Shown piece after piece: positions 1 to 64,000 of a stretch of DNA of 64,000 bases. The notes under the pieces were generated by a model. That model saw only the letters and a program-made list of their open reading frames with translations, did not search any database and was not told the origin of the DNA. A program made the translations under genes and the position numbers. Source of the DNA: Desulfobacula sp. (GTDB taxonomy: Bacteria; Desulfobacterota; Desulfobacteria; Desulfobacterales; Desulfobacteraceae); NCBI GenBank assembly GCA_023701135.1, contig JAMPXP010000018.1, positions 42,286 through 106,285 of the forward strand, read 5' to 3'. Every line of letters begins with the position of its first letter. The first letter of the stretch is position 1.

Positions 1-1
1 T

Positions 2-787
2 TTTCTCAACCGCAAAATCTATGATGCCAACCCGGTGCTGAGCGACATGTTCATCACCGCCATCTACGTCGTCATCCTCGGCTTCCTCGCCTTTTATGCC
101 ATGAACGACTATCTCAAATCACGCTCCAAGAAAATAGTGATCGAGGAAGGCGCCAAGAAAATTGCCGAAGAGATCCCGCCCATGGGTAAACGCATCCAGT
201 CGGTCAACATTCCGCCCATGCTCACCTTTGACGCGAACATCACCCCGGGGGGCCGCAGGATTTCCGCCATCTTCCTTATCATCAGCGGTTTCATCGTCGG
301 TATGGCCGCCGCCATCATGGGCGTCGGCGGCGGTTTCCTCACCTTCCCGATGTTTGTCTACGGCCTGGGCGTTTCTTCCATGACCACCGTCGGCACCGAC
401 ATCTTCCAGATCGTGTTCACCGCCGGTTATGCCGCCATCAGCCAGTATGCAATCTACGGTTTTATCTTCTACACCCTGGCCATGGGCATGCTGCTGGGCT
501 CCCTGATCGGCATCCAGGTCGGCTCCATCGTCACCAAGGTCGTTCCCGGCACCACCATCCGCGGTTTCTACGCCGTCACCGTGACCGCCGGTTTTCTCAA
601 CCGGGTCTGCGCCCTGCCGGAAAAAATGATGAAAATGGGCTATGTCGAACTGTCCAAGGGTTTTATCACAACCGTCGACATTATCGGCATCGCCGGCTTC
701 TTCATCATCATCACCGCCTTTGCGGCATGGGTTTTCTGGTGCTTTTTCACTAATCTTAAGGTCCTGAAATCAGGGGAGGTGCATTGA
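2..787 (+). CDS. TauE/SafE sulfite-exporter family membrane protein (5' partial; frame is open from the window edge)
   Basis: Frame is open from position 2 (FLNRKIYDANPVLSDMF...). Motif GMAAAIMGVGGGFLTFP...VGTDIFQ and many TM segments. Confidence 0.85.
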   Translation, partial: FLNRKIYDANPVLSDMFITAIYVVILGFLAFYAMNDYLKSRSKKIVIEEGAKKIAEEIPPMGKRIQSVNIPPMLTFDANITPGGRRISAIFLIISGFIVGMAAAIMGVGGGFLTFPMFVYGLGVSSMTTVGTDIFQIVFTAGYAAISQYAIYGFIFYTLAMGMLLGSLIGIQVGSIVTKVVPGTTIRGFYAVTVTAGFLNRVCALPEKMMKMGYVELSKGFITTVDIIGIAGFFIIITAFAAWVFWCFFTNLKVLKSGEVH

Positions 788-789
788 TC

Positions 790-1491
790 ATGGCAAGTTC
801 AGCTCAACTCAAAACCAAAGGATACCTTCTGCTGGCATCCTTTTTCGTGGTCCTGGCGGCCATCTTCATGCCGCTGTTCCCGGGTGCCCAAGGCCAGAAG
901 ATCAATGGCCTCGTCTATCTTGACAATTTTTTCAACCAGTTGTCCAAAAGCTCGGCCTATTACATCCCTGAACAGATAAAGAAAGCGGAAAAATACAATG
1001 GCCAGCAGTTCACCACCTCCTTGAAGATGAAATCGCCCGAGGAGGCCGCATTAACCGCCAAGCTGTTCGCCATGAACCAGATCACCGCCGCAGCCCAGGG
1101 CGACAAGGTACAGGTCAGCGGTGATTACGGCGCCATGATCACCATCATGCTCAAAGATGCCGACCTGATGTTTAAAAATGACGGCCAGGCTCTGAAAGCC
1201 AAATACGGCGTTGATGAGCGGCAGACCGTCTATTCCTGGTATCAGGCTCTGGTGGCCATGGAAAAAGACATGACCAAGGCGGGACAGTTTGAGCAGGCCA
1301 AATTTGTTAAAAACTGCATGTCCAAAGCAGTTGAGCCGGCCTACAACTATTACGAGGTTGAGGCAAAACCGGTGAAGGAGGAGATCTTCCTGTTGGTTGC
1401 CTCCCTCGTTTTCTATGTCATCTACACCATGTGGTACGGTTATGGCCTGTTGTTCCTGTTCGAAGGCATGGGCATCAAACTGGAACACTGA
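790..1491 (+). CDS. Conserved hypothetical membrane protein coupled to the TauE gene
   Basis: ORF abuts the TauE stop; GGAGG RBS before ATG 790; N- and C-terminal TM helices around a soluble domain. Confidence 0.75.
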   Translation: MASSAQLKTKGYLLLASFFVVLAAIFMPLFPGAQGQKINGLVYLDNFFNQLSKSSAYYIPEQIKKAEKYNGQQFTTSLKMKSPEEAALTAKLFAMNQITAAAQGDKVQVSGDYGAMITIMLKDADLMFKNDGQALKAKYGVDERQTVYSWYQALVAMEKDMTKAGQFEQAKFVKNCMSKAVEPAYNYYEVEAKPVKEEIFLLVASLVFYVIYTMWYGYGLLFLFEGMGIKLEH

Positions 1492-1536
1492 TGATCAGCC
1501 CTTGATTTTCTCAGACCCATTGAGAAAAGCTTAAAT

Positions 1537-1573
1537 TTTAGCGTCGCCGGGAGGCATTTCCGGCGGCGCTAAA
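1537..1573. repeat. GC-rich inverted repeat directly before the RBS of the PEP-synthase-like gene
   Basis: TTTAGCGTCGCCGG-gaggcattt-CCGGCGGCGCTAAA; 14-bp stem with one G-U pair; no U-tract on the + strand. Confidence 0.6.
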
Positions 1574-1583
1574 CCAGGAGACG

Positions 1584-4199
1584 ATGAAAAAACTGATCGA
1601 GTTTCTAAAAGATTTTTTTCAAAAAAAACCCCCTGCCGATTCTATAGATGCCGAAACCCTCAGAGCCGCATTTAAAGAACGGTATCATCATTTCAAAATG
1701 CTGTTGAACGCCAACAACAGCGCCCTTGAGACCATGACGGAAATTGAACAGGCCCTTCAGAACCGACGGCCCTTTGGCATGTCGTTTATCAAAAGCAATT
1801 GCATTTCCGTCACCGTGAGCCTGCTTCGCCTCTTGAAAAATCTGGAACAGCTCAGCGATGGAAAATATAACAAGCTTTATGCCCCATTTGATGAAATATG
1901 CAACACCATCCGGGGGTTGATCGAACAAAAAAAAGAAGCCCAGGATGAGCGCCTCATTATCCCCCTTACCGCCATCGACCGGACCCGGGCCGACCTGGTG
2001 GGAAGCAAAATGGCCAACCTGGGAGAGATATTAAATCTTGTCAAACTCAAAGTCCCGGCCGGTTTTTCCATTACGGCCCGGGCCTATGAATATTTCATGT
2101 CCTATAACGATCTTCAGACTGAAATCGACCGACGCTTTGTTTCCACCGATATCACGGATATGGAAGCACTCTATGCCTTAAGCCTGGATATTCAGGCCCT
2201 CATCACGGAGGCCCCCCTCCCGGAAGACCTTGAAAATGAAATTCACCGGGCCTATTCCGATCTTGAGCAGGAGATGGGAGGATCTCTCTCCGTTGCCCTC
2301 CGAAGCAGTGCCATGGGGGAAGATTCTGCTGCCAATTCTTTTGCCGGACAATACCGCTCCGAACTGAACGTCCGCCAAAAAGACCTGATCGCGACCTATA
2401 AGGATATCGTGGCCAGTAAATACGGATTCACTGCCATCACCTATCGTCTTAATAAGGGGATCAGGGATGAGGATATTTTCATGAGCGTGGGGTGCATTGC
2501 CATGGTGGATGCCCGGTCCGGCGGGGTCATGTATACCCGGAATCCCCTGGACTCCGGCGACAGTTCAGTGTTCATCAATTCGGCCTGGGGGCTGCCCAAG
2601 GCGGTTGTGGACGGCAGCGTGGACTGTGACCTGTTTGTGGTGGGTCGGCATCAGCCCATGCAGGTGTCCTACAGGGATATTAAAGAAAAAAAATCCCAGT
2701 TTCTCTGCTATGCCGAAGACGGAGTCTGCCAGCTTGAACTCACCGAAGAGGACAGAAAGGAGCCTTCCGTCAATGATGAGGAGGCCGTGGCCTTGGCAAC
2801 GCTGGCGGTCCGCATCGAGCAGTATTACGGGTCTCCCCAGGATGTGGAATGGGCCATAGACCGGAACGGCACTCTTTTTATCCTTCAATGCCGTCCTTTG
2901 CAGCAGACCGAGGCCCTGAAAATGAATTATCCGGAAGAGCTGATCCAAAAGACCCGTGAAAATGTTCTGGCTTCCGGCGGAACCAATATCTTTCCTGGGG
3001 TTGCCGGTGGCGAGGTCTTCATCATCAACAGCCCTGACGAAATGGTGAATTTCCCCAAAAACGGGATCCTGGTGGCCCGGCAGGCCCTGCCGGTATGGGC
3101 CTCACTCTTAAACAAGGCCTCGGCCGTCCTGACGGAACACGGCACCTTTGCCGGCCATCTGGCCAATGTGGCCAGGGAATTCAAGGTTCCTGCCATTTTC
3201 GGGCTGAAAGACATCGCCGATATATTACACACCGGGGACCTGATCACCGTGGACAGCAGCCTTTTAAGCGTCTATAAAGGGAAAATCGATATCCCGATTC
3301 AAGACCGGGAAACGGAAAAAGACATCATTGAAGGAAGTCCGGTCTACAATATGCTGCTGGAAGTCAGCAAATTCATTATCCCCCTGTACCTTTTAGACCC
3401 CTATTCTCCGGATTTCAAACCGGAAAACTGCAAGACCCTCCATGATATCACCCGGTTTGCCCATGAAAAATCCGTCCATGAAATGTTTAATTTCGGCAAG
3501 GAACATAATTTTTCCGAACGCTCCAGCAAACAGCTCTTTTATAAGGTCCCCATGCAATGGTGGATTTTAAACCTGGATGACGGCCTCAAAGAAGAGAGTC
3601 GGGAAAAATATATCCGGCTTGAAAATATAGCCTCCATTCCCATGATGGCCCTCTGGGAGGGGATCATCGCCGTGCCCTGGGACGGCCCGCCTGCCATTGA
3701 CGGCAAAGGAATGGCCGCTGTCATGTTCCAGTCCACGGCCAACCGGTCCCTTGAACCGGCCATGAAATCTGCCTATACCGAGCGCAATTATTTCATGATT
3801 TCCAAAAATTTCTGTAGCTTCACCTCCCGGTTGGGCTACCATTTTTCCATTGTTGAAGCCCTGGTCAGTAACAGAACGGCTGAAAATTATATCAGTTTCA
3901 GATTCAAGGGAGGGGCCGCGGACAGCCAGCGCCGGATCAGGCGGATCAAATTCATTGCCGATATCCTCACCGGGTATTCCTTCAGGGTTGAACTGCGGGA
4001 GGACAATCTGGTGGCCCGCGTGGAAGGGTATGAGATGGATTATATGCTTGAACGGCTCAATATCCTGGGGTATCTGATCATGCATACCCGGCAACTGGAC
4101 ATGATCATGTCCAACGAATCCGTCATCCGCTATTACCGGGCAAAAATCGATAAGGATATCCAAACCGTGGTTCTCGCAAAAAAAGCATCTGCTTCATAG
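1584..4199 (+). CDS. PEP-synthase/PPDK-like protein (ATP-grasp domain + His swivel domain + unknown C-terminal domain), copy 1
   Basis: VGSKMANLGE, RSSAMGED, SFAGQY, PQDVEWA, LQCRPL, and phospho-His motif GHLANVAREF. No PEP-utilizer C-terminal barrel motifs. Confidence 0.85.
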   Translation: MKKLIEFLKDFFQKKPPADSIDAETLRAAFKERYHHFKMLLNANNSALETMTEIEQALQNRRPFGMSFIKSNCISVTVSLLRLLKNLEQLSDGKYNKLYAPFDEICNTIRGLIEQKKEAQDERLIIPLTAIDRTRADLVGSKMANLGEILNLVKLKVPAGFSITARAYEYFMSYNDLQTEIDRRFVSTDITDMEALYALSLDIQALITEAPLPEDLENEIHRAYSDLEQEMGGSLSVALRSSAMGEDSAANSFAGQYRSELNVRQKDLIATYKDIVASKYGFTAITYRLNKGIRDEDIFMSVGCIAMVDARSGGVMYTRNPLDSGDSSVFINSAWGLPKAVVDGSVDCDLFVVGRHQPMQVSYRDIKEKKSQFLCYAEDGVCQLELTEEDRKEPSVNDEEAVALATLAVRIEQYYGSPQDVEWAIDRNGTLFILQCRPLQQTEALKMNYPEELIQKTRENVLASGGTNIFPGVAGGEVFIINSPDEMVNFPKNGILVARQALPVWASLLNKASAVLTEHGTFAGHLANVAREFKVPAIFGLKDIADILHTGDLITVDSSLLSVYKGKIDIPIQDRETEKDIIEGSPVYNMLLEVSKFIIPLYLLDPYSPDFKPENCKTLHDITRFAHEKSVHEMFNFGKEHNFSERSSKQLFYKVPMQWWILNLDDGLKEESREKYIRLENIASIPMMALWEGIIAVPWDGPPAIDGKGMAAVMFQSTANRSLEPAMKSAYTERNYFMISKNFCSFTSRLGYHFSIVEALVSNRTAENYISFRFKGGAADSQRRIRRIKFIADILTGYSFRVELREDNLVARVEGYEMDYMLERLNILGYLIMHTRQLDMIMSNESVIRYYRAKIDKDIQTVVLAKKASAS

Positions 4200-4206
4200 G
4201 CAGAGA

Positions 4207-6906
4207 TCAGGATTTTGATTCCTCAGCATCAATCAAGTCTTTATGCTCAATAATCAATTCATATTCTGAACTTTCCGGAACCCGGTTGATACGAAAACCG
4301 AGTTTTTTCCCCAGTTTCAGCATCTGGGTATTTTCAGCCAGAACGACGCCGTTAACGCGTTCAAGGCCTTTATCCCACGCTGCTTTCAAACATTGCCCCA
4401 ATAAGGCTGCCCCGATGCCTTTGCCCTGCCATCCATCGGTGATGGCCATGGCAAATTCACCCTGTTTTCCATCAAGATAATCAATGATCCGGCAAACCCC
4501 CACCATTTTTCTGTCCTTGTCCGTTCCCATGAGGGCCACCAGGGCAATCTCCCGGTCATAATCAATCTGGGTCAATTTGATCAGCATTTCCTTTGAAAGC
4601 TTTTTCATGGGGGAAAAAAATCTCATATACACACTTCTGGGGGACAGGGAATTAAAATGCTCGATCAAAAGGTCTGCATCACTGGGCCGGATGGGGCGGA
4701 TAAAGAAGTCCTGGCCGTCCACACTCTGCAATGTGGATTCATACTGCCAGGGGTAGGAGCTGATAATGAGGTGCCTGGGTCTTGGAACCGCTGAAGGGCC
4801 GATCAGAACCCTGGCGTCTACGGCCATCATCTCTCCGTTCTTCACCATGAGCGGGTTAATATCCAGGGCTTGAATTTCAGGAAAATCCGTGACCAGCCTT
4901 CCAACCCGGATCAAAAATTCCTCTACCATGGCCATACCGGCCGGGGGAAGATTTCTAAATCCCTTGAATACCCTTGATATTCGCGTCTTTTCAATCATCT
5001 GCCGGGCCAGGGGCCGGTTCAGGGGCGGCAGGCCCATGGCCGTGTCCTTATAGACCTCGGTCAGGATTCCTCCCATACCGAAAAGAAGAACAGGACCGAA
5101 ATGATCGTCTTTTTTGGCGCCGATGATGAGTTCATAATCCGCCTTGGGCTGCATTTTCTGAACCGACACCCCTCTTATCCGGGCATCCGGCGCAAACGCC
5201 CTGGCGCTTTTCATGATCCCGGCATAGGCGGCCATGACCTCTGCCGATGTTTTCAAATCCAGAACCACTCCATTACAGTCGGATTTGTGCAGGATATCTT
5301 TGGAACAGATTTTCAGAACCACCGGAAATCCGATCTGCTCGGATATTTCCGCAGCCATTTGCTCTGAATCGGCCATTTTTGTCACATTGGCAGGAATTCC
5401 ATAGGATTTCAAAAGTTCCTTGGCCCCGATTTCCGTAAGACTGGTTTCTCCCGCAGCAACTGCCTCATGAATGATCTGCCTAGCCTTCTGGCGGTTGATC
5501 ACCAGTTTGGTATCGGTCCTGACCGGAATCTCCTGGAGCATTTCAATATGTTTGCCGTATTGATAAAGATTTTTAAAGGCCCGGACCGCTCTTTCGGCGG
5601 AATCATAGGTTACAATACCGGCTTCATTAAAAACTTTTCTTGAGCTTTCAACATTGATTCCGCCGATCCAGGCGGTAAAAACAGGACAGGGAAAGGTTTT
5701 TATCTCCTCTGAAAGGGCCTTTGCCAGGCCCAGGATATCCATGGTACCGACGGGTGAGCAGATCAGGAGCAAGGCATCGGTTTCCGGTGCATTGGCGCAG
5801 ATCCGGGCGGTTTTAAGGTAAATTTCCCTTCCTGAATCCCCAAGGATGTCGATGGGATTTCCCCGGCTCCAGTTGGCCGGCAGAATCCGGTCCAGTTGAC
5901 CCAGGGTTTCCGCTCCAAGCTGGGCCGGTTCAATGCCGTGGGCGGAGAGAGCGTCCGCCGCCATGACACCGGGCCCTCCGGCATTGGTAATGATGGCAAG
6001 GCCTGAACCACCTGGCCGCCGCTGCTTTGCAAGGAATTCGGTACAGTCGAACAGTTCTTCAAATTCATTGACCCTCAGTATCCCGGCACGCTGAAATGCC
6101 GCATCATACAAGGCATCTTCCCCGGCCATGGCCCCGGTATGGGAGGCGGCTGCCATGGCTCCGGCCTTGGACCGGCCGGCCTTCAGGACAATAATGGGTT
6201 TCACCCGGGAAACGGCCCTGGCCGCACTCATGAAATTCCGGATATGGGTGATGTTTTCCATATACATGACAATGCTGCCCACGGAATTTAAGGAGCCGAA
6301 ATAATCGATCATATCGGCAAAATCCACATCCAGCATGGAGCCGAGGCTGACAAAATGACTAAATCCCACATGGTTTCGATGGGAAATATCCAGCACCGAG
6401 GTGCACACGGCCCCGCTCTGGGATAAAAAGGCAATCTTTCCGGGTAAGGGAGAAAGGTGGGCAAAGCTGGCGTTTAAAGATATGCCTGTATTGACAAACC
6501 CAAGGCAATTGGGACCGATGATCCTCAGGTTATTTTTTTTAGCCGTCTGAAGGATCGTCTCTTCCATCTGCCTGCCCTTGAGTCCGACTTCCTTACCGCC
6601 GGATGATATGATGACAACACCGGCAAGGCCTGCATTGCCGCAGGACTCCATGATTTCAGGCACCGTCCGGATGGGGGTGGCAATCACGGCCATATCAATG
6701 GCTGAATCTGCGTCCTCAATGCGGGCAAAGGATTTTTGGCCCATAATTTGGCTGTGTCCCGGATTTACCGGGATGATATTTCCTTTGAATCCTTGGCCCA
6801 GAAGATTTTTCATGATCAAAAATCCGACAGATCCTTCTTTTTCGCTTGCTCCGACAACAGCAACGGTTTTCGGATTAAAAAGCCTGTGCAAATTGACTGT
6901 AGTCAT
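4207..6906 (-). CDS. NDP-forming acyl-CoA ligase family protein fused to a C-terminal GNAT (Pat/YfiQ-type protein acetyltransferase)
   Basis: VAVVGAS, IIGPNCLG, SQSGA, ASHTG, NPIDILGD, ATP-grasp LDINPL, then GNAT with GWQGKGIG. Confidence 0.9.
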   Translation of the reverse strand: MTTVNLHRLFNPKTVAVVGASEKEGSVGFLIMKNLLGQGFKGNIIPVNPGHSQIMGQKSFARIEDADSAIDMAVIATPIRTVPEIMESCGNAGLAGVVIISSGGKEVGLKGRQMEETILQTAKKNNLRIIGPNCLGFVNTGISLNASFAHLSPLPGKIAFLSQSGAVCTSVLDISHRNHVGFSHFVSLGSMLDVDFADMIDYFGSLNSVGSIVMYMENITHIRNFMSAARAVSRVKPIIVLKAGRSKAGAMAAASHTGAMAGEDALYDAAFQRAGILRVNEFEELFDCTEFLAKQRRPGGSGLAIITNAGGPGVMAADALSAHGIEPAQLGAETLGQLDRILPANWSRGNPIDILGDSGREIYLKTARICANAPETDALLLICSPVGTMDILGLAKALSEEIKTFPCPVFTAWIGGINVESSRKVFNEAGIVTYDSAERAVRAFKNLYQYGKHIEMLQEIPVRTDTKLVINRQKARQIIHEAVAAGETSLTEIGAKELLKSYGIPANVTKMADSEQMAAEISEQIGFPVVLKICSKDILHKSDCNGVVLDLKTSAEVMAAYAGIMKSARAFAPDARIRGVSVQKMQPKADYELIIGAKKDDHFGPVLLFGMGGILTEVYKDTAMGLPPLNRPLARQMIEKTRISRVFKGFRNLPPAGMAMVEEFLIRVGRLVTDFPEIQALDINPLMVKNGEMMAVDARVLIGPSAVPRPRHLIISSYPWQYESTLQSVDGQDFFIRPIRPSDADLLIEHFNSLSPRSVYMRFFSPMKKLSKEMLIKLTQIDYDREIALVALMGTDKDRKMVGVCRIIDYLDGKQGEFAMAITDGWQGKGIGAALLGQCLKAAWDKGLERVNGVVLAENTQMLKLGKKLGFRINRVPESSEYELIIEHKDLIDAEESKS

Positions 6907-6977
6907 CGTTACCCCTCATCCCTTCATAAGTTCACAAGAATACCCATCCCGATTTAAAAATCGAATATCGTGCCAGG

Positions 6978-7916
6978 CTAGGGCACTATCCATACCGTCA
7001 TCTCTCTTGCCCCCTGAATGGCCTTCCAGGGAATGGACCCGATATCAAAATTGTCAACATCCGACTTTCCCTTCCGGCCAAAGACCAGGGTATCGCAATT
7101 TTCTTCCATGGCTGCGGAAATAATGGCTTCCGACCGGCTATCGGCGCCCTGGATGAGTTTAACGGTAATTCTTTTTTTCTGGATCCCGGCTTTTTCAAGC
7201 TCGCCTTCAGCACTTTGAATCGCAGCATCAAGCTCTTCAAATACCGCTTTAACAAAACCGGGCGGTTTTTTCTTCCCGGCTTTTACATCATAGAGGTTAA
7301 AATCCCTCAGCACACTGCACAGCACAACCCTGCAATCCGAATTTTGAATCATATTGGCCGTAAATGTAACGGCTCTTTTGGAACATTCCGAACCGTCAAG
7401 GGCCAGAAGCAGAGAATGATTCACCTTCTGGATGCCGGCCAGCATGATGGGAATATAACCGGCTTTTTCAACGAGCTTGGTTGAAACGCTCCCCATGATA
7501 AAGGGCAACAGGGTCCTTGACCCGCCGCGTCTTCGGATAAGAAGGGCATCATACCCTTTTTGGGCTTCGTCCATAATATCCCTTGCAATCCCGCTTTTCC
7601 TTTCGGCGATGACAATGCTGATGGCTTCGGGGTTAAATCCCGCTGCTATCAACTGCATTCTTGCTTTTTCCATGAACTCTTCCATCTGGGCTTTGTATGC
7701 GTTTTCCCAGGCATAAACGGCAGAGGTTGCTCCTGCGCTGAAGGTTTCTTTTTGCAGATCGTAATAACATACGGGAACCTTTGTAATAATATTGTGTAAT
7801 ACCAGTTTCTTTTTTAAAAACGGCTTAAAGCTGCAAAGGTACTGGACGGTTCGAAAGGCCCTTTCAGAACCGTCAAGGGCCACGAGTATTTTATTGCTAT
7901 TGTCGGCCATTATCAT
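6978..7916 (-). CDS. Universal stress protein, tandem USP domains
   Basis: ILVALDGSE and LLLALDGSE starts; MGSVSTKLV and IGSIPWKAI ends. Confidence 0.9.
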   Translation of the reverse strand: MIMADNSNKILVALDGSERAFRTVQYLCSFKPFLKKKLVLHNIITKVPVCYYDLQKETFSAGATSAVYAWENAYKAQMEEFMEKARMQLIAAGFNPEAISIVIAERKSGIARDIMDEAQKGYDALLIRRRGGSRTLLPFIMGSVSTKLVEKAGYIPIMLAGIQKVNHSLLLALDGSECSKRAVTFTANMIQNSDCRVVLCSVLRDFNLYDVKAGKKKPPGFVKAVFEELDAAIQSAEGELEKAGIQKKRITVKLIQGADSRSEAIISAAMEENCDTLVFGRKGKSDVDNFDIGSIPWKAIQGAREMTVWIVP

Positions 7917-7953
7917 TTCTCCTTTTGTAAACGGTTATATTCTATGATGAGGT

Positions 7954-8433
7954 TCAGAGTTTGGAGCGCAAACTCATTACCGGGATCGGGGAATGCCGGA
8001 AGAGTTTTTCCGCCACACTTCCGAACAAAAATCCCTCAAGATTGGATCTTCCCTTGGGTCCGAAAATCAAAAAATCAATATCTTCCATATCAATGGCTGC
8101 CAGAATTTCCACATAGGGGACCCCGTGACCAATCCGTATCCTTACTTTTTTTTCATCCAGGCTACCGGCATTTTTGACCATGGCCCTGAGTTTTAATTCA
8201 CGGCGTCCTGATTCTTCTGCCAGATGCTTTGACAGAATAAAACTGTCCGGCCGGGCCTTGTTCACTGCATGTTCAACCTGATCAATGGATTTTTGATTGA
8301 TAATATGGATGACACAAATATCGGCATTTGTGAGCCTTGATATTTTTCCCGCATATTCCAGCACCTGCCTTGAATAAAGGGAGAAATCCACGGCAGCCAT
8401 CACATTTCTGATTTTTTCGGTGCTTTCTTTCAT
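7954..8433 (-). CDS. Universal stress protein
   Basis: VMAAVDFS ... GPKGRSNLEGFLFGSVAEKLFRHSPIPV. Confidence 0.92.
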   Translation of the reverse strand: MKESTEKIRNVMAAVDFSLYSRQVLEYAGKISRLTNADICVIHIINQKSIDQVEHAVNKARPDSFILSKHLAEESGRRELKLRAMVKNAGSLDEKKVRIRIGHGVPYVEILAAIDMEDIDFLIFGPKGRSNLEGFLFGSVAEKLFRHSPIPVMSLRSKL

Positions 8434-8434
8434 T

Positions 8435-8932
8435 TTATTTCTCCCTTTTAAACTTGGCCCTTTCCCTGACGCTGACCACCGGAACCGGTGAATGACGGAA
8501 TACTTTTTCCGCCGCGCTTCCGAACAGGACCCGTGAAATATTGCTCCGGCCTTTGTTGGCCATTACCACAAGGTCAATATGTTCAGTTTCTATGGCCTTG
8601 AGGATACATTCAAAGGGAATCCCCACATCAATTTTGATTTCCATCCTGGACTTTTGATCAAAAAACCCATCCTTTATCATTTGTTTTAATTTTTCAGATC
8701 TTTCGTTTTTCAAATCCCGGATATAATCATCCGTATTGATAACATTGGTAAATGAACCGGGATAATAGCTGAAAACCATTTCCGCACCGGCAATATCTCT
8801 CTGGTTAATGACGTTGAAGACCAGAATCTGTGTGTCGGTCCCCTGGGAAAGGGCTACGGCATATTCCAGAACCATGGGTGAGTATTGGCTGAAATCAACA
8901 CAGGCGAGGATTTTTCGAATATTCTGATTCAT
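8435..8932 (-). CDS. Universal stress protein
   Basis: KILACVDFS ... KGRSNISRVLFGSAAEKVFRHSPVPV. Confidence 0.92.
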   Translation of the reverse strand: MNQNIRKILACVDFSQYSPMVLEYAVALSQGTDTQILVFNVINQRDIAGAEMVFSYYPGSFTNVINTDDYIRDLKNERSEKLKQMIKDGFFDQKSRMEIKIDVGIPFECILKAIETEHIDLVVMANKGRSNISRVLFGSAAEKVFRHSPVPVVSVRERAKFKREK

Positions 8933-9062
8933 GTCTTATCTCCTTTATGGGTTTGTCTCCGATGAGACGTTCAAAGAATTGACCCTATCGGTCATTGTTT
9001 TTTCGTTTCCTGCATCCATAATAATTTCGCAGGCAAGGGTACGATCCTGGGCCTTTGCATTT

Positions 9063-9533
9063 TCATTGTTTTGGAAGCCTCAAACTTAAAACTGGAACCG
9101 GAGAATGCCGGAACACTTTCTCACAAACCCCGCCGGTCAAAAAATCAGGAAGATCGGATCTGCCTTTCTGACCAATGACCATGAAATCCGTTTCTCCTTC
9201 CTTAAGAAATTTCAGGATTTCAACGGAGGGAACCCCTTCGTTGATAATGGTTTGAAAATGAATATCATCGGCCTTGGCATTTTTGATGAGGGCTTCCATT
9301 TTTGATGCACAGCGTTTTTTTTCGCGGGCCACATAATCGGCATAGGGAAAATATTCCAAATGATCCATCTCAAACTGCCGTTTAACACAATCAATGGCTT
9401 TTCTATTGATGATATGGATGACGCTGATCCCGGACCCGGTCCGCCGGGCAAGATGAACGGCATAGTCCAGGATGGATTGTGAATATTCTGAAAAATCAAG
9501 GGCAACTGCCATGTTTTTTATCTTCCGGTTCAT
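9063..9533 (-). CDS. Universal stress protein
   Basis: MAVALDFS ... GQKGRSDLPDFLTGGVCEKVFRHSPVPV. Start moved to ATG 9533 behind an AAGGAG RBS. Confidence 0.9.
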   Translation of the reverse strand: MNRKIKNMAVALDFSEYSQSILDYAVHLARRTGSGISVIHIINRKAIDCVKRQFEMDHLEYFPYADYVAREKKRCASKMEALIKNAKADDIHFQTIINEGVPSVEILKFLKEGETDFMVIGQKGRSDLPDFLTGGVCEKVFRHSPVPVLSLRLPKQ

Positions 9534-9546
9534 TTTATAATCTCCT

Positions 9547-10230
9547 TTATCCATTCACCAATCGTCTTAATCCCCTTGACAGATCTGCTACATAATACAG
9601 ATCCCCTGCTTCATGAAGCTTTTCCACTACACCATCAAACCGTGACGGATCAATGTCAAAGGTATGGAAAAACACTTTTCTATAGCCTTCATTCATATCG
9701 TCATAGGAGGTCATGATGCTGCAAAGCCTGCCTCCGTTGCTCCGGATGATATCTGAAAGGACTTTGATGATGCCGGGTCTATCCTGGATGGTAAAGGCGA
9801 AAATCTGGCCTTTATTGGATACTCCGGTAAAAGAAACAAAGCATCTGAAAATATCGCTCTTGGTGATGATGCCCTCAATATATCCTTTCCCGGTCACCAC
9901 CGGCATGCCGGAGATCCCTTTTTTCAGCATGATGACGGCGGCTTCATCAACGGTATGGTCCCCCTGGATGGTGATGACGGGGCTGGACATGACTGTCTCG
10001 ACTTTTACGGAATCCAGCAATGCAGGGATTTCAAAACGGTCCAGAGATGTGGCCTCCGACGGCATGGCTTTTTTGATGTCCCCGTCGGTCAGAATGCCGG
10101 CCAGTTTTCCATCCTTTAGCACAGGCAGCATGGATATCAACCGGGTTTTAAATTTTTTGGCAGCCTCATTCAGTGATTCATCATGATCGATCAAAATCAC
10201 GGGTTTGCTCATCCATTCTTTAATCAACAT
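9547..10230 (-). CDS. acuB: CBS-pair + ACT domain protein (AcuB-like)
   Basis: Two CBS repeats (LPVLKDGKLAGILTDGDI; GIITKSDIF) followed by ACT-like IQDRPGIIKVLSDII. Confidence 0.8.
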   Translation of the reverse strand: MLIKEWMSKPVILIDHDESLNEAAKKFKTRLISMLPVLKDGKLAGILTDGDIKKAMPSEATSLDRFEIPALLDSVKVETVMSSPVITIQGDHTVDEAAVIMLKKGISGMPVVTGKGYIEGIITKSDIFRCFVSFTGVSNKGQIFAFTIQDRPGIIKVLSDIIRSNGGRLCSIMTSYDDMNEGYRKVFFHTFDIDPSRFDGVVEKLHEAGDLYYVADLSRGLRRLVNG

Positions 10231-10299
10231 GGTCTCCTCCCATATATCTGTATATTTATGATTTTTCCGTTCATATCAGCTTATCCACGACCTGTACTG

Positions 10300-10315
10300 A
10301 GCAATTGTTGTGCCA
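10300..10315 (-). promoter_or_regulatory. sigma54 (-24/-12) promoter upstream of the acuB-like/USP genes
   Basis: Minus-strand TGGCAC-AACAA-TTGCT, an exact consensus match, 70 nt before the start codon. Confidence 0.85.
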
Positions 10316-10476
10316 GTTTCATAAAATTATCCAAAACCCTTGAAATTCAGTCTGGTTGAACCGATGGCAATTGAATATCAGTCCTGTTTCATGAAAATGG
10401 GTCAAAGAGAATCTATCAACCTGAAAAAAAACCTGACAGGAGACCGGGAGGATGGGTTCGTTATAAAGAAGGCGTG

Positions 10477-11148
10477 TTATGAAAGAAGGCCGAACCGAAG
10501 CAGCTTAAACTCATCCTGAATTTCCCGGGAGATCTTTTTGCCCGTTCTGACCATGAACAGATTCTCAGGTTTCAAGCAAATATTGGGTTCATTGGTTTGA
10601 AATTCAAGGAAACCGGCCGGCCTATACAAAGAAAGAAGCATATCCCTGTAGGACAGGACCGTGAACCCGGGATAGGCAAGGTCCCAGGTCCAGGAATAGG
10701 CGGTCAGGTAGATAATTTTTTCTTCTACAAAATCCTCTGAAAAGAGACAGGCCAGAAGTTGCCGGGCAATGCCGTGATTCCGGAATTCCCTCAATACCTC
10801 AACCGCTTTCAATTCCATGGCAATTTTAGGGTCCGAGAGGATCCATCGCTCATTTTTATCGGGGAAATCAAGAACGGCAAATCCGACAATAATTTTATGT
10901 TCCAAAAGGGCGAGAGCAACCCTCCCGCCCTTTTCGATAATACCTTGAAGGCTTTTTTTGGTGCAGTGTGTCAGCCTGTAAGCAGCCGAATGACAGGTTT
11001 CAAAGGGGAAGGAAAGACCCTTAAACACCCCCGGATTCCTAGCCGATTGAATATAGACAGCGCCCTTTTGCGTTTCAATGGAAGCCTGGCTCATCTTTTT
11101 ATGAGGGTGTTCACTATTTTTCGGATCCGAATTTCTGTTCAAAGGCAC
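10477..11148 (-). CDS. acuA: AcuA-like GNAT protein acetyltransferase
   Basis: ERW...ELKAVEV..EFRNHGIA and YSWTWDL...YR...TNEPNI..KPENLFMVRTGK..S.E...F..LRF are collinear with Bacillus AcuA as I recall it. An alternative start is ATG 11094. Confidence 0.75.
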   Translation of the reverse strand: MPLNRNSDPKNSEHPHKKMSQASIETQKGAVYIQSARNPGVFKGLSFPFETCHSAAYRLTHCTKKSLQGIIEKGGRVALALLEHKIIVGFAVLDFPDKNERWILSDPKIAMELKAVEVLREFRNHGIARQLLACLFSEDFVEEKIIYLTAYSWTWDLAYPGFTVLSYRDMLLSLYRPAGFLEFQTNEPNICLKPENLFMVRTGKKISREIQDEFKLLRFGLLS

Positions 11149-11848
11149 ATGCCACTATGGTTGCTGCCTGAAAAATTCCCTTAATATGATCCATATTGAT
11201 AACCATGTCAAACTCATCCGGGCTGGTTTCTTTTTTCTGGTAAACCGCCTTGAAAAATTCGTGCTGTTCTGCATCGCAGATTTCCAGTTGGCGTTCAGCC
11301 TCGGATTTGCCGATATTCATCATCCGGGCCAGCCGGTCCACCCGATAGTCTTTGCTGCAGATAAACCGGACCGACAATACTGAATTTCTCGGCAGAATAA
11401 GATGGGTTCCCCTTCCCACAAAAATGGTAGGCTCGCTGGCGGCGAGAGCAGTCACTGTTTTGGCAAGCTGCCTTGCATAATCGCTTTTAATAAACGTTTT
11501 TTCACTGATCAGCATTGAAAAAAGTTCACTGGCTCGGCCGGGATAGCGCTCATCATAGAATTCAATCATTTTCTGGGACAGTTTGGCGTCCTTGGCCATG
11601 TGCTCCAGAATTTCCCTGTCAATAACCCTATAGTGGATCATTCCGGCGAGAAGGTCTGCGATTTCCAGTGCGCCCACACCGATCTGCCGGGAAAAGCAGA
11701 CGCTGGGCAAAATGCCGGGCTTTTTGTCCGCCTGTTTTTTATCGGCCTCGTCCTGTGTGTATTTTTTAATATACCGGTCTGCCCATTCAGCGGCCGACTG
11801 TCTCTTTTTCCCGTAAAACCCTGGTTTATATCCTGTTTTCTGATTCAT
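11114..11848 (-). CDS. Cytidylate-kinase-like family protein
   Basis: CFSRQIGVGALEIA, IFVGRG, FDMVIN motifs of the CMP-kinase-like family. Confidence 0.8.
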   Translation of the reverse strand: MNQKTGYKPGFYGKKRQSAAEWADRYIKKYTQDEADKKQADKKPGILPSVCFSRQIGVGALEIADLLAGMIHYRVIDREILEHMAKDAKLSQKMIEFYDERYPGRASELFSMLISEKTFIKSDYARQLAKTVTALAASEPTIFVGRGTHLILPRNSVLSVRFICSKDYRVDRLARMMNIGKSEAERQLEICDAEQHEFFKAVYQKKETSPDEFDMVINMDHIKGIFQAATIVACAFEQKFGSEK

Positions 11849-11943
11849 TTGTCATCTCCTTTGTAAATTTGTTTCTCCAAAATGGTTAATATATTGACAA
11901 CTCTTCGAGTCTTTTTTTTAATTTTTTCAATGCACCGGATGGG

Positions 11944-12387
11944 TTAACCCGGACCCTGCTTTTTTTTATACCAGTCCTCATTGCCGTAGAGCTTATTCAT
12001 GCATTCGTGACAAAGGCCATGGGTAAATGAAGCATTGGATCTGCGCTCTATATAAGTCTCAATATTTTGCCAGCCCTTTTCCCCATCCCTGATTTTTTTG
12101 CAGGAAGAACAGATGGGAAGCAATCCTTCCAGAATCTGAATCTTTGATAAAAGCCCCAGCGTCCGTCTGATGCAGATAAAACCGACCATGAGAATCATGA
12201 TGCTTTCAAAAATACTTTCAACCATGTTTACGGGAGTTGCCATGCTTTTGAACAAATAATGGGGCAGGTCATAAATTTCATCCAGCCAGAGGAAAAGAAA
12301 GATGACTCCAAATCCCGCTGTTTCGTAAAAAATAACTGTTTTCAGATGATACGGGTTGATTTTTATTTGCCTCATATCTTCATCCAT
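11944..12387 (-). CDS. Membrane protein with C-terminal CxxC...CxxC domain
   Basis: Two TM segments, then LEGLLPICSSCKKIRD...FTHGLCHECM. Confidence 0.75.
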   Translation of the reverse strand: MDEDMRQIKINPYHLKTVIFYETAGFGVIFLFLWLDEIYDLPHYLFKSMATPVNMVESIFESIMILMVGFICIRRTLGLLSKIQILEGLLPICSSCKKIRDGEKGWQNIETYIERRSNASFTHGLCHECMNKLYGNEDWYKKKQGPG

Positions 12388-12428
12388 AATTTTTCTCCTT
12401 ATGGGCCGGCTGACTTACCCTGATTATC

Positions 12429-12444
12429 AGCAATTGGCGTGCCA
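12429..12444 (-). promoter_or_regulatory. sigma54 promoter
   Basis: Minus-strand TGGCAC-GCCAA-TTGCT, 42 nt upstream of the 12387 start. Confidence 0.85.
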
Positions 12445-12629
12445 AAGGCTTAAAATCAATCAAAACCCTTATGAGAAAGATGTTTTCCCCTGATAAAAAC
12501 GATGGAAAAAACCGTTATCCATGGGGGGGTTCCCATAACTCTTTTCAAACCGTAAAAAAAACAGACACCTCAATCCCATTTGAGGATAAAGACAAGTGTC
12601 TTTCCGGCACATATTGATCCCTATTCTGA

Positions 12630-12645
12630 TGGCATATTAATTGCT
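12630..12645 (+). promoter_or_regulatory. sigma54 promoter
   Basis: TGGCAT-ATTAA-TTGCT upstream of the REC-CBS gene, divergent from the 12429 promoter. Confidence 0.8.
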
Positions 12646-12710
12646 GTTTCATATTCTTAGCAATAAAAGGAAGAATCCTTAAATATGGAATCTATTTCAT
12701 GGAGGCAGCT

Positions 12711-13565
12711 ATGCAACATCAAATAAAAGTTTTATTGGTGGATGATGAGGACCGTTTCTGTGAAACGACATCAAAACTTTTGACCAAAAAGGGGTTTGAT
12801 ACCGCCATTGCCAATAATGCTGAAAAGGCCATCCATCTTTTAAAAGGCAATAAGCGAGATGTTATTGTTCTGGATATCCAGATGACCGGAATGGACGGAC
12901 ATACAGCCCTCCACGAGATCAAAAAAACCGACCCCGATATCCAGGTCATCATCCTTACCGGTCATGGAAGCAGGTATTCAGCCATGCGGGCCCTTGTCAG
13001 GGAAGCATTTGACTATCTCGCCAAACCCTGCGATGTGGACATCCTTGCATCCAGAATCCATGACGCCTATCTCGCCAAGCACCGGGGATTTAAATTTGAT
13101 GACAAAAAAGCATTGAACCTCATGATTCCGATCCATGAGCTTAAATCCATCCCTGCCGACATGGGGCTCAAGGAGGCCATGGCCATGGGTGAAGGATTCC
13201 TGGCCGTTATGGACGAAAGAAAAATGCTGGCCGGGATACTGACCCGTATGGATATCATCCGGTCGGTCCGGCCGGAATATATTTCCGGTGGAGGAACGTT
13301 TAATGAACAAAGCTCACGGTTTTCATCCATGTTCTGGTCCGGGTTCTTTTCAGACCGGGTAAAAGCCGTTTCCCAGAAAAAAGTCTGGGAAATTCTCTCC
13401 GACCCTCAACCTACCATCAGTGAAAACGCCAATCTTCTGGAAGTCGCCCATATGATATCCGGAACAACGGGAGGCGTTCTGCTGGTAAAAGATATTTCAA
13501 AGGTAATCGGGATTATCCGGGATGAGGATATTTATTCTGAAATAGAATCCCTCATGAAAAAATAA
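12711..13565 (+). CDS. Response regulator: receiver domain + CBS pair
   Basis: LLVDDE, VLDIQM, LTGHG, LAKP, then CBS-like AGILTRMDII and GIIRDEDI. Start at ATG 12711 behind GGAGG. Confidence 0.85.
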   Translation: MQHQIKVLLVDDEDRFCETTSKLLTKKGFDTAIANNAEKAIHLLKGNKRDVIVLDIQMTGMDGHTALHEIKKTDPDIQVIILTGHGSRYSAMRALVREAFDYLAKPCDVDILASRIHDAYLAKHRGFKFDDKKALNLMIPIHELKSIPADMGLKEAMAMGEGFLAVMDERKMLAGILTRMDIIRSVRPEYISGGGTFNEQSSRFSSMFWSGFFSDRVKAVSQKKVWEILSDPQPTISENANLLEVAHMISGTTGGVLLVKDISKVIGIIRDEDIYSEIESLMKK

Positions 13566-13580
13566 CAGCCGGCCAGTGTG

Positions 13581-14117
13581 TTAGGGCCTGAAAAAGGCGG
13601 GAAACAAAGAAAAGGCTAAAAAGACATAAACCGCCATGCTGATGAACGGTATCAAGATGGCCGGTTTCCATGATAATTTTCCTGCATTTCTGAATCCGGT
13701 ATAGATCAGCCACCATTTCCAGAGTTCCGTGACCCAGAAGAAAAAAGACATCCAGGAGAGCAGCAGCATCATCCCCGACGAAAAGGCATGGATGCTGAAT
13801 ATGGTTTCAAAGCCGGTTTTTCGTCCAACGGTTACGGTCATGATGCCGTAGCTGACACAGGCGGAAAAAAAGGTCATGCCCAGACTGCCGAGAAAAAATA
13901 GGGCTCCTGTCTCCACAGGATGGGCATGATTGGTGATAAGAAGGCTTGCCCCTGTATAAAAAACGGCGCACAGGATACAGAATCCCAAAGATTTCAATAT
14001 GGATGAATTGTCCGGCAATTCCGTAAAAAACCGTTTGGGTTCAATCAGAATCTGGATTAAGGCATATCCATAGAACTGAAAGGATTTCAATACTTTTCCA
14101 GGCAGCAAAAAGGCCAC
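13581..14117 (-). CDS. YIP1-family membrane protein
   Basis: LIEPKRFFTEL followed by several TM helices. Probable GTG start at 14117 with a GAGGGG RBS; the ORF track extends it into the upstream gene. Confidence 0.7.
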   Translation of the reverse strand: MAFLLPGKVLKSFQFYGYALIQILIEPKRFFTELPDNSSILKSLGFCILCAVFYTGASLLITNHAHPVETGALFFLGSLGMTFFSACVSYGIMTVTVGRKTGFETIFSIHAFSSGMMLLLSWMSFFFWVTELWKWWLIYTGFRNAGKLSWKPAILIPFISMAVYVFLAFSLFPAFFRP

Positions 14118-14127
14118 GGGAACCCCC

Positions 14128-14541
14128 TCATAAATTTTTAATTTGAGCCACCCTGATTTTCTCTTCGACCCGCTGACGTTTCTCAAAGGCGTCCAGGGCT
14201 TTTTCCAGGATCTGGTCGATATCGGCAGGTTTCATAAGATAGTCAAAGGCGCCGTTTTTAAGACCGTCTATGGCTGAATCCACTGTGGCATGGCCAGTCA
14301 ATAGAATGATCTCAACCAGGGGATACAACATCTTAGCGGCTTTCAAGGTTTCATTGCCGTCCATGCCCGGCATCTTCATATCCAGAATCACCACATGGAC
14401 ATCCTGGTTTTTAAGTTTTTGAAGGGCCTCTTCTCCACTCCGGGCCGTAAAAACCTCATATCCTTTTTTTTCAATCAATTTTGCAGTGGTCTGGAGGTAT
14501 CGTTCTTCGTCATCCACCAGCATTAATTTCATCTTTTCCAT
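14128..14541 (-). CDS. Single-domain response regulator receiver
   Basis: MLVDDE, ILDMKMPGMDG, LTGHA, YLMKP. Confidence 0.92.
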   Translation of the reverse strand: MEKMKLMLVDDEERYLQTTAKLIEKKGYEVFTARSGEEALQKLKNQDVHVVILDMKMPGMDGNETLKAAKMLYPLVEIILLTGHATVDSAIDGLKNGAFDYLMKPADIDQILEKALDAFEKRQRVEEKIRVAQIKNL

Positions 14542-14569
14542 GGATATTCTCCTGTCTTATGTATGGTGT

Positions 14570-16282
14570 TTATGGTGTTGCTGCCGGCAGAATAATAATA
14601 AAAGCCGTTCCTGTCCTGTCTTCACTTTGCACTTCCATTGTTCCGCCAAAGCTTTCTATGATTCCGTAACAGACGGATAATCCGAGACCGGTTCCCTTGC
14701 CCACAGGCTTGGTGGTAAAAAACGGGGAAAAGATCTTGGAAAGATTTTCCCGGCTGATGCCTGTGCCGTTGTCTGTGATCTTGATGGTAAGGAATTTTTC
14801 ATCTTTTATTCCGGTCTCGATTTTCAACATTCCTCCCTTTGATCCATGGCGTTCAATGATGGCGTCCATGGCATTATTAAATAGGTTCAGCATCACCTGC
14901 TGAAACTGGGAAGGGTCTCCCATGAATTTGGGCGAATGTTCGGAAAAATACTGGATGATTTCAATCCCGTTCACCTCTGCCTTTTTCTCAATCATGTGAA
15001 CAATTTCCGGGATGATACGGCAGGGGTTGAGTTCCTGCTGGCGGACCTCATTTTTTCTACCGAATCTTAAAATGGCATGGGTAATATCCGAGCAACGGTT
15101 CACCTGGAGTTTGATCTGGGATAGGGAATCCTCAATCTCATTGATATCCTGCTTTTCTCCGGTATCTATTTTACCGGACAAATCTTCCAGAATGCTTTCA
15201 ATCAGTGCATGTTCGCTTTTTATAATCTGGAGGGGGTTATTGATCTCATGGGCAAATCCGGCAGCCATTTCACCGATCTCCGCCAATTGGGCCGCCCGGA
15301 TCAGTTGGTTTCCCAGATTTTTCTTTTCCCGGCCCAGCTTTTCAATCTGCTTCAGAATGCGGTCGGTGATAAAAGTGGCCACCACAATGATCACGGCAAG
15401 ACCGATAATCATGATGACCAAATTAATATAAGCAGCCGTATATAAGAACCGGTAGGCGTCTTTTTTTTCCTGCCTGACCACCAGCATCCATTCCTTATCT
15501 TTGAGCCAGGTGGTGGCATAGAGATATTTGATGCCTGAAGAATCGGTTTTAATAAAGGTGTGTATCAATTCTTCGGATTTGGAGAGGTCTGCAAATTCAG
15601 GGTCTTTCTCCATGACCTGGATATTTGAAGATCGTCTCTCAGATTGAGAGATCCCGTCCTTATTCAAAATATAGGCTTCTCCAGTCTTCCCGATTCTCAC
15701 CTGGGAAATCATTCTGTCAAAATATAAGGTATCAATGGTGGCTCTCAGGACCCAGGTATGTTCACCGCGGCCGTGTCTTATGGCAACAACGAAATGGGGA
15801 ATCCGCCTGTACCCGAGAAAAACATCGCTGATATAGGATCCGTTCTGCATGACCTGTTTGAACCAGAATTCATCTGCATAGGTCTTCCCCTGAAGTTCGT
15901 ATTTGCCCGAATACCGGACATGGATCCCTTGCGGATCAAAGAGTCCCAGGTCTATAAAGGCGCCGGATTGTTTTTTCAAATTTTCAAAAATCGTATCAAT
16001 GGCCTGTTGCTCGTTGATCTCATCATATGGGAAGGCATTGGTGACAAATTCCAGGTCGGCTTTCCGCTCGAGAAGAAAGGATTCGATCATGTTCCTGTGG
16101 TCGGATACGATCCGTTTCATGCTTGCTTCAGTATTATTCTCAAGGGAGGTTGTAAAATAATAAAAACTGACGCCTATGGCCATCATAAAGGGGATCAAGG
16201 GAACGATGATCATATTGACCAGAATGAATCGCCTGAGTTTATCCGCTTTTTGAGCCTCTTGAAGGGTTGTATCATCCGTCAT
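14570..16282 (-). CDS. Sensor histidine kinase (extracytoplasmic Cache-like domain, HisKA, HATPase)
   Basis: Two TMs; [37 protein letters not shown]. Start at 16282 chosen because a sigma54 site lies at 16335-16350. Confidence 0.9.
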
Positions 16283-16334
16283 ATGTTTAGCCTTTACAAA
16301 ATATAAAAATTTTTCATCGGGTTTACATTCTAAC

Positions 16335-16350
16335 AGCAACTATGGTGCCT
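16335..16350 (-). promoter_or_regulatory. Probable sigma54 promoter for the kinase-receiver-YIP1 genes
   Basis: Minus-strand AGGCAC-CATAG-TTGCT; GG and GC are correctly spaced; one mismatch at the first base. Confidence 0.65.
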
Positions 16351-16527
16351 GTCATTTTTAAGCCATGGGAATATTTTATAACCATCCGAAATCATATTTA
16401 AATTTAGAAAATATGCCTCATTTAAAAAAAGAATGCTCAAAAAATTCCTGTCAGTTATTTTTTCAGTTTGTAAATTTAAAAAAATTTTATAGGCGGTGGG
16501 TCTCAGATACCCCAGCCGGGCAAGGGG

Positions 16528-16905
16528 TCATTGTCCCAGTCGTTTTTCGTAGGCCTGTCTTATCTTATCGAGGAGTTCGTTCATGGGGACAGGCTTTATG
16601 ACATAATCAAAGGCTCCAAGCTGCATGCCCTTGATACCGGCCTCAACGGACTGATCACCGGTCAGCATGATGACTTCAACCCCGGGGGTATTGGCTTTGA
16701 TCCATCTTAAAATTTCAATTCCGCCCAAGCCCGGCATTTTGACATCCAGGACCACCACGTCAATATCCTTATGTTTCAGAATCTCCAAGGCCTTGGGGCC
16801 GTCTTGGATCCCTTCGGCATTCATTTTGCCGGCAATGAGCCGTTTGACCACCAATTCGCAAAAATCCGCTTCGTCATCAACGACCAGAACCTTCAGCTTA
16901 TTCAT
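16528..16905 (-). CDS. Single-domain response regulator receiver
   Basis: LVVDDE, VLDVKMPGLGG, MLTG, VIKP. Confidence 0.92.
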   Translation of the reverse strand: MNKLKVLVVDDEADFCELVVKRLIAGKMNAEGIQDGPKALEILKHKDIDVVVLDVKMPGLGGIEILRWIKANTPGVEVIMLTGDQSVEAGIKGMQLGAFDYVIKPVPMNELLDKIRQAYEKRLGQ

Positions 16906-16922
16906 ATTCCTTCCTTTATCCG

Positions 16923-17759
16923 TTAGGATGATATATTCATGGAAGACGGGCTCATCCTTGCCACCATGAAGCCGGGTCTGATATTCAACAGATCCACCTT
17001 CGCACTGGAGGTCTCTTTTCCTATGGTCTCCACAACCAATTCTTTTAACAAATCACCCGATGCATTAAAAAGTCCTATCTTTTCACCGTCCTCAAGCCCG
17101 TGGCATTGCCCCAAGCCGAAAAAAATCTCCAGGCCACCGGCATTCTTACTGACACGGTAGATTTCGGCAAACCCTTGTTCCGCCAGATCCGCTTCAATTT
17201 TTCCGGATATGACAAAAATCCAAACCCCGGTTAAAACGGCCGCCAGAAAAAATCCAATGGCAGAAAACCAGGGGGATACTCCGGTATACCGGTTGATCAA
17301 AGACAGGCTCCCCTGTCTTTGGGCCTTGGCATCCGCATATACATTGACGGTATAGGATAAAAGCGCATCCAGTTTCTGGCGGTCCCCGGGTTTGATCTCC
17401 GGAAGATCAGGCGGAACCAGTCTAAGATGATATCGTCCCGGACTTAAAGCAGAACCGGCCTTGAGTTCCGCTCTCCACATTTCAACACCCAGAAAATAGC
17501 CGGAAAAAATATCTTCGTCAAAATTCAGACTGAGTTCCGGTGAGTCCGATACCACACCGATATCACGGGCCTTTTTAACATTGCCGTAAACATTCCCCGT
17601 AATCTTGAAAGACCGTCCCGTAATGATATCCAGATCATTGTCCGGCTTTCTGTGGGCTGCGGTCAATCCATCCAAAACACTGATCATCGCCATAATGGAA
17701 ACAAAAAGACAAAGTCGCCCCAGAATCATCCTCTTGTGCATCCGTCTGTTTTTATCCAT
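16923..17759 (-). CDS. Hypothetical membrane/exported protein of the TauE cluster
   Basis: N-terminal hydrophobic segment, a second TM, and a C-terminal beta-rich region (EIFFGLGQCHGLEDG). Confidence 0.65.
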   Translation of the reverse strand: MDKNRRMHKRMILGRLCLFVSIMAMISVLDGLTAAHRKPDNDLDIITGRSFKITGNVYGNVKKARDIGVVSDSPELSLNFDEDIFSGYFLGVEMWRAELKAGSALSPGRYHLRLVPPDLPEIKPGDRQKLDALLSYTVNVYADAKAQRQGSLSLINRYTGVSPWFSAIGFFLAAVLTGVWIFVISGKIEADLAEQGFAEIYRVSKNAGGLEIFFGLGQCHGLEDGEKIGLFNASGDLLKELVVETIGKETSSAKVDLLNIRPGFMVARMSPSSMNISS

Positions 17760-17840
17760 AATCTTAGGTCCTCTTATGCCGGAGATAGAGAGACAGCGGC
17801 CGAATACCATGGCCGCTGTCTCTTATCTGCCGTGTGCCTG

Positions 17841-18428
17841 TTATTTCTTAAAAATATCCGTTTTTGTGATATTCATCAACCGAAGAGATTTCCCTTCTTC
17901 CTTGTAATAGATTCTGATCTCATCACCGGCTGCCCAGGTCTCATCGGGCAGGGCAAAATATTCGATCGGCAGGGAAAAGGATACATAAATTTTCTGGCGG
18001 CTTGAATAAATTTCAATGGTTTTGGCAGTCCTGTCCACGATGGGAAATTTCTTGCCTTTGACTAGAGGATCATCCTTGCCGACTTTCTCCTTTTTCTCGA
18101 TGAGGGTATAGGGAATCTCTTTAAACTGCCGGGTGACCGTATCAAAAATAGTAATACTTCCTTTCTCGACATCCAGCTTCATTCTCTGCCCAGGTGTCGG
18201 ATCTCCGCCCATTTCGCTTTTATCTTTTGGAATTAAAAAGACCGACGGCGGAAGAATGGTATATTCCGGTTTGCCTTTTACAAGGCTTTTATCCTCGATA
18301 AATGTAACCTGGCCTTTTTCCTTATCAAAGGCGATGGTGCGTCCCTGTTTCACCTTGCCCTCGTCATTGCAGCCTATGAACATCATCAGGATAAGCATTG
18401 CGAGTATGAGTCCGATAAACTTCTTCAT
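17841..18428 (-). CDS. Lipoprotein (DUF4881-like)
   Basis: Signal peptide with lipobox (MFIG-C); GKVKQGRTIAFDK; ends RLMNITKTDIFKK. Confidence 0.75.
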   Translation of the reverse strand: MKKFIGLILAMLILMMFIGCNDEGKVKQGRTIAFDKEKGQVTFIEDKSLVKGKPEYTILPPSVFLIPKDKSEMGGDPTPGQRMKLDVEKGSITIFDTVTRQFKEIPYTLIEKKEKVGKDDPLVKGKKFPIVDRTAKTIEIYSSRQKIYVSFSLPIEYFALPDETWAAGDEIRIYYKEEGKSLRLMNITKTDIFKK

Positions 18429-18476
18429 ATGGTTCTCCTTATAGTGGCCTGATTCTCACATCAGTTTTTCAGATTA

Positions 18477-19529
18477 TTATTTATTCTTGGCCGCAGCAAT
18501 CTCTGCTCTCGCCCCCTGAACCATTTTCACCGTGATATAGAGCGACATGCAAAAAACAAGGCCCAGCACCAGGGTTGTTGAAGAATTGTTCAAAAGGGTT
18601 GCATAGGCCGGCAATTCCTTGGCCAGGAGCTTTAAGATGATGGACAAAGCGCATCCGACAACAGCCAGCCCGAATGCAATGCGGATGCCATAGCCTTTTA
18701 TATATTTGGTGGCAACGGTTCCGATCTGGGCGCCGATGGCTGCTCCGACCAGCATGATGATGGCGGCAACCAGTTCCGTACGGCCTTTCATGGTATAGGT
18801 GAAAGCACCATAAAGGCCTGAAATCATAACCTCAAACAAGTCGGTCCCCACAGCTACATGGGTCGGACATCCCAATAGATAAAGAAGGGCGGGCATGCGG
18901 ATCAGACCGCCGCCGATACCGAGGATGCCGGCCAGCCAGCCCGTAAAAAAACTGATGGCAATGGGAAGCCAGGCTGTGCAGGTAATCCCTGCCGCCTTAA
19001 AATGAATCATGGGGGCGAGCTTGATTTTATGAAGGGTTTTATGCCATTCAATCCCGGTGGATAAGGCATCAACCTCATGACCCTTGGCACGGGCTTCCCT
19101 GTCTTTTTTCCGTTTTTTAGACACATCGGAAAAAACCATCCAGGCAATGAGCCCGAGAAGAACCAGATAAAGCAAACGGACAATGATCTCAACATTGCCG
19201 AGCCTCTCCAGCCACATAATCATCTGGGCGCCCACTTCAAAACCGACAACGGTTCCCACCAGCATGATGAATCCAAGCTTGTAATCCACATTCCCGAATT
19301 TGCCGTGACGCATGGTGGAAATCAGAGATTTTCCCGCCATATGCGCGATGTCGGTGCCGATGGCAAAGGCCATGGGAAACCCTAGAATATTGAGGCCGGG
19401 GGTCACCATCCAGGCCCCGCCCATGCCGAAAAATCCGCCGATAATTCCCACACCCACGCCGAGAATAATCAGGCCCGGCCAGAAAATTGTAACCCCGGAA
19501 ATAGGCATCAGTACATATAACCAATCCAT
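18477..19529 (-). CDS. TauE/SafE sulfite-exporter family protein, copy 2
   Basis: GGFFGMGGAWMVTP, AIGTD, GILGIGGGLIRMP, AVGTDLF. Start at ATG 19529 behind GGAGG. Confidence 0.9.
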   Translation of the reverse strand: MDWLYVLMPISGVTIFWPGLIILGVGVGIIGGFFGMGGAWMVTPGLNILGFPMAFAIGTDIAHMAGKSLISTMRHGKFGNVDYKLGFIMLVGTVVGFEVGAQMIMWLERLGNVEIIVRLLYLVLLGLIAWMVFSDVSKKRKKDREARAKGHEVDALSTGIEWHKTLHKIKLAPMIHFKAAGITCTAWLPIAISFFTGWLAGILGIGGGLIRMPALLYLLGCPTHVAVGTDLFEVMISGLYGAFTYTMKGRTELVAAIIMLVGAAIGAQIGTVATKYIKGYGIRIAFGLAVVGCALSIILKLLAKELPAYATLLNNSSTTLVLGLVFCMSLYITVKMVQGARAEIAAAKNK

Positions 19530-19571
19530 AAATAGTTCCTCCATCAATTTAATAGTATCAAAAAATCCATA

Positions 19572-19871
19572 TCAATGTTCCGACAATTCTCTGTGCTCCA
19601 GATCGATCCCGATGGTCTTCATGACGATATCGGCTATGGTTCCGAAGAGCAAACCGATCACCGGTATCAATACAATGGTGAGCAGGGAAAAATACAGATG
19701 GCTCTCATTGTAAAGTGTTCCCCAGGCATGCAGAATGCCTGTCAGGCCCCGGGTATCCGCCACAATGACCACCAGGTCCGCTTTTTCGCCGGCAGCCATT
19801 ACCGCCTGGGGCAGAAGCGTACAGATCATGAGAACAAAAACACTTATTTTCGTCCAGATTCCTTTCATCAT
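19572..19871 (-). CDS. Small membrane protein (DVU0150-family-like)
   Basis: Signal-like N-terminus, VIVADTRGL..LYNE, TM, GIDLEHRELSEH. GGAGG RBS before ATG 19871. Confidence 0.7.
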   Translation of the reverse strand: MMKGIWTKISVFVLMICTLLPQAVMAAGEKADLVVIVADTRGLTGILHAWGTLYNESHLYFSLLTIVLIPVIGLLFGTIADIVMKTIGIDLEHRELSEH

Positions 19872-20270
19872 TTCCTCCATAATCCTTTTATATTGTTTTA
19901 CGTTCAATCCCTTACTATATTCAAAGCCGGTGTCCGTGCTTTGGTGTCCTGTAGTCGCTCTAACCAAGTTTCATGCCATGCGGATGAGAATCAGACAAAA
20001 ATCTGTTTGGCCCTTATTTCACAGGGGATTGAAATGAAAATATAAAAAGGCCGACGTCGTGTTGAACTGTTTTGCAACAATTACTCTGTCGAGTTTCTTT
20101 ACACCTTGCAAAAAAAAATAAGGCCGGAAGCTTTAAACAAAGATGGATAGGATATCCCTAAGCTCCTAAAGGCCTTGGTATCGGCAAGCCTTAGAAATAA
20201 CAGAGAATGGCATGTTTTTTGATTGCGTCTTTCACAGTAATCTTTTATGACTATTTTAAAGGAGTTTTGC

Positions 20271-23024
20271 ATGCCGACCATTCTCGGGAATTTTAAAAAG
20301 CTGATCCGCTCAAGACTTGTCAAGGCAAAGCAGGGCAAAAACCAAGGAGACAATGCCGAAGCAAATGCCGTGTTCAGGTTCAAATACACACTTTTTAAAG
20401 AACTTCTTTCCGCAAATTCAGAACTTTTCAATATCCTGGCCGATATGGAACAAAAGCTCAAAGGAACCCATATATTCGGTGCTTCTTATATCAAAAACCA
20501 GGTTATCCGGTCCATGATCCAGACCTTTAAAATGGTAAAAAACCTGAATGTGCTGTCCGGCAACAAATATCCCCAGCTCTACCAGGTTCTGGAGAAGATC
20601 AATCAGGACATCAAATCCGTGAACACGGGAAAAAATGAATGTGAACCGCCTTTTTACGTCATCCCCTACAAGGATATCTTGAAAAAGGATGCCGACTTTG
20701 TCGGGGGAAAGAGTGCAAATCTCGGCGAAATTCAAAATCGCCTGAATATCCCCGTACCGGAAGGATTTGCAATCACGGCAAAAGCGTTTAATGGTTTTCT
20801 GGATGTAAACAACCTGCGGGAAGACATTTCGAAACGGAAAAACCTCATTGATGCAGATGATATCCATGATGTCGATCTTCTCAACCGCCTGAGCCGTGAG
20901 ATAACGGGCCTGATCTTATCCAAACCCGTACCGGATGAGATCATGGCCGAAATTAAAAAAGCCGTGGACACCTTATGGGCAGCCTCTCCTTCTGATGTGC
21001 GGGTGGCCATGAGAAGCAGCGCCATCGGAGAAGACGGGGATTTGTCCTTTGCCGGGCAGTATCTGACCCTTCTCAATATCGGTTTGGACCAGATCGGCGA
21101 GGCCTATAAAGCCGTTATTGCCAGTCTTTATTCAGCCCGCTCCGTCTCCTATCGGATGTCCAAGGGAATCAAGGAGGAAGACCTCTCCATGGCGGTTGCC
21201 TGCATCCGGATGGTGGATTCCGTTGCCAGCGGGGTCATGTACACCCGCCACCCCTGCAATATTCTGGATGACCATATCCTGATCAATGCCGTGTGGGGTC
21301 TTGGACCCTATGCCGTGGACGGCATTATCCGGCCGGACACCTTTGTGGTTGAAAAAAACGATGAGCTTCAGATTTTAAGCCGGGATATATCAGACAAGGC
21401 CGTTCAACTGGTCTGTCACCGCCCGTCAACGGATGCCCTTGAAAATCCGGGCATTACCAAAAGCAAATCGGTTGAACAGAATATGGCGGAAGGCATCCGG
21501 GAGATCCCCGTACCCATCGAAAAACGCTCGGCGCCCGCCCTTACCGACCTTCAGATACAAGCGCTTGCCGGTTACGGACGAAAGCTTGAAGCCCATTACA
21601 AATGTGCCCAGGATATTGAATGGGCCCTTGACCCGGAAGGCAGGATCATTATACTTCAATCAAGGCCCTTGAAAATAAATGCTGTTTCTCCAGCCTCCGC
21701 TGCTTCAGACCTATCAGGGGCAACCCATGGAACAGATATTCGGAAAAGACCCGACCCCATATCCGGCTACCGGGTCCTCATTGAAGAAAGCGAGATCGCA
21801 TCCCAGGGCATCGGTACAGGAACAGCCTTTCATGTCAAATCCGAAGATGACCTTGCCGCCTTTCCCGTCAAAGCAATTCTGATTGCCCACCACTCCTCTC
21901 CCGAATATACTATGGTCATGCGGCAATGCAGCGGGATCATTACAGAATCCGGCAGCATCAGCGGCCATATGGCCGCCCTTGCCCGGGAATTCAATGTGCC
22001 GACCCTCATGGGCCTTGGTGCGGCTACTGCATTACGGGACATCCCCCATGGGATGGAAATCACGGTGGACGGCTATGGCGGAAGAGTTTACCAAGGGGTG
22101 GTGACGGAACTGGTGGCTGCGGTTGAAAAACAAGAGGCCCATATGGAGGGGACACCTGTCCACGAACACCTTAAAAAAATAGCCGGACTCATGTTGCCCC
22201 TTTATCTCATCAATCCCAAAGCCCCCGATTTTATCCCAACCGGGTGCAAAACCCTCCATGATATCGCCCGCTTCTGCCATGAATATTCATATATTGAAAT
22301 GTTCAATGTCAGCGACATGGCATCCAAACGGGATAAATGTTCTTTCCGTCTCTTAGCTCCACTTCCCATTGATCTTCACATCATTGACCTGGGCAGCGGA
22401 ATGAAAGGCTCCGGTGAATCCGGTGATCCGGCAACCGAAAACACCTGTCAGGGAATGGTGTCCCTGGATCAGATCCAATCCGTCCCTTTTCTGGCCCTGA
22501 TGAAGGGCATGCTCCATAAGGATCTCAACACCCGCGACCCAAAACCGGTCAATTTTTCAGGTTTTTTGTCCGTCATGCAGGAACAGATGCTTTCTCCCGG
22601 CCATGTGGGTGACCGTTTCGGCGATAGAAGTTATGCTATCATTGCAGACAAATACCTGAATTTCAGCTCCCGGGTGGGATATCATTATTCCGTTGTGGAT
22701 GCCTACTGCGGAGAAACGGTCAATAAAAACTATATCTCCTTTTCCTTTAAAGGCGGCGCCGCCGATGACATTAAAAGAAACAGGCGGGTCCGGGCCATCG
22801 CCCTGATCCTCAAATCCTTTGATTTTACCGTGGATGTGAAAGAAGACAAAGTCGATGCCAGGTTTCAGAAATATCCATGCCCCCTGATTCAGGACCGGCT
22901 GGATATCCTGGGCCGCCTTCTTCTGTTTACCCGCCAGATGGATATGCTCATGACAACGGAAGACAGTGTGAAATGGGTGGCGGACAATTTCATTGCCGGC
23001 AATTATAACCTGGCAGCCCTGTAA
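20271..23024 (+). CDS. PEP-synthase/PPDK-like protein with unknown C-terminal domain, copy 2
   Basis: VGGKSANLGE, RSSAIGED, SFAGQY, AQDIEWA, LQSRPL, GHMAALAREF; C-terminal SRVGYHYSVVDA...FKGGAAD...TRQMDM. Start at ATG 20271 behind AAGGAG. Confidence 0.85.
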   Translation: MPTILGNFKKLIRSRLVKAKQGKNQGDNAEANAVFRFKYTLFKELLSANSELFNILADMEQKLKGTHIFGASYIKNQVIRSMIQTFKMVKNLNVLSGNKYPQLYQVLEKINQDIKSVNTGKNECEPPFYVIPYKDILKKDADFVGGKSANLGEIQNRLNIPVPEGFAITAKAFNGFLDVNNLREDISKRKNLIDADDIHDVDLLNRLSREITGLILSKPVPDEIMAEIKKAVDTLWAASPSDVRVAMRSSAIGEDGDLSFAGQYLTLLNIGLDQIGEAYKAVIASLYSARSVSYRMSKGIKEEDLSMAVACIRMVDSVASGVMYTRHPCNILDDHILINAVWGLGPYAVDGIIRPDTFVVEKNDELQILSRDISDKAVQLVCHRPSTDALENPGITKSKSVEQNMAEGIREIPVPIEKRSAPALTDLQIQALAGYGRKLEAHYKCAQDIEWALDPEGRIIILQSRPLKINAVSPASAASDLSGATHGTDIRKRPDPISGYRVLIEESEIASQGIGTGTAFHVKSEDDLAAFPVKAILIAHHSSPEYTMVMRQCSGIITESGSISGHMAALAREFNVPTLMGLGAATALRDIPHGMEITVDGYGGRVYQGVVTELVAAVEKQEAHMEGTPVHEHLKKIAGLMLPLYLINPKAPDFIPTGCKTLHDIARFCHEYSYIEMFNVSDMASKRDKCSFRLLAPLPIDLHIIDLGSGMKGSGESGDPATENTCQGMVSLDQIQSVPFLALMKGMLHKDLNTRDPKPVNFSGFLSVMQEQMLSPGHVGDRFGDRSYAIIADKYLNFSSRVGYHYSVVDAYCGETVNKNYISFSFKGGAADDIKRNRRVRAIALILKSFDFTVDVKEDKVDARFQKYPCPLIQDRLDILGRLLLFTRQMDMLMTTEDSVKWVADNFIAGNYNLAAL

Positions 23025-23099
23025 CCGGGAATATCCATCCGAAACAGATCCCTGCCCTTCAGGATTATCCAAGCCCCTGAATCTTATCTTTCTCCTGTG

Positions 23100-23128
23100 T
23101 TGACAGGTTTTCAGTGATTTAGTAGATT
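23100..23128 (+). promoter_or_regulatory. sigma70-type promoter for trkAH
   Basis: TTGACA-17 nt-TAGATT, 38 nt before the TTG start. Confidence 0.6.
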
Positions 23129-23166
23129 AAGCGCCAAATCGTCACCATGAAGACAGGAGCGTCTAT

Positions 23167-24531
23167 TTGAGGATTATCATTGTGGGGGCCGGAGAGGTCG
23201 GGTACAACATCGCAGGCCGGCTGTCTTCGGAAAACAAACATGTCATTGTTATTGACAAGAACCCCGAGGCTGTCCGGCGTCTGGCCGAAGACCTGGATGT
23301 TCAGACCATCACCGGCTCCGGAAGCAACCCCAAAATTCTGATGGATGCCGGTATCAAAGATGCTGAAATTCTTCTGGCCGTTACCGACAGCGATGAAACC
23401 AATCTTGTGGCCTGCCTCATGGCCAATCTGATTTCACCCACAACCCGGAAACTGGTCCGGATCAGAGATTCAGGCTTTGATCCCTACCATGACCGGTTTA
23501 AAAAAGAACACCCCCATATCGATACGGTAATCAATCCTGAAATCGAGGTGGTGAATACCATCCGAAAGCTCATCCAGGTCCCGGGAGCAGCCGATGTCGG
23601 AGATTTTGTGGACGGCCAGGTCAAATATGTGGGTATCCGGCTTGAAAAACAATCTCCCATGGTTGGAACAAGGCTGGTTGATTTTGCATCCCGATTCGGC
23701 CCTGACAGGCCTTTGATTGCGGCCATCATCAGGAATAATGAGGTTATCGTGCCCAGGGGCACCAATTATGTGGAACCCGGGGACCTGATCTATTTTATCT
23801 GTGAAACGAAAAAGCTTGAGCCCACTCTTAACCTTTTCGGGCTTAAGACCGAACCCACCCGAAGGGTTTTTATTATCGGCGGCGGGAGGATCGGTGAAAG
23901 ACTGGCCAAAAAACTTGAAGAAGACGCCATCAAAACCAAAATCATAGAGTCGGATATCCAGCGTTGCCGCTACCTGTCTGAAAAAATGGATAAAACCGTT
24001 ATCCTTCACGGAGACGGATCTGATCAAAAACTGTTTCTCGAAGAAAACATCAGCCGGAGTGATGTCATGGTGACAGTAACGGAAGATGATGAAACCAATA
24101 TCCTTGTCTCTCTCATGGCTAAAAACCTGGGGGTCCGGAATACCATCACCAGAATCGATAGATCCAACTATTTTCCCCTCCTGTCCACCATCGGTATTGA
24201 TAAAATCGTCAGCCCGAGATTATCTGCCGTCAGCTCCATCCTCCAGGAAGTCCGAAAAGGGAAGGTCCTATCCGATATTTCCATTTCCGGGGACCGGGGT
24301 GAATTCATTGAAGCCATTGCCCTTGAGACATCCGATATAACGAATAGCCCTCTAAAAAAAATCTCCTTTCCCAAAGGCGCCATCCTTGTCTGCATCGTCA
24401 GGGAAGGACAAGTGATGATACCGGCCGGTGACAGCATTGTCAGACCCGGCGACAGGATGATCCTGTTTGCCGTCAGGCATGCAGTGAAAAAACTTGAAAA
24501 ACTGCTGACCGTTAAACTGGATTTCTTCTGA
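23167..24531 (+). CDS. trkA: Trk K+ uptake system NAD-binding subunit
   Basis: Two RCK_N/RCK_C pairs (IVGAGEVG; IIGGGRIG); TTG start. Confidence 0.95.
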   Translation: MRIIIVGAGEVGYNIAGRLSSENKHVIVIDKNPEAVRRLAEDLDVQTITGSGSNPKILMDAGIKDAEILLAVTDSDETNLVACLMANLISPTTRKLVRIRDSGFDPYHDRFKKEHPHIDTVINPEIEVVNTIRKLIQVPGAADVGDFVDGQVKYVGIRLEKQSPMVGTRLVDFASRFGPDRPLIAAIIRNNEVIVPRGTNYVEPGDLIYFICETKKLEPTLNLFGLKTEPTRRVFIIGGGRIGERLAKKLEEDAIKTKIIESDIQRCRYLSEKMDKTVILHGDGSDQKLFLEENISRSDVMVTVTEDDETNILVSLMAKNLGVRNTITRIDRSNYFPLLSTIGIDKIVSPRLSAVSSILQEVRKGKVLSDISISGDRGEFIEAIALETSDITNSPLKKISFPKGAILVCIVREGQVMIPAGDSIVRPGDRMILFAVRHAVKKLEKLLTVKLDFF

Positions 24532-25982
24532 TGCGCTGGTGGTTTATTGCAGGGGTCATCGGCATCCTGTTGATTCTTCTGGGCCTGACCATGGTTATGC
24601 CTCTCCTGGTCAGCTTCTATTATCAGGACCAGGCCCAGGATGTCTTTATCAGGTCTTTGGGCATTACAATGGCAGCAGGCCTTATTCTCACGGTTCTGTC
24701 CAAAAAACGAGGAGGGGACGATTATATCAACCAAAAGGAAGGAATGACAACGGTAGCCCTTGCCTGGACAGCCATCAGCCTTTTCGGCGCCCTTCCCTTT
24801 TATTTCAGCGTTGAATTCTCAAATATCGGTGATGCTTTTTTTGAATCCGTATCCGGTTTCACAACCACCGGGTCATCGGTGATGACGGATATCGAGGCTT
24901 CAGCCCCGAGCCTTCTTTTCTGGCGAAGTTTTATTCAATGGCTTGGAGGCATGGGCATCATCGTGCTTTCCATTGCCATCCTGCCCTTCCTGGGGGTTGG
25001 CGGGATTCAATTGTATAAGGCTGAAGTGCCCAGCCCGGTGCCGGATAAGCTCACTCCCCGCCTGAGCGATTCTGCAAAAATCCTGTGGATTGTGTATGCC
25101 GTCCTCACCCTGCTTGAAATTATTTTTCTTCTGGGCGGCGGCATGAGCCTTTTTGAAGCTGCCTGCCATGCCTTTACCACCATGCCCACCGGGGGCTTTT
25201 CCACAAAAAACCTCTCCATCGCCCAGTATGACAGTGCCTTTTTCGATTTTACCCTTATCTTTTTCATGATCCTGGCCGGTATCAATTTCACCCTGCATTT
25301 TCAACTGCTCAGGGGCAAACCCCTGATTTTCTGGCAGGATACGGAATGCCGGTTTTTCCTTTTATTCACCCTGGCCATGACCCTTCTGGTCACCTGGGAC
25401 ATCCATGGTTCCGTATACCAGACCTTTTCCGAAGCCTTCAGGTTTGCAAGCTTCCAGGTTGTCACCATCCTTACCACCACGGGCTTTGCCACGGCAGACT
25501 ATGAAAAATTCCCAGGCCTCAGCCAGATGATTCTTTTTTTGTGCATGTTCATAGGAGCTTCGGCAGGATCAACCGGCGGCGGGATGAAATGCTCCCGGGT
25601 CATTGTCTGCGGCAAATATGTATACCGGGAATTGTTCAAGATTATCCACCCCAGGAGTGTCAGCCAGGTCAAAATCAATAATATGGTGATTTCCAATGAC
25701 GTGCTGAGAAGCATCATGGCGTTTCTGGCCCTGTATATGGGAATCTTTATCCTGTCCAGTCTCCTTCTCGGCATCATGGGGCTGGATATGATGACTGCAT
25801 TCGGTGCGACAGCGGCATGTATCGGAAATATCGGACCCGGATTCGGCTCCGTGGGACCCACGGAAAATTTCGCCCATCTGCCGGCATCGGCCAAATGGCT
25901 ATTATCCTTTTGTATGCTTCTCGGCCGTCTTGAGCTTTATACGATGATCATTCTGGTTGTTCCTGAATTCTGGAAAAAATAA
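24531..25982 (+). CDS. trkH: Trk K+ uptake permease
   Basis: FESVSGFTTTG, WLGGMG, TGGFS, TTTGF, STGGGMK, GNIGPG. Confidence 0.95.
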   Translation: MRWWFIAGVIGILLILLGLTMVMPLLVSFYYQDQAQDVFIRSLGITMAAGLILTVLSKKRGGDDYINQKEGMTTVALAWTAISLFGALPFYFSVEFSNIGDAFFESVSGFTTTGSSVMTDIEASAPSLLFWRSFIQWLGGMGIIVLSIAILPFLGVGGIQLYKAEVPSPVPDKLTPRLSDSAKILWIVYAVLTLLEIIFLLGGGMSLFEAACHAFTTMPTGGFSTKNLSIAQYDSAFFDFTLIFFMILAGINFTLHFQLLRGKPLIFWQDTECRFFLLFTLAMTLLVTWDIHGSVYQTFSEAFRFASFQVVTILTTTGFATADYEKFPGLSQMILFLCMFIGASAGSTGGGMKCSRVIVCGKYVYRELFKIIHPRSVSQVKINNMVISNDVLRSIMAFLALYMGIFILSSLLLGIMGLDMMTAFGATAACIGNIGPGFGSVGPTENFAHLPASAKWLLSFCMLLGRLELYTMIILVVPEFWKK

Positions 25983-25997
25983 AGAAAATAAGACCTG

Positions 25998-26474
25998 CTA
26001 AGCTTCCTTGATTTCAGGATGGTTGGCAAGGGAGTTCAGAAACCGGCCGGTATGCATCTCCATTCTTGATCTGAAAAGTGCCACCATCTTTAACATGACG
26101 GCATGGCCGATTTCAAAATCTTCTAAAAACAATTGACGCATCTGTTCTCCTGAAACCGTAATCATGGTGCTGGTTTCCGCACATACAGCCGTAAACGAGC
26201 TGGTATGCTCCCCGCCTAAAAGAACGGAAACGCCGAAAGTTCTTCCCGGTGTCACTTCATCCAGGGTAAGGGATTTGCCGGACCCGGATCGGCTGTTTAA
26301 AAACACTTTGCCCGAAATCAACATGTATAAAAGGGATTTTTGCTGATCCTGTCTGAAAAGCACGGTTTCTTCATCAAAGGTTTCCAGTTGAGAGACAGCC
26401 CCAATTTTTTCAAGAATTCTGTCCGGCAGATCTTTCAAAAAATTAATCTTTTTTAAATATTCTTTTTCAACCAT
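25998..26474 (-). CDS. Stand-alone cyclic-nucleotide-binding (Crp N-terminal type) protein
   Basis: LFRQD, LYMLISGKV, PGRTFG, FTAVC; no HTH domain. Confidence 0.85.
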   Translation of the reverse strand: MVEKEYLKKINFLKDLPDRILEKIGAVSQLETFDEETVLFRQDQQKSLLYMLISGKVFLNSRSGSGKSLTLDEVTPGRTFGVSVLLGGEHTSSFTAVCAETSTMITVSGEQMRQLFLEDFEIGHAVMLKMVALFRSRMEMHTGRFLNSLANHPEIKEA

Positions 26475-26490
26475 AATAAAAGATCCTTAT

Positions 26491-26997
26491 TTAAGCAACC
26501 GGAGTTAGGGTTTCAATGTCATGGATATCTTTTTTCAGCTCAGGATTTTCATCCAGGGTCTTTATGATCATCTTTGTCCGGATATCCATTTTTTTCTTGT
26601 ATTGTCTTGCAGCACCCTGCAATATGTAAAAAGCGAGCTCATGATTTTGATCGAATAGTTCCCTGATCCGTTTTCCCGAAATTGTGATGGCTTCGCAGGG
26701 TTCCTGGCAGACGGCATTGTGAAAAGCGATAGATCCTTCCATGAGTGCGGAAGCACCAAAGGAAGAGCCGGATTGGACATAATCAAAAATGACATCGATA
26801 TGCGATGTCAATTCCTTTTTCAAGGCCACCTGCCCCATGATGAGCATAAAGAAGGTATCAACTTTTTCATTGATGGTCATCAACTGGGTACCGGTCCCGT
26901 AAATATTCAGTTGTGCTTCCCGGGCAAGGATCTCAAGGAGATGATCCGGAATATCCCTTAACAAATTAATCCGTTTTAAATCTTCAATTTTAACCAT
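26491..26997 (-). CDS. Stand-alone cyclic-nucleotide-binding protein, paralog
   Basis: FFMLIMGQV, SGSSFGASAL, NAVC; no HTH domain. Confidence 0.85.
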   Translation of the reverse strand: MVKIEDLKRINLLRDIPDHLLEILAREAQLNIYGTGTQLMTINEKVDTFFMLIMGQVALKKELTSHIDVIFDYVQSGSSFGASALMEGSIAFHNAVCQEPCEAITISGKRIRELFDQNHELAFYILQGAARQYKKKMDIRTKMIIKTLDENPELKKDIHDIETLTPVA

Positions 26998-27010
26998 GAG
27001 TGATGCCTTT

Positions 27011-28801
27011 CTAAATTAACACATAGACCAGAAAGATGAATGTAATGGTCACTGCAGCGCCTATCCCGGCCGGTAAAGTCCCGTGTAGGATATCATTGTA
27101 AAGTTTTTTCTTTTTGATTTCCAGCCGTTGATCGCGATATCCGGCCAGAAGCCAGATATTGACCGCTACAAATAAGGAAATCTTTGCACCGGCGTCTTTA
27201 AAAAAATAGGCCGTGCGCGAGGCTGTGCCCCTGACGACTCTATCACACCATGCATTCAAAGGATTTAAAATCCCATCAAAAGCATGATAAAGCGCTTTTC
27301 CAGATTTTCTGTAGATCCAGTCGGCATCCACATTCAATGCCCTCATCTCCGCCGGATAAATACCGGAAAGCAAGAGAAGGGTAAAGGCAAGCGCTGAAAA
27401 GAAGAGAAGCTCGGTCTGGGATAAAACATGGGAAATGGTATAGGGGTGATAGTCCACCGGGAAGGGCAGAAGATCATATAAGGGCTTGGGATAGGTCCCG
27501 ATAAAAATGCAGAGAAAGGCGGCGATTCCCATGGCAATCAGCATGTTCAACGGCGCTTCTTTCACCCTGTGGCCGGCATCATGGCCGAAAAAGGCAAAAA
27601 ACGGAATTTTAATGCCGGCATGGTGAAACACACCGGCGGAAGCAAATAAAAGCACCAGCCAGACCACCACATAACTTTTCTGACCCATCAGGTGGGAGCC
27701 GGAGGCCGCCGCTTCCATGACCATGGACTTGCTGACAAACCCTGAAAACAGGGGAAAGGCCGAAATGGACGCCGCACCCACGCAACAGAACAGGGCCGTC
27801 CAGGGCATGCTTTTATAGAGCCCGCCCAGATCCGTTGCATTGATTTTCCCGGTCCGGTACATGACGGCCCCCATGGACATGAATAAAAGGCCCTTGAACA
27901 GGATATCGTTAAAGGCATGGGCGCAGGCACCGTTGATGGCAAGTTCGGTGCCGATGCCGATACCCACCACCATGAATCCGACCTGGTTGATCAGGCTGTA
28001 GGCCAGGACCCTTCGGAGGTCATTTTCAATAACGGCGTAAAAAATCGGGAAGGCGGCCATGGCAACACCGATCCATATCAGGGCTTCGGTTCCAGGAAAG
28101 AGCCGGGCCAGGGCGTAAACTGCTGTTTTTGTGGTGAATGCGCTCAAAAAAACGGTCCCGCCAATGGTGGCTTCGGGATAGGCATCCGTGAGCCATGGAT
28201 GAAGAACCGGCCAGGCACAGTTGATCCCGATGCCCAGAAAGATCAGATAAGATCCGGGGCCGGACAGGGTCAATTTCAGCATTTCAAGGGAGCCGGTTTC
28301 CGTGTAATGGAGAACGATGCCGGCCAGCAGTACCAGCCCGCCAAAGGCATGAACCAGAAGGTATCTCAGCCCTGCCGCCTGGGAGGATTTTGTCTTTCTG
28401 GCCCAGATCAGCATGACCGAGCCGATGGTCAGCATTTCCCAGAAAATGAAGAACGAAAAGAGATCCCCGGCCAAAACCGCACCCAGGGCCGCACCGGCAT
28501 AGAAAAAGCCGGCCACATATTCCACATCGTTCTTGAAATTCAGGATATAGATGACCGTGATCAGGGCAATGATATGATAAATATAGCCGAAGAGCAGGCC
28601 CAGGCGGTCGATATGCAGAAGGACCAGCTTGAAGTCTGAAAAATTCATCAGGAAATGGTCGCCCAGGGGGATATTGATCAGATTGACAAAGCCCACCAAC
28701 GGGATGAACATCATATACACCGATTTTGCCCGGCCCTTGAAGAACGGGATCAGAAACCCGCCGATCATGAAAATCAAAGCGGGAAGGACGCTATTTGTCA
28801 T
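27011..28801 (-). CDS. mnhD: Mrp/Mnh antiporter D-type (proton-conducting) subunit
   Basis: FFIFWEML, LHPWLTDAYPEA, RVLAYS, HAFNDILFKGLLF. Confidence 0.85.
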   Translation of the reverse strand: MTNSVLPALIFMIGGFLIPFFKGRAKSVYMMFIPLVGFVNLINIPLGDHFLMNFSDFKLVLLHIDRLGLLFGYIYHIIALITVIYILNFKNDVEYVAGFFYAGAALGAVLAGDLFSFFIFWEMLTIGSVMLIWARKTKSSQAAGLRYLLVHAFGGLVLLAGIVLHYTETGSLEMLKLTLSGPGSYLIFLGIGINCAWPVLHPWLTDAYPEATIGGTVFLSAFTTKTAVYALARLFPGTEALIWIGVAMAAFPIFYAVIENDLRRVLAYSLINQVGFMVVGIGIGTELAINGACAHAFNDILFKGLLFMSMGAVMYRTGKINATDLGGLYKSMPWTALFCCVGAASISAFPLFSGFVSKSMVMEAAASGSHLMGQKSYVVVWLVLLFASAGVFHHAGIKIPFFAFFGHDAGHRVKEAPLNMLIAMGIAAFLCIFIGTYPKPLYDLLPFPVDYHPYTISHVLSQTELLFFSALAFTLLLLSGIYPAEMRALNVDADWIYRKSGKALYHAFDGILNPLNAWCDRVVRGTASRTAYFFKDAGAKISLFVAVNIWLLAGYRDQRLEIKKKKLYNDILHGTLPAGIGAAVTITFIFLVYVLI

Positions 28802-29063
28802 AATAGTCCTCCTCTCTTTTCACAAGGGGTCTCAGGATATATTTGGATACCAGGACCAGGATGACACAGGCCACAAATCCATAAAAGGCGTAAAAACCCC
28901 AGAATCCTTCCCATTGATAATTCATATGGCTGTGGATCACATGGGTTTTGGAAAGAACAATATAAAAACCATCAAGAATCAGAAGGATGACCACGGAACT
29001 GAAAAAAATCTTCAACAGTTTTTTTACATTCCGGGGGTCATCAAATACATGCTTTTTTTCCAT
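28791..29063 (-). CDS. Small membrane protein of the Mrp operon
   Basis: 90 aa with two TMs; FYAFYGFVACVILV...RPLVKREEDYYD; overlaps the next start. Confidence 0.75.
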   Translation of the reverse strand: MEKKHVFDDPRNVKKLLKIFFSSVVILLILDGFYIVLSKTHVIHSHMNYQWEGFWGFYAFYGFVACVILVLVSKYILRPLVKREEDYYDK

Positions 29064-29079
29064 AAATATCGCCTAATCC

Positions 29080-29217
29080 TCAGAAACAAGGTTGAAATAA
29101 TATAAAAGCCATATATAAAAGGCTCAGGGTGAACACAACGGAAAATACCCCCCGGTATCCCGGAACGGCGTCATGTTTCAGTTCCATTAATTCTTTTTTA
29201 TCCTTATGGGGTTTCAT
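29080..29217 (-). CDS. Unannotated 45-aa single-TM protein in the Mrp operon
   Basis: Hand-translated MKPHKDKKELMELKHDAVPGYRGVFSVVFTLSLLYMAFILFQPCF. GGAGG RBS lies in the end of the upstream gene; the ORF fills the gap exactly. Confidence 0.65.
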   Translation of the reverse strand: MKPHKDKKELMELKHDAVPGYRGVFSVVFTLSLLYMAFILFQPCF

Positions 29218-29224
29218 CTTTGAA

Positions 29225-30706
29225 TCAGCCTCCTATAAATCCTTTTACAGCCAGTTGCGCCAGGTCTAAAAACGGTTGGGGGAAAAAAAACAGGGCAAAA
29301 GAAATCAGAGCGGTAATCAGCAGCGGGACCACGCACATCATGGGCGCTTCTTCAATTTTATCCTCAAACATGGACTCTTCCTTGGTGCAGAAAAAGGCCT
29401 TGTAAAAAATCGGCATGAAATAAGCCGCATTCAGCAGAGAGCTGGACAAAAGGACAAAGAGCATGATCATCTGGTCGCCCTCAAGGGTTCCCAGGACCAG
29501 GTACCATTTGCTGATAAACCCGCCCGTGGGCGGAAGTCCGATAATGCTCATGGCGCCGATGAGAAAGGCGATCATGGTCAGGGGCATTCTTTTGCCGATG
29601 CCCACCATCTGGCTGATATATTTTTTCCCCGTGGCCACGAAAATCGCCCCGGCGCAGAAGAAGAGGGTTATTTTTCCAAAGGCATGCATGGCAATATGCA
29701 GGATTCCTCCCGTCATTCCCTTGGGAGACAGCAAGGCCACACCCAATATGATATAGGATAACTGTCCGATGGTGGAATAGGCCAGACGACGCTTGAATTC
29801 ATCCTGGGTCAAGGCGATGCAGGAACTTACCAGGATGGTGACCGAGGCTATGGCCGCCACCACGGCTCCCAGGTGAAAGGACAAAAGGAAATCAACCCCG
29901 AAAATACCGGTGATGACCCTGACAATGGAAAAGGCCCCGACTTTTACGACGGCCACCGCATGCAGCAGGGCGCTGACCGGTGTCGGCGCCACCATGGCTG
30001 CGGGAAGCCAGGAATGGACAGGCATGATCCCGGCCTTGGCAAAGCCGAAGACAAACATAAGCAACAGCACGGTCGCAGAGGGTTTGCTGAGTTGCCCGGA
30101 AAAAATACCGCCGCCGGCAAATTCAAGGGTTCCGGTGGCGTGATAGCAATAAATCATGGCCGGCAGCACCAGGCCGATGGATGTCCCCAGGATGAAGATC
30201 AGATATTTTCTGCCCGAAATCCTGGAATTTGCATCCTGGTGATGGGTCACCAAAGGATAGGTGGCCAGGGACAATATTTCATAAAACAGATAAAGGGTCA
30301 GCAGGTTGGCTGAAAAAGCCGCCCCGATGGTGGCGGATATGGCCAGGGCGAAAAAGGAGACAAACCGGGTCTGCCCGTGTTCATTCAATCCCCTCATATA
30401 TCCGATGGAATACATGGAGGTGATGATATACAAGGAAGAGGCCACCAGGGCGAACAGCATGCCCAGGGCATCCACCCGGAAAGCGATATCGGCTCCCGGA
30501 GCAATTTTAAACAGAGTCAATGCAATCTGTTTCCCCGATAGGATGACCGGAAGCATTGAAACCACAAGGAGAAATTTAATGATTCCTGCCATAAACGTCC
30601 ATGATTCCCTCACATTGGGCTTGCCTGAAGAAGAGACCAGCATCGGAATGACCAGAAGAGAAACAAGAACGGCTAAAAGGGGTTTAATCGATATAATGGT
30701 TTCCAT
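29225..30706 (-). CDS. mnhD: Mrp/Mnh antiporter D-type subunit
   Basis: LYLFYEIL, HSWLPAAMVAPTPVSALLHAV, RLAYSTIGQ. Confidence 0.88.
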   Translation of the reverse strand: METIISIKPLLAVLVSLLVIPMLVSSSGKPNVRESWTFMAGIIKFLLVVSMLPVILSGKQIALTLFKIAPGADIAFRVDALGMLFALVASSLYIITSMYSIGYMRGLNEHGQTRFVSFFALAISATIGAAFSANLLTLYLFYEILSLATYPLVTHHQDANSRISGRKYLIFILGTSIGLVLPAMIYCYHATGTLEFAGGGIFSGQLSKPSATVLLLMFVFGFAKAGIMPVHSWLPAAMVAPTPVSALLHAVAVVKVGAFSIVRVITGIFGVDFLLSFHLGAVVAAIASVTILVSSCIALTQDEFKRRLAYSTIGQLSYIILGVALLSPKGMTGGILHIAMHAFGKITLFFCAGAIFVATGKKYISQMVGIGKRMPLTMIAFLIGAMSIIGLPPTGGFISKWYLVLGTLEGDQMIMLFVLLSSSLLNAAYFMPIFYKAFFCTKEESMFEDKIEEAPMMCVVPLLITALISFALFFFPQPFLDLAQLAVKGFIGG

Positions 30707-30740
30707 TTATGCCTTTGCCTTTATAATGTCTAATTTATTT

Positions 30741-32222
30741 TCACTTTAAAAAAGGAAGAATAATTGTGTTTACAATAGCACCTGAATAAAAGCCCGCCAC
30801 AATCAGGGAAAGACTCACAAGCCCTGAGATAATCAACATGGATACCGGCGCCTCTTCAATGGCAACAGGGCCGTGGGAGGAGTGGTCATGTCCGTGGGAC
30901 CCGGATTCGAAAAAACAGATTTCAAATACCTTGAAGAACAGAACGGCACAGATGAGACTGGATATGATGAGGGCAGCGGCAAAATGATAGGCCCCTTTTT
31001 CCATGGCGCCCAGGATCAGATACCATTTGCTGAAGAATCCGCAGGTGGGCGGAACGCCCACAATACTGAAGGCGGCCAGGACAAAGCCGGCCATGGTCCA
31101 GGGCATTTTTCCAAAGAGCCCTTTCAAATCCGTAATGTCCACTCTATCAATCCGGTACACCATATTCCCCACGGCAAGAAAAAGGGCGAAGGTCATGAGG
31201 GCGTCGTTGAGAATATGGAGGATGGCCCCGGTCATGCCGAGCTGGTTTCCCATCCATGCCCCGCCCACCATATAGCCGATCTCGCTGACGATGATATAGG
31301 TCAGCATTTTTTTCAGGTTTTTCTGGGCCAGGGCCATGACCCCGCCTGCAAGAACGGCAATGGTGGCCAGCCAGACCACGGCATCGGAAAGATTCAAGGT
31401 GTTGAAGATATAATCATACCCGAACACGGTGATCATGAGCCGGAGCATGATATAGACCATGACCTTGGTCATGAGGGGGGCAACCACCCGTGCGAATATG
31501 ACGGGGGAATAGGTATAGGCGTTGGGAAGCCAGACATGGAAGGGGAAAAGGGCCATCTTGATCCAGATCCCCAGGATGCATAGGATAAAGGCCACCAGAA
31601 CCGTTGACGATCCCTGGGAGCCTTTGATGAGCACGGCCACATCGGCCATGTTCAATGACCCGGTATACATATAGAGATAACCAACCCCCAAAAGATAGAA
31701 GCTGGCCCCGATGACGCCGATAAAGATATAATTCAAGCTGGCAAGAGGCCCCCTGTCTCTATCTCCCATGGCCACCTGGGCATAGCTGGTCAGGGAGGTG
31801 ATTTCAATCAGGACATAAAGATTGAACAAGTCCCCGGTGATGGTCACCCCGAGAAGTCCGGTCAAAAAAAGGTTATAGACCGTATAATAGGAACTGACCC
31901 GGTCCCCGATCTCTTTTTCCGCACTCCTGTAACTGGCGATGAGATTCAGAAAGGCGATGCCTGAAACCAGGCAAAGGACCATGGCATTCAGCAGGTCGAT
32001 CCGGTATTCAATCCCGATGGGCGGCGACCACCCCCCCATCTTGTACTGGATGGGGCCGGATTCCATCACCCGGATCAGTACCTGAACGGCTGAAAAGGAT
32101 GAAATAAAAAGGCCTGCAAGAACAATAGGGTATGACAGACGCTTTTCAATCCACACAAAAAGCCCGGCCAGAAGCCCGGTTACAAAAGGTGCAACAACGA
32201 TGAGGGCAGGATAATTTTCCAT
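30741..32222 (-). CDS. mnhD: Mrp/Mnh antiporter subunit D
   Basis: DLFNLYVLIEI, HVWLPNAY, GVPPTCGFFSKWYL. Confidence 0.88.
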   Translation of the reverse strand: MENYPALIVVAPFVTGLLAGLFVWIEKRLSYPIVLAGLFISSFSAVQVLIRVMESGPIQYKMGGWSPPIGIEYRIDLLNAMVLCLVSGIAFLNLIASYRSAEKEIGDRVSSYYTVYNLFLTGLLGVTITGDLFNLYVLIEITSLTSYAQVAMGDRDRGPLASLNYIFIGVIGASFYLLGVGYLYMYTGSLNMADVAVLIKGSQGSSTVLVAFILCILGIWIKMALFPFHVWLPNAYTYSPVIFARVVAPLMTKVMVYIMLRLMITVFGYDYIFNTLNLSDAVVWLATIAVLAGGVMALAQKNLKKMLTYIIVSEIGYMVGGAWMGNQLGMTGAILHILNDALMTFALFLAVGNMVYRIDRVDITDLKGLFGKMPWTMAGFVLAAFSIVGVPPTCGFFSKWYLILGAMEKGAYHFAAALIISSLICAVLFFKVFEICFFESGSHGHDHSSHGPVAIEEAPVSMLIISGLVSLSLIVAGFYSGAIVNTIILPFLK

Positions 32223-32225
32223 GAT

Positions 32226-32621
32226 TTATTCTTCCGATAAGCGCATTCTGAGTTCATCTTCTTCCAGGGTCTGATACCGCTGGTATATTCTGACGGCAAG
32301 GGCCATGGCATACCCAAAGGTCGCCACGGAAACCACAATGGCCGTCAGCATGAGACAGGAGGTCAGGGGGTTAATATAATCCGCCGCCTTAACGACAACC
32401 CCGTGGGCGGTATCTGCAGTTGTAATAATGGGGATGCCGGCATTGGTCTTGTATCCGATGGACACATAGAAAAGGATGATGGCCGTTTGAAAAATGTTCA
32501 TGCCCACCACCTTCTTGATCAGGTTGTTTTTGGCAATCATGCCGTAAAGGCCGATCATCATGAGAATCACATACAGCCAGTAATTGTATTTTGCGATAAT
32601 CAGGGATAATACATCACTCAT
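32226..32621 (-). CDS. mnhC: Mrp/Mnh antiporter subunit C
   Basis: NLIKKVVGMNI, NPLTSCLMLTAIVV. Confidence 0.9.
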   Translation of the reverse strand: MSDVLSLIIAKYNYWLYVILMMIGLYGMIAKNNLIKKVVGMNIFQTAIILFYVSIGYKTNAGIPIITTADTAHGVVVKAADYINPLTSCLMLTAIVVSVATFGYAMALAVRIYQRYQTLEEDELRMRLSEE

Positions 32622-32629
32622 AGCCTTAC

Positions 32630-33454
32630 CTATAGCCCTTCATCATGTCGTCCTTCGGAGACGATGTTAATGTAAATAATGGTCATGACGGCCATGACGG
32701 CGATTCCAACCCCGATTTCAACGACAAGCATTCCAAGAGCCCGGATATGATCTGCCATACCTGGAAACAACGGCGCCAGTACTCCATAATCCAGGAAATT
32801 GCCGCCCATAACGAGACAGAGGACACCGGTCCCGGCATAGATCAATACGCCAAGGGCTGCAAAAATGCCCAGCAGTCTTTCGCTGACTCGTTTTACAAGG
32901 GTTTTCAGATCATAGGAAATGGCCAGAAGGATGAGGCTGGAACCAAAGATAACGCCTCCCTGGAACCCCCCGCCCGGAGAATAATCCCCATGGGCTACCA
33001 CATAGAGGGCATAGATCTGGATAAACGGGATCAATATCCGGCAGACGGTTTTATTGATCAAATCCGGCGGCACCCATTCCTTGTCCATATATCCGAATTC
33101 TTTTCCAATGGTCAGTGATTTTTTTTCGTCCTTGATATGAAGAATGACCCCGGTGGGAATGTGGTGGTAATAATGCTCTTTTTTTCCCCTGAAATCCCTC
33201 AACAAAAGGAAACATCCAATCCCGGCAGTAAAAATAACCGCCGTTTCAAACATGGTGTCAAACCCGCGGTAGTCGGTCACAACCGCTGTCACAAAATTGG
33301 GTGCATGGGTTTCCTCATAGGTCTTTTCAATATAATAAGCAGCCACGTGAAGAGAAGCCGGTGAATTGGGATCGCCCCAATCCGGAAACTCACTTGTCCC
33401 ATATAATAAGAATGCCCCTGTCAGGCAAACCACAATGAATGCTAGAATTCTCAA
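32630..33454 (-). CDS. mnhB: Mrp/Mnh antiporter subunit B
   Basis: PNFVTAVVTDYRGFDTMFE, GDYSPGGGFQGG. True start is probably TTG 33454, overlapping the upstream TGA. Confidence 0.85.
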   Translation of the reverse strand: MRILAFIVVCLTGAFLLYGTSEFPDWGDPNSPASLHVAAYYIEKTYEETHAPNFVTAVVTDYRGFDTMFETAVIFTAGIGCFLLLRDFRGKKEHYYHHIPTGVILHIKDEKKSLTIGKEFGYMDKEWVPPDLINKTVCRILIPFIQIYALYVVAHGDYSPGGGFQGGVIFGSSLILLAISYDLKTLVKRVSERLLGIFAALGVLIYAGTGVLCLVMGGNFLDYGVLAPLFPGMADHIRALGMLVVEIGVGIAVMAVMTIIYINIVSEGRHDEGL

Positions 33455-33696
33455 TCTTTTGTCCTCCTGCTGGTCCTGAAAATTGCCGCCACAAAGAACA
33501 CCGTACTGACTCCTGCGCCAACAGACGCCTCTGTAAAGGCGACATCCACAGCTCCCATAATTGTCCACAACAGGCACATCAGGAATGAATATGCACCGAA
33601 CAGAATGGCGGTTCCCAGGAGGTCTTTGACGGAAAGGGCGGCGATGGCGCAAAAAATGACAAAGGTTAATACAATGATATCAATGGGCCAGTGCAT
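33451..33696 (-). CDS. DUF4040/MnhB-associated small subunit
   Basis: DLLGTAILFGAYSF, AVDVAFTEASVGAGVST. Confidence 0.85.
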   Translation of the reverse strand: MHWPIDIIVLTFVIFCAIAALSVKDLLGTAILFGAYSFLMCLLWTIMGAVDVAFTEASVGAGVSTVFFVAAIFRTSRRTKD

Positions 33697-33698
33697 GA

Positions 33699-34022
33699 TT
33701 AACCCCTTTTTTTCTTTTTGGTCCAGTGCCTTAATCCGGCCCGCATGCCTGCATCCACAATGGTATGAGTGGCGGTGGGGCTGGCCAGAGACACAAAAAA
33801 GACAATTAAAAACATTTTAATGGATACCAGGATGGTTCCAAGGGTGATCTGGTTCAGGTTATAGAGGGCAAGGCCCATGACCATGGCAAGGGTTGCCAGG
33901 GTATCCAGTTTTCCGGCTGGATGAAGCCTGCTGTAAAAATCAGGCATCCTCATGATACCGATGGCGCCCGCTAAAAAAAAGAACAAACCAAACACCAATA
34001 ATGCGATGACGATGATATTCAT
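33699..34022 (-). CDS. mnhG: Mrp/Mnh antiporter subunit G
   Basis: GIMRMPDFYSRLH, SPTATH; start at ATG 34022. Confidence 0.9.
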   Translation of the reverse strand: MNIIVIALLVFGLFFFLAGAIGIMRMPDFYSRLHPAGKLDTLATLAMVMGLALYNLNQITLGTILVSIKMFLIVFFVSLASPTATHTIVDAGMRAGLRHWTKKKKRG

Positions 34023-34041
34023 GGTTTCTCCCTCCTGACGA

Positions 34042-34329
34042 TCAATCCATAAAGGATTCTTCGTACAGCCCTTTTCTCTTGTGGAAATACCGTGCGGCCG
34101 CAACAACAGCCACAAAATTCAATAGTCCGTAGGCCAGCGCAATATCGACAAACATATCCACGCGCCCGTATAAAAATCCAATGAGAAGCAGGAGAATAAC
34201 GGTTTTACTGCCGATGGCATTGACGCCGATGAGCCGGTCCAGGGTTGTGGGCCCGAACAGCACCCGGTAAATGGATAAAACCATGATCAGGCATAAGGCC
34301 ACGGATACATAAAGAAAGAATGATGTCAT
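34042..34329 (-). CDS. mnhF: Mrp/Mnh antiporter subunit F
   Basis: GPTTLDRL, DIALAYGLLNF; start at ATG 34329. Confidence 0.9.
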   Translation of the reverse strand: MTSFFLYVSVALCLIMVLSIYRVLFGPTTLDRLIGVNAIGSKTVILLLLIGFLYGRVDMFVDIALAYGLLNFVAVVAAARYFHKRKGLYEESFMD

Positions 34330-34877
34330 ATATTTTCTCCAAAAATCTTTGCAACTTTTCCCAGCATATCCCCAGGGCAACCTTCAGCCGATGCCTTATC
34401 AATGGCATGAACCCTGAACACCCCTTCGCTGTCCGCCGTTACCGTGATCGTCCCCGGTGTCAGCGTAATGGAATTGGCCAGGGTGACAATGGCCATCTCG
34501 GATTTTAAATTGGTTTTAAAGGTGATGATCTGAGGGTCGATCAAATCCTTCATCCGCGGATGAAGCGTCACATACAGAACATGGAAATTGGCTAATATAA
34601 TCTGCCAGATCAGCCAGGGCAGATATCCGATAAATCTGAAAAATATCCCGATATAAGCCCTTTCCAGTGATGGAAATAAAAGATCGGAAAAAAAATAGGC
34701 CACCAGAAAACACGAAATGACGGCCAAAAACAGAATTAGCGGTACAAATATCCCCGAAAGAACCAGCCAGCATAAAAGCATGAGGACGAAGGTAATTAAA
34801 AACGAAAAAAAAGACTTTAAAAATGTGGCCGATGGTTTGCCGACATCATTGGAAACCCCATTGCGAATATCAGTCAT
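34326..34877 (-). CDS. mnhE: Mrp/Mnh antiporter subunit E
   Basis: LANSITLTPGTITV, VHAID. Confidence 0.9.
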   Translation of the reverse strand: MTDIRNGVSNDVGKPSATFLKSFFSFLITFVLMLLCWLVLSGIFVPLILFLAVISCFLVAYFFSDLLFPSLERAYIGIFFRFIGYLPWLIWQIILANFHVLYVTLHPRMKDLIDPQIITFKTNLKSEMAIVTLANSITLTPGTITVTADSEGVFRVHAIDKASAEGCPGDMLGKVAKIFGENI

Positions 34878-34920
34878 TGAATTATCCTCCCTGAATAGAA
34901 TACGCTCTAAGCCTTAGCTA

Positions 34921-35394
34921 TTATTTTTCAACGCCATATAGTTTGCGGAATTTGCCAAATAGCTTTGCGAGGGGGCCTTTTTTTTCGGAGCCTTTGCCGC
35001 TGCCTTCTTTTTCAGAGGATAATTTTTCCTGTTGGATCCTGAAATCATAGGCCGATTTTATGGTTTCAATGAGGGTGTCCATATCCACCGGCTTTGAAAG
35101 AAACTTAAATGCGTTATATTTACCGCTTTCCAACGCATTCTCAACACTTCCATGTCCCGTCAGCACAATACAGGGCAGGTTCGGTTGAAGATCCTTGAGT
35201 CTTTTCTGAACTTCAATCCCGTCAATTCCCGGCATTTGCAGATCCACCACAGCCACGTCAAAATTTTCCCTGGAAGCAGCGTCAACGCCCTCTTCCCCGG
35301 AAAAAGTGGTTTTAACGGAGAAACCGTCCAGAACCAAACGCTTGGCAAGATATTTTAAAAAGGTTTGTTCATCGTCTATGAATAGGAGTTTCAT
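34921..35394 (-). CDS. Response regulator receiver with short C-terminal tail
   Basis: LFIDDE, VVDLQMPGIDG, LTGHG, LSKP. Confidence 0.9.
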   Translation of the reverse strand: MKLLFIDDEQTFLKYLAKRLVLDGFSVKTTFSGEEGVDAASRENFDVAVVDLQMPGIDGIEVQKRLKDLQPNLPCIVLTGHGSVENALESGKYNAFKFLSKPVDMDTLIETIKSAYDFRIQQEKLSSEKEGSGKGSEKKGPLAKLFGKFRKLYGVEK

Positions 35395-35528
35395 ATATTT
35401 TCCTTAAATTAACTTTGTCTGTCAATATCAGGTTCGGAGGTGCTTATAACAGCTCTATTTTACCGAGTCAACTGGTTTGTTGGGAAATAAGCTATATTGT
35501 ATTTATATTATATCGTTTTAAAACAGGA

Positions 35529-36410
35529 TCAGGTTTCTTTTTTACCGGGAATTATCAAACAGGGAAAGATTGAATTATCCGCTATATTCTTTGAAATGGA
35601 GCCGGTCCAGCGCTCTAGGATGGCCGCCTTGTCACTGGAACCTAAAACAATCATACTGGCCTGGTATTCCTTGGCCGCCTTTTCAATTTCTTTCTGAGGG
35701 TCTCCCACATATACATGGGATCTGGCCTTGATTCCCAGATCATCAAGCTCATCACAAAGGGCATCCAGTTTTTTGCGTTCCTTTTTTCTGACTTTCTGGA
35801 CTTCATGGCTGTCCGGACTTTTCAAGGCGCTGTCCTTCACCACATGAATGATATGAATTTCTCCGATCACATTTTTCATGCCTTTAATATATTCCATCAT
35901 CCTGGCCCCGGTTTCAGACCAGTTGGTGGCCAGTATGGGACGCTCGAAAAGCTTTTCGGGAATGATTTTATCTTCAGCCATATGCTTGAACACAAGAATG
36001 GGAATCCGGGTTCTGCGAACCAGCTCGGAAACATCGGAACCTGAATAAAGCTGCTCCAGGGCTCCTTTATGGGACCGGCCGATGACAATGAGATCCGGGG
36101 CTTCTTTTTCAATGACCTTCAGAATTTCCGGAATCAGGGTGGAGACTTCGATATAGGCCCCGACCTCCATTCCCATTTCAAAAAGATTTTCAGCCCAGTC
36201 AATAAACCGGATATTGGCCGTTTCCTTGAGTTTGACCTCTTCTTCCTTGAGATAGCCTGCCCCTCTTTTCATGGCAACCTTGTCTCTTTCAATCACATTG
36301 AGGAAGATAACATGTTCCAGTGCCGCCTTTCTGAGTATCAGCAATGAGTTCAACGCGTCATAACAAAGGTCTTCAAACTTTGTCACAAAAAGCAGTTTCT
36401 TTATTTCCAT
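35529..36410 (-). CDS. Universal stress protein, tandem domains
   Basis: KKLLFVTKF, GRSHKG..GSDVSELV, ILATNWSE, GSISKNIA. Confidence 0.9.
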   Translation of the reverse strand: MEIKKLLFVTKFEDLCYDALNSLLILRKAALEHVIFLNVIERDKVAMKRGAGYLKEEEVKLKETANIRFIDWAENLFEMGMEVGAYIEVSTLIPEILKVIEKEAPDLIVIGRSHKGALEQLYSGSDVSELVRRTRIPILVFKHMAEDKIIPEKLFERPILATNWSETGARMMEYIKGMKNVIGEIHIIHVVKDSALKSPDSHEVQKVRKKERKKLDALCDELDDLGIKARSHVYVGDPQKEIEKAAKEYQASMIVLGSSDKAAILERWTGSISKNIADNSIFPCLIIPGKKET

Positions 36411-36446
36411 AATAACTCCATTTTTGTATCTATGGCCGGCTGTCCG

Positions 36447-36839
36447 TCAACCCAGTTTTTTTCTGACGGCCGCAGCCAACACTTCCGGATCAACCGGTTT
36501 TTCCAGGTAAATATCAGGCTTTGGAACCTCAGCCCCTTGAAATTCATCCAGCACTTTCTGGGATTTCAGAAAAGAGCGAAGGGCTATCCCGGTGAACATG
36601 ATAATGGGAAGCGCCTTGAATTGGTCATGGGTTTTCAAGTGGTGATACAGTCTTATTCCGCTCCCTCTGGGCATCAATACATCCAGAATCACAAGGTCTG
36701 GTTTCTCTTTTTCAATTTTTTCCAGACCTTCCACACCATCCTGAGCGATCAAAGGGATGTACTGATTTTCTTCCAGAACCGTGACAACAAATGATCTGAC
36801 ATCCGGATCATCATCCACCACAAGGACCTTCTTACTCAT
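36447..36839 (-). CDS. Single-domain response regulator receiver
   Basis: LVVDDD, ILDVLMP, MFTG, YLEKP. Confidence 0.9.
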   Translation of the reverse strand: MSKKVLVVDDDPDVRSFVVTVLEENQYIPLIAQDGVEGLEKIEKEKPDLVILDVLMPRGSGIRLYHHLKTHDQFKALPIIMFTGIALRSFLKSQKVLDEFQGAEVPKPDIYLEKPVDPEVLAAAVRKKLG

Positions 36840-36855
36840 AATCTATCCTCCTTGG

Positions 36856-38394
36856 TCAATTTCCATCAACCGATTTTACCTTTGTATAGGGAAGTTTGAT
36901 CCTGAATGTACTGCCGACACCGGGACTTGTTTCAATCTCAATGACTCCTTTATGCTCTTCGATCAGCTTTCCCGTCACAAGCAGGCCGAGCCCGGTTCCC
37001 TTGCCTCCCTTGGAACTGAACATGGGCGTGAACAGTTTTTTTCGTGTATCCTCATCCATTCCGCATCCGTTATCCTCAACCTCAAAACAGATCATATGGT
37101 TCTTATCGATATGGGTTAAAATTTTGACCTCATGTTTTTTAGTGATATCCTCATCTTCAATACAGGCATCCATGGCATTGTTGATGATATTCAAAAGAGC
37201 GTGGTGAATGGTCTTGGGATCGGCCGTTATTTGACCAATGGATTTGTCCAGGTTCTTTGAAAAGATAATGTTTTTTGATGCGGCAAATCCCTTTAATAAT
37301 TCCATGAGCTCGTTGATGATATCATGGGGGGAACAGGTCTCCATTTCCGGTTCCCTCTGTTTGGAATAGGTCAGAAGGTCCTGGGTCAGGTCACTGATCC
37401 GCTTGATGTTCTTTTTAATGGTTTCCCAACCGGATCTGAGTTTTTCCATATTGTTTTTCTGTATGCCCACATCCACGATATAGGAACCGCCCTTGAGGCC
37501 GATAAGAATATTTTTTACATAATGGGCAAGGCCGCTGACGGTCTGTCCCACTGCCGCCAGCCGTTCGGACTGAACCAGTTCCTTTTCAAGCCGCTTGATT
37601 TCAGTCAAATCCTGAAAAAAATTGACGGTGCCGACAAATTCATTGTTCTCAAACAGGACATTGCTGGCATACCGGACCGGTATCTGCCTCCCGTCTTTGG
37701 TATGAATCACCTGCTCTTTCCATGGAAAATTTCTCTGATCTTTTTCATCCTTGACCTGATTTTTAAAAACCTTTGCAATCTTGGGTGTATACAGGTCGTC
37801 AATGGTCATCTTGTTCCGGACGTCCTTTGCCGCCTCTCCGAATATCCGTGCCGCCTCGGGATTATACACGACCACTTTCCAGTCCCTGTCAAAGGCCACA
37901 ATGGCGTCATGGGAACTGGTAATCAACAGCCTCTGGAAATTGGATTTTCTCCGGATCTCCTCCGTTGCTTCGGCTATTTTGATTTCAAGATTGGTGGTAT
38001 ATTCTTCGAGTGTTTTGCGGATGGCGATCTTTGATTTTGCCCTTTCAAGGGCAATGGCCAGAGCCGCATCCCGGACCGGCTTGTTGATGAAATCGCTGGC
38101 GCCGTATTGAAGGGCCGTGATGGTGGAATCAATATCCCCATGGCCCGTGACGATGATGACCTCTTTCTCAGGGTCGATCTCCTTTATTTTCTTGAGAAGT
38201 TCAAGCCCGTCCATACCCGGCATCTTAATATCCGTCACCACGATATCCGGGGATTCGGCTTTAAACACCTCAAGGCCCTGTTCCCCGCTGAAGGCGGAAA
38301 CCGTTTGGTAGCCGTCACTGCGGAGTGACATGGAAAGAAGCCTGACAATCAATTCTTCATCATCAACGATCAGTATTTTAAAAGCTGACATCAT
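36856..38394 (-). CDS. Hybrid kinase: receiver-PAS-HisKA-HATPase
   Basis: IVDDE/TDIKMPG, PAS region, [23 protein letters not shown]. Confidence 0.9.
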   Translation of the reverse strand: MMSAFKILIVDDEELIVRLLSMSLRSDGYQTVSAFSGEQGLEVFKAESPDIVVTDIKMPGMDGLELLKKIKEIDPEKEVIIVTGHGDIDSTITALQYGASDFINKPVRDAALAIALERAKSKIAIRKTLEEYTTNLEIKIAEATEEIRRKSNFQRLLITSSHDAIVAFDRDWKVVVYNPEAARIFGEAAKDVRNKMTIDDLYTPKIAKVFKNQVKDEKDQRNFPWKEQVIHTKDGRQIPVRYASNVLFENNEFVGTVNFFQDLTEIKRLEKELVQSERLAAVGQTVSGLAHYVKNILIGLKGGSYIVDVGIQKNNMEKLRSGWETIKKNIKRISDLTQDLLTYSKQREPEMETCSPHDIINELMELLKGFAASKNIIFSKNLDKSIGQITADPKTIHHALLNIINNAMDACIEDEDITKKHEVKILTHIDKNHMICFEVEDNGCGMDEDTRKKLFTPMFSSKGGKGTGLGLLVTGKLIEEHKGVIEIETSPGVGSTFRIKLPYTKVKSVDGN

Positions 38395-38402
38395 TCATTC
38401 CC

Positions 38403-40475
38403 CTAAACGATTGCCGGAAACCGGATAATAAATGTAGCCCCCTTGCCGTATTCACTTTCTATTTCAATGGTTCCGCCATAGTCCTTGATGATACCGAAAC
38501 TGATACTGGTGCCGAGGCCTGTCCCTTTCCCGGTTTCCTTGGTGGTAAAAAAAGGCTCGAAAATCTTTCGTTTGACTTCCTCGTCCATGCCAAGGCCTGT
38601 GTCCGATACTTCAACAACCACCTGATTCTCTTTGGCATAGGTTTTTATACCGAGCATTTTTTCAGCCTTAACACCTTCTTTTTCAGCCTTGTCGGCGTTT
38701 TCATCCATGGAATCGATGGCATTGGTGACAAGGTTGATGAATACCTGTTCCAGTCGGTTGTGTTCGGCCCGGATTTCAGGAAGTTCCGGATCAAGCTCCA
38801 GTTTGACCTGAATGGAATGGACACTGATCTGGTGGCCCAGCACCTTGAAAACGTCCTTAATGGGATCATTGACAATCAATTTTTTCAGATCTCTCTCCGA
38901 CTGCCTTGAAAAGTCCCTGACATGCTTGATGACACCGGCAGCCCTGGTGACATTATCAATAATATCCTTGGCCATCATCACCAGTTCATCGTTTGGAATC
39001 GACATCCCCTTATTGATCATCTTTAAAATCAGGTCTGCACAGATCTGGATGACATTCAAGGGCTGGTTGATTTCATGGGCCATGCCCGCGGCCATGGTGC
39101 CGAGGGTCGCCAGTTTTCCGGCCTGAATCAACTGGGTGTCCTTTTCCACGCTCTCGGTGATATCCGTAGCCGATGCAATCAGGACATCCCGGTGAATATA
39201 GGTGGCATGGACGACCTTGACATTGACGAAAAAAGAAGTCTTGTTTTTCTTGAAATGTTTTTTCTTGGTAAAAAGAATGGCCCCGTTTTTAGGAAGCCCT
39301 TCCAGACTTTGCCGAACGGTTTCATCGGATTTTTCCCAGATATCAAAAAAGGACCTGCCCAGAAGATCTGTTTTGGCATATCCATATTCGTTTTCCACCC
39401 TGTGATTCACGTCCAGAATTTCAAAGGTCTCACGGTCAACAATAAAAATCGGATTGGGGTTGTTGTTAAACAGGGACCTGTATTTTTCCTCTGATTTTTT
39501 ATATTTTTCATAAAGGGTGGAAAGCTCCTTGTCCTGAAGTTCCAGTTCCTCCTTTGCTCTTTTGTCTTCAGTCAGATCCCTCAGGGTTTCAATGGCGCCG
39601 ATGATTTTGCCGTCCGGCGATTTGATGGGAGCCGCCGTAAAAAATATCCATTTTCCGCCCTCCCCTAAATGGGGAAAAAATTCTTCCGCTTCATAGGCTT
39701 CTTTGATCAGGGCAGACTTTCTCCATGACGTACCATAATATTTTGACACCTCTTCTTCCGACATTCCGCCCACAATGACATCGGCCATGGTGGGCCTCTT
39801 AGCCGACCGGAAGGGCACCCATTGCCGGTCCGTTCCCACCAGCTCATAGGCCTTTTGTCCGGTTAGTTCCTCACAGGCCCTGTTCCAATGGGTAATAATA
39901 TGCTCGTTATTGATGATAAAGGTAGGGATCATGCTGCCCTGAATGACCTGGAAAAGCTCTTTTTCAATTTCAATCAGATCCTCTCTTTCCGACTCAAGAA
40001 ACCGGCTTTCCTCATCCGCATTCCTCCGGATTCTTCCTGAATACATGTCAAAGAGTTCCATGATTTCGTTTCTGTCAATTTCCGAAGCCTGGAGTTTTCT
40101 TTTTATCTTGATTTTTTCTTCTTCAGCTTCCAGAAAATTTAAAAACGACATGGCCCTGTGGGCGCCAAGATCAATGATGCTGACCCGTTCGGTATTTATT
40201 TTTTCCAGGATACAGCTCAAAATCGCGTCGTTTTTCAGTTTCAAAATGACGTCAATACCAAAGAGCTTACAGATATCATTATAATCCGCCGTCACCCGGA
40301 TTCCCTTTTCCTTTGCATAAAGGATACCTTCCGAATGGGTCAGGTTATCAGCAACCATCACCACTTCAGGCGCAAGTTCCTTTAAACCGGGGCCCGTCAA
40401 TATTTCAAGAATCCTTTTACAGGGATTGTTCCCTCCGATAACGGCTATCTTTAGTCCTTTAAGGTTGATATTCAT
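38403..40475 (-). CDS. Cytoplasmic PAS-domain histidine kinase with Rossmann-like N-terminus
   Basis: N-terminal KIAVIGG; two PAS regions; MAHEINQPL, NLVTNAID, DTGLGM, GKGTGLG. Confidence 0.9.
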   Translation of the reverse strand: MNINLKGLKIAVIGGNNPCKRILEILTGPGLKELAPEVVMVADNLTHSEGILYAKEKGIRVTADYNDICKLFGIDVILKLKNDAILSCILEKINTERVSIIDLGAHRAMSFLNFLEAEEEKIKIKRKLQASEIDRNEIMELFDMYSGRIRRNADEESRFLESEREDLIEIEKELFQVIQGSMIPTFIINNEHIITHWNRACEELTGQKAYELVGTDRQWVPFRSAKRPTMADVIVGGMSEEEVSKYYGTSWRKSALIKEAYEAEEFFPHLGEGGKWIFFTAAPIKSPDGKIIGAIETLRDLTEDKRAKEELELQDKELSTLYEKYKKSEEKYRSLFNNNPNPIFIVDRETFEILDVNHRVENEYGYAKTDLLGRSFFDIWEKSDETVRQSLEGLPKNGAILFTKKKHFKKNKTSFFVNVKVVHATYIHRDVLIASATDITESVEKDTQLIQAGKLATLGTMAAGMAHEINQPLNVIQICADLILKMINKGMSIPNDELVMMAKDIIDNVTRAAGVIKHVRDFSRQSERDLKKLIVNDPIKDVFKVLGHQISVHSIQVKLELDPELPEIRAEHNRLEQVFINLVTNAIDSMDENADKAEKEGVKAEKMLGIKTYAKENQVVVEVSDTGLGMDEEVKRKIFEPFFTTKETGKGTGLGTSISFGIIKDYGGTIEIESEYGKGATFIIRFPAIV

Positions 40476-40529
40476 TGGTTTGCCGGCTCCTTTTCAATGC
40501 CTTTGCACATCTTTGATATCCCGAATATA

Positions 40530-42050
40530 TTAAAAGAAGATAAAGGTTACAACCACAAAGGTCGGTATTAAAAAAACCAGGGAATATTTCAGAATATAGC
40601 CGAAAAAGCTTGGCATGGGTGTCCCTGCTTCACTGGCAATGGACCGAACCATAAAATTGGGAGCATTGCCGATATAGCTGCACGCACCAAAGAATACGGA
40701 CCCGCATGAGATCGCCTGGAGATAGACTGCATTTTCCGTCATGAGCAGAGGAACGGATGCAGATTCCGGCATACCGCCATAAAAACTCCCAAGGGCTGTA
40801 TTAAAAAATGTCAGGTACGTCGGGGCATTGTCCAGAAAAGAGGACAACATCCCGGACACCCAGAAATAATGGACCGGTTTCTGGACGGCATTGATGAGAA
40901 ACGCAAACTCACCTTTTGGCCCTGCTTTCAGCAAGAGGAGGCAGGGGATCATGGTAATGAAGATGCCGATAAACAGATAAGCGACTTCAATAATGGGAGC
41001 CCATGAAAATTGATTTTCTTCCCTGATTTCCCTGGGGGTAGCCAGAAGTGATCCGATTCCCATGGCGATCAAAAGCCCGTCCCTCAGCCAGTCCTGTACC
41101 GCCCGGTGAATGCCCAGGGTGGATACCTCGCCCAGATCCAGGATACCGCTCATCAATACCGAACCCACAATCCCCAGAAGAAAAATAAAATTATAGATCC
41201 CCACCAGGCGCAGCGGTTTCTTTTCTCCTTCATCCGGGACCGATGCCTTTTCCTTTTTATAATAATAGGTATCAAGAATAAAATAGATCACCAGGAGAAT
41301 ACCGACGCATAAAAGCATATGGGGTAAGATGTTAAAGGTCCAGAAAAAGCTGACCCCGTGCAGGAATCCTAAAAACAGGGGGGGGTCTCCCAGGGGGGTC
41401 AGGGCGCCGCCGATATTGGCCACAAGAAAGATAAAAAACACCACCATAAAGGTTTTGTTTTTCCGGTAATCATTGGCCCTTAATAAAGGCCGGATCATGA
41501 GCATGGCTGCTCCCGTGGTCCCCATCCATGACGCGAGAAGGGTTCCGATGAGAATAATTCCCGTGTTCACCAGGGGGGTCCCCCGCAGGGTCCCTTTCAG
41601 CAGAATGCCGCCCGACACCGTAAACAATGCCCATAGCAGAATAATAAAGGGAACATAATCAGCCAGAATAATGTGAAGGATTTCATAGATGGCCGTCCCT
41701 CTATAGGCATAGATGAACGGAACCGCCATGGAAGCGGCCCAGAAGGCCGAAATCTTGCCGAAATGGTGATGCCAGATATTGGCGGCGACAAGGGGCAACA
41801 AGGCAATGGACAACAGCATACATGCAAAGGGGATGCAACTGAGGAGGGGCAGCACTTCCCCAAGATTCACATGGCTGCCGGCAGGTTCATGGGCCTGTTC
41901 CTGAACATGCGGCGGGCCGGTTTCCGCCCCCCCTGAAATTCCACCGCCGCCGTGGGCTTTTTCTCCGCCGGGATCTTGTGCAGATGCAGGAGTTAACGAT
42001 AAAAGAAAAATTAAGAAGAGACTTAAAAACGCCAACCTGTCAAATTTCAT
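40530..42050 (-). CDS. Ion-transporter-superfamily (NhaD/CitMHS-like) putative Na+/H+ antiporter
   Basis: GTTGAAML, ANIGGALTPLGDPPL, SSFLDNAPTY, YIGNAPNFMV. Confidence 0.8.
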   Translation of the reverse strand: MKFDRLAFLSLFLIFLLSLTPASAQDPGGEKAHGGGGISGGAETGPPHVQEQAHEPAGSHVNLGEVLPLLSCIPFACMLLSIALLPLVAANIWHHHFGKISAFWAASMAVPFIYAYRGTAIYEILHIILADYVPFIILLWALFTVSGGILLKGTLRGTPLVNTGIILIGTLLASWMGTTGAAMLMIRPLLRANDYRKNKTFMVVFFIFLVANIGGALTPLGDPPLFLGFLHGVSFFWTFNILPHMLLCVGILLVIYFILDTYYYKKEKASVPDEGEKKPLRLVGIYNFIFLLGIVGSVLMSGILDLGEVSTLGIHRAVQDWLRDGLLIAMGIGSLLATPREIREENQFSWAPIIEVAYLFIGIFITMIPCLLLLKAGPKGEFAFLINAVQKPVHYFWVSGMLSSFLDNAPTYLTFFNTALGSFYGGMPESASVPLLMTENAVYLQAISCGSVFFGACSYIGNAPNFMVRSIASEAGTPMPSFFGYILKYSLVFLIPTFVVVTFIFF

Positions 42051-42231
42051 CGATCCGTTCCCTCCTGGTTAACTGGGTGTAACGTAACCTTTGAATGTTT
42101 GTTTGGTCAATCTCAGGATAATGGTGACCCTTTCTCTGCAATAATGACAATGGAGTAGTACAACCGCTTAAACCGAAATATACCCTCTGACTATTTGATT
42201 TGCCTCAGAAAGTCAAGGCGAAAACAGAATA

Positions 42232-42573
42232 TTGATCCCGGACCAGGGCCCACAGAAAGACATTGCAGACCAGCGCCGAAGGATTGTTCCCCTGGCCAGG
42301 GGGAGGGTTTTGGAAATGGGTATGGGCTTGAATCTCCCGTTTTATAATCCCGACCGGATCGAATTCGTCTGGGGCCTGGACCCTTCCGTCATCCGGTGGC
42401 AAGACAGCCTGAATCCTTTGTGGATGAAGGTCAGCGGCGGCTGCCATCTCAACCGCTCCATATCAGGGCTGATCCAGAACAGCGGCTTTCACATCAACCA
42501 TATGGACAGCCGGTATATGAGCCCCATCAGACTGATCAGCTATAATTATCTGGGATCGGCCAGTCCCGTATAA
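42232..42573 (+). pseudogene. Class I SAM-dependent methyltransferase remnant with internal deletion
   Basis: ARGRVLEMGMGLNLPFY...GLDPS is joined directly to VIRWQDSLNPLW...GGCHLNR. The central core is missing, the glycine motif is shortened, and there is no good start or RBS. Confidence 0.7.
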
Positions 42574-42756
42574 TCCAATCTCTCTTTGCTGCCAAATTTT
42601 TTGTTTGGTAAAAATTCATCAGCCAAGGAACCCTTTATAAAATCGGTAAAAATGTTGCGTTCCCAACCGTCGAAGGGCTGCAAAGCGCTTTGACGGCCTC
42701 TGCCTTACACACCATAGATAATTTATTGCGATTGTCCTGAGTATAAAAATTTTCAT

Positions 42757-42784
42757 ATCGTTATATCTTAATTGACATAACGAT
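42757..42784. promoter_or_regulatory. ModE-type operator (orphan)
   Basis: ATCGTTATATC-TTAATT-GACATAACGAT: an 11-6-11 palindrome matching the ModE consensus ATCGNTATATA-N6-TATATANCGAT; overlaps TTGACA at 42772. Confidence 0.75.
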
Positions 42785-43074
42785 AATAATACTATAATGA
42801 AACAGACTATCGAATTCCGGTTTTTGATGGCTGGTATTGAATTTTTTAAAATCGGGGGACAAAAAGCAGACGCCTATTATATAACCAAATCACTATCATG
42901 AAAATATGATTATTAGGGAAGATAGCACGAGAACCCCTGGGGGAGGGAAGCATATTCTCATTTTAAATAGTAAGCGACAAATACCCCAATTATTGAACCG
43001 ATGTTTAACAAAGGGTTTCTCTGCACAAGCCTCCTGAGTGCAGTGAGGCTCAGATTTTCAGCAAATGCTTTTGT

Positions 43075-44226
43075 CTATGGAATTACCCCCATTCCCTTTA
43101 GCACCGAGAGCATAATTGCTGCAGCCATGACAGACCCGGCTTGGCCGCCCGTATTAGCGCCGACAGCATGCATGAGCAGAAAGTTTTGCTTGTTGTATTT
43201 CTGTCCTTCGCGCTGAACCACCCTTGCCGCCATGGGATAAGCAGAAATTCCGGCTGCGCCTATCAGCGGATTGATCTTTCCACCGGTCATCACATTCATG
43301 AGTTTGGCAAAAAGAACCCCGCACACTGTATCCAGGCAAATCGCCAGAAAACCAAATCCCAGGATCATCAAGGTCTGGGCTGTTAGAAATTTCTGCCCAT
43401 CCATGGTGGCGCCGATGGAGATACCTAAGAAAAGGGTGACAACATTGGCAATCTCATTTTCAGATGCCTTAGTCAGTCGACTGACAACACCCGACTCTCT
43501 CATAAGGTTACCCAGCATGATGGTTGCAAGAAGTGGCAGCCCTTGTGGAGCGATCATTCCGCCAACAATAGTAATGACCAATGGAAAAGCGATGCGGGCA
43601 TTTTTCGAAACCGGCTTATAGCTTTGGTTGACAGCGTTCATGTTAATGTTGCGCTCTTTTTTTGTGGTCAACAGCCTCATGATGGGCGGCTGGATGACTG
43701 GTACCAGAGACATATAGGAATAGGCTGCCACAGACACTGCTCCCAACAGGTGGGGGGCGTACCTGGAGGTCACATAAATGGCTGTGGGACCATCACAGGC
43801 CCCGATTACACCAATGGCCACGGCGTCCAGTTGGGGAAAACCAAAGAACAGCGCAAGTCCAATGGTGAGAAAAATGCCGCATTGACCGGCTGCACCGAGC
43901 AGGAAAATTTTCGGGTTCTCAAGCAGGGGCCCGAAATCGGTCATGGCACCGATGCCGATGAAGATCAGCAACGGAAAAAGCTCGTTGGAAACACCCATGT
44001 TGTAAATGGTGCGTAAAAAGCCATCATCGCCCATTAATCCCGCAAGGGGGATGTTGACCAGAATGGCGCCGAATCCAATGGGCAACAGCAGCATCGGTTC
44101 CACATCCTTTTTGATTCCGAGATAGAGCAGAAAAAAACCCACCAAGATCATTACAGGATTGGACCAATGCATATGGACAAATCCGGCTCCCAACCCGCTC
44201 ATTCCGTTTATGACGGCTTCAAACAT
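43075..44226 (-). CDS. oadB: Na+-translocating decarboxylase beta subunit (OadB/GcdB/MmdB family)
   Basis: EPMLLLPIGFG, GAMTDFGP, IGACDGPTAIY, YSYMSLVP, GISAYPMAAR, GANTGGQ. Confidence 0.93.
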   Translation of the reverse strand: MFEAVINGMSGLGAGFVHMHWSNPVMILVGFFLLYLGIKKDVEPMLLLPIGFGAILVNIPLAGLMGDDGFLRTIYNMGVSNELFPLLIFIGIGAMTDFGPLLENPKIFLLGAAGQCGIFLTIGLALFFGFPQLDAVAIGVIGACDGPTAIYVTSRYAPHLLGAVSVAAYSYMSLVPVIQPPIMRLLTTKKERNINMNAVNQSYKPVSKNARIAFPLVITIVGGMIAPQGLPLLATIMLGNLMRESGVVSRLTKASENEIANVVTLFLGISIGATMDGQKFLTAQTLMILGFGFLAICLDTVCGVLFAKLMNVMTGGKINPLIGAAGISAYPMAARVVQREGQKYNKQNFLLMHAVGANTGGQAGSVMAAAIMLSVLKGMGVIP

Positions 44227-44274
44227 TGTTTTATTTCCTTATTCATAGAAATGGTTTGTTTTAAATTCCCTGTT

Positions 44275-44403
44275 TTATTTTTCTTCCTTAACAGGGAAAA
44301 TTCTTTTTAAAACCCCCATCAGGAATGCGAAAAAGCCCAAGGTGACCATGGTTCCGCCCATGCCCACGATGATCATTGTCCACCCAAATGTCCAGTTATC
44401 CAT
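44275..44403 (-). CDS. Unannotated 42-aa OadG-like (gamma/delta) membrane subunit
   Basis: Hand-translated MDNWTFGWTMIIVGMGGTMVTLGFFAFLMGVLKRIFPVKEEK; AAGGAGG RBS; directly upstream of oadB. Confidence 0.75.
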   Translation of the reverse strand: MDNWTFGWTMIIVGMGGTMVTLGFFAFLMGVLKRIFPVKEEK

Positions 44404-44501
44404 TTGCCCTCCTTGCGGAATATTCAACCAATCCTGTTGAATCAAATATTAATTGATCTGTTTTCATTTTTCAAATTGCAAATTTCTCATGAGAGAAAGT
44501 T

Positions 44502-45806
44502 TTATCCCGGCATTAAAACCGACGGTAGCCAAGTGGCGATTTGAGGAAACACAAATACCATTACACCACCAAGTAACAGGGCGAGAAGGAATGGATATAC
44601 GCCAGCGTAAATGGTACCAAATTGTTCCTTTGTTATCTGTTTTACAACAAAAACGCAAATGGCCATGGGAGGAATAACAACTCCCATCATAACGGTAATA
44701 GAAATTAAAATACCAAACCACAACGGATTATAGCCGAGTTTAATAATTGCCGGATAAAAAATCGGTGTGGCAAGAATCATGAAGGCCAGATCGTCAATGA
44801 AGGAGCCACCGATAAGATAAATCAAAGCAATTAAAACTATAATTAATGATGGAGGCAAGGTCAAACTGATAAGCCAGTCCGCCGTAATCATCGGAATCTT
44901 TGTAACCGCAATAAAATGACCCAGAACCGTTGAGCCGGCAATGAGCATCATGACCATGCAGGCAGTCCTGACAGATTCTGAAGTGGATTTAATATAGCCT
45001 TTTATTGTAATATCTCTCCGGGCTAAGCTCAGTATAAGAACCAGAAACGTGCCGATACTACCTGCCTCCGTAGGGGTAAAAAAACCGCCCAGAATTCCGC
45101 CGATAACCAGAGAAAAAATGGCGACAACAATCAGAACTTCCGGAATGGTTTTGATTCTTTCGCCCCAGGGATATTTTTCACTCTTGGGCCCAACGGAAGG
45201 GTTGATTTTACACCAGCCGTAGATGATGCCTACAAAAAAAGTGGCAATCATGAGCCCCGGAAAAATACCGGCAAGAAAAAGCCTTCCAATGGAAAGATCG
45301 GTAATAATGCCGTAAATAATAAGGGTAACGCTGGGGGGGAGCAGAATACCGAGGGTGCCTACGGTGGCGACGACTCCTGTGGAGAGTCGCCTGTCATATC
45401 CATATCGGTCCATCTCCGGCACAGCCACAAAGGCAAAGGTCGCTGATGTGGCTGCTGATGATCCGCAGATGGCTTTGAAAACGGTGGCCCCTAAAACTGT
45501 AGCCATTGCAAGACCACCCGGGATGTGGCCGATAAACCTGTGAGCTGCATCAAAGAGGCGCTTGGCAATGCCGGAGTTGAAAGAGATTTGACCCATTAAC
45601 ACAAAAAGAGGGATAACGGTAAATCCATATGAGTTCAGGACATCATAAAAGTCCTTGGCCAAAAGATTCATAGCCGCATGAAACGAAATCAAATACCCAA
45701 AGCCGAGAAACCCCATAATGATCATGGCAAAAGCAAGATCGATCCCGGTCAGGAAAACAAACAAGGTGATCGTTAATACCAATAGGCCTACCTGTACCTC
45801 ATTCAT
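44502..45806 (-). CDS. dctM: TRAP transporter large permease
   Basis: IPLFVLMG, CGSSAAT, GTLGILLPPSV, GFFTPTEAG. Confidence 0.93.
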   Translation of the reverse strand: MNEVQVGLLVLTITLFVFLTGIDLAFAMIIMGFLGFGYLISFHAAMNLLAKDFYDVLNSYGFTVIPLFVLMGQISFNSGIAKRLFDAAHRFIGHIPGGLAMATVLGATVFKAICGSSAATSATFAFVAVPEMDRYGYDRRLSTGVVATVGTLGILLPPSVTLIIYGIITDLSIGRLFLAGIFPGLMIATFFVGIIYGWCKINPSVGPKSEKYPWGERIKTIPEVLIVVAIFSLVIGGILGGFFTPTEAGSIGTFLVLILSLARRDITIKGYIKSTSESVRTACMVMMLIAGSTVLGHFIAVTKIPMITADWLISLTLPPSLIIVLIALIYLIGGSFIDDLAFMILATPIFYPAIIKLGYNPLWFGILISITVMMGVVIPPMAICVFVVKQITKEQFGTIYAGVYPFLLALLLGGVMVFVFPQIATWLPSVLMPG

Positions 45807-46281
45807 ATGTACCCCCAAACACTTTCACAATGTCGCCTATCATCACCAGGCACTGAACAAAACAGCAAAAGCACAATCCATAAGCAATCGGATAAAAAGG
45901 AATCTGGCGAGTCAGGGTCACTTCCCCTGATCTTAAAAGACTACTGGAAAAAAGAAAGAGGTTGTAGCTGATCAATGCAAAGATGGCGATGGTTGCCAAT
46001 CTGGTTGCGATATTGATAATATTCTGGCCTGTTTTCGGAAATTTTTCAACAAAATCATTAACAAAGATATGATTTCTGAAAACTGAAGTAATAGGCATTC
46101 CAAAACCAATGGCAATTGCACCACCCAATCCGACGATTTCAAAGGTTCCGACAATCGGCATTTTAAAATAGCGCAAAACCACGTCTGCAACCGTAAGCAG
46201 CATGATAAATGAAAGTGCGGTCCCGGCAACCACATTCATCAATTTGCTTAGTTTTTCAACGAATATAAGATATCTTCCCAT
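45799..46281 (-). CDS. dctQ: TRAP transporter small permease
   Basis: TVADVVLRYF, four TMs; start at ATG 46281 behind AGGAGG. Confidence 0.88.
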   Translation of the reverse strand: MGRYLIFVEKLSKLMNVVAGTALSFIMLLTVADVVLRYFKMPIVGTFEIVGLGGAIAIGFGMPITSVFRNHIFVNDFVEKFPKTGQNIINIATRLATIAIFALISYNLFLFSSSLLRSGEVTLTRQIPFYPIAYGLCFCCFVQCLVMIGDIVKVFGGTYE

Positions 46282-46380
46282 ACCCCTCCTAATATTAAAT
46301 ACAGATTTAGCACTCGTGACCGGCATCTTATAAGAAAGATCACCATTATATGGTTACATACCATTACAAGTTTCTGGGTC

Positions 46381-46422
46381 AAAATAAAAAGGAAGGGGTT
46401 TGTAAGCTATACCCCTTCCTTT
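46381..46422 (-). terminator. Intrinsic-terminator-like hairpin between dctP and dctQ
   Basis: Minus strand AAAGGAAGGGGT-11 nt-ACCCCTTCCTTT followed by TTATTTT. Confidence 0.7.
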
Positions 46423-46447
46423 GGGGGTTACTATTTTATTTCCAATA

Positions 46448-47467
46448 CTATTTTTTTAAAAAGTCCAGGCAGAATTTAAGGGCTTCGTCTCCTGGAAGGC
46501 CTTTGGCTTTTGCATTTGCCACATATTCATCCAGCATGGGTTTAACTTTTTCAGCCCATTTTGCATCTTCCTCAGGAGTAAGGTTGATAATTTTGTTCCC
46601 TTTGGCTTTTACAAATTCCATGCCTTCCGCATCAATTTCATCCCAGACCTTACCCTGCTTTTCAGCCCATTCCTGGTTCACTTCAGTAAAGACTGTCTGT
46701 ACTTCCGGGGGAAGGGAGGCCCATTTTTGCTTGTTCATGACAACAAATAAAGCAGTGGAATAGGCTGAAGCATAGTTTAAGGTCGAGGATGAAACAACTT
46801 CCCCCCATTTCCAGCCCTTCAAGGCTTCCATGGGCCCCACAGAACCCTCTACGACACCCGTACGAAGGGCCTCATAGGTTTCCGGCATGGTTGTACCAAC
46901 GGGTACGCCGCCCAATGCGGTAACGATCTTATTGGCAATACCCGATGCCCGGATCTTTTTTCCTTTAAAATCATCAAGTGTTGAAATCGGGGTTTTCGAA
47001 TGTATAAATCCTGGTCCATGGGCCGTAAGGTACATGACCTTCACTTCATCCAATTCTTTGGGTTGAAATTTGGCGTAGAGGGCATTGACCAATTCCGTTG
47101 CCTGGACACCATTCTTATAACCCAGCGGCAGGTCAATCACTTCAAGAAGAGGAAATTTCCCTCTTGAATAGGCAAAAACGCTGAACCCGATGTCGGCTAT
47201 CCCTGTAACCACGCTGTCATAGGTTTGGGCTGCCGGAGTTAATGTGCCTCCTGGAAAATAAGAAACCACAACCTTGCCGTTGGTCCTTTTTTCAATCTCT
47301 TTACACCAGCTCTCTGCAAGGATACTGTTTTTGTGCGCTGCCTGGAAAAAGTTAGAATAATTGAGTTTAATCGGCCCATCGGCTGCTGAAGAGGCAGCGG
47401 GAAATGAAACATGGAAAATAAAAACAAAAAGAATGGCTGAAGCTAACACTACTGAAAACTTTTTCAT
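46448..47467 (-). CDS. dctP: TRAP transporter substrate-binding protein
   Basis: Signal peptide; EIEKRTNGKV, DDFKGKKIRA, YEALRTGVVEG. Confidence 0.92.
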   Translation of the reverse strand: MKKFSVVLASAILFVFIFHVSFPAASSAADGPIKLNYSNFFQAAHKNSILAESWCKEIEKRTNGKVVVSYFPGGTLTPAAQTYDSVVTGIADIGFSVFAYSRGKFPLLEVIDLPLGYKNGVQATELVNALYAKFQPKELDEVKVMYLTAHGPGFIHSKTPISTLDDFKGKKIRASGIANKIVTALGGVPVGTTMPETYEALRTGVVEGSVGPMEALKGWKWGEVVSSSTLNYASAYSTALFVVMNKQKWASLPPEVQTVFTEVNQEWAEKQGKVWDEIDAEGMEFVKAKGNKIINLTPEEDAKWAEKVKPMLDEYVANAKAKGLPGDEALKFCLDFLKK

Positions 47468-47897
47468 TAAAATTTCCTCCTGAGGTTAAAGATTAATATC
47501 ACTTTGACTTAGACATATATCTCCATCCTTGCTCTTAGGAGATAAATGGTATGAAGACACAGGCAGAAAAAAAACAATTCTGCCATAATAACCAGAAGAA
47601 ATACTGAAGTTGACAAGTACGGATACATTTTATCCCTATCCTGATATTGTCTCAGGCTGCGTTTTTTTTAAACACATATCCTGGCGAAGCTTGAAATTTA
47701 TAATCCGGGGGGTTCTATCTCAGTTTTCAGATGTGGTCAAACGTTCACTTATGATTTTTTTGATAGTATTTACATAAAATATTCAGTTGCAAATACCAAG
47801 GACATGTAAAACAATAGCTTCAATGTGAGGGGAAAAATCGTCTAAGGGGTGTTTCCCTTCATTTTTCATGAACTGCTCCCCAATAAACGTTCCGGGG

Positions 47898-48494
47898 TTA
47901 AATAAAAATTGCTCCACGAAATACTTTCCACAATGACTCATATCTGCCAACCAGATCAAAACTGTAGTCGCTTAGCGCCCACATATTGACCAAGCCTTGA
48001 ATCATTCCGAATAATCCGATGGAAGCAGCTTCCAGATTGATGTCTTTTCTAATTAATCCTGCTTCAATACCTTTTGAAAGAAGGATTTTAAGTTGGTCTA
48101 TATAGTTATTAATGCCTTCTGTCACCTGCATATTAATTTTTTTATCTCCAAAGCTGATGATCTCTGCTATAACCTGAAATGAAATTCCTTTTCTCTGTTC
48201 AATGGAAGAAAGATGCATTTTTAAAACAAAATCTATGAAATCGCCTCCTTCAAAAACATTGTTGTCGACGGCATCGATATCTTTGATTAAACCTTTTATA
48301 ATATCTCTGGCCAAAAATTCAAGAACCTCTCCTTTGCCTTTAAAATGTCTATAAATTGCAGCCTCCGATAGGTTAACTTCCTTTGCAATATTTCTGATGC
48401 TGACATGCTCACTTCCATGTTTGATAATTAACTTCCTAACAGCGCTGACAATTTCTTTTTTCCGAACATCTGTGCTTTTATGTATTCGAATCAT
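47898..48494 (-). CDS. TetR/AcrR family transcriptional regulator
   Basis: N-terminal HTH: SIRNIAKEVNLSEAAIYRHFKGK. Confidence 0.92.
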   Translation of the reverse strand: MIRIHKSTDVRKKEIVSAVRKLIIKHGSEHVSIRNIAKEVNLSEAAIYRHFKGKGEVLEFLARDIIKGLIKDIDAVDNNVFEGGDFIDFVLKMHLSSIEQRKGISFQVIAEIISFGDKKINMQVTEGINNYIDQLKILLSKGIEAGLIRKDINLEAASIGLFGMIQGLVNMWALSDYSFDLVGRYESLWKVFRGAIFI

Positions 48495-48903
48495 GATATC
48501 CGCCTTGGAGTAAAAAATGCGCTATTCTATTCTAAAAGCAAGTGACAAACAATTGATTTTTCATATTTTATTGGGATCCGGTATATTATCCTTCTATAGG
48601 TAACCGGCGGGCAGGCCACTGGCAGATATGCAGATACCATCGGCTTATTGCTATTGACTATGTGGAAAAGAGAAGTCATCAACCTGTTGAAACGACAGTG
48701 GGAAAATATCTCTTTGATCAGAAATCCGGGTAAATTGCACCTGGTAAGGCTTGAGCGTATTTTCGGATTCGGAATGTAATTCTGATTAAAAAAATCTCTT
48801 ACCGGGCAATGACCTTTAATCAGCCCTGAATCACAGATTAGGGTCTGGGTTTCTGATTTTTAATCGTTCTTTGGTCTTCGGGCAGGGCTGCCGGTACGGG
48901 CGC

Positions 48904-49230
48904 GCATTTGCCACAGGATTCTTCGGTGAGAAAATTGATGAAATACCTTGCCACGTCCACCATGCAGGTATTGGTAATCTTGCCCACGAGGGAGAAGATC
49001 TTGGTGCCCTTGCTGGACTCGGTGCCGATGGAGGGGAACCAGTCGGCCCCGTTATTGATGATCAGGGGCACATTGGCCCAGGTCTCGACGTTGTTGAGGG
49101 CCGATGGTCTTTCCCAGAGGCCTTTGACATTGGACCGGACATATTTGGGCCGGGGTTCCCCGGCTTTTCCTTCCAGGGAGGCCATGAGGGCCGTGGATTC
49201 TCCGCAGACAAAGGCGCCAGCCCCCTTGGT
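48904..49230 (-). pseudogene. NuoF/HydB-type flavin-NADH-binding subunit fragment with internal deletion
   Basis: GAGAFVCGESTAL..GEPRPK..LNNVETWANVP..GTKIFSLVGKITNT is joined directly to CMVDVARYF..ESCGKC, then the homology breaks off. No N-terminus. Confidence 0.85.
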
Positions 49231-49268
49231 GCACATGGGCCTTAACCTCAAAAAAGACGGAACTCTGC

Positions 49269-49604
49269 CTATGCTTCTCCCCGGCCGGGGAAAATATCCT
49301 TAAAGACGTCGTCATCGGCCCGGATGCACCGGTCTTTCAATTCCCGGTAGCATTCCATCAGGGCCCTGCCCTCATCGGTCAGTTTTGTTCCCGTAATCTT
49401 GTCGGCCAGGACCACGGGCTTTCCGAAATTTTTTTCCGTGGACTTGATCTTGCTCCACACGCTTTTATAGGACATTTTCAGCTCTTTGGCGGTCTGGTTG
49501 ATGGACCCTGTCCGGTCAATGGATTCAAGGATGGCCAACCGGCCTGAACCCATGATGATGCCGCCGTCGTCGGCAATAAGAAACTGGCTGGATCTGAGCT
49601 TCAT
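49269..49604 (-). CDS. modE: ModE-family regulator, N-terminal winged-helix only
   Basis: GSGRLAILESIDRTGSINQTAKELKMSYKSVW...TKLTDEG; no TOBE/molybdate-binding domains. Confidence 0.85.
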   Translation of the reverse strand: MKLRSSQFLIADDGGIIMGSGRLAILESIDRTGSINQTAKELKMSYKSVWSKIKSTEKNFGKPVVLADKITGTKLTDEGRALMECYRELKDRCIRADDDVFKDIFPGRGEA

Positions 49605-49731
49605 TTTTCGCCTTTATTTCAGATTGTCTTTTTCATTCTCCCCCTTATACATGCTTTTAAATTCGGTGTATATGGTTTTAGCCCTTCAAAACCGGCCGGA
49701 TCTATTTTTAAAAAAAAACAAACCGCCCCTT

Positions 49732-49759
49732 GACCTTATGTTAATCATAACATAAGGTC
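49732..49759. promoter_or_regulatory. ModE-type operator between modE and the fmdE-moeA-modABC genes
   Basis: Perfect palindrome GACCTTATGTT-AATCAT-AACATAAGGTC with 11-6-11 geometry; overlaps TTGACC-17-TAAGGT. Confidence 0.75.
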
Positions 49760-49802
49760 TATCCATGAACCATCCGAACCCCAAAAACCCTGGAAAGACT
49801 CC

Positions 49803-50411
49803 ATGGAAGATTTTGAAACCCTTCTGAAAGGATCGGCCGCCGCCCACGGCCACCTCTGCCCCGGACAGGTGGTGGGGGTCCGCATGGCCATGGAGGGATG
49901 CCGGCTTCTCGGCCTGGACAACCCGAGGGAACTGCCCCAGATCAAAAGCCTCATCGTGTATGTGGAAATGGACCGGTGCGCCACCGATGCCATTTCCTTT
50001 GTCACCGGCGTGAAATTGGGCCGGAGGTCCCTGAAATTCATAGACAACGGCATCATGGCCGCCACCTTTGTCCATCTTGAGACGGGCAAGGCCTTCAGGA
50101 TCGTATCCCGGGAAACCGCCAGGGATCTGGCTCACACCTATGCCCCGGAAATCGGGGATAAACACCAGCAGCAACTGGAAGCCTATAAGCGAATGAGTCT
50201 TGAGGACCTGTTCCGCATTGAAGAAGTCCGGGTAACGGTAAAGGCCTCGGATATGCCCGGCCCCACACGGTTCAAAGCCGTCTGCCAAAACTGCGGTCAG
50301 GTGGTCCGGGACAAGCGGGAAGTCATGAAAAACGACCGGATCCTCTGCAGGCCCTGCGCCCTGGGAACCTATTACCAACCCGTCACTCCACAAGGAAAGA
50401 AACATGTGTAA
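49803..50411 (+). CDS. FmdE-family protein with C-terminal Zn finger
   Basis: HGHLCPGQVVG, VEMDRCATDAI, CQNCGQ...LCRPC. Confidence 0.88.
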   Translation: MEDFETLLKGSAAAHGHLCPGQVVGVRMAMEGCRLLGLDNPRELPQIKSLIVYVEMDRCATDAISFVTGVKLGRRSLKFIDNGIMAATFVHLETGKAFRIVSRETARDLAHTYAPEIGDKHQQQLEAYKRMSLEDLFRIEEVRVTVKASDMPGPTRFKAVCQNCGQVVRDKREVMKNDRILCRPCALGTYYQPVTPQGKKHV

Positions 50412-51459
50412 AACCAGAAGAGACCCGGCCTTCAGAACCATACCCGTTGAAGAGGCCGTGGGCGCCACCCTGGCCCATGACGTGACCGAGGTCATTTCCG
50501 GAGAATCCAAGGGCCCGGCCTTTAAAAAAGGCCATAAAATAAGTTCCGGGGATTTGTGCCGGCTCATGCGCATGGGCAAAAACAATCTCTATATTCTGGA
50601 TCTCGCCGCCGATGAGGTCCATGAAGATGACGCCGTGCTGGAGCTGGCCGCTGCCCTGTCAGGACCCGGTGTCACCTTTTCCGCTTCTCCGGCGGAGGGA
50701 AAACTGGAACTGAGGGCCGACTATCCCGGTCTGTTCAAGGTCAAGGTTCAGGCCCTGGAAGAATTCAATATGCTCCGGGATGTGATGTGCGCTTCCATCC
50801 ACACCCATGCGGCCGTCAAAGCAAACCAGAGCCTTGCGGCCACCCGGGCCATCCCCCTGGTGATTCACCGGACCGACCTTGATGCCGCCGTAAATTTTGC
50901 CCGGGAGAATTACCCTATTTTCAGCGTCAAAATCTTCCAGCCGCTGAAAATCCGGCTCATCATCACCGGGAATGAGGTCTATAAGGGACTGATCCAGGAC
51001 CGTTTCAAGGCCATTGTAGAGCAGAAGACAACGGATTTGGGGGCCGTCATGGAAGAAGCCGTCATCCTTCCCGACGACCGGGACATGATCAGCCGACAGA
51101 TCCGGAACTATCTTGAAAAGGATACCGACCTCATCATCACCACCGGCGGCATGTCCGTGGACCCCGACGATGTGACAAAGGCCGGGATTGAGGATTCGGG
51201 CTTTGAACAGATCCACTATTCCGCAGCCGTGCTTCCGGGGGCCATGTTCCTTTTGGGATATCATAAAAATACGGCCGTCATGGGGCTTCCGGCCTGCGGC
51301 CTCTATCACAGGACCACGATTTTCGACCTGATCCTGCCGAGAATCATGGCCGGGGAAAAACCGGGACCGAGGGATCTGGCCCGCCTGAGCCACGGCGGTC
51401 TCTGCCTCAACTGCAAGACGTGCAGGTTTCCTGCCTGTTCCTTTGGAAAATCAGGATAA
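50404..51459 (+). CDS. Molybdopterin-binding (MoeA/MoCF-biosynthesis domain) protein with C-terminal Cys cluster
   Basis: LAHDVTE, ITGNEV, TTGGMSVDPDDVT, PGAMF, HGGLCLNCKTCRFPAC. Confidence 0.82.
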   Translation: MCKTRRDPAFRTIPVEEAVGATLAHDVTEVISGESKGPAFKKGHKISSGDLCRLMRMGKNNLYILDLAADEVHEDDAVLELAAALSGPGVTFSASPAEGKLELRADYPGLFKVKVQALEEFNMLRDVMCASIHTHAAVKANQSLAATRAIPLVIHRTDLDAAVNFARENYPIFSVKIFQPLKIRLIITGNEVYKGLIQDRFKAIVEQKTTDLGAVMEEAVILPDDRDMISRQIRNYLEKDTDLIITTGGMSVDPDDVTKAGIEDSGFEQIHYSAAVLPGAMFLLGYHKNTAVMGLPACGLYHRTTIFDLILPRIMAGEKPGPRDLARLSHGGLCLNCKTCRFPACSFGKSG

Positions 51460-51551
51460 TAAAATACAGGCGGATGACTTTGCATTTTATACGATATGGA
51501 CAGAAATACACCTTGATCCCCACAGAAAGATCATAATTTGAGGAAATTGAA

Positions 51552-52325
51552 ATGAAAAAAATAGGAACTGTTTATCTTTTAATCGCTTTACTTTACACAG
51601 GACTATCTTCTTTTGCCGTTTCAGCTTCAGCAAAAGAAATCACCGTATCGGCATCCATTGTCCTCAAAAACGCATTTGAGGAAATCGGCAAACGCTATGA
51701 ATCCAACACCAACACCGGGTGCGTCTTCAATTTTGGAGCCGCGGGAAACCTTCTCAAGCAGATTGCCGGAGGAGCCCCTGTGGATGTCTTTGCCTCTGCC
51801 GCAAAAAAATTTATGGATGAGGCCGACAGTGAAGGGCTGACTATTGCCGGCACCCGTGCCGAATTCACCTCGAACAGTATGGTTCTGGTTGTTCCGGCCG
51901 GTTCAAAAACAGCTCTCAATTCCTTTGAGGGATTGAATTCCGCAACGATCAAAAAGATTGCCGTGGGAAACCCAAAGACTGTTTCAGCCGGAGAATATGC
52001 CGAAGATGTGTTCCATTTTTATAAGATTTCCGCTTCCATTCAAGATAAATTCATTTACACGGAAAATGTACGGCAGGTTCTGGATTATGTGGCCAGAAAC
52101 GAAGTGGATGCAGGCGTTGTCTTTGCCACGGATGCCGCTGTCCGGACAAAAGAGGTAAAGATCGTGGCTGCGGCCCCTGAAACAAGCCATAAACCGGCTG
52201 TTTATACCGTAGCCGTGGTCAAGGGGTCAAAATATGAGGCCGAGGCCAGAGCCTTCATCGCCCTGCTTCTTTCCGGCGAAGGTCAGGCCGTTCTCAAAAA
52301 TTATGGTTTTAAAGCTGTTCGATAG
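51552..52325 (+). CDS. modA: Molybdate ABC transporter substrate-binding protein
   Basis: Signal peptide; APVDVFASA, IAVGNPK, NVRQVLDYV..EVDAG. Confidence 0.92.
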   Translation: MKKIGTVYLLIALLYTGLSSFAVSASAKEITVSASIVLKNAFEEIGKRYESNTNTGCVFNFGAAGNLLKQIAGGAPVDVFASAAKKFMDEADSEGLTIAGTRAEFTSNSMVLVVPAGSKTALNSFEGLNSATIKKIAVGNPKTVSAGEYAEDVFHFYKISASIQDKFIYTENVRQVLDYVARNEVDAGVVFATDAAVRTKEVKIVAAAPETSHKPAVYTVAVVKGSKYEAEARAFIALLLSGEGQAVLKNYGFKAVR

Positions 52326-52333
52326 GGCTTGAC

Positions 52334-52996
52334 ATGGAATCCGTTCTTTTTTCCGTGCGCCTGTCCCTGCAGGTGGCCTGCCTGTCAACCCTCCTGATCG
52401 TAGTGACCGGGATACCCATAGCCTATCTCCTGGCCCGGAAAGCGTTCAGGGGCCGGGAGGTGCTGGACATGATCTTCACCCTGCCCCTAGTGCTGCCGCC
52501 TACGGTCACGGGCTATTATCTGATTATCATTTTTGGCAGAAACGGACTCCTGGGCGGCTTTATTTACCAATGGACCGGGTGGACCATCATGTTCACCTGG
52601 TATGCAGCCGTGCTCGCCTCCTATGTGGTGGCCCTGCCCCTCCTGATCAAGACCGCCAGGGCCGCCATTGAATCCGTCGATAAAAATCTCATCAATGCCT
52701 CTTACACCCTGGGGCATTCCGAAATCAACACGGCCCTGAAGGTGATTCTTCCCCTTGCCAAACGGGGGGTTATCGCCGGGGCCGTGCTCGCCTTTGCCCG
52801 TTCCATGGGAGAATTCGGGGCCACCCTCATGCTGGCCGGAAACCTGCCGGGCAAGACCGAGACCATGCCCATTGCCATCTACAGCCTGTCCAACAGCGGA
52901 GAATGGAACAAGGCCCATGGGCTGGTAATGCTCATGACCCTGATATCCGGGCTTTTTCTCTACATTGCCAACCGGTATTCAAAAAGGACATTCTGA
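52334..52996 (+). CDS. modB: Molybdate ABC transporter permease
   Basis: LPLVLPPTVTGY, FARSMGEFGAT..AGNLPGKT. Confidence 0.95.
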   Translation: MESVLFSVRLSLQVACLSTLLIVVTGIPIAYLLARKAFRGREVLDMIFTLPLVLPPTVTGYYLIIIFGRNGLLGGFIYQWTGWTIMFTWYAAVLASYVVALPLLIKTARAAIESVDKNLINASYTLGHSEINTALKVILPLAKRGVIAGAVLAFARSMGEFGATLMLAGNLPGKTETMPIAIYSLSNSGEWNKAHGLVMLMTLISGLFLYIANRYSKRTF

Positions 52997-53703
52997 TGGG
53001 GCTTTACGTCAATCTGCAAAAAAAGGTCAATGGATTTTCTCTGGGCATTGAATGGGAAATCGGCCATGAACCGGCTGTGCTCTTCGGGTTTTCCGGGGCC
53101 GGGAAATCCATGACGCTTCAGTTGATTGCCGGGCTTATGAAACCGGATTCCGGAGTTGTCCACCTGGACGACACCCTGTATTTTGATTCCCTGTCCAAAA
53201 CGGATCTGCCTCCCCAGAAAAGGCTGTTCGGCTATGTGTTCCAGGACCTGGCCCTCTTCCCCCACATGACGGTATGGCAGAACATCCTCTACGGGGCCCC
53301 CCTTCTCTCCGGAAATGAAAAGGCAGACCGGGCCCATGACCTGATCCGGTCCTTCAAACTCTCCGGGCTTGAGAAAAGATACCCGTCCGAGATATCCGGG
53401 GGGCAGAAGCAGCGGGTGGCCTTTGCCCGGGCCCTGATCCGGCGGCCCAGGATGCTGCTCCTGGATGAGCCCTTTTCCGCCCTGGACCGTCCCCTCCGCC
53501 TGGAGATGCGGGATTTTTTAAAAGAGGTACGGGAAACCTTCAATATCCCCGCCATCCTTGTGACCCATGATTTTGACGAGGCCGCCGCCGTCTCGGATCA
53601 GATCATCATTTATGAACATGGCAGAATCACCCAGACAGGCTCCCCCGAGCAGGTTAAAACCGCTCCGGCCAACGGCTATGTATCCCATCTGATTTCAAGC
53701 TGA
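52996..53703 (+). CDS. modC: Molybdate ABC transporter ATP-binding protein
   Basis: GFSGAGKS, ISGGQKQR, LLLDEPFSALD, VTHD; ATG overlaps the modB TGA. Confidence 0.9.
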   Translation: MGLYVNLQKKVNGFSLGIEWEIGHEPAVLFGFSGAGKSMTLQLIAGLMKPDSGVVHLDDTLYFDSLSKTDLPPQKRLFGYVFQDLALFPHMTVWQNILYGAPLLSGNEKADRAHDLIRSFKLSGLEKRYPSEISGGQKQRVAFARALIRRPRMLLLDEPFSALDRPLRLEMRDFLKEVRETFNIPAILVTHDFDEAAAVSDQIIIYEHGRITQTGSPEQVKTAPANGYVSHLISS

Positions 53704-53764
53704 TCCCTGCTTCCCCCAATCGGGTTTCGTTACAACACCAGCACCAAGACGAGCCGGGGCCGCA

Positions 53765-54994
53765 TTATTTTCTGATCTCAAAGGCATCCACCGTTTCTTT
53801 GGCCAGGGTATAGGCCCGATACTGCAAGATATTGTCTTCCACCCGGACGGACTGGAAGCTGATGGTGCGGGACAGGGTCCTGGCCATGAGATGGTCATAC
53901 CGGTCGCCGGGCGGATAAAATTTAGGCCCGCTGTTGGAAATGATATAAACAACTCCCTTATCTTTTTCGGAAACGGGCTGGTGATTTTTCAGGGAAACGG
54001 TCCGGGCATAGCCGTGGTCATGGCCCTGGAGGACCAGATCAACGGAATGCCGGTCAAAAACGGGAACCAGAAGATCCTGGAAATCGGTATGGGTTTTGCG
54101 CTGTGAAATGGGATACGCGGGCTGGTGGATGACCACAATGGTCCAGGCTTGTGGGTTGTTGGATAAAACGCCTTCAAGCCAGAGGGCCTGTTCCGGAATT
54201 TTTTCATTCCCGTTCAACACCACCACCCGCAGGCCCTGGTAATCAAAGCGGAACACGGTTTCCTCAAGGCCTTCGGGCCCGTTCTCCGGCAGGGTGAACT
54301 GGGGCCGCCACAGGGAAGTGATGCGGCGCTGGTCGGCCGTGGTTTTCCGCGGGTCCGGGTATTCGTGGTTGCCCGCCGCAGGAACCAGGGGCATCGTCCG
54401 GGAGATCCATCCCAAGGCTGAAAAAAAATCACCCCAGAGCCGGTCATCGGGACCGTTGTCCACCATGTCCCCGGCAAAGAGCCAGAACCTGGCCTCGGGC
54501 TCTTTCTGAAAAGCCACCCTGAAAACCTGGGAACACATGGAGAACACCTCTTCCTGGACATCTCCGAAATACAGAAAGGTAAAGGGCTCCGGCTGGTCCT
54601 GGGCGGTTTTGAACTGGTTCCATTCGCTCCAGGCCGGGTCCTCCCCCACCCGGTAGGCATAGACTGTTCCCGGAAGCAGGCCGCTAAAGACAACGGAATG
54701 CTGAAAAACACCGGTTTTGTCATCCAGGGCCACGGGGGTGGAAAGGGCCGGAAAGGCCCCTGGCCTGATCTCCGGGTTCAGGAGATCCGATACCGGGATG
54801 ATTTCAGCCCTGGGGGAAAGGCCTTTCTCCCTTGTCCGCCAGGTAACGGCCTGGCTGCTGAAAGGGGTTTCGGTAAGATTCAGAATGATCCGTTCGGGAA
54901 GGGCCGCATCCCCGGCAAGGCCCCGGCCGGCACACAGGAGTAGACAAAGGCCTGCAACGATCATATAGCTTTTTATCCGTGGAAATCCTGTCAT
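53765..54994 (-). CDS. Exported purple-acid-phosphatase-like metallophosphoesterase (FN3 + calcineurin-like)
   Basis: Signal peptide; GDVQ, GDMVD, GNHE, IHQP, GHDH metal motifs. Confidence 0.88.
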   Translation of the reverse strand: MTGFPRIKSYMIVAGLCLLLCAGRGLAGDAALPERIILNLTETPFSSQAVTWRTREKGLSPRAEIIPVSDLLNPEIRPGAFPALSTPVALDDKTGVFQHSVVFSGLLPGTVYAYRVGEDPAWSEWNQFKTAQDQPEPFTFLYFGDVQEEVFSMCSQVFRVAFQKEPEARFWLFAGDMVDNGPDDRLWGDFFSALGWISRTMPLVPAAGNHEYPDPRKTTADQRRITSLWRPQFTLPENGPEGLEETVFRFDYQGLRVVVLNGNEKIPEQALWLEGVLSNNPQAWTIVVIHQPAYPISQRKTHTDFQDLLVPVFDRHSVDLVLQGHDHGYARTVSLKNHQPVSEKDKGVVYIISNSGPKFYPPGDRYDHLMARTLSRTISFQSVRVEDNILQYRAYTLAKETVDAFEIRK

Positions 54995-55128
54995 TTGACC
55001 CTCCTTTTCATGGGTTGTCCTTTTCCCTGTCTTGTTCCCTGTCGTAGACCATACCGCCGCAGTCTTAAAAAAGAAAGTTTTTCCTCTTTATCCGTTCTTG
55101 ACAAACCCGGCAACCCATACTAAATAGA

Positions 55129-55156
55129 ATCGTTATGTCAGTCAAGGCATAACCAT
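55129..55156. promoter_or_regulatory. ModE-type operator upstream of the formate dehydrogenase operon
   Basis: ATCGTTATGTC-AGTCAA-GGCATAACCAT (11-6-11); TTGACA lies at 55098. Confidence 0.75.
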
Positions 55157-55247
55157 AAACCATAAATTTCGACGCCCTGCCTGGACGGGAAGCGGGCATA
55201 CAGATATAATGGATGCGTTTTGATCCATTCATGCAAAGGGGGCTTAT

Positions 55248-57167
55248 ATGCGTCATCCGGAAATCGATACATGGAACGGAAAGGCCCGGGACCCGGATCT
55301 ATCCGTTCTGGATATGGAAAAGTGGCCGGGGCGGACGACACTCAGGGCCATCATGGGATGGAACGGCATCAAAGTCTGGGATAAGACCGTGGATGCTGTG
55401 GCTCTCCTGGCCGCCTATCTGGAAAAGACCAAAGATGAGTCCTGCGGCCAATGCACCCCCTGCCGCCTGGGCACCGTGCAGATGGCGGGCCTGGCCAAAG
55501 GCCTGACACAAGGCCGGGGCAAGACCGAGGACCTGACCCGCCTTAAATTTCTGGCCGTCCAGATCAGCCGGACCGCCCGGTGCGATATCGGCCGGACCCT
55601 GGCCCGCCCGGTTCTGGACCTGATGGAATCCTTTAGCAAAGATTTTGAGGCAGCAGCCAGGGGTACAAAAAGGGTGGAAGAGGGCCAAGCGTATACCTCC
55701 CTGGTCACCGCCCCCTGCGTGGCCGCCTGCCCCTCCCATGTGGATGTCCCCTTTTACCTGGAAAACATCCGCATGGACCGCTGGTCGGAAGCCATGGACA
55801 AGGTGCGGGAGGACTGCCCCATGCCCGGCACCATCGGCCGGGTCTGCGTGCGGCCCTGTGAAACCCGATGCCGGCGGGGCAACCTGGATGAGGCTTTGGC
55901 CATCAAAGGATTGAAACGCTTTCTGGCGGACCGGGAAATGGAGGGAAAACTGACTCCAAAGCCCTTGGCTCCGCCCAAGCGGCCTGAACGAGTGGCCATT
56001 GTGGGTGCGGGCCCGGCCGGTCTTTCCTGCGCCTATTACCTGGGACGCCAAGGCATAAAAACCACCATTTTCGAGGCCCAGGAAGGTCCGGGTGGCATGG
56101 CGGCCTACGGTATTCCGTCCTACCGCCTTCCCAGGTCAGTCATCGCCCACGAGGCCGCCGGAGTCGAAGCCCTGGGAGCCGTCATCCGATATAATACCCG
56201 TGTGGGCCGGGACATCACCCTGGAAGACCTGGCCGGACAGGGGTATAAGGCCGTGTTCGTAGGAGCCGGCGCCCCCGGTCCCACCCGCATGAACTGCAAG
56301 GGGGAGGACCAGGGGTATGAGAATTTCATGCCCGGTGTGGATTTCCTGGCCCGGGCCGCCCGGGGGGAAAAACCCCTTAACGGCGACCGGGTGGCGGTGG
56401 TCGGCGGCGGCAACGTGGCCATGGACTGTGTCAGAACCGCCCGGCGCCTGGGTTTTACCGATGTGAACCTCATCTACCGCCGCACGGAAGCCGAGATGCC
56501 GGCCGATGCCCTGGAAATTAAGGAAGCCCGGGAAGAAGGCGTGAATTTCCACATGCTCATGGCCCCCATCGAGGTCCAGGCCGATGCCGACGGAAAGGTC
56601 TCGGGCCTCAAATGCCTGCGCATGGAACTGGGAGAACCGGACAAAAGCGGCCGGCGGCGGCCCGTGCCCATTGAAGGCTCGGAATTTGTCATAGCCTGCG
56701 ACGCCGTCATCCCGGCCATCGGCCAGGCCTGCGCCGTGGACCAATTCCTGCCCCAGGCCGTGGTCAGTGAATGGAACACCCTGGTGGCGGATAAAACCAC
56801 GGGCCAGACCCAGGTGCCCCATATCTTTGGCGGCGGAGACTGCGCCACCGGGCCGGATATCCTGATCCGCGCCCTGGCGGCCGGCAAATACGGGGCTAAA
56901 TCCATTGTCCGTTACCTGGACACCGGGGATTGCACGCCCGGGCCTGAAGACCTGATGGAAGCCCTGACCGGAAATCCGGCCCTGTTTGAAACCGACCCGC
57001 CCCTGCCTTACCCCGGGGTGACCCGGCGGGAGGAAGCTTCGGTTCTGGCGCCCGAAACCCGGATTCAGAGCTTTGACGAGGTGGAAGCCGGATTATCCCC
57101 GGCCCAGGCCAGACAGGAGGCCAACCGCTGCCTTCGCTGTTACCGTATTCTTGTGGCTGCCCTCTAA
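55248..57167 (+). CDS. FAD/NADP(H) oxidoreductase subunit: NuoF-type 4Fe-4S N-terminus + GltD/SudA-like core (SfrB-like)
   Basis: AIMGWNG, ESCGQCTPC, APCVAACP, GRVCVRPCE..CRR, GAGPAG, GGGNVAMD, YRRT, GGDC..G, EANRCLRC. Confidence 0.88.
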   Translation: MRHPEIDTWNGKARDPDLSVLDMEKWPGRTTLRAIMGWNGIKVWDKTVDAVALLAAYLEKTKDESCGQCTPCRLGTVQMAGLAKGLTQGRGKTEDLTRLKFLAVQISRTARCDIGRTLARPVLDLMESFSKDFEAAARGTKRVEEGQAYTSLVTAPCVAACPSHVDVPFYLENIRMDRWSEAMDKVREDCPMPGTIGRVCVRPCETRCRRGNLDEALAIKGLKRFLADREMEGKLTPKPLAPPKRPERVAIVGAGPAGLSCAYYLGRQGIKTTIFEAQEGPGGMAAYGIPSYRLPRSVIAHEAAGVEALGAVIRYNTRVGRDITLEDLAGQGYKAVFVGAGAPGPTRMNCKGEDQGYENFMPGVDFLARAARGEKPLNGDRVAVVGGGNVAMDCVRTARRLGFTDVNLIYRRTEAEMPADALEIKEAREEGVNFHMLMAPIEVQADADGKVSGLKCLRMELGEPDKSGRRRPVPIEGSEFVIACDAVIPAIGQACAVDQFLPQAVVSEWNTLVADKTTGQTQVPHIFGGGDCATGPDILIRALAAGKYGAKSIVRYLDTGDCTPGPEDLMEALTGNPALFETDPPLPYPGVTRREEASVLAPETRIQSFDEVEAGLSPAQARQEANRCLRCYRILVAAL

Positions 57168-57203
57168 GGGAGAGTGGACTATTTTAAGATGAAAGGAATC
57201 CAA

Positions 57204-59963
57204 ATGCCGATTCTCAGCATTAACCATAATAGCCTGGAATTCCAGCCGGGCATGACCATTCTGGAAGTGGCCCGGAAAAACAATATCCATATCCCGACCC
57301 TGTGCCATTTGGCCGGTTGCACGCCCACGGGCCAGTGCCGGATCTGCGTGGTGGAAGTGGGCGGGACCGACGAGCTTTTACCGGCCTGCGAGACCCCGGC
57401 CGGTGAAGGCATGAAGATCATGACCCACAGCCCCGGGGTTCATGAAGCCAGGAAAACCATCATCGAGATGCTGGTGGCCTCCGGAGCCCATAACTGCCTG
57501 GTCATGCAATCTCCGGCCGATTCCTGGAATTCCGACCAGAAGGGCATCATGGAACAGCCATGGCACGGCGGCCTTTGCCCGGCCTATGGTGACTGCCGCC
57601 TCCAGGACCTGGCCGTTGAATACGATGTGCATGTAAAAGAGGACCATCTGGCCTGGGAAGGCCATCCCCTGGATGACGCCACTCCCATCATTGTAAGGGA
57701 TTTTTCCCGGTGCATCCTCTGCGGCCGGTGTGTTCAGGCCTGCAACGACGTCCAAGTCAACCTGGCCATTACCCCGCCCTGGGGCCGCCGGGCCGACCAT
57801 CCGGAAGGCTGGTATCCGGCTGCGGATTACGAGGCCTGCACCCATTGCGGGGAATGTGTCCAGGCCTGTCCGGTGGGCGCCCTGTTTGACCGGAAGAGTT
57901 TCGGAAAAGCCCTGGCCAACGAGATGGACCACATCCGGACCACCTGCCCCTATTGCGGGGTGGGCTGCCAGCTCCTGCTCCACGTCAAGGACGGAAAAAT
58001 CCTCAAGGTCACGGGGGTGGAAGACGGATCTCCCAACAAGGGCAGACTCTGCGTCAAAGGCCGGTTCGGCTTTGATTTCATTTATTCCGAAGAACGGCTG
58101 ACAAGCCCTTTGATCAAGGAAAACGGAGAATTCAGGAAAGCCTCCTGGGATGAGGCCCTGGACCTGGTGGCCCAAAAATTTACAACCATCATCCAAGAAA
58201 GCGGTCCCGACGCCCTGGCCGGGGTTTCCTGCGCCAGGAGCATCAACGAAGACTCCTACCAGATGCAGAAACTGTTCAGGGCCGTGTTCAAAACCAATAA
58301 TATTGATCACTGCGCCCGAACGTGACATGCCCCGTCTGTCGCCGGGCTGGCGACCACATTCGGATCAGGCGCCATGACCAATTCCTTTTCGGAATTTGCC
58401 AAGGCAAAACTCTTTCTGGTCATCGGGTCCAATATGACCGAGGCCCATCCCGTGGCCGCCACCTTTTTGAAAAATGCGGTGCAAAACGGGGCCCGGCTCA
58501 TCGTGGTGGACCCCAGGAAACACAGGCTCACGGATTTTGCCGATATCCATCTCCAGTTAAAGGTCGGCTGTGATATCGCCCTTCTCAACGGCATCATGCA
58601 TGTGCTGATCAAAGAAGATCTCTATGACAAGGATTTTGCCCTGAACAAATGCACCGGGTTCGAGGCCCTGGAAAAAACCGTTGCCGAATATCCACCACAG
58701 CGGGCTGCGGAAATCTCCGGAGTGGATGAAGACACCATTATCCGGACGGCCCGGCTCCTGGCCTCCATCAAACCGGCCATGGCCTGTTATACCCTGGGCA
58801 TTACCGAGCACACCTGCGGAAAAAACAATGTCATGACCGTTGCCAATCTTCAGATGCTCCTCGGCAACCTGGGCATGGAACTGGGCGGGGTCAATCCCCT
58901 CAGGGGCCAGAACAATGTCCAGGGCGCCTGTGACATGGGAGCCCTGCCCAATGTATTCCCCGGCTACCAGAGGGTGGATGACCCGGCGGCAAGGAAAAAA
59001 TTCGAGTCGGCCTGGCAGGTGACGGATCTTCCGGACAAGCCGGGCCTCATGATTCCCGAGATGATGCACGGCCTGACCAACGGCAAGGTCCGGGGGTTTT
59101 ATATCTTCGGCGAAAACCTGGCCAACACGGAACCGGATATGAACAAGGTGGCTGAGGAACTTTCTTCGGCCGAATTCATCGTGTGCCAGGATCTCTTTCT
59201 CACGGAAACCACCCGGTTCGCCCATGTGGTGTTGCCGGCGGCGGCCTGGAGTGAAAACAACGGCACCTTTACCAACAGCGAACGACGGGTGAGCCGGGTC
59301 CGCACGGCCAGCCCGCCCCCGGGCCAGGCCAAACCCAACTGGTGGATATTCAAGGAAATTGCAAAGCGCTTCGGCCATGACTGGCCCTCCTCCAGCGGCA
59401 AAGAATTATGGGACAATGAAATCAGCATCCTGGCCCCGGCCCTGGGCGGCATCAAATACGGCCGCATTGAACAGGACGGCCTTCAATGGCCCTGCCCCAC
59501 CCCGGATCATCCCGGCACCGCCTTCCTGCACAAGGATGGGAATTTCACCCACGGCAAGGGCGTTTTCATGCCTGCCGACTGGACTCCCCCGGCCGAAGTG
59601 CCCGATGCCCAATACCCCTTTGTCCTCAGCACGGGAAGAAGGCTTTACCATTACCACACCCGGACCCAGACCGGCCGGTGCGATGGGCTCAATGACCTTC
59701 TGGGGGAAGAACGGGCCGATATTTCCCAGACCGACGCCGCGCAACTGGGCATCACCCAAGGAGAGCGCATCCGGGTGAAATCCCGGCGGGGGGAGGTCTG
59801 CGTCACCACCCATGTCACACCGGAAGTGCCGCCGGGAATGGTCTGGATGGCCTTTCATTTTACAGAAGGCAATGCCAACTGGCTCACCCACGCCGCCCTT
59901 GATCCCTTTACCCTGACGGCGGAATACAAGGCCTGCGCGGTTCAGCTTGAAAAAATAACCTGA
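57204..59963 (+). CDS. fdhA: Selenocysteine-containing Mo/W-bisPGD formate dehydrogenase alpha subunit (TGA 58323-58325 = Sec)
   Basis: ORFs 57174-58325 and 58374-59963 are in frame. Readthrough gives [30 protein letters not shown]. Also 2Fe-2S and 2x4Fe-4S motifs, CPYCGVGC, LRGQNNVQGACDMG, TNSERR, EYKACAV. Confidence 0.93.
58326..58354 (+). promoter_or_regulatory. Bacterial SECIS element
   Basis: Stem GTCGCC(58338-43)-GGGCT-GGCGAC(58349-54) begins 12 nt after the UGA, the geometry known for bacterial fdh SECIS. Confidence 0.8.
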
Positions 59964-59971
59964 TCCGGGGT

Positions 59972-60763
59972 TTACTGCCGGAACCGCCCCAGAACCGGGT
60001 AATGGTCCGACGGGTAGCGGCCGGAAAAAGAATCCGTGATGATCTTTCTTTGGCGCAGTTCCATCCCGCGGTACAGGATCCAGTCAATATGTTCCAGGGT
60101 TTCTTCCCCCCTGAATTGATGAAAGGTGGTGGCATGCCCCTTGTCAAAGACTTCGGCGAACCCCTCTGCCCTGAAGACGGCATCGGCTTTTCCGCCGGGG
60201 TTTGCATTAAAATCCCCGGTGATGACCACGGGGCAGTCCGGCGGAAAGTCGGACAAAAAATCCATGACCAAATGGGCGCTTTTTTCCTGAACGGCCTCGT
60301 CAAAATCAAAATGGGTATTGACCATAATGATCCTGCGGGAATCCTTTTCAAAAAGACCGATGACGCATTGCCGGGGCCATTTGCTGCCCGGCAGCCGGGA
60401 TTCGGCCTGGGGTGTATCGCTGATGAAATGATGCCCGTGCCTCAGGCAGGTCCAGGATTTGTGGTAAAAGATCAGATTGCTCTGCCACCGCTCCCTGTCG
60501 GGATTGTGCCAGCCGATGACATCATGACCGTCCAAATTATTTATCAAAAACCGGGTCTGGAAATGATTGGCCTCCTGGATGCCCAGAAAGCTTGCCGGAT
60601 ACCGCTTGAGCACCTCGGCAAACATAGCTTCCCTGTTTTGCCATGCGTTTTCCCCGTCCTCGGCCAGGCCGAACCTAAGATTCATGGTCATGACGGAGAA
60701 TTCATTTTCCTGTGGAAATCCGGTTTCCGCCATTTCCGCCTCCGGGGGGTCTGCTGTCTTCAC
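59972..60763 (-). CDS. Endonuclease/exonuclease/phosphatase (EEP) family hydrolase
   Basis: MTMNLR, GIQEA, VNTHFD, TGDFNA, IDWILY, YPSDHYPV. Confidence 0.9.
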   Translation of the reverse strand: MKTADPPEAEMAETGFPQENEFSVMTMNLRFGLAEDGENAWQNREAMFAEVLKRYPASFLGIQEANHFQTRFLINNLDGHDVIGWHNPDRERWQSNLIFYHKSWTCLRHGHHFISDTPQAESRLPGSKWPRQCVIGLFEKDSRRIIMVNTHFDFDEAVQEKSAHLVMDFLSDFPPDCPVVITGDFNANPGGKADAVFRAEGFAEVFDKGHATTFHQFRGEETLEHIDWILYRGMELRQRKIITDSFSGRYPSDHYPVLGRFRQ

Positions 60764-60778
60764 CCGTCCCGGTTCCCC

Positions 60779-60982
60779 TTATTTTTCCCGCCTGCGAAGC
60801 ACGGTAACCGTTTCTCCCCCGACTCCCCAATTGTCCGTATCCACTTCGTCAATGACCACAAAGGTGGTTTTCGGATTTTTCCCCAGGACCCTGAAAAGCA
60901 GATCCGTGGCGCCTTTGATCAGCTCGGCCTTCTGCTCTGCGGTCACTCCTTCATTTGTAATTTTGATGTTCACATAGGGCAT
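60779..60982 (-). CDS. 4-oxalocrotonate tautomerase family protein
   Basis: (M)PYVNIK with catalytic Pro1; QKAELIKG, IDEVDTDNWGVGG; AAGGAG RBS. Confidence 0.92.
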   Translation of the reverse strand: MPYVNIKITNEGVTAEQKAELIKGATDLLFRVLGKNPKTTFVVIDEVDTDNWGVGGETVTVLRRREK

Positions 60983-61048
60983 TGTCGTCTCCTTTGAATT
61001 GTAATGTTAAACAATGACGTTCTCAAACATCTGAACAGGTTTTGCTGA

Positions 61049-61092
61049 TGTCACAAGTCTTGTCATAAGTTTGTCATAAGTTTGTCATAAGT
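61049..61092 (+). repeat. 11-bp direct repeat array (TTGTCATAAGT x3 plus one degenerate copy), Pho-box-like
   Basis: Exact copies at 61060-70, 61071-81 and 61082-92; degenerate TGTCACAAGT at 61049. Confidence 0.85.
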
Positions 61093-61309
61093 TTCCGTCA
61101 TCAGGTGCCGCAAGTTTGTACCCTTAAAAATCGGCCATTCGTTCGACAATTCCGGTCTCTTTGGCATGATCACGGCGGATGACAACCGCATGGAAAGCAA
61201 GAGAATGACAATCCCTCATCCTGAATAAAAAATTTCATATCACTGTTTTTAGGAGTACGCAAAGCTTAAATTGACTTATTCTGAATTCCCCCGGCGTTTC
61301 ACAAAAAAA

Positions 61310-61753
61310 TTATTTTTTTTGGACGGGGGAGGAGAACACAATGGCGGTTTTGGTCTCTCCGAAGCGGCCCAGTTTTTGAACCAGGGTGTTCAATTGGGGG
61401 ATGGAGCCCGAGACCACTTTCAGGAGCAAAGATTCATGGCCGCTGATATGATGGCATTCAAGGATTTCTTCTTGTTTTCCGGCAAAGGCGTAAATTTTCG
61501 GATAATTCTCCGGCCGGGTGGTCAAGGTGATAAAGGCCATGATGTCCCGGCCGAAGACACCGGGGTTGATGTCCGCATGATAGCCCCTGATGATGCCGGC
61601 TGCCTCCATTTTATACACCCGGTCCGCCACGGCGGGCGAGGACAGCCCCACCCGTCTGCCGATTTCACTGAAACCGGATCGGGCATTCTTCTCAAGTTCC
61701 CGCAGGATGTTCATGCCGATGGCGTCCACCGGACTTTCAAATTTAGCCTTCAT
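61310..61753 (-). CDS. Lrp/AsnC family transcriptional regulator
   Basis: NARSGFSEIGRRVGLSSPAVADRV..GIIRGY, ECHHISG. Confidence 0.93.
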   Translation of the reverse strand: MKAKFESPVDAIGMNILRELEKNARSGFSEIGRRVGLSSPAVADRVYKMEAAGIIRGYHADINPGVFGRDIMAFITLTTRPENYPKIYAFAGKQEEILECHHISGHESLLLKVVSGSIPQLNTLVQKLGRFGETKTAIVFSSPVQKK

Positions 61754-61880
61754 TGCCCGTCATTCCTTAAATTATTAATCCCACGCCCTTTTTAAACTTA
61801 AAACCGCCCTTTTCTCATCGGGTGTGATCCTATATCATAATGGACAATTAAGAATGATTCAATTTTAAATGAGGAATAAA

Positions 61881-62504
61881 ATGATACCCTTGCTGAACGG
61901 AATGCTGACCGGTTTGTTTCTTCAATTGGCCCTGGGACCCGTATTTTTCTATATTCTCGGAATCACCGTCGAGAGCATTTACATCAACAGCCTGTCCGGC
62001 ATCCTGGCCGTCACCCTTGCCGATTATATTTATATTGTCCTCTCCCTCATCGGGATCGGCAGATTGCTTCAGGAAGATAAAATAAAAAAAATCTTCGGGA
62101 TCATCAGCTCCATCATCCTGATCCTCTTCGGAGTAATGATTTTATATAAGGGACTGGTCTTTATCAATGACCCCGGACAGGCCGGGGGTGCTGCATGGAC
62201 CCCCTTTCGCAGCTTTACCTCCTGCTTTGTATTGACCCTGTCCAGCCCGCTGACCATCGTCTTCTGGAGCAGTGTATTTTCCGCCAAGGCCATTGAAAAA
62301 AATTATAAAAAGAAACAACTGGTGATATTTGGAATCGGCACCGGTTTGTCCACCTTTCTTTTTTTATCTTTCAGCATGATGATCCTGTCTTTATTAAAAT
62401 CCAATATCCCGGACTTGATGGTACAGGTTTTAAACTGTATTGTGGGTTTTGTGTTAATCTATTATGGAATCACCAGAACGGTCAAAACCATAAAAAACAG
62501 ATAG
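61881..62504 (+). CDS. LysE-family amino acid translocator
   Basis: LALGPV, LADYIY, LSSPLTIVFW; divergent from Lrp; GAGG RBS before ATG 61881 (61869 is an alternative start). Confidence 0.85.
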   Translation: MIPLLNGMLTGLFLQLALGPVFFYILGITVESIYINSLSGILAVTLADYIYIVLSLIGIGRLLQEDKIKKIFGIISSIILILFGVMILYKGLVFINDPGQAGGAAWTPFRSFTSCFVLTLSSPLTIVFWSSVFSAKAIEKNYKKKQLVIFGIGTGLSTFLFLSFSMMILSLLKSNIPDLMVQVLNCIVGFVLIYYGITRTVKTIKNR

Positions 62505-62515
62505 GGAAGATACCC

Positions 62516-63130
62516 ATGAAAACCGATTTATCAATCCACTGCCTGAATGTCGGGGACTTTGCCGTCAACACCTATATTGTGGCCTGCCCTGAAACCCGGG
62601 AAGGGGTGATCATTGATCCCGGCGGCGAGGATGAAAAAATCATCCGGGTGATCAATGACAACAAAATCCTTCCCCGGTATATCATCAATACCCACGGGCA
62701 CCGGGACCATGTCCACGGCAATGCTTCCCTGTCCCGCCACTACAGGATTTCCACGGCCATGCATGTGGCGGATCAAGCCTTTTATAAAGAGAAAAACCTT
62801 GCCATAGATATCGGCCTTCATGATGGGGATATCCTGACCGTGGGCAGCCTTGACATCAAGGTGATTCACACCCCCGGCCATACGCCCGGGTCCGTCTGCC
62901 TGTATGTGGGCGACTGCCTTTTCTCCGGGGATACCCTGTTTGTGGGAAATGCGGGACGGACGGATCTCCCCGGCGGAGACCTGGACACCCTCATCCGTTC
63001 CATCCAGGAACGGATCATTGTCCTGCCCCCGGAGACCCGCCTTTATCCGGGCCATGATTACGGGCCCACCCCCTTTTCGACCCTGGGCAGGGAGATAAAA
63101 GAAAATATCTATATCACGGATTTTATGTGA
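62516..63130 (+). CDS. Metallo-beta-lactamase-fold hydrolase (glyoxalase II-like)
   Basis: THGHRDH, TPGHTPG, GDTLF, PGHDYG. Confidence 0.92.
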   Translation: MKTDLSIHCLNVGDFAVNTYIVACPETREGVIIDPGGEDEKIIRVINDNKILPRYIINTHGHRDHVHGNASLSRHYRISTAMHVADQAFYKEKNLAIDIGLHDGDILTVGSLDIKVIHTPGHTPGSVCLYVGDCLFSGDTLFVGNAGRTDLPGGDLDTLIRSIQERIIVLPPETRLYPGHDYGPTPFSTLGREIKENIYITDFM

Positions 63131-63269
63131 GCCTTTCCGTCCATCCCTGAAATCACCCTTTCATCCCTTTTTTTTGTCCCTTCGTCTCACCGGCGTTGAA
63201 GCCCTTCCTTTGTTTCGTCTATGATCCCGTTCAACACATGGACATATCCTTTATTCAACAGGAGGAAGA

Positions 63270-63953
63270 ATGAAACTCATAGAACTGCAACGCATCACCA
63301 AGCATTACCATCTGGGCCAAACCCCCATGACGGCCCTGAAAGACGTCAGCCTCAGTTTTGACAAGGGCGAGTTCACGGCGGTCTGGGGCCCTTCCGGGTC
63401 CGGGAAAACCACCCTTTTAAACCTCATCGGCACCATTGACGAACCCAGTTCCGGAAAGGTTCTCATCCATGGGGAGGATGTGTCAAAAATGTCCGACAAC
63501 CGGAAATCCGAATACCGGAACAAAAAGATCGGGTTTATTTTCCAGAATTTCAATCTGATCCCGGTCCTGAACGCTCTTGAAAACGTCATGCTGCCCTTGC
63601 AGATCCGGAATGAAAAAACCCGGTCGGCCAAATCCAGGGCCATGGACCGGCTCAGCCAGGTGGGTCTGGAACACCTGGCCCTGAACCGGCCGGACATGAT
63701 GTCCGGGGGCCAGCGCCAGCGGGTGGCCATTGCCCGGGCCCTGGTCACGGACCCGGAAGTGGTGGTCGCCGACGAACCCACGGCCAACCTGGACCTGGCC
63801 ACCTCCATGGGCATCATGGACATCATGCAGAAACTCAACCAGAGCGAAGGCGCCACCTTTTTGTTTTCCACCCATGACCAGAGGCTGCTGGACCGCATGA
63901 CCCGGCTGGTGAGGCTTGAAGACGGCTGCATTGCAGATGGGCCCGCAAATTAA
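63270..63953 (+). CDS. ABC transporter ATP-binding protein (LolD/MacB-like)
   Basis: GPSGSGKT, MSGGQRQRVAIARAL, ADEPTANLD, STHD. Confidence 0.93.
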   Translation: MKLIELQRITKHYHLGQTPMTALKDVSLSFDKGEFTAVWGPSGSGKTTLLNLIGTIDEPSSGKVLIHGEDVSKMSDNRKSEYRNKKIGFIFQNFNLIPVLNALENVMLPLQIRNEKTRSAKSRAMDRLSQVGLEHLALNRPDMMSGGQRQRVAIARALVTDPEVVVADEPTANLDLATSMGIMDIMQKLNQSEGATFLFSTHDQRLLDRMTRLVRLEDGCIADGPAN

Positions 63954-63965
63954 AGGAGAAACATC

Positions 63966-64000
63966 ATGAATATTTTCACACACTGGATCAAACTGGCCTT
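63966..64000 (+). CDS. Start of the next gene (probably an ABC permease; 3' truncated by the window)
   Basis: AAGGAG RBS then MNIFTHWIKLA..., directly after the ABC ATPase. Confidence 0.55.
   Translation, partial: MNIFTHWIKLA

Follow-up and report, generated by a model that had tools for sequence, protein, structure and literature searches.

Two unrelated acetyltransferases, an AcuB-like protein and four USPs in a candidate sigma-54 stress regulon of Desulfobacula

In the genome of a sulfate-reducing Desulfobacula sp., two unrelated acetyltransferases, a nucleotide-sensor-type protein and four USPs are encoded around a sigma-54 switch, an arrangement of known parts that is undescribed and whose function we infer. 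With roughly even confidence, we read the region as a dedicated sigma-54 regulon for stress or energy limitation, specific to Desulfobacula and its close relatives, that deploys acetyltransferases. Such a regulon would most likely be turned on by energy limitation or stress.

The window, that is, the whole 64,000-nucleotide stretch of DNA that was analyzed, carries on its minus strand a Pat/PatZ-type gene, four USP genes, an AcuB-fold gene, a sigma-54 promoter and an AcuA-type GNAT gene. All genes named in the earlier note were recovered on this strand at or near where it had placed them, and its description of two unrelated acetyltransferase types (AcuA-type GNAT and Pat/PatZ-type) around four USP genes was borne out. 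The genes fall into two operons, hyp147/CMK-like/acuA and acuB-like/four USPs/pat, each headed by a perfect sigma-54 promoter. The features of the cluster and its flank are as follows.

4188-4204, minus strand: terminator-like hairpin and T-run directly 3' of the pat stop codon, a consensus match only; terminator-like sites show no enrichment over the region as a whole
4207-6906, minus strand: Pat/PatZ-type lysine acetyltransferase, 899 aa (Pfam and PatZ 9it0 match)
6978-7916, minus strand: tandem USP, 312 aa, two USP domains (Pfam, ATP motif)
7954-8433, minus strand: USP, 159 aa (Pfam, intact ATP motif)
8435-8932, minus strand: USP, 165 aa (Pfam, near-intact ATP motif), 1 nt from the next USP gene
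9063-9554, minus strand: USP, 163 aa, its start overlapping the AcuB-like stop by 8 nt
9547-10230, minus strand: AcuB-fold protein, 227 aa, CBS pair and ACT domain
10300-10315, minus strand: perfect sigma-54 promoter TGGCACaacaaTTGCT of the acuB-like/USP/pat operon, 69 nt before the ATG
10417-10438, minus strand: TGTCAGGTTTTTTTTCAGGTTG, a conserved upstream element and candidate activator-binding site, 123 nt ahead of the -24 box
10477-11094, minus strand: AcuA-family GNAT, 205 aa when begun at the 11094 ATG (the longest ORF extends to 11148)
11114-11848, minus strand: cytidylate-kinase-like (CMK-like) protein of 244 aa (PF13189), with 16-19 nt between its end and the acuA ATG
11944-12387, minus strand: hyp147, small membrane protein of 147 aa with a C-terminal four-Cys module, heading the upstream operon
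12429-12444, minus strand: second perfect sigma-54 promoter TGGCACgccaaTTGCT (consensus match)
12546-12567, minus strand: upstream element, second copy (TGTCTGTTTTTTTTACGGTTTG), 123 nt ahead of its own -24 box and between two divergent promoters
12630-12645, plus strand: sigma-54-like promoter TGGCATattaaTTGCT, 1 mismatch, preceding the REC-CBS gene
12699-13565, plus strand: receiver-domain and CBS-pair protein, 288 aa, a neighbour conserved in relatives
13581-16339, minus strand: conserved flanking operon for a dCache histidine kinase, a single-domain response regulator and a Yip1-domain protein
16335-16350, minus strand: weak sigma-54-like site AGGCACcatagTTGCT at the kinase start, 1 mismatch, overlapping the longest-ORF start codon
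16449-16470, plus strand: upstream element, third copy (TGTCAGTTATTTTTTCAGTTTG), at a distance of ~100 nt from the promoter-like site of the kinase

The sigma-54 promoter precedes the AcuB-like gene in 18/20 orthologous loci, ending 55-80 nt before the ATG in 15 of these 18 and separated from it by a USP gene or a longer spacer in three; relatives have a counterpart of the second promoter ahead of hyp147 or the CMK-like gene. Both operons share the element TGTCAGnTTTTTTTnCAnnTTG at the same 123-nt spacing, and most relatives keep it at a fixed 120-124 nt. Genome-wide, the combination of element and promoter occurs three times, and both occurrences with a spacing of 123 lie in this cluster. Element-like sites also precede the kinase gene in four related loci (L007, L008, L122 and L124), and we regard the element as a putative binding site for the activator. 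A REC/AAA+/HTH_8 protein is encoded within the acuA-acuB interval of L013, and in L138 it is encoded immediately ahead of the promoter. Its orthologue in the Desulfobacula sp. genome (C40:32158-33582, 81% identical; next best activator 41%) sits about 10 kb outside the window, although it is inside the cluster in those two relatives, and this NtrC-type protein is the likely activator. With the -24/-12 consensus, rpoN in the genome and a predicted cognate enhancer-binding protein, the operons are sigma-54-dependent as judged from sequence. A related genus lacks RpoS (PMC4046663), which makes sigma-54 control of stress genes plausible. A kinase/NtrC-type pair would induce the regulon.

The core unit of upstream element, sigma-54 promoter, AcuB-like gene and one or more USP genes was found in 17/17 loci of the genus. 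Pat then follows in 12/16, while two genomes carry trehalose genes in its place; the Pat-less operons continue into HAD-GH65 and GT20 trehalose genes and CstA. AcuA and the CMK-like gene precede the core unit in half of the loci (8/16), and one complete genome of this genus lacks AcuA, while in another it has decayed; L123 keeps an acuA remnant. Across the retrieved AcuA-family loci with an AcuA ORF called (67; 80 loci were kept), the order CMK-like, AcuA, sigma-54 promoter, AcuB-like, USPs, Pat occurred in 11, and in this clade each of the 11 loci has the CMK-like gene ahead of AcuA. Together with the invariant core unit, this recurrence means that the arrangement is not due to chance. The pairing of AcuA with AcuB, suggested earlier, is not what is conserved: the AcuB-like gene stays linked to the USPs and the promoter, and AcuA is optional.

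The AcuA-like GNAT retrieved B. subtilis AcuA (9g7f_C, E=6e-24, query 14-219 versus chain 3-204), the next non-AcuA match being at E=0.17, so that its significant PDB GNAT matches were AcuA entries only. The reverse search with B. subtilis AcuA returned it at 30% identity over 204 aa (E=1.6e-28; next match E=0.8). This reciprocal best hit, which spans the entire protein and its C-terminal extension, places the GNAT of 10477-11148 in the AcuA family, as had been proposed. The residues D82, E85, E97, E102, R108, W138, W140 and D141 of AcuA are conserved, and E135 is replaced by Ala. E102, W140, R108 and D141 correspond to E117, W155, R123 and D156 in the 223-aa translation and are invariant in 14 homologues; in AcuA, E102 is the general base and W140 binds acetyl-CoA (PMC11255334). 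In contrast to Bacillus AcuA, in which H139 of the WHW motif is needed for the acetyl-phosphate (Pta-like) route, this residue is Thr here, and the motif reads WTW in the query and in all 14 aligned Desulfobacterota homologues. The ATG at 11094 is the likely real start, giving a 205-aa protein that matches orthologue lengths. As in the acsA-acuABC region of B. subtilis and Geobacillus, the genes for an AcuA-family GNAT and a CBS-CBS-ACT protein of AcuB fold share a strand and have a few hundred bases between them. Unlike there, no acuC, no divergent acsA and no acuABC operon were found at the locus, the sigma-54 promoter lies between acuA and the acuB-like gene so that each belongs to its own sigma-54 operon, and acuB-like is linked to the USPs and Pat instead of acuA.

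Pfam recognized only a CBS pair in the AcuB-like protein. Thermus TTHA0829 (5awe) matched it over the full length (E=3e-30) and, with archaeal CBS proteins, outscored AcuB, whose structures were hit at E of about 1e-13. An AF2 model (pLDDT 87.6) showed a beta-alpha-beta-beta-alpha-beta ACT domain at residues 142-216. Foldseek ranks 1-19 were occupied by 5awe and AcuB entries over about 205-220 aligned columns, with 5awe and Bs, Gs and Gt AcuB on top (E 1e-20 to 1e-17, 23-24% identity). By this model, the Bateman (CBS pair) plus ACT architecture of AcuB is present, and the ACT domain has all six elements of its fold, the last strand of which is missing from BsAcuB. When GsAcuB was searched against the genome, the AcuB-like protein was the best match (27% identity, E=4e-16; next CBS protein E=1.7e-12); with the full-length fit of the model to AcuB crystal structures, this sustains the original AcuB-like call. 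The nucleotide-site residues of AcuB (R33, H34, R51 and K120) are not kept as a set: in the alignment, R33/H34 are replaced by S33 and M34, which are nearly invariant across 20 AcuB-like orthologues, and K53 stands for R51; generic CBS motifs (G-h-h-T-x-x-D) are present. Since the phosphate-bridging R33/H34 are missing, it is uncertain whether the protein binds nucleotides at all. The HMMER alignment to GsAcuB stops at residue 181, leaving the AcuC-contact segment (Gt R184-Y202, M188, W206) unaligned, and the next gene is a USP gene, not acuC, to which acuB is normally coupled in translation.

The AcuB-like protein and the USPs could be trans-acting, nucleotide-gated subunits of Pat and/or AcuA that replace the Bacillus AcuB-AcuC axis, a proposal that we consider unlikely. 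It is consistent with a genome without class-I AcuC and with an AcuB-like gene that lies directly upstream of the USPs (and of Pat in 12/16 loci) and is translationally coupled to the first of them. Actinobacterial ACT domains fused to GNATs regulate acetyltransferases (PMC6434083), and a 2021 review suggested that AcuB might regulate AcuA in trans (PMC8556138). However, the only AcuB target shown experimentally is the deacetylase AcuC, engaged via the ACT domain (PMC13039410, PMC13121692), and the AcuB-like/USP unit occurs without Pat in L123, L125, L136 and L138 and without AcuA in L122, L124 and L126; it is therefore not an obligate subunit of either enzyme. In the stress regulon that we favour, the AcuB-like protein would work together with the USP/Pat set and not with AcuA/AcuC, and the CBS-ACT protein and the ATP-type USPs would signal adenine-nucleotide status.

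The earlier note had seen no deacetylase. This holds within the window, and its contig has no PF00850 or PF02146 match, but not genome-wide, as the genome encodes two sirtuins and two class-II-like HDAC homologues outside the window. A genome search for AcuC and CobB, which had been suggested as a check, thus yielded the two sirtuins and no class-I AcuC, both PF00850 genes (on C9 and C3, other contigs than that of the cluster) being nearest the APAH, HDAH, HDAC6 or HDAC4 types. These enzymes bring in the idea that the AcuB-like protein keeps the inhibitory function of AcuB but on a non-orthologous target, and inhibits a class-II HDAC-like deacylase (or a sirtuin) in trans, such that induction would raise acetylation and block deacetylation. 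The full AcuB fold would suit this role, and the ACT domain of AcuB contacts its target around the rim of the HDAC active site, a surface common to the HDAC fold. A ~440-aa HDAH-like enzyme is present in all 15 genus genomes with an AcuB-like gene, a co-occurrence that carries no weight because it was counted only in AcuB-like-carrying genomes. We think such inhibition quite improbable, as none of the roughly 30 loci inspected has a neighbouring HDAC or sirtuin gene, the AcuB residues that contact AcuC fall in the non-aligning segment, and the HDAH-like gene belongs to an unrelated operon with EpmA-like and hydantoinase genes.

Potential targets are numerous, with 36 AMP-binding (AMP-forming acyl-CoA synthetase-type) ligases in the genome. 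None of them, acetyl-CoA synthetase included, is encoded on contig C40, and the choice of an acetylation target is therefore purely inferential. In the stress regulon that we favour, Pat, joined by AcuA where present, would acetylate the catalytic lysine of some of these 36 synthetases and so halt an ATP-to-AMP drain, and reactivation would rely on sirtuins or class-II HDAC-like enzymes encoded elsewhere.

PF00582 was detected in all four USP genes, which together encode five USP domains, in agreement with the original count of genes. Both 7954-8433 and the C-terminal domain of 6978-7916 have the ATP motif G-2x-G-9x-G-S without deviation. The motif reads A-2x-G-9x-G-S in 8435-8932, which, like 9063-9554, is one residue off G-2x-G-9x-G(S/T). 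On PF00582 and motif, the USPs are of the predicted ATP-binding (UspFG/MJ0577) class. Rather than regulators, they could be substrates, with Pat acetylating the co-expressed USPs, a relation known for the mycobacterial cAMP-dependent acetyltransferase and its USP. A USP is the physiological substrate of MsPat (PMC8556138), the USPs are the genes most constantly linked to the locus, and another USP gene adjoins an HDAC-GNAT fusion gene on C3. Yet the USPs stay in the operon where Pat is absent, and MsPat is of another GNAT type, with a cNMP-binding domain and GNAT; we find this explanation rather doubtful. MsPat/KATmt and the present cluster both link a protein acetyltransferase with a USP, here by genomic linkage only, while the mycobacterial GNAT is fused to a cyclic-nucleotide domain. 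We know of no adjacency between the MsPat/KATmt genes and those of their USP substrates.

The Pat-type protein combines an ADP-forming acyl-CoA-synthetase-like module with a C-terminal GNAT domain (CoA_binding_2, Succ_CoA_lig, Ligase_CoA_2, ATP-grasp_5 and GNAT in Pfam). E. coli PatZ (9it0) aligns with it end to end (E=1e-163), and what had been noted as a Pat-like ligase-GNAT is thus a true Pat/PatZ homologue. The GNAT catalytic Glu E817 aligns with PatZ E809, and the acetyl-CoA motif QGKGIG is intact. The four-module architecture and catalytic Glu are those of Salmonella and E. coli Pat (PatZ, YfiQ), and the genome likewise has sirtuins (cf. CobB). Unlike enteric Pat, the protein is encoded in a sigma-54 operon behind CBS-ACT and USP genes and is one of three paralogues in the genome, two of them outside the cluster; the second Pat paralogue lies near glycogen-phosphorylase, P-type ATPase and CMK-like genes. 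It has also kept the phosphohistidine loop of ACDs, which enteric Pat no longer has. The loop, AASHTGAMAG, is nearly identical to that of the bona fide ACDs of the genome and was present in 14/16 Pat-type proteins scanned, including the C17 paralogue and every pattern-readable cluster orthologue. At this position PatZ has a four-residue gap, with no His and no SHTG, and the degenerate C41 paralogue has a deletion.

Given the intact loop, the main activity of Pat may be other than protein acetylation. The 899-aa protein could chiefly be an active ADP-forming acyl-CoA synthetase that makes ATP from acyl-CoA in starvation, or acetyl-CoA from acetate, its GNAT domain serving self-regulation or local acetyl-CoA supply. 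The inability of SePat to form acetyl-CoA has been ascribed to loss of the critical loop His (PMC3195501), and NCBIfam ACD models scored the Desulfobacula protein high, though below cut-off. We nevertheless hold a main role as synthetase to be very unlikely, as the highest full-length similarity is to PatZ, the GNAT catalytic Glu and acetyl-CoA motif are intact, and the genome already encodes two stand-alone ACDs.

Among known systems, the M. tuberculosis DosR regulon and the B. cenocepacia lxa locus (PMC3721108) similarly place several USPs and a CBS-pair protein under one response regulator, with content on storage carbohydrate, ion pumping and metabolic shutdown. The Desulfobacula cluster differs in its predicted NtrC-type sigma-54 activator with its own upstream element, its strictly anaerobic host and the acetyltransferases built into the regulon. 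Rhodopseudomonas palustris, an anaerobic degrader of aromatic compounds with many AMP-forming acyl-CoA synthetases, has Pat/KatA and LdaA/SrtN, that is, two different acetyltransferases together with HDAC-type and sirtuin deacetylases; unlike in the Desulfobacula cluster, its second acetyltransferase is not known to belong to the AcuA family. To our knowledge, its acetyltransferase genes do not cluster with USP or CBS-ACT genes. A stress theme recurs around the Desulfobacula genes, in the trehalose genes found where Pat is missing, the ATP motifs of the USPs and the second Pat paralogue near a glycogen-phosphorylase gene.

The window covers positions 42286-106285 of contig C40 in a 4.8-Mb genome of 42 contigs, whose nearest relatives are Desulfobacula MAGs; the cluster reads 5' to 3' on the minus strand, descending from window position 12387 to 4207. 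Gene calls and domain searches reproduced the gene list, order and coordinates of the earlier note in full, the start of the GNAT alone needing correction.

Genes and sigma-54 sites of the cluster, in reading direction (window positions)
12630-12645, sigma-54-like site with one mismatch, facing a divergent REC-CBS gene
12429-12444, sigma-54 promoter of the 147-aa gene, about 40 nt 5' of it, exact consensus
11944-12387, minus strand, 147-aa membrane protein with a four-Cys tail
11114-11848, minus strand, cytidylate-kinase-like protein (PF13189)
10477-11148, minus strand, GNAT of the AcuA family
10300-10315, sigma-54 promoter of the acuB-like operon, ending 69 nt 5' of the acuB-like ATG, exact consensus
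9547-10230, minus strand, CBS-pair protein (AcuB-like)
9063-9554, 8435-8932 and 7954-8433, minus strand, three single USPs
6978-7916, minus strand, one tandem USP
4207-6906, minus strand, 899-aa protein with CoA-binding, succinyl-CoA-ligase-like, ATP-grasp and GNAT domains (Pat)

The most likely start of the AcuA gene is the ATG at 11094, giving 205 aa, in line with orthologues of 204–210 aa; it sits 16–19 nt past the stop of the cytidylate-kinase-like gene. An Rfam scan of window positions 1–20000 returned no RNA family, and sigma-70 promoter and terminator scans found the region no richer than shuffles, the only noteworthy terminator match being a hairpin after pat.

The cluster comprises two operons with a common promoter type and upstream element. 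The 64-kb window has two exact matches to TGGCAC-N5-TTGCW, each located in the cluster; the two promoter regions can be aligned with each other, and at both the element TGTC(A/T)G-T8-(C/A)(A/C)GG-T(1-2)-TG lies exactly 123 nt 5' of the -24 box. The promoter precedes the acuB-like gene in 18/20 orthologous loci, and a regex scan placed the element TGTCAGnTTTTTTTnCAnnTTG 120–124 nt upstream of the promoter in 16/18 relatives. Genome-wide, a loose version of the element with a sigma-54 site within 260 nt occurred three times, and both occurrences with the 123-nt spacing were the cluster operons. The third occurrence, on contig C35, was rejected as a regulon member on account of its different spacing and weaker element, and TGGCACgatatTCGAT in the USP-to-pat spacer was rejected as a sigma-54 site, the -12 GC element being absent. 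At the C35 locus (C35:87010-91508, L141), the weaker element stands 108 nt before a sigma-54 consensus and precedes genes for a 570-aa protein without Pfam match, a CooS-type CO dehydrogenase and a ferredoxin (CooS/CooF).

The genome contains rpoN. In a Desulfotignum MAG (L013), acuA and the acuB-like gene flank a gene for a REC/AAA+/HTH_8 activator; in a further genome from the genus (L138) this gene stands immediately 5' of the promoter. Its orthologue here, C40:32158-33582, lies about 10 kb before the window start and shows 81% identity, compared with 41% for the next of about 40 activators; judged by sequence, it is a cognate-looking candidate activator of the cluster. The USP series of two close relatives contains an inserted gene for a CitMHS-type transporter (L005:2791-4138 and L006:12043-13818), which reads as two or three successive ORFs, owing to frameshifts or errors in assembly; the L006 copy is equipped with its own upstream element and sigma-54 promoter, placed ahead of the following USP.

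Synteny was surveyed from both anchors. The AcuA-family search kept 80 loci, with an AcuA ORF called in 67; the order cytidylate-kinase-like gene, AcuA, promoter, AcuB-like gene, USPs and Pat was found in 11/67, all Desulfobacula- or Desulfotignum-like. AcuA is patchy (25/121 family genomes; 6 of about 20 sampled genus genomes) and is absent from one complete 5.2-Mb genus genome. In other Desulfobacterales, a 184-aa GNAT gene stands before AcuA, genes for enoyl-CoA hydratase, SDR and thiolase are close by, and those loci contain no AcuB, USP or Pat. This pairing (L076:9310-9864 and 31 other loci, for example L128:8228-8782) constitutes a separate, widespread two-GNAT arrangement, the 184-aa protein almost always preceding the AcuA-family gene outside the Desulfobacula group.

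Anchored on the AcuB-like gene, 17/17 genus loci share the promoter, the gene itself, which is duplicated in some, and between one and four USPs; Pat follows in 12/16 evaluable loci and AcuA precedes in 8/16. One genome retains a 39-residue acuA remnant between the cytidylate-kinase-like and acuB-like genes, and operons without Pat continue with a HAD-GH65 fusion, a GT20 trehalose-6-phosphate synthase and CstA. The tallies, the remnant and the trehalose cargo therefore identify the stable unit as a sigma-54-driven CBS-ACT and USP stress cassette, to which acetyltransferases are attached in most, not all, lineages. Chance juxtaposition of the cluster genes was rejected on synteny and promoter conservation. 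Since AcuB-like loci without Pat and others without AcuA exist, an obligate-subunit role of the AcuB-like protein in either acetyltransferase is excluded, and synteny favors a role for it on the USP/Pat side over the AcuA/AcuC side.

The AcuB-like protein aligned along its entire length with TTHA0829 of Thermus, whose CBS-CBS-ACT structure is solved (E=3e-30), and matched Bacillus/Geobacillus AcuB with E about 1e-13. An AlphaFold model built with 20 orthologues (pLDDT 87.6) showed a complete ACT fold following the Bateman domain; Foldseek ranked TTHA0829 at the top, then 18 AcuB chains (E 1e-20 to 1e-15, 22–24% identity, about 210 columns). The best match of GsAcuB in the genome was this protein, by a modest margin. 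On the strength of these alignments, model and rankings, the CBS-ACT protein therefore has the AcuB fold. The AcuB-like assignment thus stands as to fold and best genomic match but not as to the phosphate-bridging residues, R33/H34 of AcuB being replaced by S33/M34; the sequence alignment with AcuB also ends ahead of the ACT segment that contacts AcuC. AcuB function was assigned only in 2026, solely as an AcuC inhibitor in Firmicutes, and AcuC is its only demonstrated target (PMC13039410, PMC13121692).

The claim that no deacetylase accompanies the cluster held for the window and every related locus read, but not for the cell. A profile search of the genome found two PF00850 genes: a 754-aa protein joining an acetylpolyamine-amidohydrolase-like enzyme to a GNAT (contig C3) and a 436-aa HDAH/HDAC6-like protein (C9). 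Both are closest to class-II and APAH structures, with no class-I type among the best 60 PDB matches of the two. The search for AcuC and CobB gave a divided answer, an AcuC orthologue being absent and two SIR2 genes present (C4 and C25). The real absence is that of an AcuC orthologue, the one demonstrated target of AcuB.

The C3 protein (C3:37739-40003, L117) unites deacylase and acyltransferase in a single polypeptide, with an N-terminus of ~260 aa without assignment, an HDAC domain and a C-terminal GNAT; its neighbors are an ATP-grasp gene upstream and a USP (C3:40699-41280) about 700 nt downstream. The HDAH-like gene (C9:209398-213338, L118) shares what appears to be one operon with an EpmA/PoxA-like truncated lysyl-tRNA-synthetase paralogue on one side and a hydantoinase-family gene on the other. 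The deacylase gene itself was found in 15/15 genus genomes searched, a co-occurrence with the AcuB-like gene that is uninformative as the sample holds only genomes carrying that gene.

The GNAT was confirmed to fall within the AcuA family, contrary to the refuting case named in the earlier note. A PDB search aligned it full-length with B. subtilis AcuA (9g7f chain C; E=6e-24) and also returned an Exiguobacterium AcuA homologue (E=2e-20); no non-AcuA GNAT scored below E=0.1. In reverse, the B. subtilis sequence, read off the 9g7f alignment, retrieved this GNAT alone from the genome (30% identity over 204 aa, E=1.6e-28; next E=0.8). The residues that matter in AcuA, namely the general base E102, W140, R108, D141 and the acidic ring D82/E85/E97 (PMC11255334), are all kept (B. 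subtilis numbering). H139, tied to the acetyl-phosphate route (PMC11255334), is replaced by Thr, and the resulting WTW motif is invariant across 14 Desulfobacterota homologues.

The identity of the 899-aa protein as a Pat-like ligase-GNAT was likewise borne out: its match to E. coli PatZ spans 870 residues (E=1e-163) and includes the GNAT catalytic Glu. Enteric Pat is unable to make acetyl-CoA owing to loss of the synthetase catalytic His (PMC3195501), and at the loop position the aligned PatZ sequence shows a gap and lacks the His. The window Pat carries AASHTGAMAG, nearly identical to the loop of the two stand-alone ADP-forming synthetases of the genome. In a check covering the swinging-loop His only, such a loop was present in 14/16 Pat-type proteins, including a paralogue on C17 and all cluster Pat orthologues but that of locus L008, which missed the search pattern; in the third paralogue, on C41, the loop is deleted. 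The literature searched contained no account of His-retaining Pat enzymes, and a Pat with an intact phosphohistidine loop offers a test case for whether the large domain can be catalytic. Close to the C17 paralogue (C17:7033-9756, 907 aa), whose His loop is intact, are genes for a glucan phosphorylase, a P-type cation ATPase and a glycosidase, along with a second cytidylate-kinase-like gene; the C41 paralogue (C41:14171-16618, 815 aa) also lacks part of the ATP-grasp domain.

The regulon may be induced under energy limitation or stress, a reading suggested because the USPs carry ATP motifs, trehalose and CstA genes serve as alternative cargo, a Pat paralogue sits among glycogen and ion-pump genes and RpoS is reported absent from a related genus. 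The targets of Pat and AcuA would then be catalytic lysines in some of the 36 AMP-forming ligases, and sirtuins or class-II HDAC-like enzymes could reverse the acetylation. We consider it rather improbable that the AcuB fold has been re-used without AcuC in Desulfobacteraceae and, with ATP-binding USPs, gates a Pat whose synthetase module stays active. If it were true, adenylate status would directly control local acetyl-CoA formation and acyl-CoA-synthetase lysine acetylation, giving a deacetylase-independent, sigma-54-induced acetylation brake.

Among the closest known systems, acsA-acuABC shares AcuA and the AcuB fold, whereas the cluster is without AcuC, acsA linkage and operon unity; Pat/CobB has the same architecture but differs in His loop and regulation. 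The mycobacterial acetyltransferase-USP pair and USP/CBS-rich dormancy regulons (DosR, lxa) are also close. All parts are known families and the arrangement itself is new to the searched literature, which described neither it, its sigma-54 control nor an AcuC-less AcuB-fold protein. Here a phylum and gene context that lack AcuC retain an AcuB-fold protein, with USPs as its constant neighbors and Pat as a usual one. This makes the cluster a good setting for asking if sensors of the AcuB type act on further targets, and what role USPs play alongside acetyltransferases. Because the regulon is small, with its promoter and upstream element defined and an activator candidate at hand, and is found in cultivable Desulfobacula, it is experimentally tractable.

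Several neighboring genes were also recorded. A 1006-aa protein with predicted C-terminal membrane helices and no Pfam, NCBIfam or PDB sequence match is encoded directly downstream of Pat in eight related genomes (for example L008:16908-19928, L013:16995-20048 and L029:16360-19380); an AF2 model from six orthologues was discarded (pLDDT 39). Here its gene (C40:34251-37271; L121:4251-7271) adjoins the candidate sigma-54 activator, about 5–8 kb before the window start. The four-Cys module of the 147-aa protein (11944-12387), CSSCKKIRD...W...THGLCHEC, spans ~60 aa, matches no Pfam family and ends at least 10 other proteins of the genome, of various lengths. Two PEP-synthase-like paralogues (1584-4199 and 20247-23024; 35% identical to each other) each combine PPDK_N and mobile His domains with long C-termini without assignment. 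The former is convergent with pat, their stop codons 7 nt apart, and this neighborhood is kept in the nearest relatives.

Follow-up and report, generated by a model that had tools for sequence, protein, structure and literature searches.

The window, the whole 64,000-nucleotide stretch of Desulfobacula sp. DNA analysed here, contains a short modE gene divergent from an fmdE-moeA-like-modABC module, a formate dehydrogenase (FDH) operon, and three predicted ModE-type boxes. These features are given below, followed by two genes from contigs C14 and C36 of the same genome.

42757 to 42784, no strand: Box 1, ATCGTTATATC-TTAATT-GACATAACGAT, an orphan putative ModE-type operator followed by a TATAAT-like element
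49269 to 49604, minus strand: short modE, 111 aa, the ModE N-terminal winged-helix domain alone
49730 to 49759, no strand: Box 2, TTGACCTTATGTTAATCATAACATAAGGTC, a putative operator between the divergent modE and fmdE
49803 to 50411, plus strand: fmdE-like gene, 202 aa, Pfam FmdE (7.9e-30) and zf-dskA_traR
50404 to 51459, plus strand: moeA-like gene, 351 aa, Pfam PF00994 (MoCF_biosynth) only
51552 to 52325, plus strand: modA, TIGR01256 above cut-off
52334 to 52996, plus strand: modB, TIGR02141 above cut-off
52903 or about 52993 to 53703, plus strand: modC, matched only at profile positions 2-224 of 353
53765 to 54994, minus strand: purple-acid-phosphatase-like metallophosphoesterase, Pfam Pur_ac_phosph_N and Metallophos
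55129 to 55156, no strand: Box 3, ATCGTTATGTC-AGTCAA-GGCATAACCAT, upstream of the FDH operon
55248 to 59963, plus strand: FDH operon, Pfam and NCBIfam matches
55248 to 57167, plus strand: NAD(P)-binding GltD/NuoF-type subunit, first gene of the FDH operon
57174 to 59963, plus strand: selenocysteine FdhA, in-frame TGA at 58323-58325
C14:28853-29200: second short modE paralogue, between aldehyde:ferredoxin oxidoreductase genes and a xanthine-dehydrogenase-family operon
C36:14775-15815: TunR-like protein, Phage_integrase and two TOBE domains, the only TOBE protein of the genome

Domain searches of the window agreed with an earlier, sequence-only reading of this DNA in the calls for modE, fmdE, the moeA-like gene, modABC, and the FDH operon. 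The fmdE-like product carries an AHGHLC metal motif and a C-terminal CxxC...CxxC zinc finger, as in the PF02663 structures (PMC2954224). Its stop is overlapped by 8 nt by the start of the moeA-like gene, whose product showed neither a MoeA_N nor a MoeA_C domain in Pfam, aligns to MoeA domain III of 1UZ5 and 1FC5, and has a Cys-rich C-terminal tail, GGLCLNCKTCRFPACSFGKSG, ending in ...GGLCLNCKTCRFPACSFGK; a paralogue of this gene lies at C14:34132-35142. According to NCBIfam profile coverage, ModC is without a C-terminal TOBE domain, and PF03459 gave no match on this contig. In the FDH operon, the FdhA ORFs at 57174 and 58374 form one reading frame, and the divergent metallophosphoesterase gene shares the Box 3 intergenic region with this operon. 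No Moco riboswitch or other known RNA was detected in the window at Rfam gathering thresholds.

As the sequence-only reading had stated, the local ModE consists of a 111-aa winged helix without TOBE, its sole domains being HTH_1 (Pfam, 5.8e-9) and ModE_repress (NCBIfam TIGR00637; 7.4e-17 and 61 bits, under the 98.5-bit cut-off). The N-terminal ModE-type winged helix-turn-helix was recovered by Pfam, by PDB profile matches to 2IJL and 1B9M, and by an AF2 model (pLDDT 91.3), for which Foldseek returned the N-domain of E. coli ModE (1B9M/1O7L; TMq 0.77) and 2IJL as best PDB folds. The protein ends at residue 111, with no C-terminal tandem Mop/TOBE domains, and has neither the XerC/D-like (Phage_integrase) nor the TOBE part of an integrase-TOBE fusion. 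Among 25 genomes of the genus (the window's own included), 13 encode orthologues, 105-111 aa long, with 48-88% identity and 32 invariant columns in a 14-sequence alignment; in a database of genome contigs we found 232 relatives, the best 150 representatives of which are mostly 90-150 aa long. The gene for a ModE DNA-binding domain without a metal-binding domain is thus intact and conserved, and we consider it probable that the 111-aa protein is functional, belongs to a ModE-N-only clade widespread in Desulfobacterales, and binds canonical boxes.

An exact search for TTATRT-N8-RCATAA returned three palindromes in the window, all within 12.4 kb (42761-42780, 49736-49755, and 55133-55152), whereas the shuffled window gave an expectation of 0.01 matches and none of 100 shuffles reached the observed three. 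The three boxes with a common core that had been read from the letters are thereby confirmed, and the 28-nt 11-6-11 boxes placed at 42757, 49732, and 55129 correspond to these exact cores plus 4 nt on either side. Elsewhere in the 4.8-Mb genome the exact pattern occurs only twice, at C8:239322 and C30:121342; the former falls within a 493-aa ORF and was dismissed as a regulon site because it is intragenic. We also ran the genome-wide matrix scan that had been proposed, using a half-site PWM trained on a set that includes the three window boxes themselves, and these boxes took ranks 1-3 in the whole genome (31.4, 23.2, and 18.8 bits), ahead of a match at 18.5 bits and a remainder at ≤15.7 bits. 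The shuffles and the PWM score gap rule out a chance origin of the boxes. As for a wider regulon in this genome, only the degenerate site before the C14 modE paralogue was credible besides the window boxes; C25:55835, an AT-rich TTATAT/ATATAA match, was rejected. In Methanosarcina acetivorans, the EMSA-verified ModE site is RTTATGT-N8-RCATAAY and precedes the fmd and mod operons (PMC12327845). The window boxes fit this archaeal motif, which supports their predicted identity as ModE-type operators, and palindromes of this type (TAYAT/TTATGT half-sites, 8-nt core spacing) stand before Mo-related operons here.

Box 2, the core of which (49736-49755) is a perfect palindrome matched on both strands, ends 47 nt from the fmdE ATG and 131 nt from the modE ATG. 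In an alignment of 11 relatives, CTTGACCTTATGTT..TTAACATAAGGTCAAG is kept and its flanks have diverged, so that conservation takes the form of a 32-bp palindrome. Box 3 ends 95 nt ahead of the FDH-operon ATG, and 138 nt separate it from the start of the divergent phosphoesterase gene. Sister genome G021, alone among the same-genus genomes in encoding a close orthologue of this FDH operon, has an identical 32-nt stretch here, made up of the core and 6 flanking nt at either end. Two boxes therefore precede fmdE-moeA-modABC and the FDH operon, as had been claimed. The accompanying claim, that the boxes overlap or follow promoter-like elements, found weak support: TTGACC-N17-TAAGGT lies across Box 2, and the consensus scan placed TGGACG-17-TATAAT immediately downstream of Box 3. 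With promoter assignments this weak, Box 3 may instead serve activation. That the FDH operon is an old regulon member was rejected, since, beyond this genome, Box 3 and a close orthologue of the operon were seen in G021 alone, and the more distant FdhB-type loci have no box. Box 1 agrees at 18 of 22 positions with the E. coli ModE consensus ATCGCTATATA-N6-TATATAACGAT, as quoted in PMC2700814, and is flanked on both sides by convergent genes, with no plausible gene downstream and no plus-strand ORF of at least 35 aa before 42906. A hidden gene behind it was considered and discarded, the region holding only a 34-codon ORF and giving no Rfam match; in G021 the orthologous 54-nt box/promoter sits before a Tat-signal selenocysteine FDH operon, a comparison that points to a relic promoter.

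Among 80 Desulfobacterales short-modE loci, the box was present in 53. The neighbor of short modE is fmdE in 50 of the 80 and the moeA-like gene in 47, modABC adjoins the module in just 5, and fmdE, Cys-tailed moeA-like, mobB, or moeA-PBP is linked to the short-ModE clade in 74. Of the 50 loci with fmdE, 46 have a box ending 9-211 nt (median, 40) before the fmdE start. Desulfospira joergensenii DSM 10085 (locus L076), which can be cultivated, is among the carriers of the module. Within the genus, presence of the box follows that of short ModE (2x2 counts, 11/2/0/12; Fisher p = 2e-5) and not that of TunR (3/3/8/11; p = 1), with shared ancestry ignored in both comparisons. The nearest longer homologues of short ModE are ModE-N::MobB fusions located in moeA operons; our literature searches found no described ModE-MobB link, and in the one upstream region read (L055) no ModE box was seen before the moeA-moeA/PBP-modE::mobB operon.

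The sites, how well they are conserved, the way they accompany short modE, and the lack of TOBE domains were all observed; from these we infer binding, the sign of regulation, and any Mo/W response as follows. A short ModE dimer most likely binds the canonical palindrome (C)CTTATGTT-N6-AACATAAG(G). At Box 2, which would overlap the divergent modE and fmdE promoters, it would repress its own gene as well as fmdE-moeA-like-modABC, and Box 3 would extend this control to the NADP-type selenocysteine FDH operon and perhaps also to the divergent phosphoesterase gene. Box 1 would be the remnant of a promoter that in G021 still serves a periplasmic FDH, and TunR would run a separate circuit at its own locus. 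The metal signal, if any, most likely enters via a linked cofactor-maturation protein (MoeA-like, FmdE, or MobB), and therefore would convey cofactor or pterin-metal status, not free oxyanion.

The boxes might instead be bound mainly by the C14 paralogue, or by both paralogues interchangeably. The C14 protein is 34% identical to the window short ModE and has the same wHTH, and the site upstream of its gene, CGATATGTTTGTGTTGACACAACC, is a degenerate version of the box motif that reads as a perfect TTATGT-N8-ACATAA in G010; with such a similar box, the paralogue could cross-bind. However, the extended box CCTTATGTT..AACATAAGG adjoins the window-type orthologue also in genomes where a single ModE-N gene was found (e.g., G012, G013, G018, and G019), and we regard this alternative as very unlikely. 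Least probable of all is that a TOBE protein supplies sensing or binding, either as a TunR-like protein on the boxes or as a separate Mop docked on short ModE. A TunR-like protein, TunR presumably being the later name of the integrase-TOBE chimera of Desulfovibrio, was the one candidate returned by the suggested search for full-length ModE or TunR, and in G021 modC is followed immediately by a gene for a 69-aa Mop, which has a further box next to it. The TunR-like gene, however, adjoins a MOT1 transporter gene and a different palindrome of its own, GTCACG-N14-CGTGAT, of which the window has no example, and in the genus the box does not co-occur with TunR (p = 1); the proposal that TunR binds the boxes was thus rejected, on site type as well as on distribution across genomes. 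No full-length ModE or stand-alone Mop was found in this genome (98.9% complete), which eliminates full-length ModE as the box binder and leaves the suggested Mop sensor in trans without a gene; the Mop segment of G021 is absent here at an intact modC junction. Likewise, no TOBE domain was found in the box- and short-ModE-bearing genomes G001, G002, G012, G013, G023, and Desulfamplus, nor in the closed genomes G015 and OZ245369.1, which carry the same pair. The system thus appears to use no TOBE/Mop domains, in cis or in trans, and TOBE explanations are largely refuted by this distribution across genomes.

It is also conceivable, if rather unlikely in our estimate, that short ModE binds the boxes and is metal-blind, i.e., a constitutive, self-limiting repressor that sets the level of fmdE-moeA-like-modABC and FDH, the Mo/W response having been lost with TOBE. 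Short ModE may be metal-blind because removal of the C-terminal Mop domain leaves E. coli ModE binding DNA irrespective of Mo, as cited in PMC12327845, and M. acetivorans ModE showed no molybdate response in vitro (PMC12327845). Many carriers are without any TOBE partner, and Box 2 lies within modE's own upstream region, which also fits. Against it, operator and regulator are strongly conserved across the order and still tied to Mo/W-cofactor genes. In Geobacter metallireducens, ModE sites decayed after loss of the DNA-binding domain (PMC2700814), indicating that such sites need selection to persist, and the Campylobacter jejuni ModE-like protein has no metal domain, yet exerts Mo/W-dependent repression in vivo (Taveirne 2009, as summarized in PMC3417520). 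We put forward, as a tentative possibility, that the regulator is split: short ModE would supply DNA binding, and the sensing subunit would be the MoeA-like protein and/or FmdE in this organism and, in sister lineages, MobB, which there even forms a fusion with ModE-N. Sensing in trans by FmdE or by the Cys-tailed MoeA-like protein had been suggested from the letters, and gene linkage and domain fusions lend it support that is real but circumstantial; the linkage of fmdE, moeA-like, and mobB would be explained equally well if those genes are only regulated targets.

ModE is the textbook molybdate sensor, and the textbook mechanism needs its Mop/TOBE domains. Molybdate is toxic to sulfate reducers, and the present system bears on how these organisms balance Mo against W for their formate dehydrogenases. 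Sensor-less ModE proteins are already known, from Desulfovibrio (2004) and C. jejuni (2009). Here a sensor-less ModE has kept canonical, strongly conserved operators and is therefore not a decaying remnant; the 80 related loci and the closed TOBE-free genomes argue against TOBE-based explanations, and the conserved operons and natural fusions name the MoeA-like protein, FmdE, and MobB as candidate partners. If the split regulator is real, the circuit would read the assembly state of the Mo/W-pterin cofactor, not free molybdate, and would answer how Mop-less ModE proteins sense metal, a question that dates from 2004 and 2009.

Compared with known systems, short ModE resembles E. coli ModE (1B9M, 1O7L) in its N-terminal winged-helix fold, palindromic operator class, and modABC target type. 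The E. coli protein, however, has 262 aa and two Mop/TOBE subdomains, which bind molybdate and activate DNA binding, whereas the protein here ends with the N-domain at 111 aa, and ModC here is without a TOBE domain. In M. acetivorans, ModE has essentially the same motif, with sites before the fmd (formylmethanofuran dehydrogenase) and molybdate-transporter operons, and its repressor role was established by CRISPRi and EMSA; it differs in that it is archaeal, keeps one Mop subdomain, and controls alternative nitrogenases (PMC12327845). The putative ModE of Agrobacterium tumefaciens (2IJL, 135 aa) is a stand-alone ModE N-domain whose structure has been solved, and it is the best PDB sequence match of short ModE (1.8e-10; TM, 0.73), from another lineage and with no function, operator, or partner reported in its entry. 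Cj1507c of C. jejuni, like short ModE, has no metal-binding domain; the mod and tup transporters are nevertheless under its control (Taveirne et al. 2009, as summarized in PMC3417520), and proposals for its sensing invoke partner proteins or detection of Moco/Wco. It differs in its coiled-coil C-terminal region and in a Mo/W response shown in vivo, and it is not known to be linked to fmdE, moeA-like, or mobB. In Desulfovibrio and Desulfotalea psychrophila, sulfate reducers like the present organism, ModE is likewise a DNA-binding domain only and occurs with a separate integrase-fold/TOBE protein; the study left the role of this short ModE open ("mechanism not clear") and reported a GTCACG-N14-CGTGAC-type motif preceding the mod operons of Desulfovibrio (Rodionov et al. 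2004, PMC545781). A site of that type is found here too, beside the TunR-like gene. E. coli-type ModE sites were not found in those organisms (PMC545781), whereas here canonical boxes are conserved and tied to short ModE.

A pattern search with TTATRT-N8-RCATAA returned three matches in the window (42761-42780, 49736-49755, and 55133-55152) against a chance expectation of 0.01 in shuffled sequence, confirming the three boxes with the common core TTAT(G/A)T-N8-ACATAA/GCATAA described in the sequence-only reading; the palindrome is perfect at 49736-49755, the core of box 2. Across the whole genome (4.8 Mb in 42 contigs, 98.9% complete, with the window at C40:42286-106285), we found two further exact matches, one each on contigs C8 and C30, the former within a 493-aa ORF. 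Likewise, in a genome-wide scan with a half-site PWM built from the window boxes and related boxes, the window sites, themselves within the training set, ranked first to third (31.4, 23.2, and 18.8 bits), followed by a runner-up at 18.5 bits and all others at ≤15.7 bits. ModE binding in EMSA requires RTTATGT-N8-RCATAAY in M. acetivorans, in which such sites precede the fmd and molybdate-transporter operons (PMC12327845), and box 1 agrees at 18/22 positions with the consensus that PMC2700814 quotes for E. coli. Judged by sequence, the window boxes are of the motif type that ModE recognizes. The features concerned are:

42232-42573, +: 113-aa ORF that stops just 5' of box 1, with no Pfam match
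42757-42784: box 1, between convergent genes
48838-49251, -: 137-aa ORF, immediately 3' of modE
49269-49604, -: modE, encoding the 111-aa short ModE
49730-49759: box 2
between box 2 and the moeA-like gene: fmdE, zinc finger present
after fmdE: moeA-like gene, 351 aa, MoCF_biosynth only, Cys-rich tail
modA, modB, and modC, the last at 52903-53703, +, its product covering only positions 2-224 of the 353-position modC profile
55129-55156: box 3
divergent from the FDH operon: phosphoesterase gene
57174-59963, +: fdhA, alpha subunit of the FDH operon, in-frame TGA at 58323-58325

That the local ModE is a winged helix only was borne out, HTH_1/ModE_repress being its sole domain matches. Its AF2 model (pLDDT 91.3, built on 14 orthologues) superposed best on the E. 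coli ModE N-domain (TMq 0.77) and on 2IJL, a putative ModE of 135 aa. The short form is not a truncation accident, because 13/25 same-genus genomes, its own counted, carry an orthologue of 105-111 aa (48-88% identity), species-representative genomes yielded 232 relatives, and lengths of 90-150 aa predominate among the best 150 cluster representatives from 1.8 billion proteins. All listed relatives are of Desulfobacterales type (Desulfobacula, Desulfospira, Desulfobacter, Desulfotignum, Desulfamplus, and others). ModC has no TOBE domain, so the transporter ATPase also lacks the domain that usually mediates trans-inhibition by molybdate. ORF callers break FdhA at the in-frame TGA, and both pieces share one frame, which fits a selenocysteine FDH. 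For the 137-aa ORF, matches are confined to the end of the FMN-binding domain of NuoF and the first 20 positions of its 4Fe-4S region; the ORF is probably a pseudogene fragment at one edge of the modE-to-FDH cassette.

Outside the window, we observed a second short ModE (115 aa, 34% identical; C14:28853-29200), flanked by aldehyde:ferredoxin oxidoreductase genes on one side and by a xanthine-dehydrogenase-family operon on the other (C14:22000-35200); genes for a MoeB/ThiF-like protein and for another Cys-tailed MoeA-like protein are close by. Upstream of this modE paralogue lies CGATATGTTTGTGTTGACACAACC, a degenerate site that in the same-genus genome G010 reads as a perfect TTATGT-N8-ACATAA (C2:116021).

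In the alignment of relatives, the box beside short ModE orthologues is kept as CTTGACCTTATGTT..TTAACATAAGGTCAAG within diverging surroundings. Order-wide, a box (≤1 mismatch, within 3.5 kb) is present in 53/80 loci; it ends 9-211 nt (median 40) 5' of the fmdE start in 46/50 fmdE-bearing loci, with modE divergent in 42 of those 46. Among same-genus genomes, 11/13 with an orthologue carry the exact extended box versus 0/12 without (Fisher p = 2e-5, uncorrected for shared ancestry); of the two exceptions, one has a contig that stops at modE, and in the other the box has a single mismatch. Since box 2 lies near the start codon and spans a TTGACC-N17-TAAGGT arrangement, we infer that its position fits promoter occlusion. 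A consensus promoter scan was uninformative.

Box 3 is identical in the sister species G021. Of the same-genus genomes, G021 alone carries a close orthologue of this NADP-type FDH operon, and FdhB-type loci that are more distant lack a box; the operon thus seems to be a regulon member peculiar to this lineage, which would fit an acquired cassette. Box 1 and a TATAAT-like element form a 54-nt island (42745-42798) that is 85% identical to a G021 promoter, the orthologous 54 nt (L053:5188-5241) preceding a Tat-signal selenocysteine FDH operon. A flanking gene of that G021 locus lies on contig C37 here (31000-31700), and homology breaks inside the left half of box 1, beside tRNA-like sequence, so box 1 would be a rearrangement relic; the loss of homology suggests a rearrangement or integration breakpoint at the operator.

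Where metal sensing might reside was then weighed against gene content. Neither full-length ModE nor Mop was found in the genome (98.9% complete, 42 contigs), in which the sole TOBE protein is a 346-aa TunR-like Phage_integrase + 2xTOBE protein (C36:14775-15815), encoded 3' of a TauE gene (locus C36:12464-15815); a gene for a MOT1-family molybdate transporter is transcribed divergently from the pair. The intergenic region shared with the MOT1 gene carries GTCACG-N14-CGTGAT (C36:13701), a motif that we take to be that of TunR, and none occurs in the 64-kb window. This motif type precedes Desulfovibrio mod operons beside the same integrase-Mop chimera (Rodionov et al., PMC545781). The locus resembles a second Mo/W circuit, one based on TOBE domains and apart from the ModE boxes. 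Binding of the boxes by a full-length ModE or a TunR-type regulator, as earlier proposed, was rejected, because full-length ModE is absent, the TunR-like protein has its own different site type, and the box does not track TunR in the genus (counts 3/3/8/11, p = 1): G009 and G014 have a TunR-like protein and neither short ModE nor box, and short ModE and box stand together, with no TOBE match, in G001, G002, G012, G013, G015 (a single contig, 100% complete), and G023. Outside the genus, the latter combination recurs in closed chromosome OZ245369.1 and in Desulfamplus magnetovallimortis; some relatives gave weak single TOBE matches in ~370-aa frames. A separate Mop acting in trans fared no better. 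In G021, a 69-aa stand-alone Mop gene directly 3' of modC (L050, G021:C204, 4500-5150) is followed by a ModE-type box (CCACCTTATGTCAATAATGATATAAGGTGG) and a 704-aa molybdopterin oxidoreductase gene; this whole segment is missing here at an intact modC junction, so a Mop protein is dispensable. On gene content, TOBE-based explanations fail.

The conserved core across loci is box-fmdE-moeA-like plus modE. As modABC is attached in only 5/80 loci, the transporter was added recently in this lineage. At least one of fmdE, moeA-like, mobB, and moeA-PBP_like lies within 4 kb in 74/80 loci, and at least three of the remaining six are interrupted by contig ends. mobB is present in 34/80 loci, starting right after modE in roughly 20 and lying 3' of the moeA-like gene in most others (e.g., the fmdE-moeA-like-mobB-modE operon of L064). 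The nearest homologues longer than ~200 aa are ModE-N::MobB fusions (P0003, P0007, P0010, P0015, P0030), two of them within moeA-moeA/PBP_like-modE::mobB operons. These operons, with fusions of 277-336 aa, lie beside exbB-exbD (L055:2800-6933, L057:2804-6855), an architecture for which the searchable literature yielded no description. Separate modE-mobB pairs in other Desulfobacterales overlap or lie within ~20 nt (L114, L115, L122, L136, about 3990-4900), with no ModE box of the window type. Fusion of the FmdE N-domain to PF00994 is on record (PMC2954224), in agreement with the overlap of fmdE with the moeA-like gene in the window. Such linkage and fusions typically mark proteins that work together, possibly in physical contact, and they fit "partner or sensor" and "favourite target" equally.

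A short ModE dimer would probably occupy the boxes. At box 2 it would repress modE and fmdE-moeA-like-modABC, and at box 3 it would control the FDH operon, with uncertain sign. We tentatively entertain, at rather low credence, that a cofactor-maturation protein relays metal status to the short ModE, which fits the linkage data and a partner hypothesis already raised for ModE of C. jejuni (PMC3417520). That the short ModE is instead a metal-blind autoregulator seems unlikely to us; it would agree with how E. coli ModE behaves without Mop (cited in PMC12327845).

ModE proteins that lack a sensor domain were known before, and so were canonical ModE boxes. What is new, within the searchable literature, is that the two are demonstrably coupled across an order, that all TOBE-based routes are excluded, and that MoeA-like, FmdE, and MobB proteins are linked to the short ModE clade, in some cases by fusion.

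Follow-up and report, generated by a model that had tools for sequence, protein, structure and literature searches.

A NADP-dependent tungsten- and selenium-containing formate dehydrogenase was purified from Moorella thermoacetica in 1983 (Yamamoto et al. 1983), with an α subunit of 96 kDa and a β subunit of 76 kDa (PMC13040438). The enzyme is a soluble α2β2 complex that couples the oxidation of formate to the reduction of NADP+ to NADPH, with ferredoxin absent from the assay reaction listed (PMC13040438), and its genes are arranged in the order sfrB2 (β), sfrA2 and fdhF3 (α, split at the selenocysteine) (PMC13040438; PMC5736913). The pair carries the KEGG identifiers K05299/K15022, and a cytoplasmic Fdh α subunit occurs in 50 of 55 Desulfobacterota species (PMC12827605). 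The NADPH oxidoreductase SfrAB of Geobacter sulfurreducens (Kaufmann and Lovley 2001; Coppi et al. 2007) shares the β architecture described below and the pairing with a NuoG/FDH-like α subunit. Homologues in the databases are named after SfrB, and SfrA, which has only slight similarity to NuoG and FDH (PMC7483475), functions in NADPH-linked redox balance (PMC7483475; PMC9888536).

Three further groups of proteins combine similar modules. StnC and NfnA, from the Stn (Sporomusa-type Nfn) and NfnABC transhydrogenases (PDB 8oh5, 9bov, 9n5u), contain a GltD-type NADPH module; Stn and Nfn have a MopB part that is no formate dehydrogenase, together with an FMN-containing, NuoF-like HydB subunit. In single-chain ‘fused FdhAB’ proteins (e.g., Aeromonas locus L112), a GltD-type module is inserted in the NuoG-like part, at the loop of the His-ligated cluster. 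The NAD-dependent FdsABG/FdhAB-NuoEF type (e.g., Rhodobacter capsulatus FdsA, PDB 6tg9) couples a NuoG-like α subunit to NuoF-/NuoE-like FMN subunits and NAD+.

The window analyzed here is a continuous stretch of 64,000 nucleotides from Desulfobacula sp. (GCA_023701135.1, JAMPXP010000018.1:42286-106285), and all positions are counted from its first letter. Two plus-strand genes in this window, fdhB (55248..57167) and fdhA (57174/57204..59963), very likely specify a two-subunit formate dehydrogenase/CO2 reductase of the M. thermoacetica FdhAB type (EC 1.17.1.10) that is soluble and cytoplasmic, and the sequence gives good support to the predicted function as a cytoplasmic formate/CO2:NADP(H) oxidoreductase. 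This assignment builds on domain content, catalytic residues, the capacity for selenocysteine (Sec) decoding, operon structure and a pairing conserved in close relatives, all of which were observed directly. As in Moorella (Moth_2312-2314), the β gene comes first and is followed by a Sec-containing α gene, which automated gene calling breaks in two at the UGA; the SfrB-type β subunit joins Fe-S domains to an NADP-binding flavoprotein and has no FMN domain (PMC5736913; PMC13040438), and the α subunit is a cytoplasmic MopB protein with Sec, an adjacent His and a conserved Arg. The predicted subunit sizes are ~70 and ~101 kDa, versus 76 and 96 kDa for the purified Moorella enzyme. The link to the Moorella and Geobacter enzymes is drawn from published papers, KEGG-derived database names and shared architecture, rather than from direct alignment. 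The first-pass annotation had proposed a catalytically complete counterpart of SfrAB that links formate/CO2 to NADP(H). Its functional part agrees with the SfrB-type β subunit and with an α subunit that keeps all catalytic residues, while the implied novelty does not hold because the pairing is that of the known Moorella NADP-dependent W-Se formate dehydrogenase (K05299/K15022); the enzyme type is long known, and fdhBA is an ordinary member of it.

The 639-aa fdhB product is an SfrB-type iron-sulfur flavoprotein in which a NuoF C-terminal [4Fe-4S] domain precedes a GltD/NfnB-type core that carries two [4Fe-4S] clusters as well as sites for FAD and NADPH. Pfam matches occur in the order NADH_4Fe-4S (PF10589, residues 54-135, E 7e-23), Fer4_20 (PF14691, residues 153-232, E 5e-22; the two [4Fe-4S] clusters) and Pyr_redox_2 (PF07992, residues 248-546, E 1e-29), and the same Pfam search returned no Complex1_51K match or FMN domain. 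Residues 31-141 correspond to the NuoF C-terminal domain with an N3-like [4Fe-4S] cluster (C66, C69, C72 and C112), the FAD site has GxGxxG at about 251-258, the NADPH site comprises GGGNVAMD...YRR (386-412), and RCLRC is located near the C-terminus (628-631). The β motifs quoted in the first-pass annotation are all present, with RAIMGWNG...VDAVALLAAYL...SCGQCTPC at residues 33-72, the GltD-type core behind it and YRR at 410-412. The Cys, YRR and RCxRC columns are invariant in an alignment of 27 FdhB homologues. NADP(H) specificity is suggested by the GGGNVAMD...YRR loop, since this loop aligns with those of the NADPH-binding Thermotoga maritima NfnB, Pyrococcus furiosus NfnI-L and StnC, and also with that of NfnA. 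PDB matches of FdhB are StnC, NfnA, NfnB and HydB, with E-values of 1e-100 to 1e-106 for the GltD-type NADPH module shared with StnC/NfnA. Unlike in Stn and Nfn, the C-terminal Fe-S domain is all that remains of NuoF. More than 7,900 FdhB homologues exist; JGI names many of them, including one that is 92% identical, ‘formate dehydrogenase (NADP+) beta subunit’ or ‘formate dehydrogenase beta subunit’. A sigma-70-like promoter pattern (TGGACG-17-TATAAT, 55182..55210, plus strand; 10/12 matches in a consensus scan, a pattern match only) is positioned upstream of the gene.

The fdhA frame (57174-59963) begins 6 nt after the fdhB stop, counted to its first possible start, and is open apart from one in-frame TGA (58323-58325); a second TGA, at 59961-59963, terminates it. 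The product would have 929 aa from GTG 57174 or 919 aa from ATG 57204, with the latter the likely start because an AAGGA ribosome-binding site precedes it and a 92%-identical homologue has its called start at the corresponding residue. FdhA has a NuoG-type N-terminus with a [2Fe-2S] cluster, followed by a His-ligated [4Fe-4S] motif, two [4Fe-4S] clusters, the MopB [4Fe-4S] cluster and the Mo/W-bisPGD catalytic domain. A 24-aa insertion within the His-ligated motif occupies the exact position at which the GltD-type module is inserted in fused FdhAB proteins; in those proteins and in StnC/NfnA the modules are in one chain, whereas here they are encoded by separate genes. Pfam matches include full-length Molybdopterin and Molydop_binding domains and Fer2_4, and the best PDB matches are FdhF of HDCR, W-FoDH1 and FdsA. 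The similarity to FdsA (E 4e-182) extends to a NuoG-like organization of similar length and Fe-S content, although in FdhBA a GltD-type FAD/NADPH module with no FMN domain takes the place of the FMN subunits. E-values for the fdhB and fdhA matches reach 1e-241, which excludes chance. Geobacter SfrA, described in the first-pass annotation as cofactor-less, presumably lacks a catalytic site. FdhA retains Sec-His-Arg, with the conserved arginine (R577) in RGQNN at residues 577-581, and scores 802 bits against the Fdh-α equivalog model TIGR01591 (cut-off 666); an α subunit of the SfrAB kind, which resembles FDH and NuoG without working as a formate dehydrogenase, does not fit the predicted protein, given these residues and this score.

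The in-frame UGA is probably read as Sec384, followed by His385 (HCARTU384H385). TGA occupies the same aligned column in four homologues (L032, L117, L120 and L036) and in two paralogues in the same genome, while homologue L119 has TGC (Cys). A SECIS-like hairpin (GUCGCC-GGGCU-GGCGAC, 58338..58354, plus strand) begins 15 nt downstream of the U of this UGA. It occurs at the same position in every Sec-containing homologue compared, its pairing is preserved by changes on both sides (e.g., GUGGCA/UGCCGC), and it is weaker in the Cys homologue. The putative SECIS assignment rests on this comparison between homologues, since the whole 63-nt stretch after the UGA folds no better than shuffled sequences (z = 0.45) and has no Rfam match. 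The genome encodes tRNA-Sec and SelB (353 bits, above the cut-off), so that the in-frame UGA, the SECIS hairpin behind it and the Sec machinery, all expected of a bacterial selenoprotein gene, occur together; selenium in FdhA is implied by the Sec codon, SECIS element, SelB and tRNA-Sec. The earlier description of fdhA as a true selenocysteine FDH with Sec-His, RGQNN and NuoG-like Fe-S clusters is borne out by the TGA, the conserved hairpin and the TIGR01591 score.

In the proposed mechanism, a Mo- or W-bis-pyranopterin site liganded by Sec384 would oxidize formate or reduce CO2, with participation of His385 and Arg577. Electrons would pass along the α Fe-S chain (MopB [4Fe-4S], two ferredoxin-type [4Fe-4S], His-ligated [4Fe-4S] and [2Fe-2S]) into the β Fe-S clusters and on to FAD, which would exchange a hydride with NADP(H). 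We infer the metal and the physiological direction: Mo and W are not distinguishable from the sequence, and the neighboring genes are of the Mo type (modABC), whereas the Moorella enzyme contains W. A cytoplasmic location is consistent with the translated FdhA N-terminus, in which no Tat (twin-arginine) signal was seen by eye. Among the ORFs and Pfam matches around the locus, no membrane subunit, NuoE or NuoF gene adjoins fdhB-fdhA; both observations agree with the previously noted lack of a periplasmic signal, membrane anchor or NuoE/F partner.

For β homologues at 63-95% identity, the next gene encodes a Sec or Cys FDH α subunit, and the β-α layout recurs in L117, L120 and L121. SfrB-type subunits are nevertheless promiscuous partners, found in complex I operons, with HndD-like hydrogenases and, in L118, beside an FeS-only remnant. 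Adjacency alone is therefore no proof of a stable complex, and the association of FdhB with FdhA is presumed.

A further reading makes fdhBA just the entry module for a larger complex whose other genes lie elsewhere (a complex I/Ech-type membrane complex or one with an Hdr-type partner), a role we consider very improbable. SfrB-like and NuoG-like pairs do occur within complex I operons of other genomes, such as L037 (NuoD, SfrB-like, NuoG-like, NuoH), in which the NuoG-like partner carries Leu-Glu in place of Sec-His and Ala in place of the Arg, and a NuoF gene remnant is present beside the cassette described below. Yet neither here nor in the close homologues L117, L119 and L120 is the pair flanked by genes for membrane subunits, and the Moorella enzyme is soluble (PMC13040438). 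One NuoH-like locus, 70 kb away on the same contig, looks more like an Ech/Hyc-type cluster of six or seven subunits than like complex I, judged by ORF sizes alone; a second NuoH-like match is on contig C42. Also very improbable is a Geobacter SfrAB-like role, as a NADPH:acceptor oxidoreductase (with ferredoxin or another carrier) that serves redox balance and oxidizes little or no formate. A 60%-identical Desulfosarcina homologue of FdhB does bear the NCBI name ‘NADPH-Fe(3+) oxidoreductase subunit beta’, and the 65%-identical β subunit of L118 is paired with just a 245-aa Fe-S remnant of α, so a pterin site is not indispensable to the module. FdhA, however, keeps Sec-His, the RGQNN arginine and both full-length molybdopterin domains and exceeds the Fdh-α cut-off; the retained Sec codon and SECIS argue for a selected catalytic site, and genes for Mo uptake and cofactor synthesis are located in the same cassette.

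Electron bifurcation, raised as a possibility in the first-pass annotation, found no support beyond the homology of the flavin module to NfnB. An electron-bifurcating or -confurcating formate dehydrogenase, in which the NfnB-like FAD of β couples formate/CO2, NADP(H) and low-potential ferredoxin, is unlikely. Homology (E 1e-78 to 1e-106) links the β core to the bifurcating subunit NfnB/NfnI-L and to two proteins of bifurcating transhydrogenases, StnC and NfnA, its three [4Fe-4S] sites could make two exit paths, and CO2 reduction with NADPH alone is uphill under standard conditions. However, GltD and dihydropyrimidine dehydrogenase share the module and are not known to bifurcate. No second nucleotide site was found, no ferredoxin gene was identified in the operon among ORFs and Pfam matches, and neither an NfnA-like, NuoE-like nor FMN-bearing NuoF-like partner is encoded near fdhBA. 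The assay listed for the Moorella enzyme, which has the same subunit type, also proceeds from formate and NADP+ without ferredoxin (PMC13040438). A NADP-dependent formate dehydrogenase of the Moorella type remains our preferred reading.

The host is a Desulfobacteraceae member of the sulfate-reducer type, and fdhBA, in contrast to the Moorella genes, is accessory and lies apart from the Wood-Ljungdahl cluster. The genome has three Sec-FDH α subunits above the TIGR01591 cut-off; the other two reside beside Fhs and AcsB on contig C18 (the Wood-Ljungdahl cluster), making FdhBA the third cytoplasmic Sec-FDH. The pair is part of an 11.5-kb GC-rich cassette (GC 0.52-0.65, versus 0.34-0.47 in the flanks) with modE-like, fmdE-like, moeA-like and modABC genes. 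Its left end is a minus-strand gene for a small ModE-like/LysR-type HTH regulator (49269..49604; Pfam HTH_1), at which DNA homology with metagenome contig L120 starts, and its right end a minus-strand endonuclease/exonuclease/phosphatase-family gene (59972..60763; Pfam Exo_endo_phos) that has the same position in L120 and L121. The block recurs in both with different flanks and an IS200-type transposase. An fdhBA ortholog was found in only one of 24 genomes of the same genus searched, which suggests that the cassette was probably acquired horizontally. A minus-strand gene for a purple-acid-phosphatase-like metallophosphatase (53765..54994; Pfam Pur_ac_phosph_N and Metallophos) between modC and fdhB is probably not part of the system, as it is absent from the equivalent spot in L120.

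The remaining cassette genes are on the plus strand. An FmdE-domain protein with a C4 zinc finger (49803..50411; Pfam FmdE, E 8e-30), which has a counterpart beside fdhBA in L117 and L120 as well, is followed by a MoeA-like molybdenum-cofactor biosynthesis domain protein (50404..51459; Pfam MoCF_biosynth, E 9e-21; NCBIfam matches below cut-offs) and by a molybdate ABC transporter assigned with NCBIfam models (modABC, 51552..53703). Matches for modA (51552-52325; TIGR01256, 178 bits) and modB (52334-52996; TIGR02141, 245 bits) are above the cut-offs, and that for modC (start probably near 52996, up to 53703) is below it at 219 bits. This is the only modABC in the genome, and its modB the only modB-like match in a search with a TupB model; a TupB-like tungstate permease is encoded elsewhere. 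Because the cassette also holds the ModE-like regulator, the FmdE-like and MoeA-like proteins and the only modABC, FdhBA may be a Mo-dependent isoenzyme linking formate to the NADPH pool.

The genes fdhB (55248-57167, + strand), encoding a 639-aa beta subunit (P0001), and fdhA, encoding the alpha subunit, are co-directional and 6 nt apart on the ORF map of the window. Pfam recognizes three domains on P0001, in the order NuoF C-terminal [4Fe-4S] domain (PF10589, residues 54-135, E 7e-23), GltD/DPD dicluster domain (PF14691, residues 153-232) and pyridine-nucleotide-disulfide oxidoreductase core (PF07992, residues 248-546); the FMN domain (Complex1_51K) was not found on P0001 in this search. The strings RAIMGWNG, VDAVALLAAYL, SCGQCTPC and YRR, quoted in the first-pass annotation, are all present in the translation. 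In a PDB sequence search, residues 31-141 resemble the C-terminal part of HydB/NuoF subunits from bifurcating hydrogenases, and residues 155-631 have their matches in the GltD-like portions of StnC, a 'Molybdopterin oxidoreductase' (9bov_A) and NfnA (E 1e-100 to 3e-106), as well as in NfnB and NfnI-L. The nucleotide loop, VAVVGGGNVAMD...LIYRRTEAEMPA, matches residue for residue that of the NADPH-binding proteins NfnB (4ylf_B), NfnI-L (5jca_L), StnC (8oh5_C) and NfnA (9n5u_A). An alignment of 27 full-length members of the fdhB family shows no variation at Y410-R411-R412, at the Fe-S cysteines or at a C-terminal R-C-x-R-C.

The frame 57174-59963 (+ strand) stays open on translation when the in-frame TGA at 58323-58325 is read as selenocysteine, so that ORFs called separately at 57174-58325 and 58374-59963 are a single selenoprotein; this annotation fix is the main product of the analysis. 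ATG 57204 is the likely start codon: an AAGGA site goes with it, and the gene call in a 92%-identical homologue lies at the same position. The product is a NuoG-type formate dehydrogenase (FDH) alpha subunit, with motifs for a [2Fe-2S], a His-ligated [4Fe-4S], two [4Fe-4S] and a MopB [4Fe-4S] cluster, and it scores 802 bits against TIGR01591 (Fdh-alpha; cut-off 666). Its catalytic domain contains HCARTU384H385 and R577 within RGQNN, in agreement with the Sec-FDH active site proposed at first pass. The closest solved structures in a PDB sequence search are FdhF of HDCR, the W-containing FoDH1, Fdh of the Hdr complex and FdsA. The HMM and PDB matches suffice to assign the folds of the two subunits.

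Selenocysteine decoding is supported by the genome, which encodes a tRNA-Sec and a SelB scoring above the curated cut-off, and by comparison among homologues. At the Sec384 column, TGA is the codon of the congener's ortholog (L032), of three other homologues (L117, L120, L036) and of two paralogues from the same genome, and TGC (Cys) that of a Desulfobacter homologue (L119). A SECIS-like hairpin, GUCGCC-GGGCU-GGCGAC, lies at 58338-58354 (+ strand), 15 nt downstream of the UGA's first base, with a hairpin at the equivalent place in every Sec-containing homologue compared. Changes on both sides preserve the pairing (GUGGCA/UGCCGC, GUAGCC/GGCUGC, GUCGCA/UGCGGC), and just four hairpin pairs are left in the Cys homologue. 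The SECIS call is a comparative one, since the 63-nt stretch after the UGA folds no better than shuffled sequences and Rfam at gathering thresholds gives no match within the window.

Beyond the domains and residues observed in the two subunits, our reading of their association, their specificity for NADP, their metal and the direction of the reaction in vivo is inference. Most likely, formate/CO2 would be turned over at a Sec-ligated Mo/W-bisPGD site of the alpha subunit, with electrons passing along its Fe-S chain to the clusters of the beta subunit and on to FAD, which would exchange hydride with NADP(H). The first-pass reading as an NADP-linked formate dehydrogenase is supported, though for a known enzyme type: what was presented as the 'catalytically complete counterpart' of Geobacter SfrAB is already textbook in the NADP-dependent FDH of Moorella thermoacetica. 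Purification of that W-Se-Fe enzyme in 1983 gave an alpha2beta2 complex (96 + 76 kDa), and a 2026 study assigns its beta subunit to sfrB2 and its alpha subunit to two gene calls, sfrA2 and fdhF3, all highly expressed, with formate:NADP+ activity measured (PMC13040438). The alpha/beta pair corresponds to K05299/K15022 in KEGG. In a 2026 survey, 50 of 55 Desulfobacterota species had a homologue of the cytoplasmic Fdh alpha known from Moorella, with a non-monophyletic distribution (PMC12827605). We place fdhBA in the Moorella type by its predicted architecture, published work and JGI names, rather than by direct identity values, and it opens no new enzyme class. NADP-dependent formate dehydrogenase (fdhB, fdhA) is the proper name for the operon, as opposed to 'FAD-dependent oxidoreductase' or 'NADPH-Fe(3+) oxidoreductase'.

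Relatives of the beta subunit are very numerous. A word-indexed search returned at least 7,959 significant homologues of P0001 among 8,000 candidates scored (best, 92% identity; named taxa include Desulfobacula, Desulfobacter and Desulfosarcina), with the JGI names 'formate dehydrogenase (NADP+) beta subunit' or 'formate dehydrogenase beta subunit'. An exhaustive search gave 4,367 representatives at E <= 1e-30, and clusters for which representatives were looked up (10) belong to Deltaproteobacteria, Duodenibacillus, Turicimonas, Laribacter and similar taxa; a contig scan located at least 80 related loci in other taxa. Close homologues have an FDH alpha gene beside the beta gene: the same-genus genome G021 (95%, Sec), the metagenome contigs L120 and L121 (92%, Sec), L117 (72%, Sec) and the Desulfobacter locus L119 (63%, Cys). 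The exception is L118 (65% to fdhB; 6.9-Mb MAG contig, locus 6001-8719), where all that follows the fdhB homologue is a 245-aa Fer2/Fer4 protein that equals the N-terminal Fe-S part of alpha without the pterin domain and adjoins genes for the glycine-cleavage P-protein and lipoate; this locus may be a natural 'SfrAB-like' reduction of an FDH. More distant SfrB-like genes occur beside HndD-like hydrogenases, inside complex I operons or in fusions. In a complex I operon of a Syntrophobacterales MAG (L037, locus 3699-10248), the place of nuoEF, between nuoD and nuoH, is taken by an SfrB-like gene (46% identical) and by a degenerate NuoG-like gene with Leu-Glu at the Sec-His position. Because SfrB-like genes elsewhere pair with hydrogenase, complex I and fusion partners, the SfrB-type beta subunit is a modular NADPH adaptor, which in the window has a true FDH as its partner.

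The alpha subunit carries a 24-aa insertion, LVMQSPADSWNSDQKGIMEQPWHGGL, in its His-ligated [4Fe-4S] motif (57480-57570, residues about 108-133), which is kept in Desulfobacterota relatives and absent from an Alistipes alpha subunit and from the NuoG-like protein of the same genome. In fused relatives (StnC and a 1458-aa single-chain Aeromonas enzyme, L112), a whole GltD module sits between the 'H-x-C' and 'C-x5-C' halves of this cluster motif, at the exact place of the insertion. The position also agrees with the pair of Cys-rich junction motifs reported for StnC (PMC7483475). The location of the GltD module in the fused proteins suggests that the beta subunit may dock at the insertion loop of alpha.

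The first-pass suggestion that FdhAB may bifurcate electrons draws on the homology of the beta flavin module to NfnB, and nothing beyond this homology speaks for it. The same module is present in GltD and dihydropyrimidine dehydrogenase, neither of which, to our knowledge, bifurcates. Furthermore, gene and domain searches of the operon turned up neither a ferredoxin nor a partner of the NuoE, FMN-bearing NuoF or NfnA-like kind, which bears out the earlier remark that a NuoE/F partner is missing, and the activity of the Moorella enzyme is assayed simply as formate + NADP+ -> NADPH (PMC13040438). We consider bifurcation a minor and improbable rival to simple formate:NADP(H) exchange. Its explicit three-substrate form, in which the NfnB-like FAD would bifurcate or confurcate among formate/CO2, NADP(H) and ferredoxin, by way of the NuoF N3-type cluster and the GltD diclusters, is very unlikely. 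If true, it would mean that all members of the widespread K05299/K15022 family, the classical Moorella enzyme among them, have an overlooked ferredoxin-coupled mode, one that would make NADPH-driven CO2 reduction energetically feasible. A membrane partner in trans ('headless complex I') was also considered and set aside: of the two NuoH-like loci, the one viewed (the other is on contig C42) resembles an Ech/Hyc-type hydrogenase cluster, judged by ORF sizes alone.

The fdhBA genes reside on an 11.5-kb GC-rich cassette (49000-60800) that encodes a small ModE-like HTH protein, an FmdE-domain protein, a MoeA-like protein, ModABC, FdhB, FdhA and an EEP-family protein. GC content is 0.52-0.65 between about 49.0 and 60.5 kb vs. 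0.34-0.47 in the flanks. The cassette recurs in the same order on two metagenome contigs, L120 and L121 (92% aa identity), with different flanks and an IS200-type transposase nearby; DNA homology to the cassette on a metagenome contig begins at the ModE-like gene. Only one of 24 same-genus genomes searched (G021) has an fdhB ortholog, the rest having 41-44%-identical paralogues or nothing above threshold. The cassette is thus read as an accessory block that was probably acquired by horizontal transfer. The left flank is conserved only in the congener G010 (79-81% identity, over two contigs, the TetR gene alone matching), and poor synteny in this diverse genus precludes a clean empty-site comparison. 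A purple-acid-phosphatase-like metallophosphatase gene (53765-54994, - strand) between modC and fdhB appears to be a local insertion, since the otherwise collinear L120 has a 65-aa ORF alone at this place. Just outside the left end of the cassette is a 137-aa ORF (48838-49251, - strand), a NuoF/HydB-like remnant with pieces of the FMN-binding domain (GAGAFVCGESTAL), the start of an N3-cluster domain (ESCGKCAP) and an internal deletion; both Pfam matches are below cut-off.

A profile search of the genome (4.8 Mb, 42 contigs, about 99% complete, and Desulfobacula-like by the names of its best matches) found three cytoplasmic Sec-FDH alpha subunits over the curated cut-off. Two belong to the Wood-Ljungdahl cluster of contig C18, no more than about 20 kb from the genes for formyl-THF synthetase and AcsB, and the third is that of fdhBA, on another contig. 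As an NADP-dependent formate dehydrogenase, FdhAB would add an accessory third cytoplasmic FDH to a sulfate-reducer-type genome, tying formate/CO2 to the NADPH pool. The modB of the cassette is the only modB-like gene that the TupB model detected in the genome, and a TupB-like tungstate permease is on contig C17, which makes it plausible that FdhAB is a Mo-dependent isoenzyme. That fdhBA occurs together with the only molybdate transporter so detected may point to the use of Mo/W isoenzymes and to a self-sufficient FDH cassette that spreads horizontally.

Beside the Wood-Ljungdahl cluster (C18, 74648-79650), the gene for a 920-aa Sec-FDH alpha (48% to that of the window) is divergent from one for a 682-aa protein, which has an RnfB-like N-terminus with ferredoxin-type Cys motifs (by eye) and a GltD-like core 28% identical to fdhB (BLAST); judged by these features, it appears to serve the 'core' FDH as an NAD(P)H adaptor of another kind. 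Elsewhere in the genome (L004; contig C4, 36439-41760), a 1060-aa fusion unites an entire NuoF (FMN domain, SLBB, N3 cluster) with the same GltD-type NADPH module and is followed by a 702-aa NuoG-like protein, whose alignment with the window's FDH alpha ends at residue 445. The fusion resembles a full-length form that, on losing its FMN domain, could have given rise to SfrB-type beta subunits.
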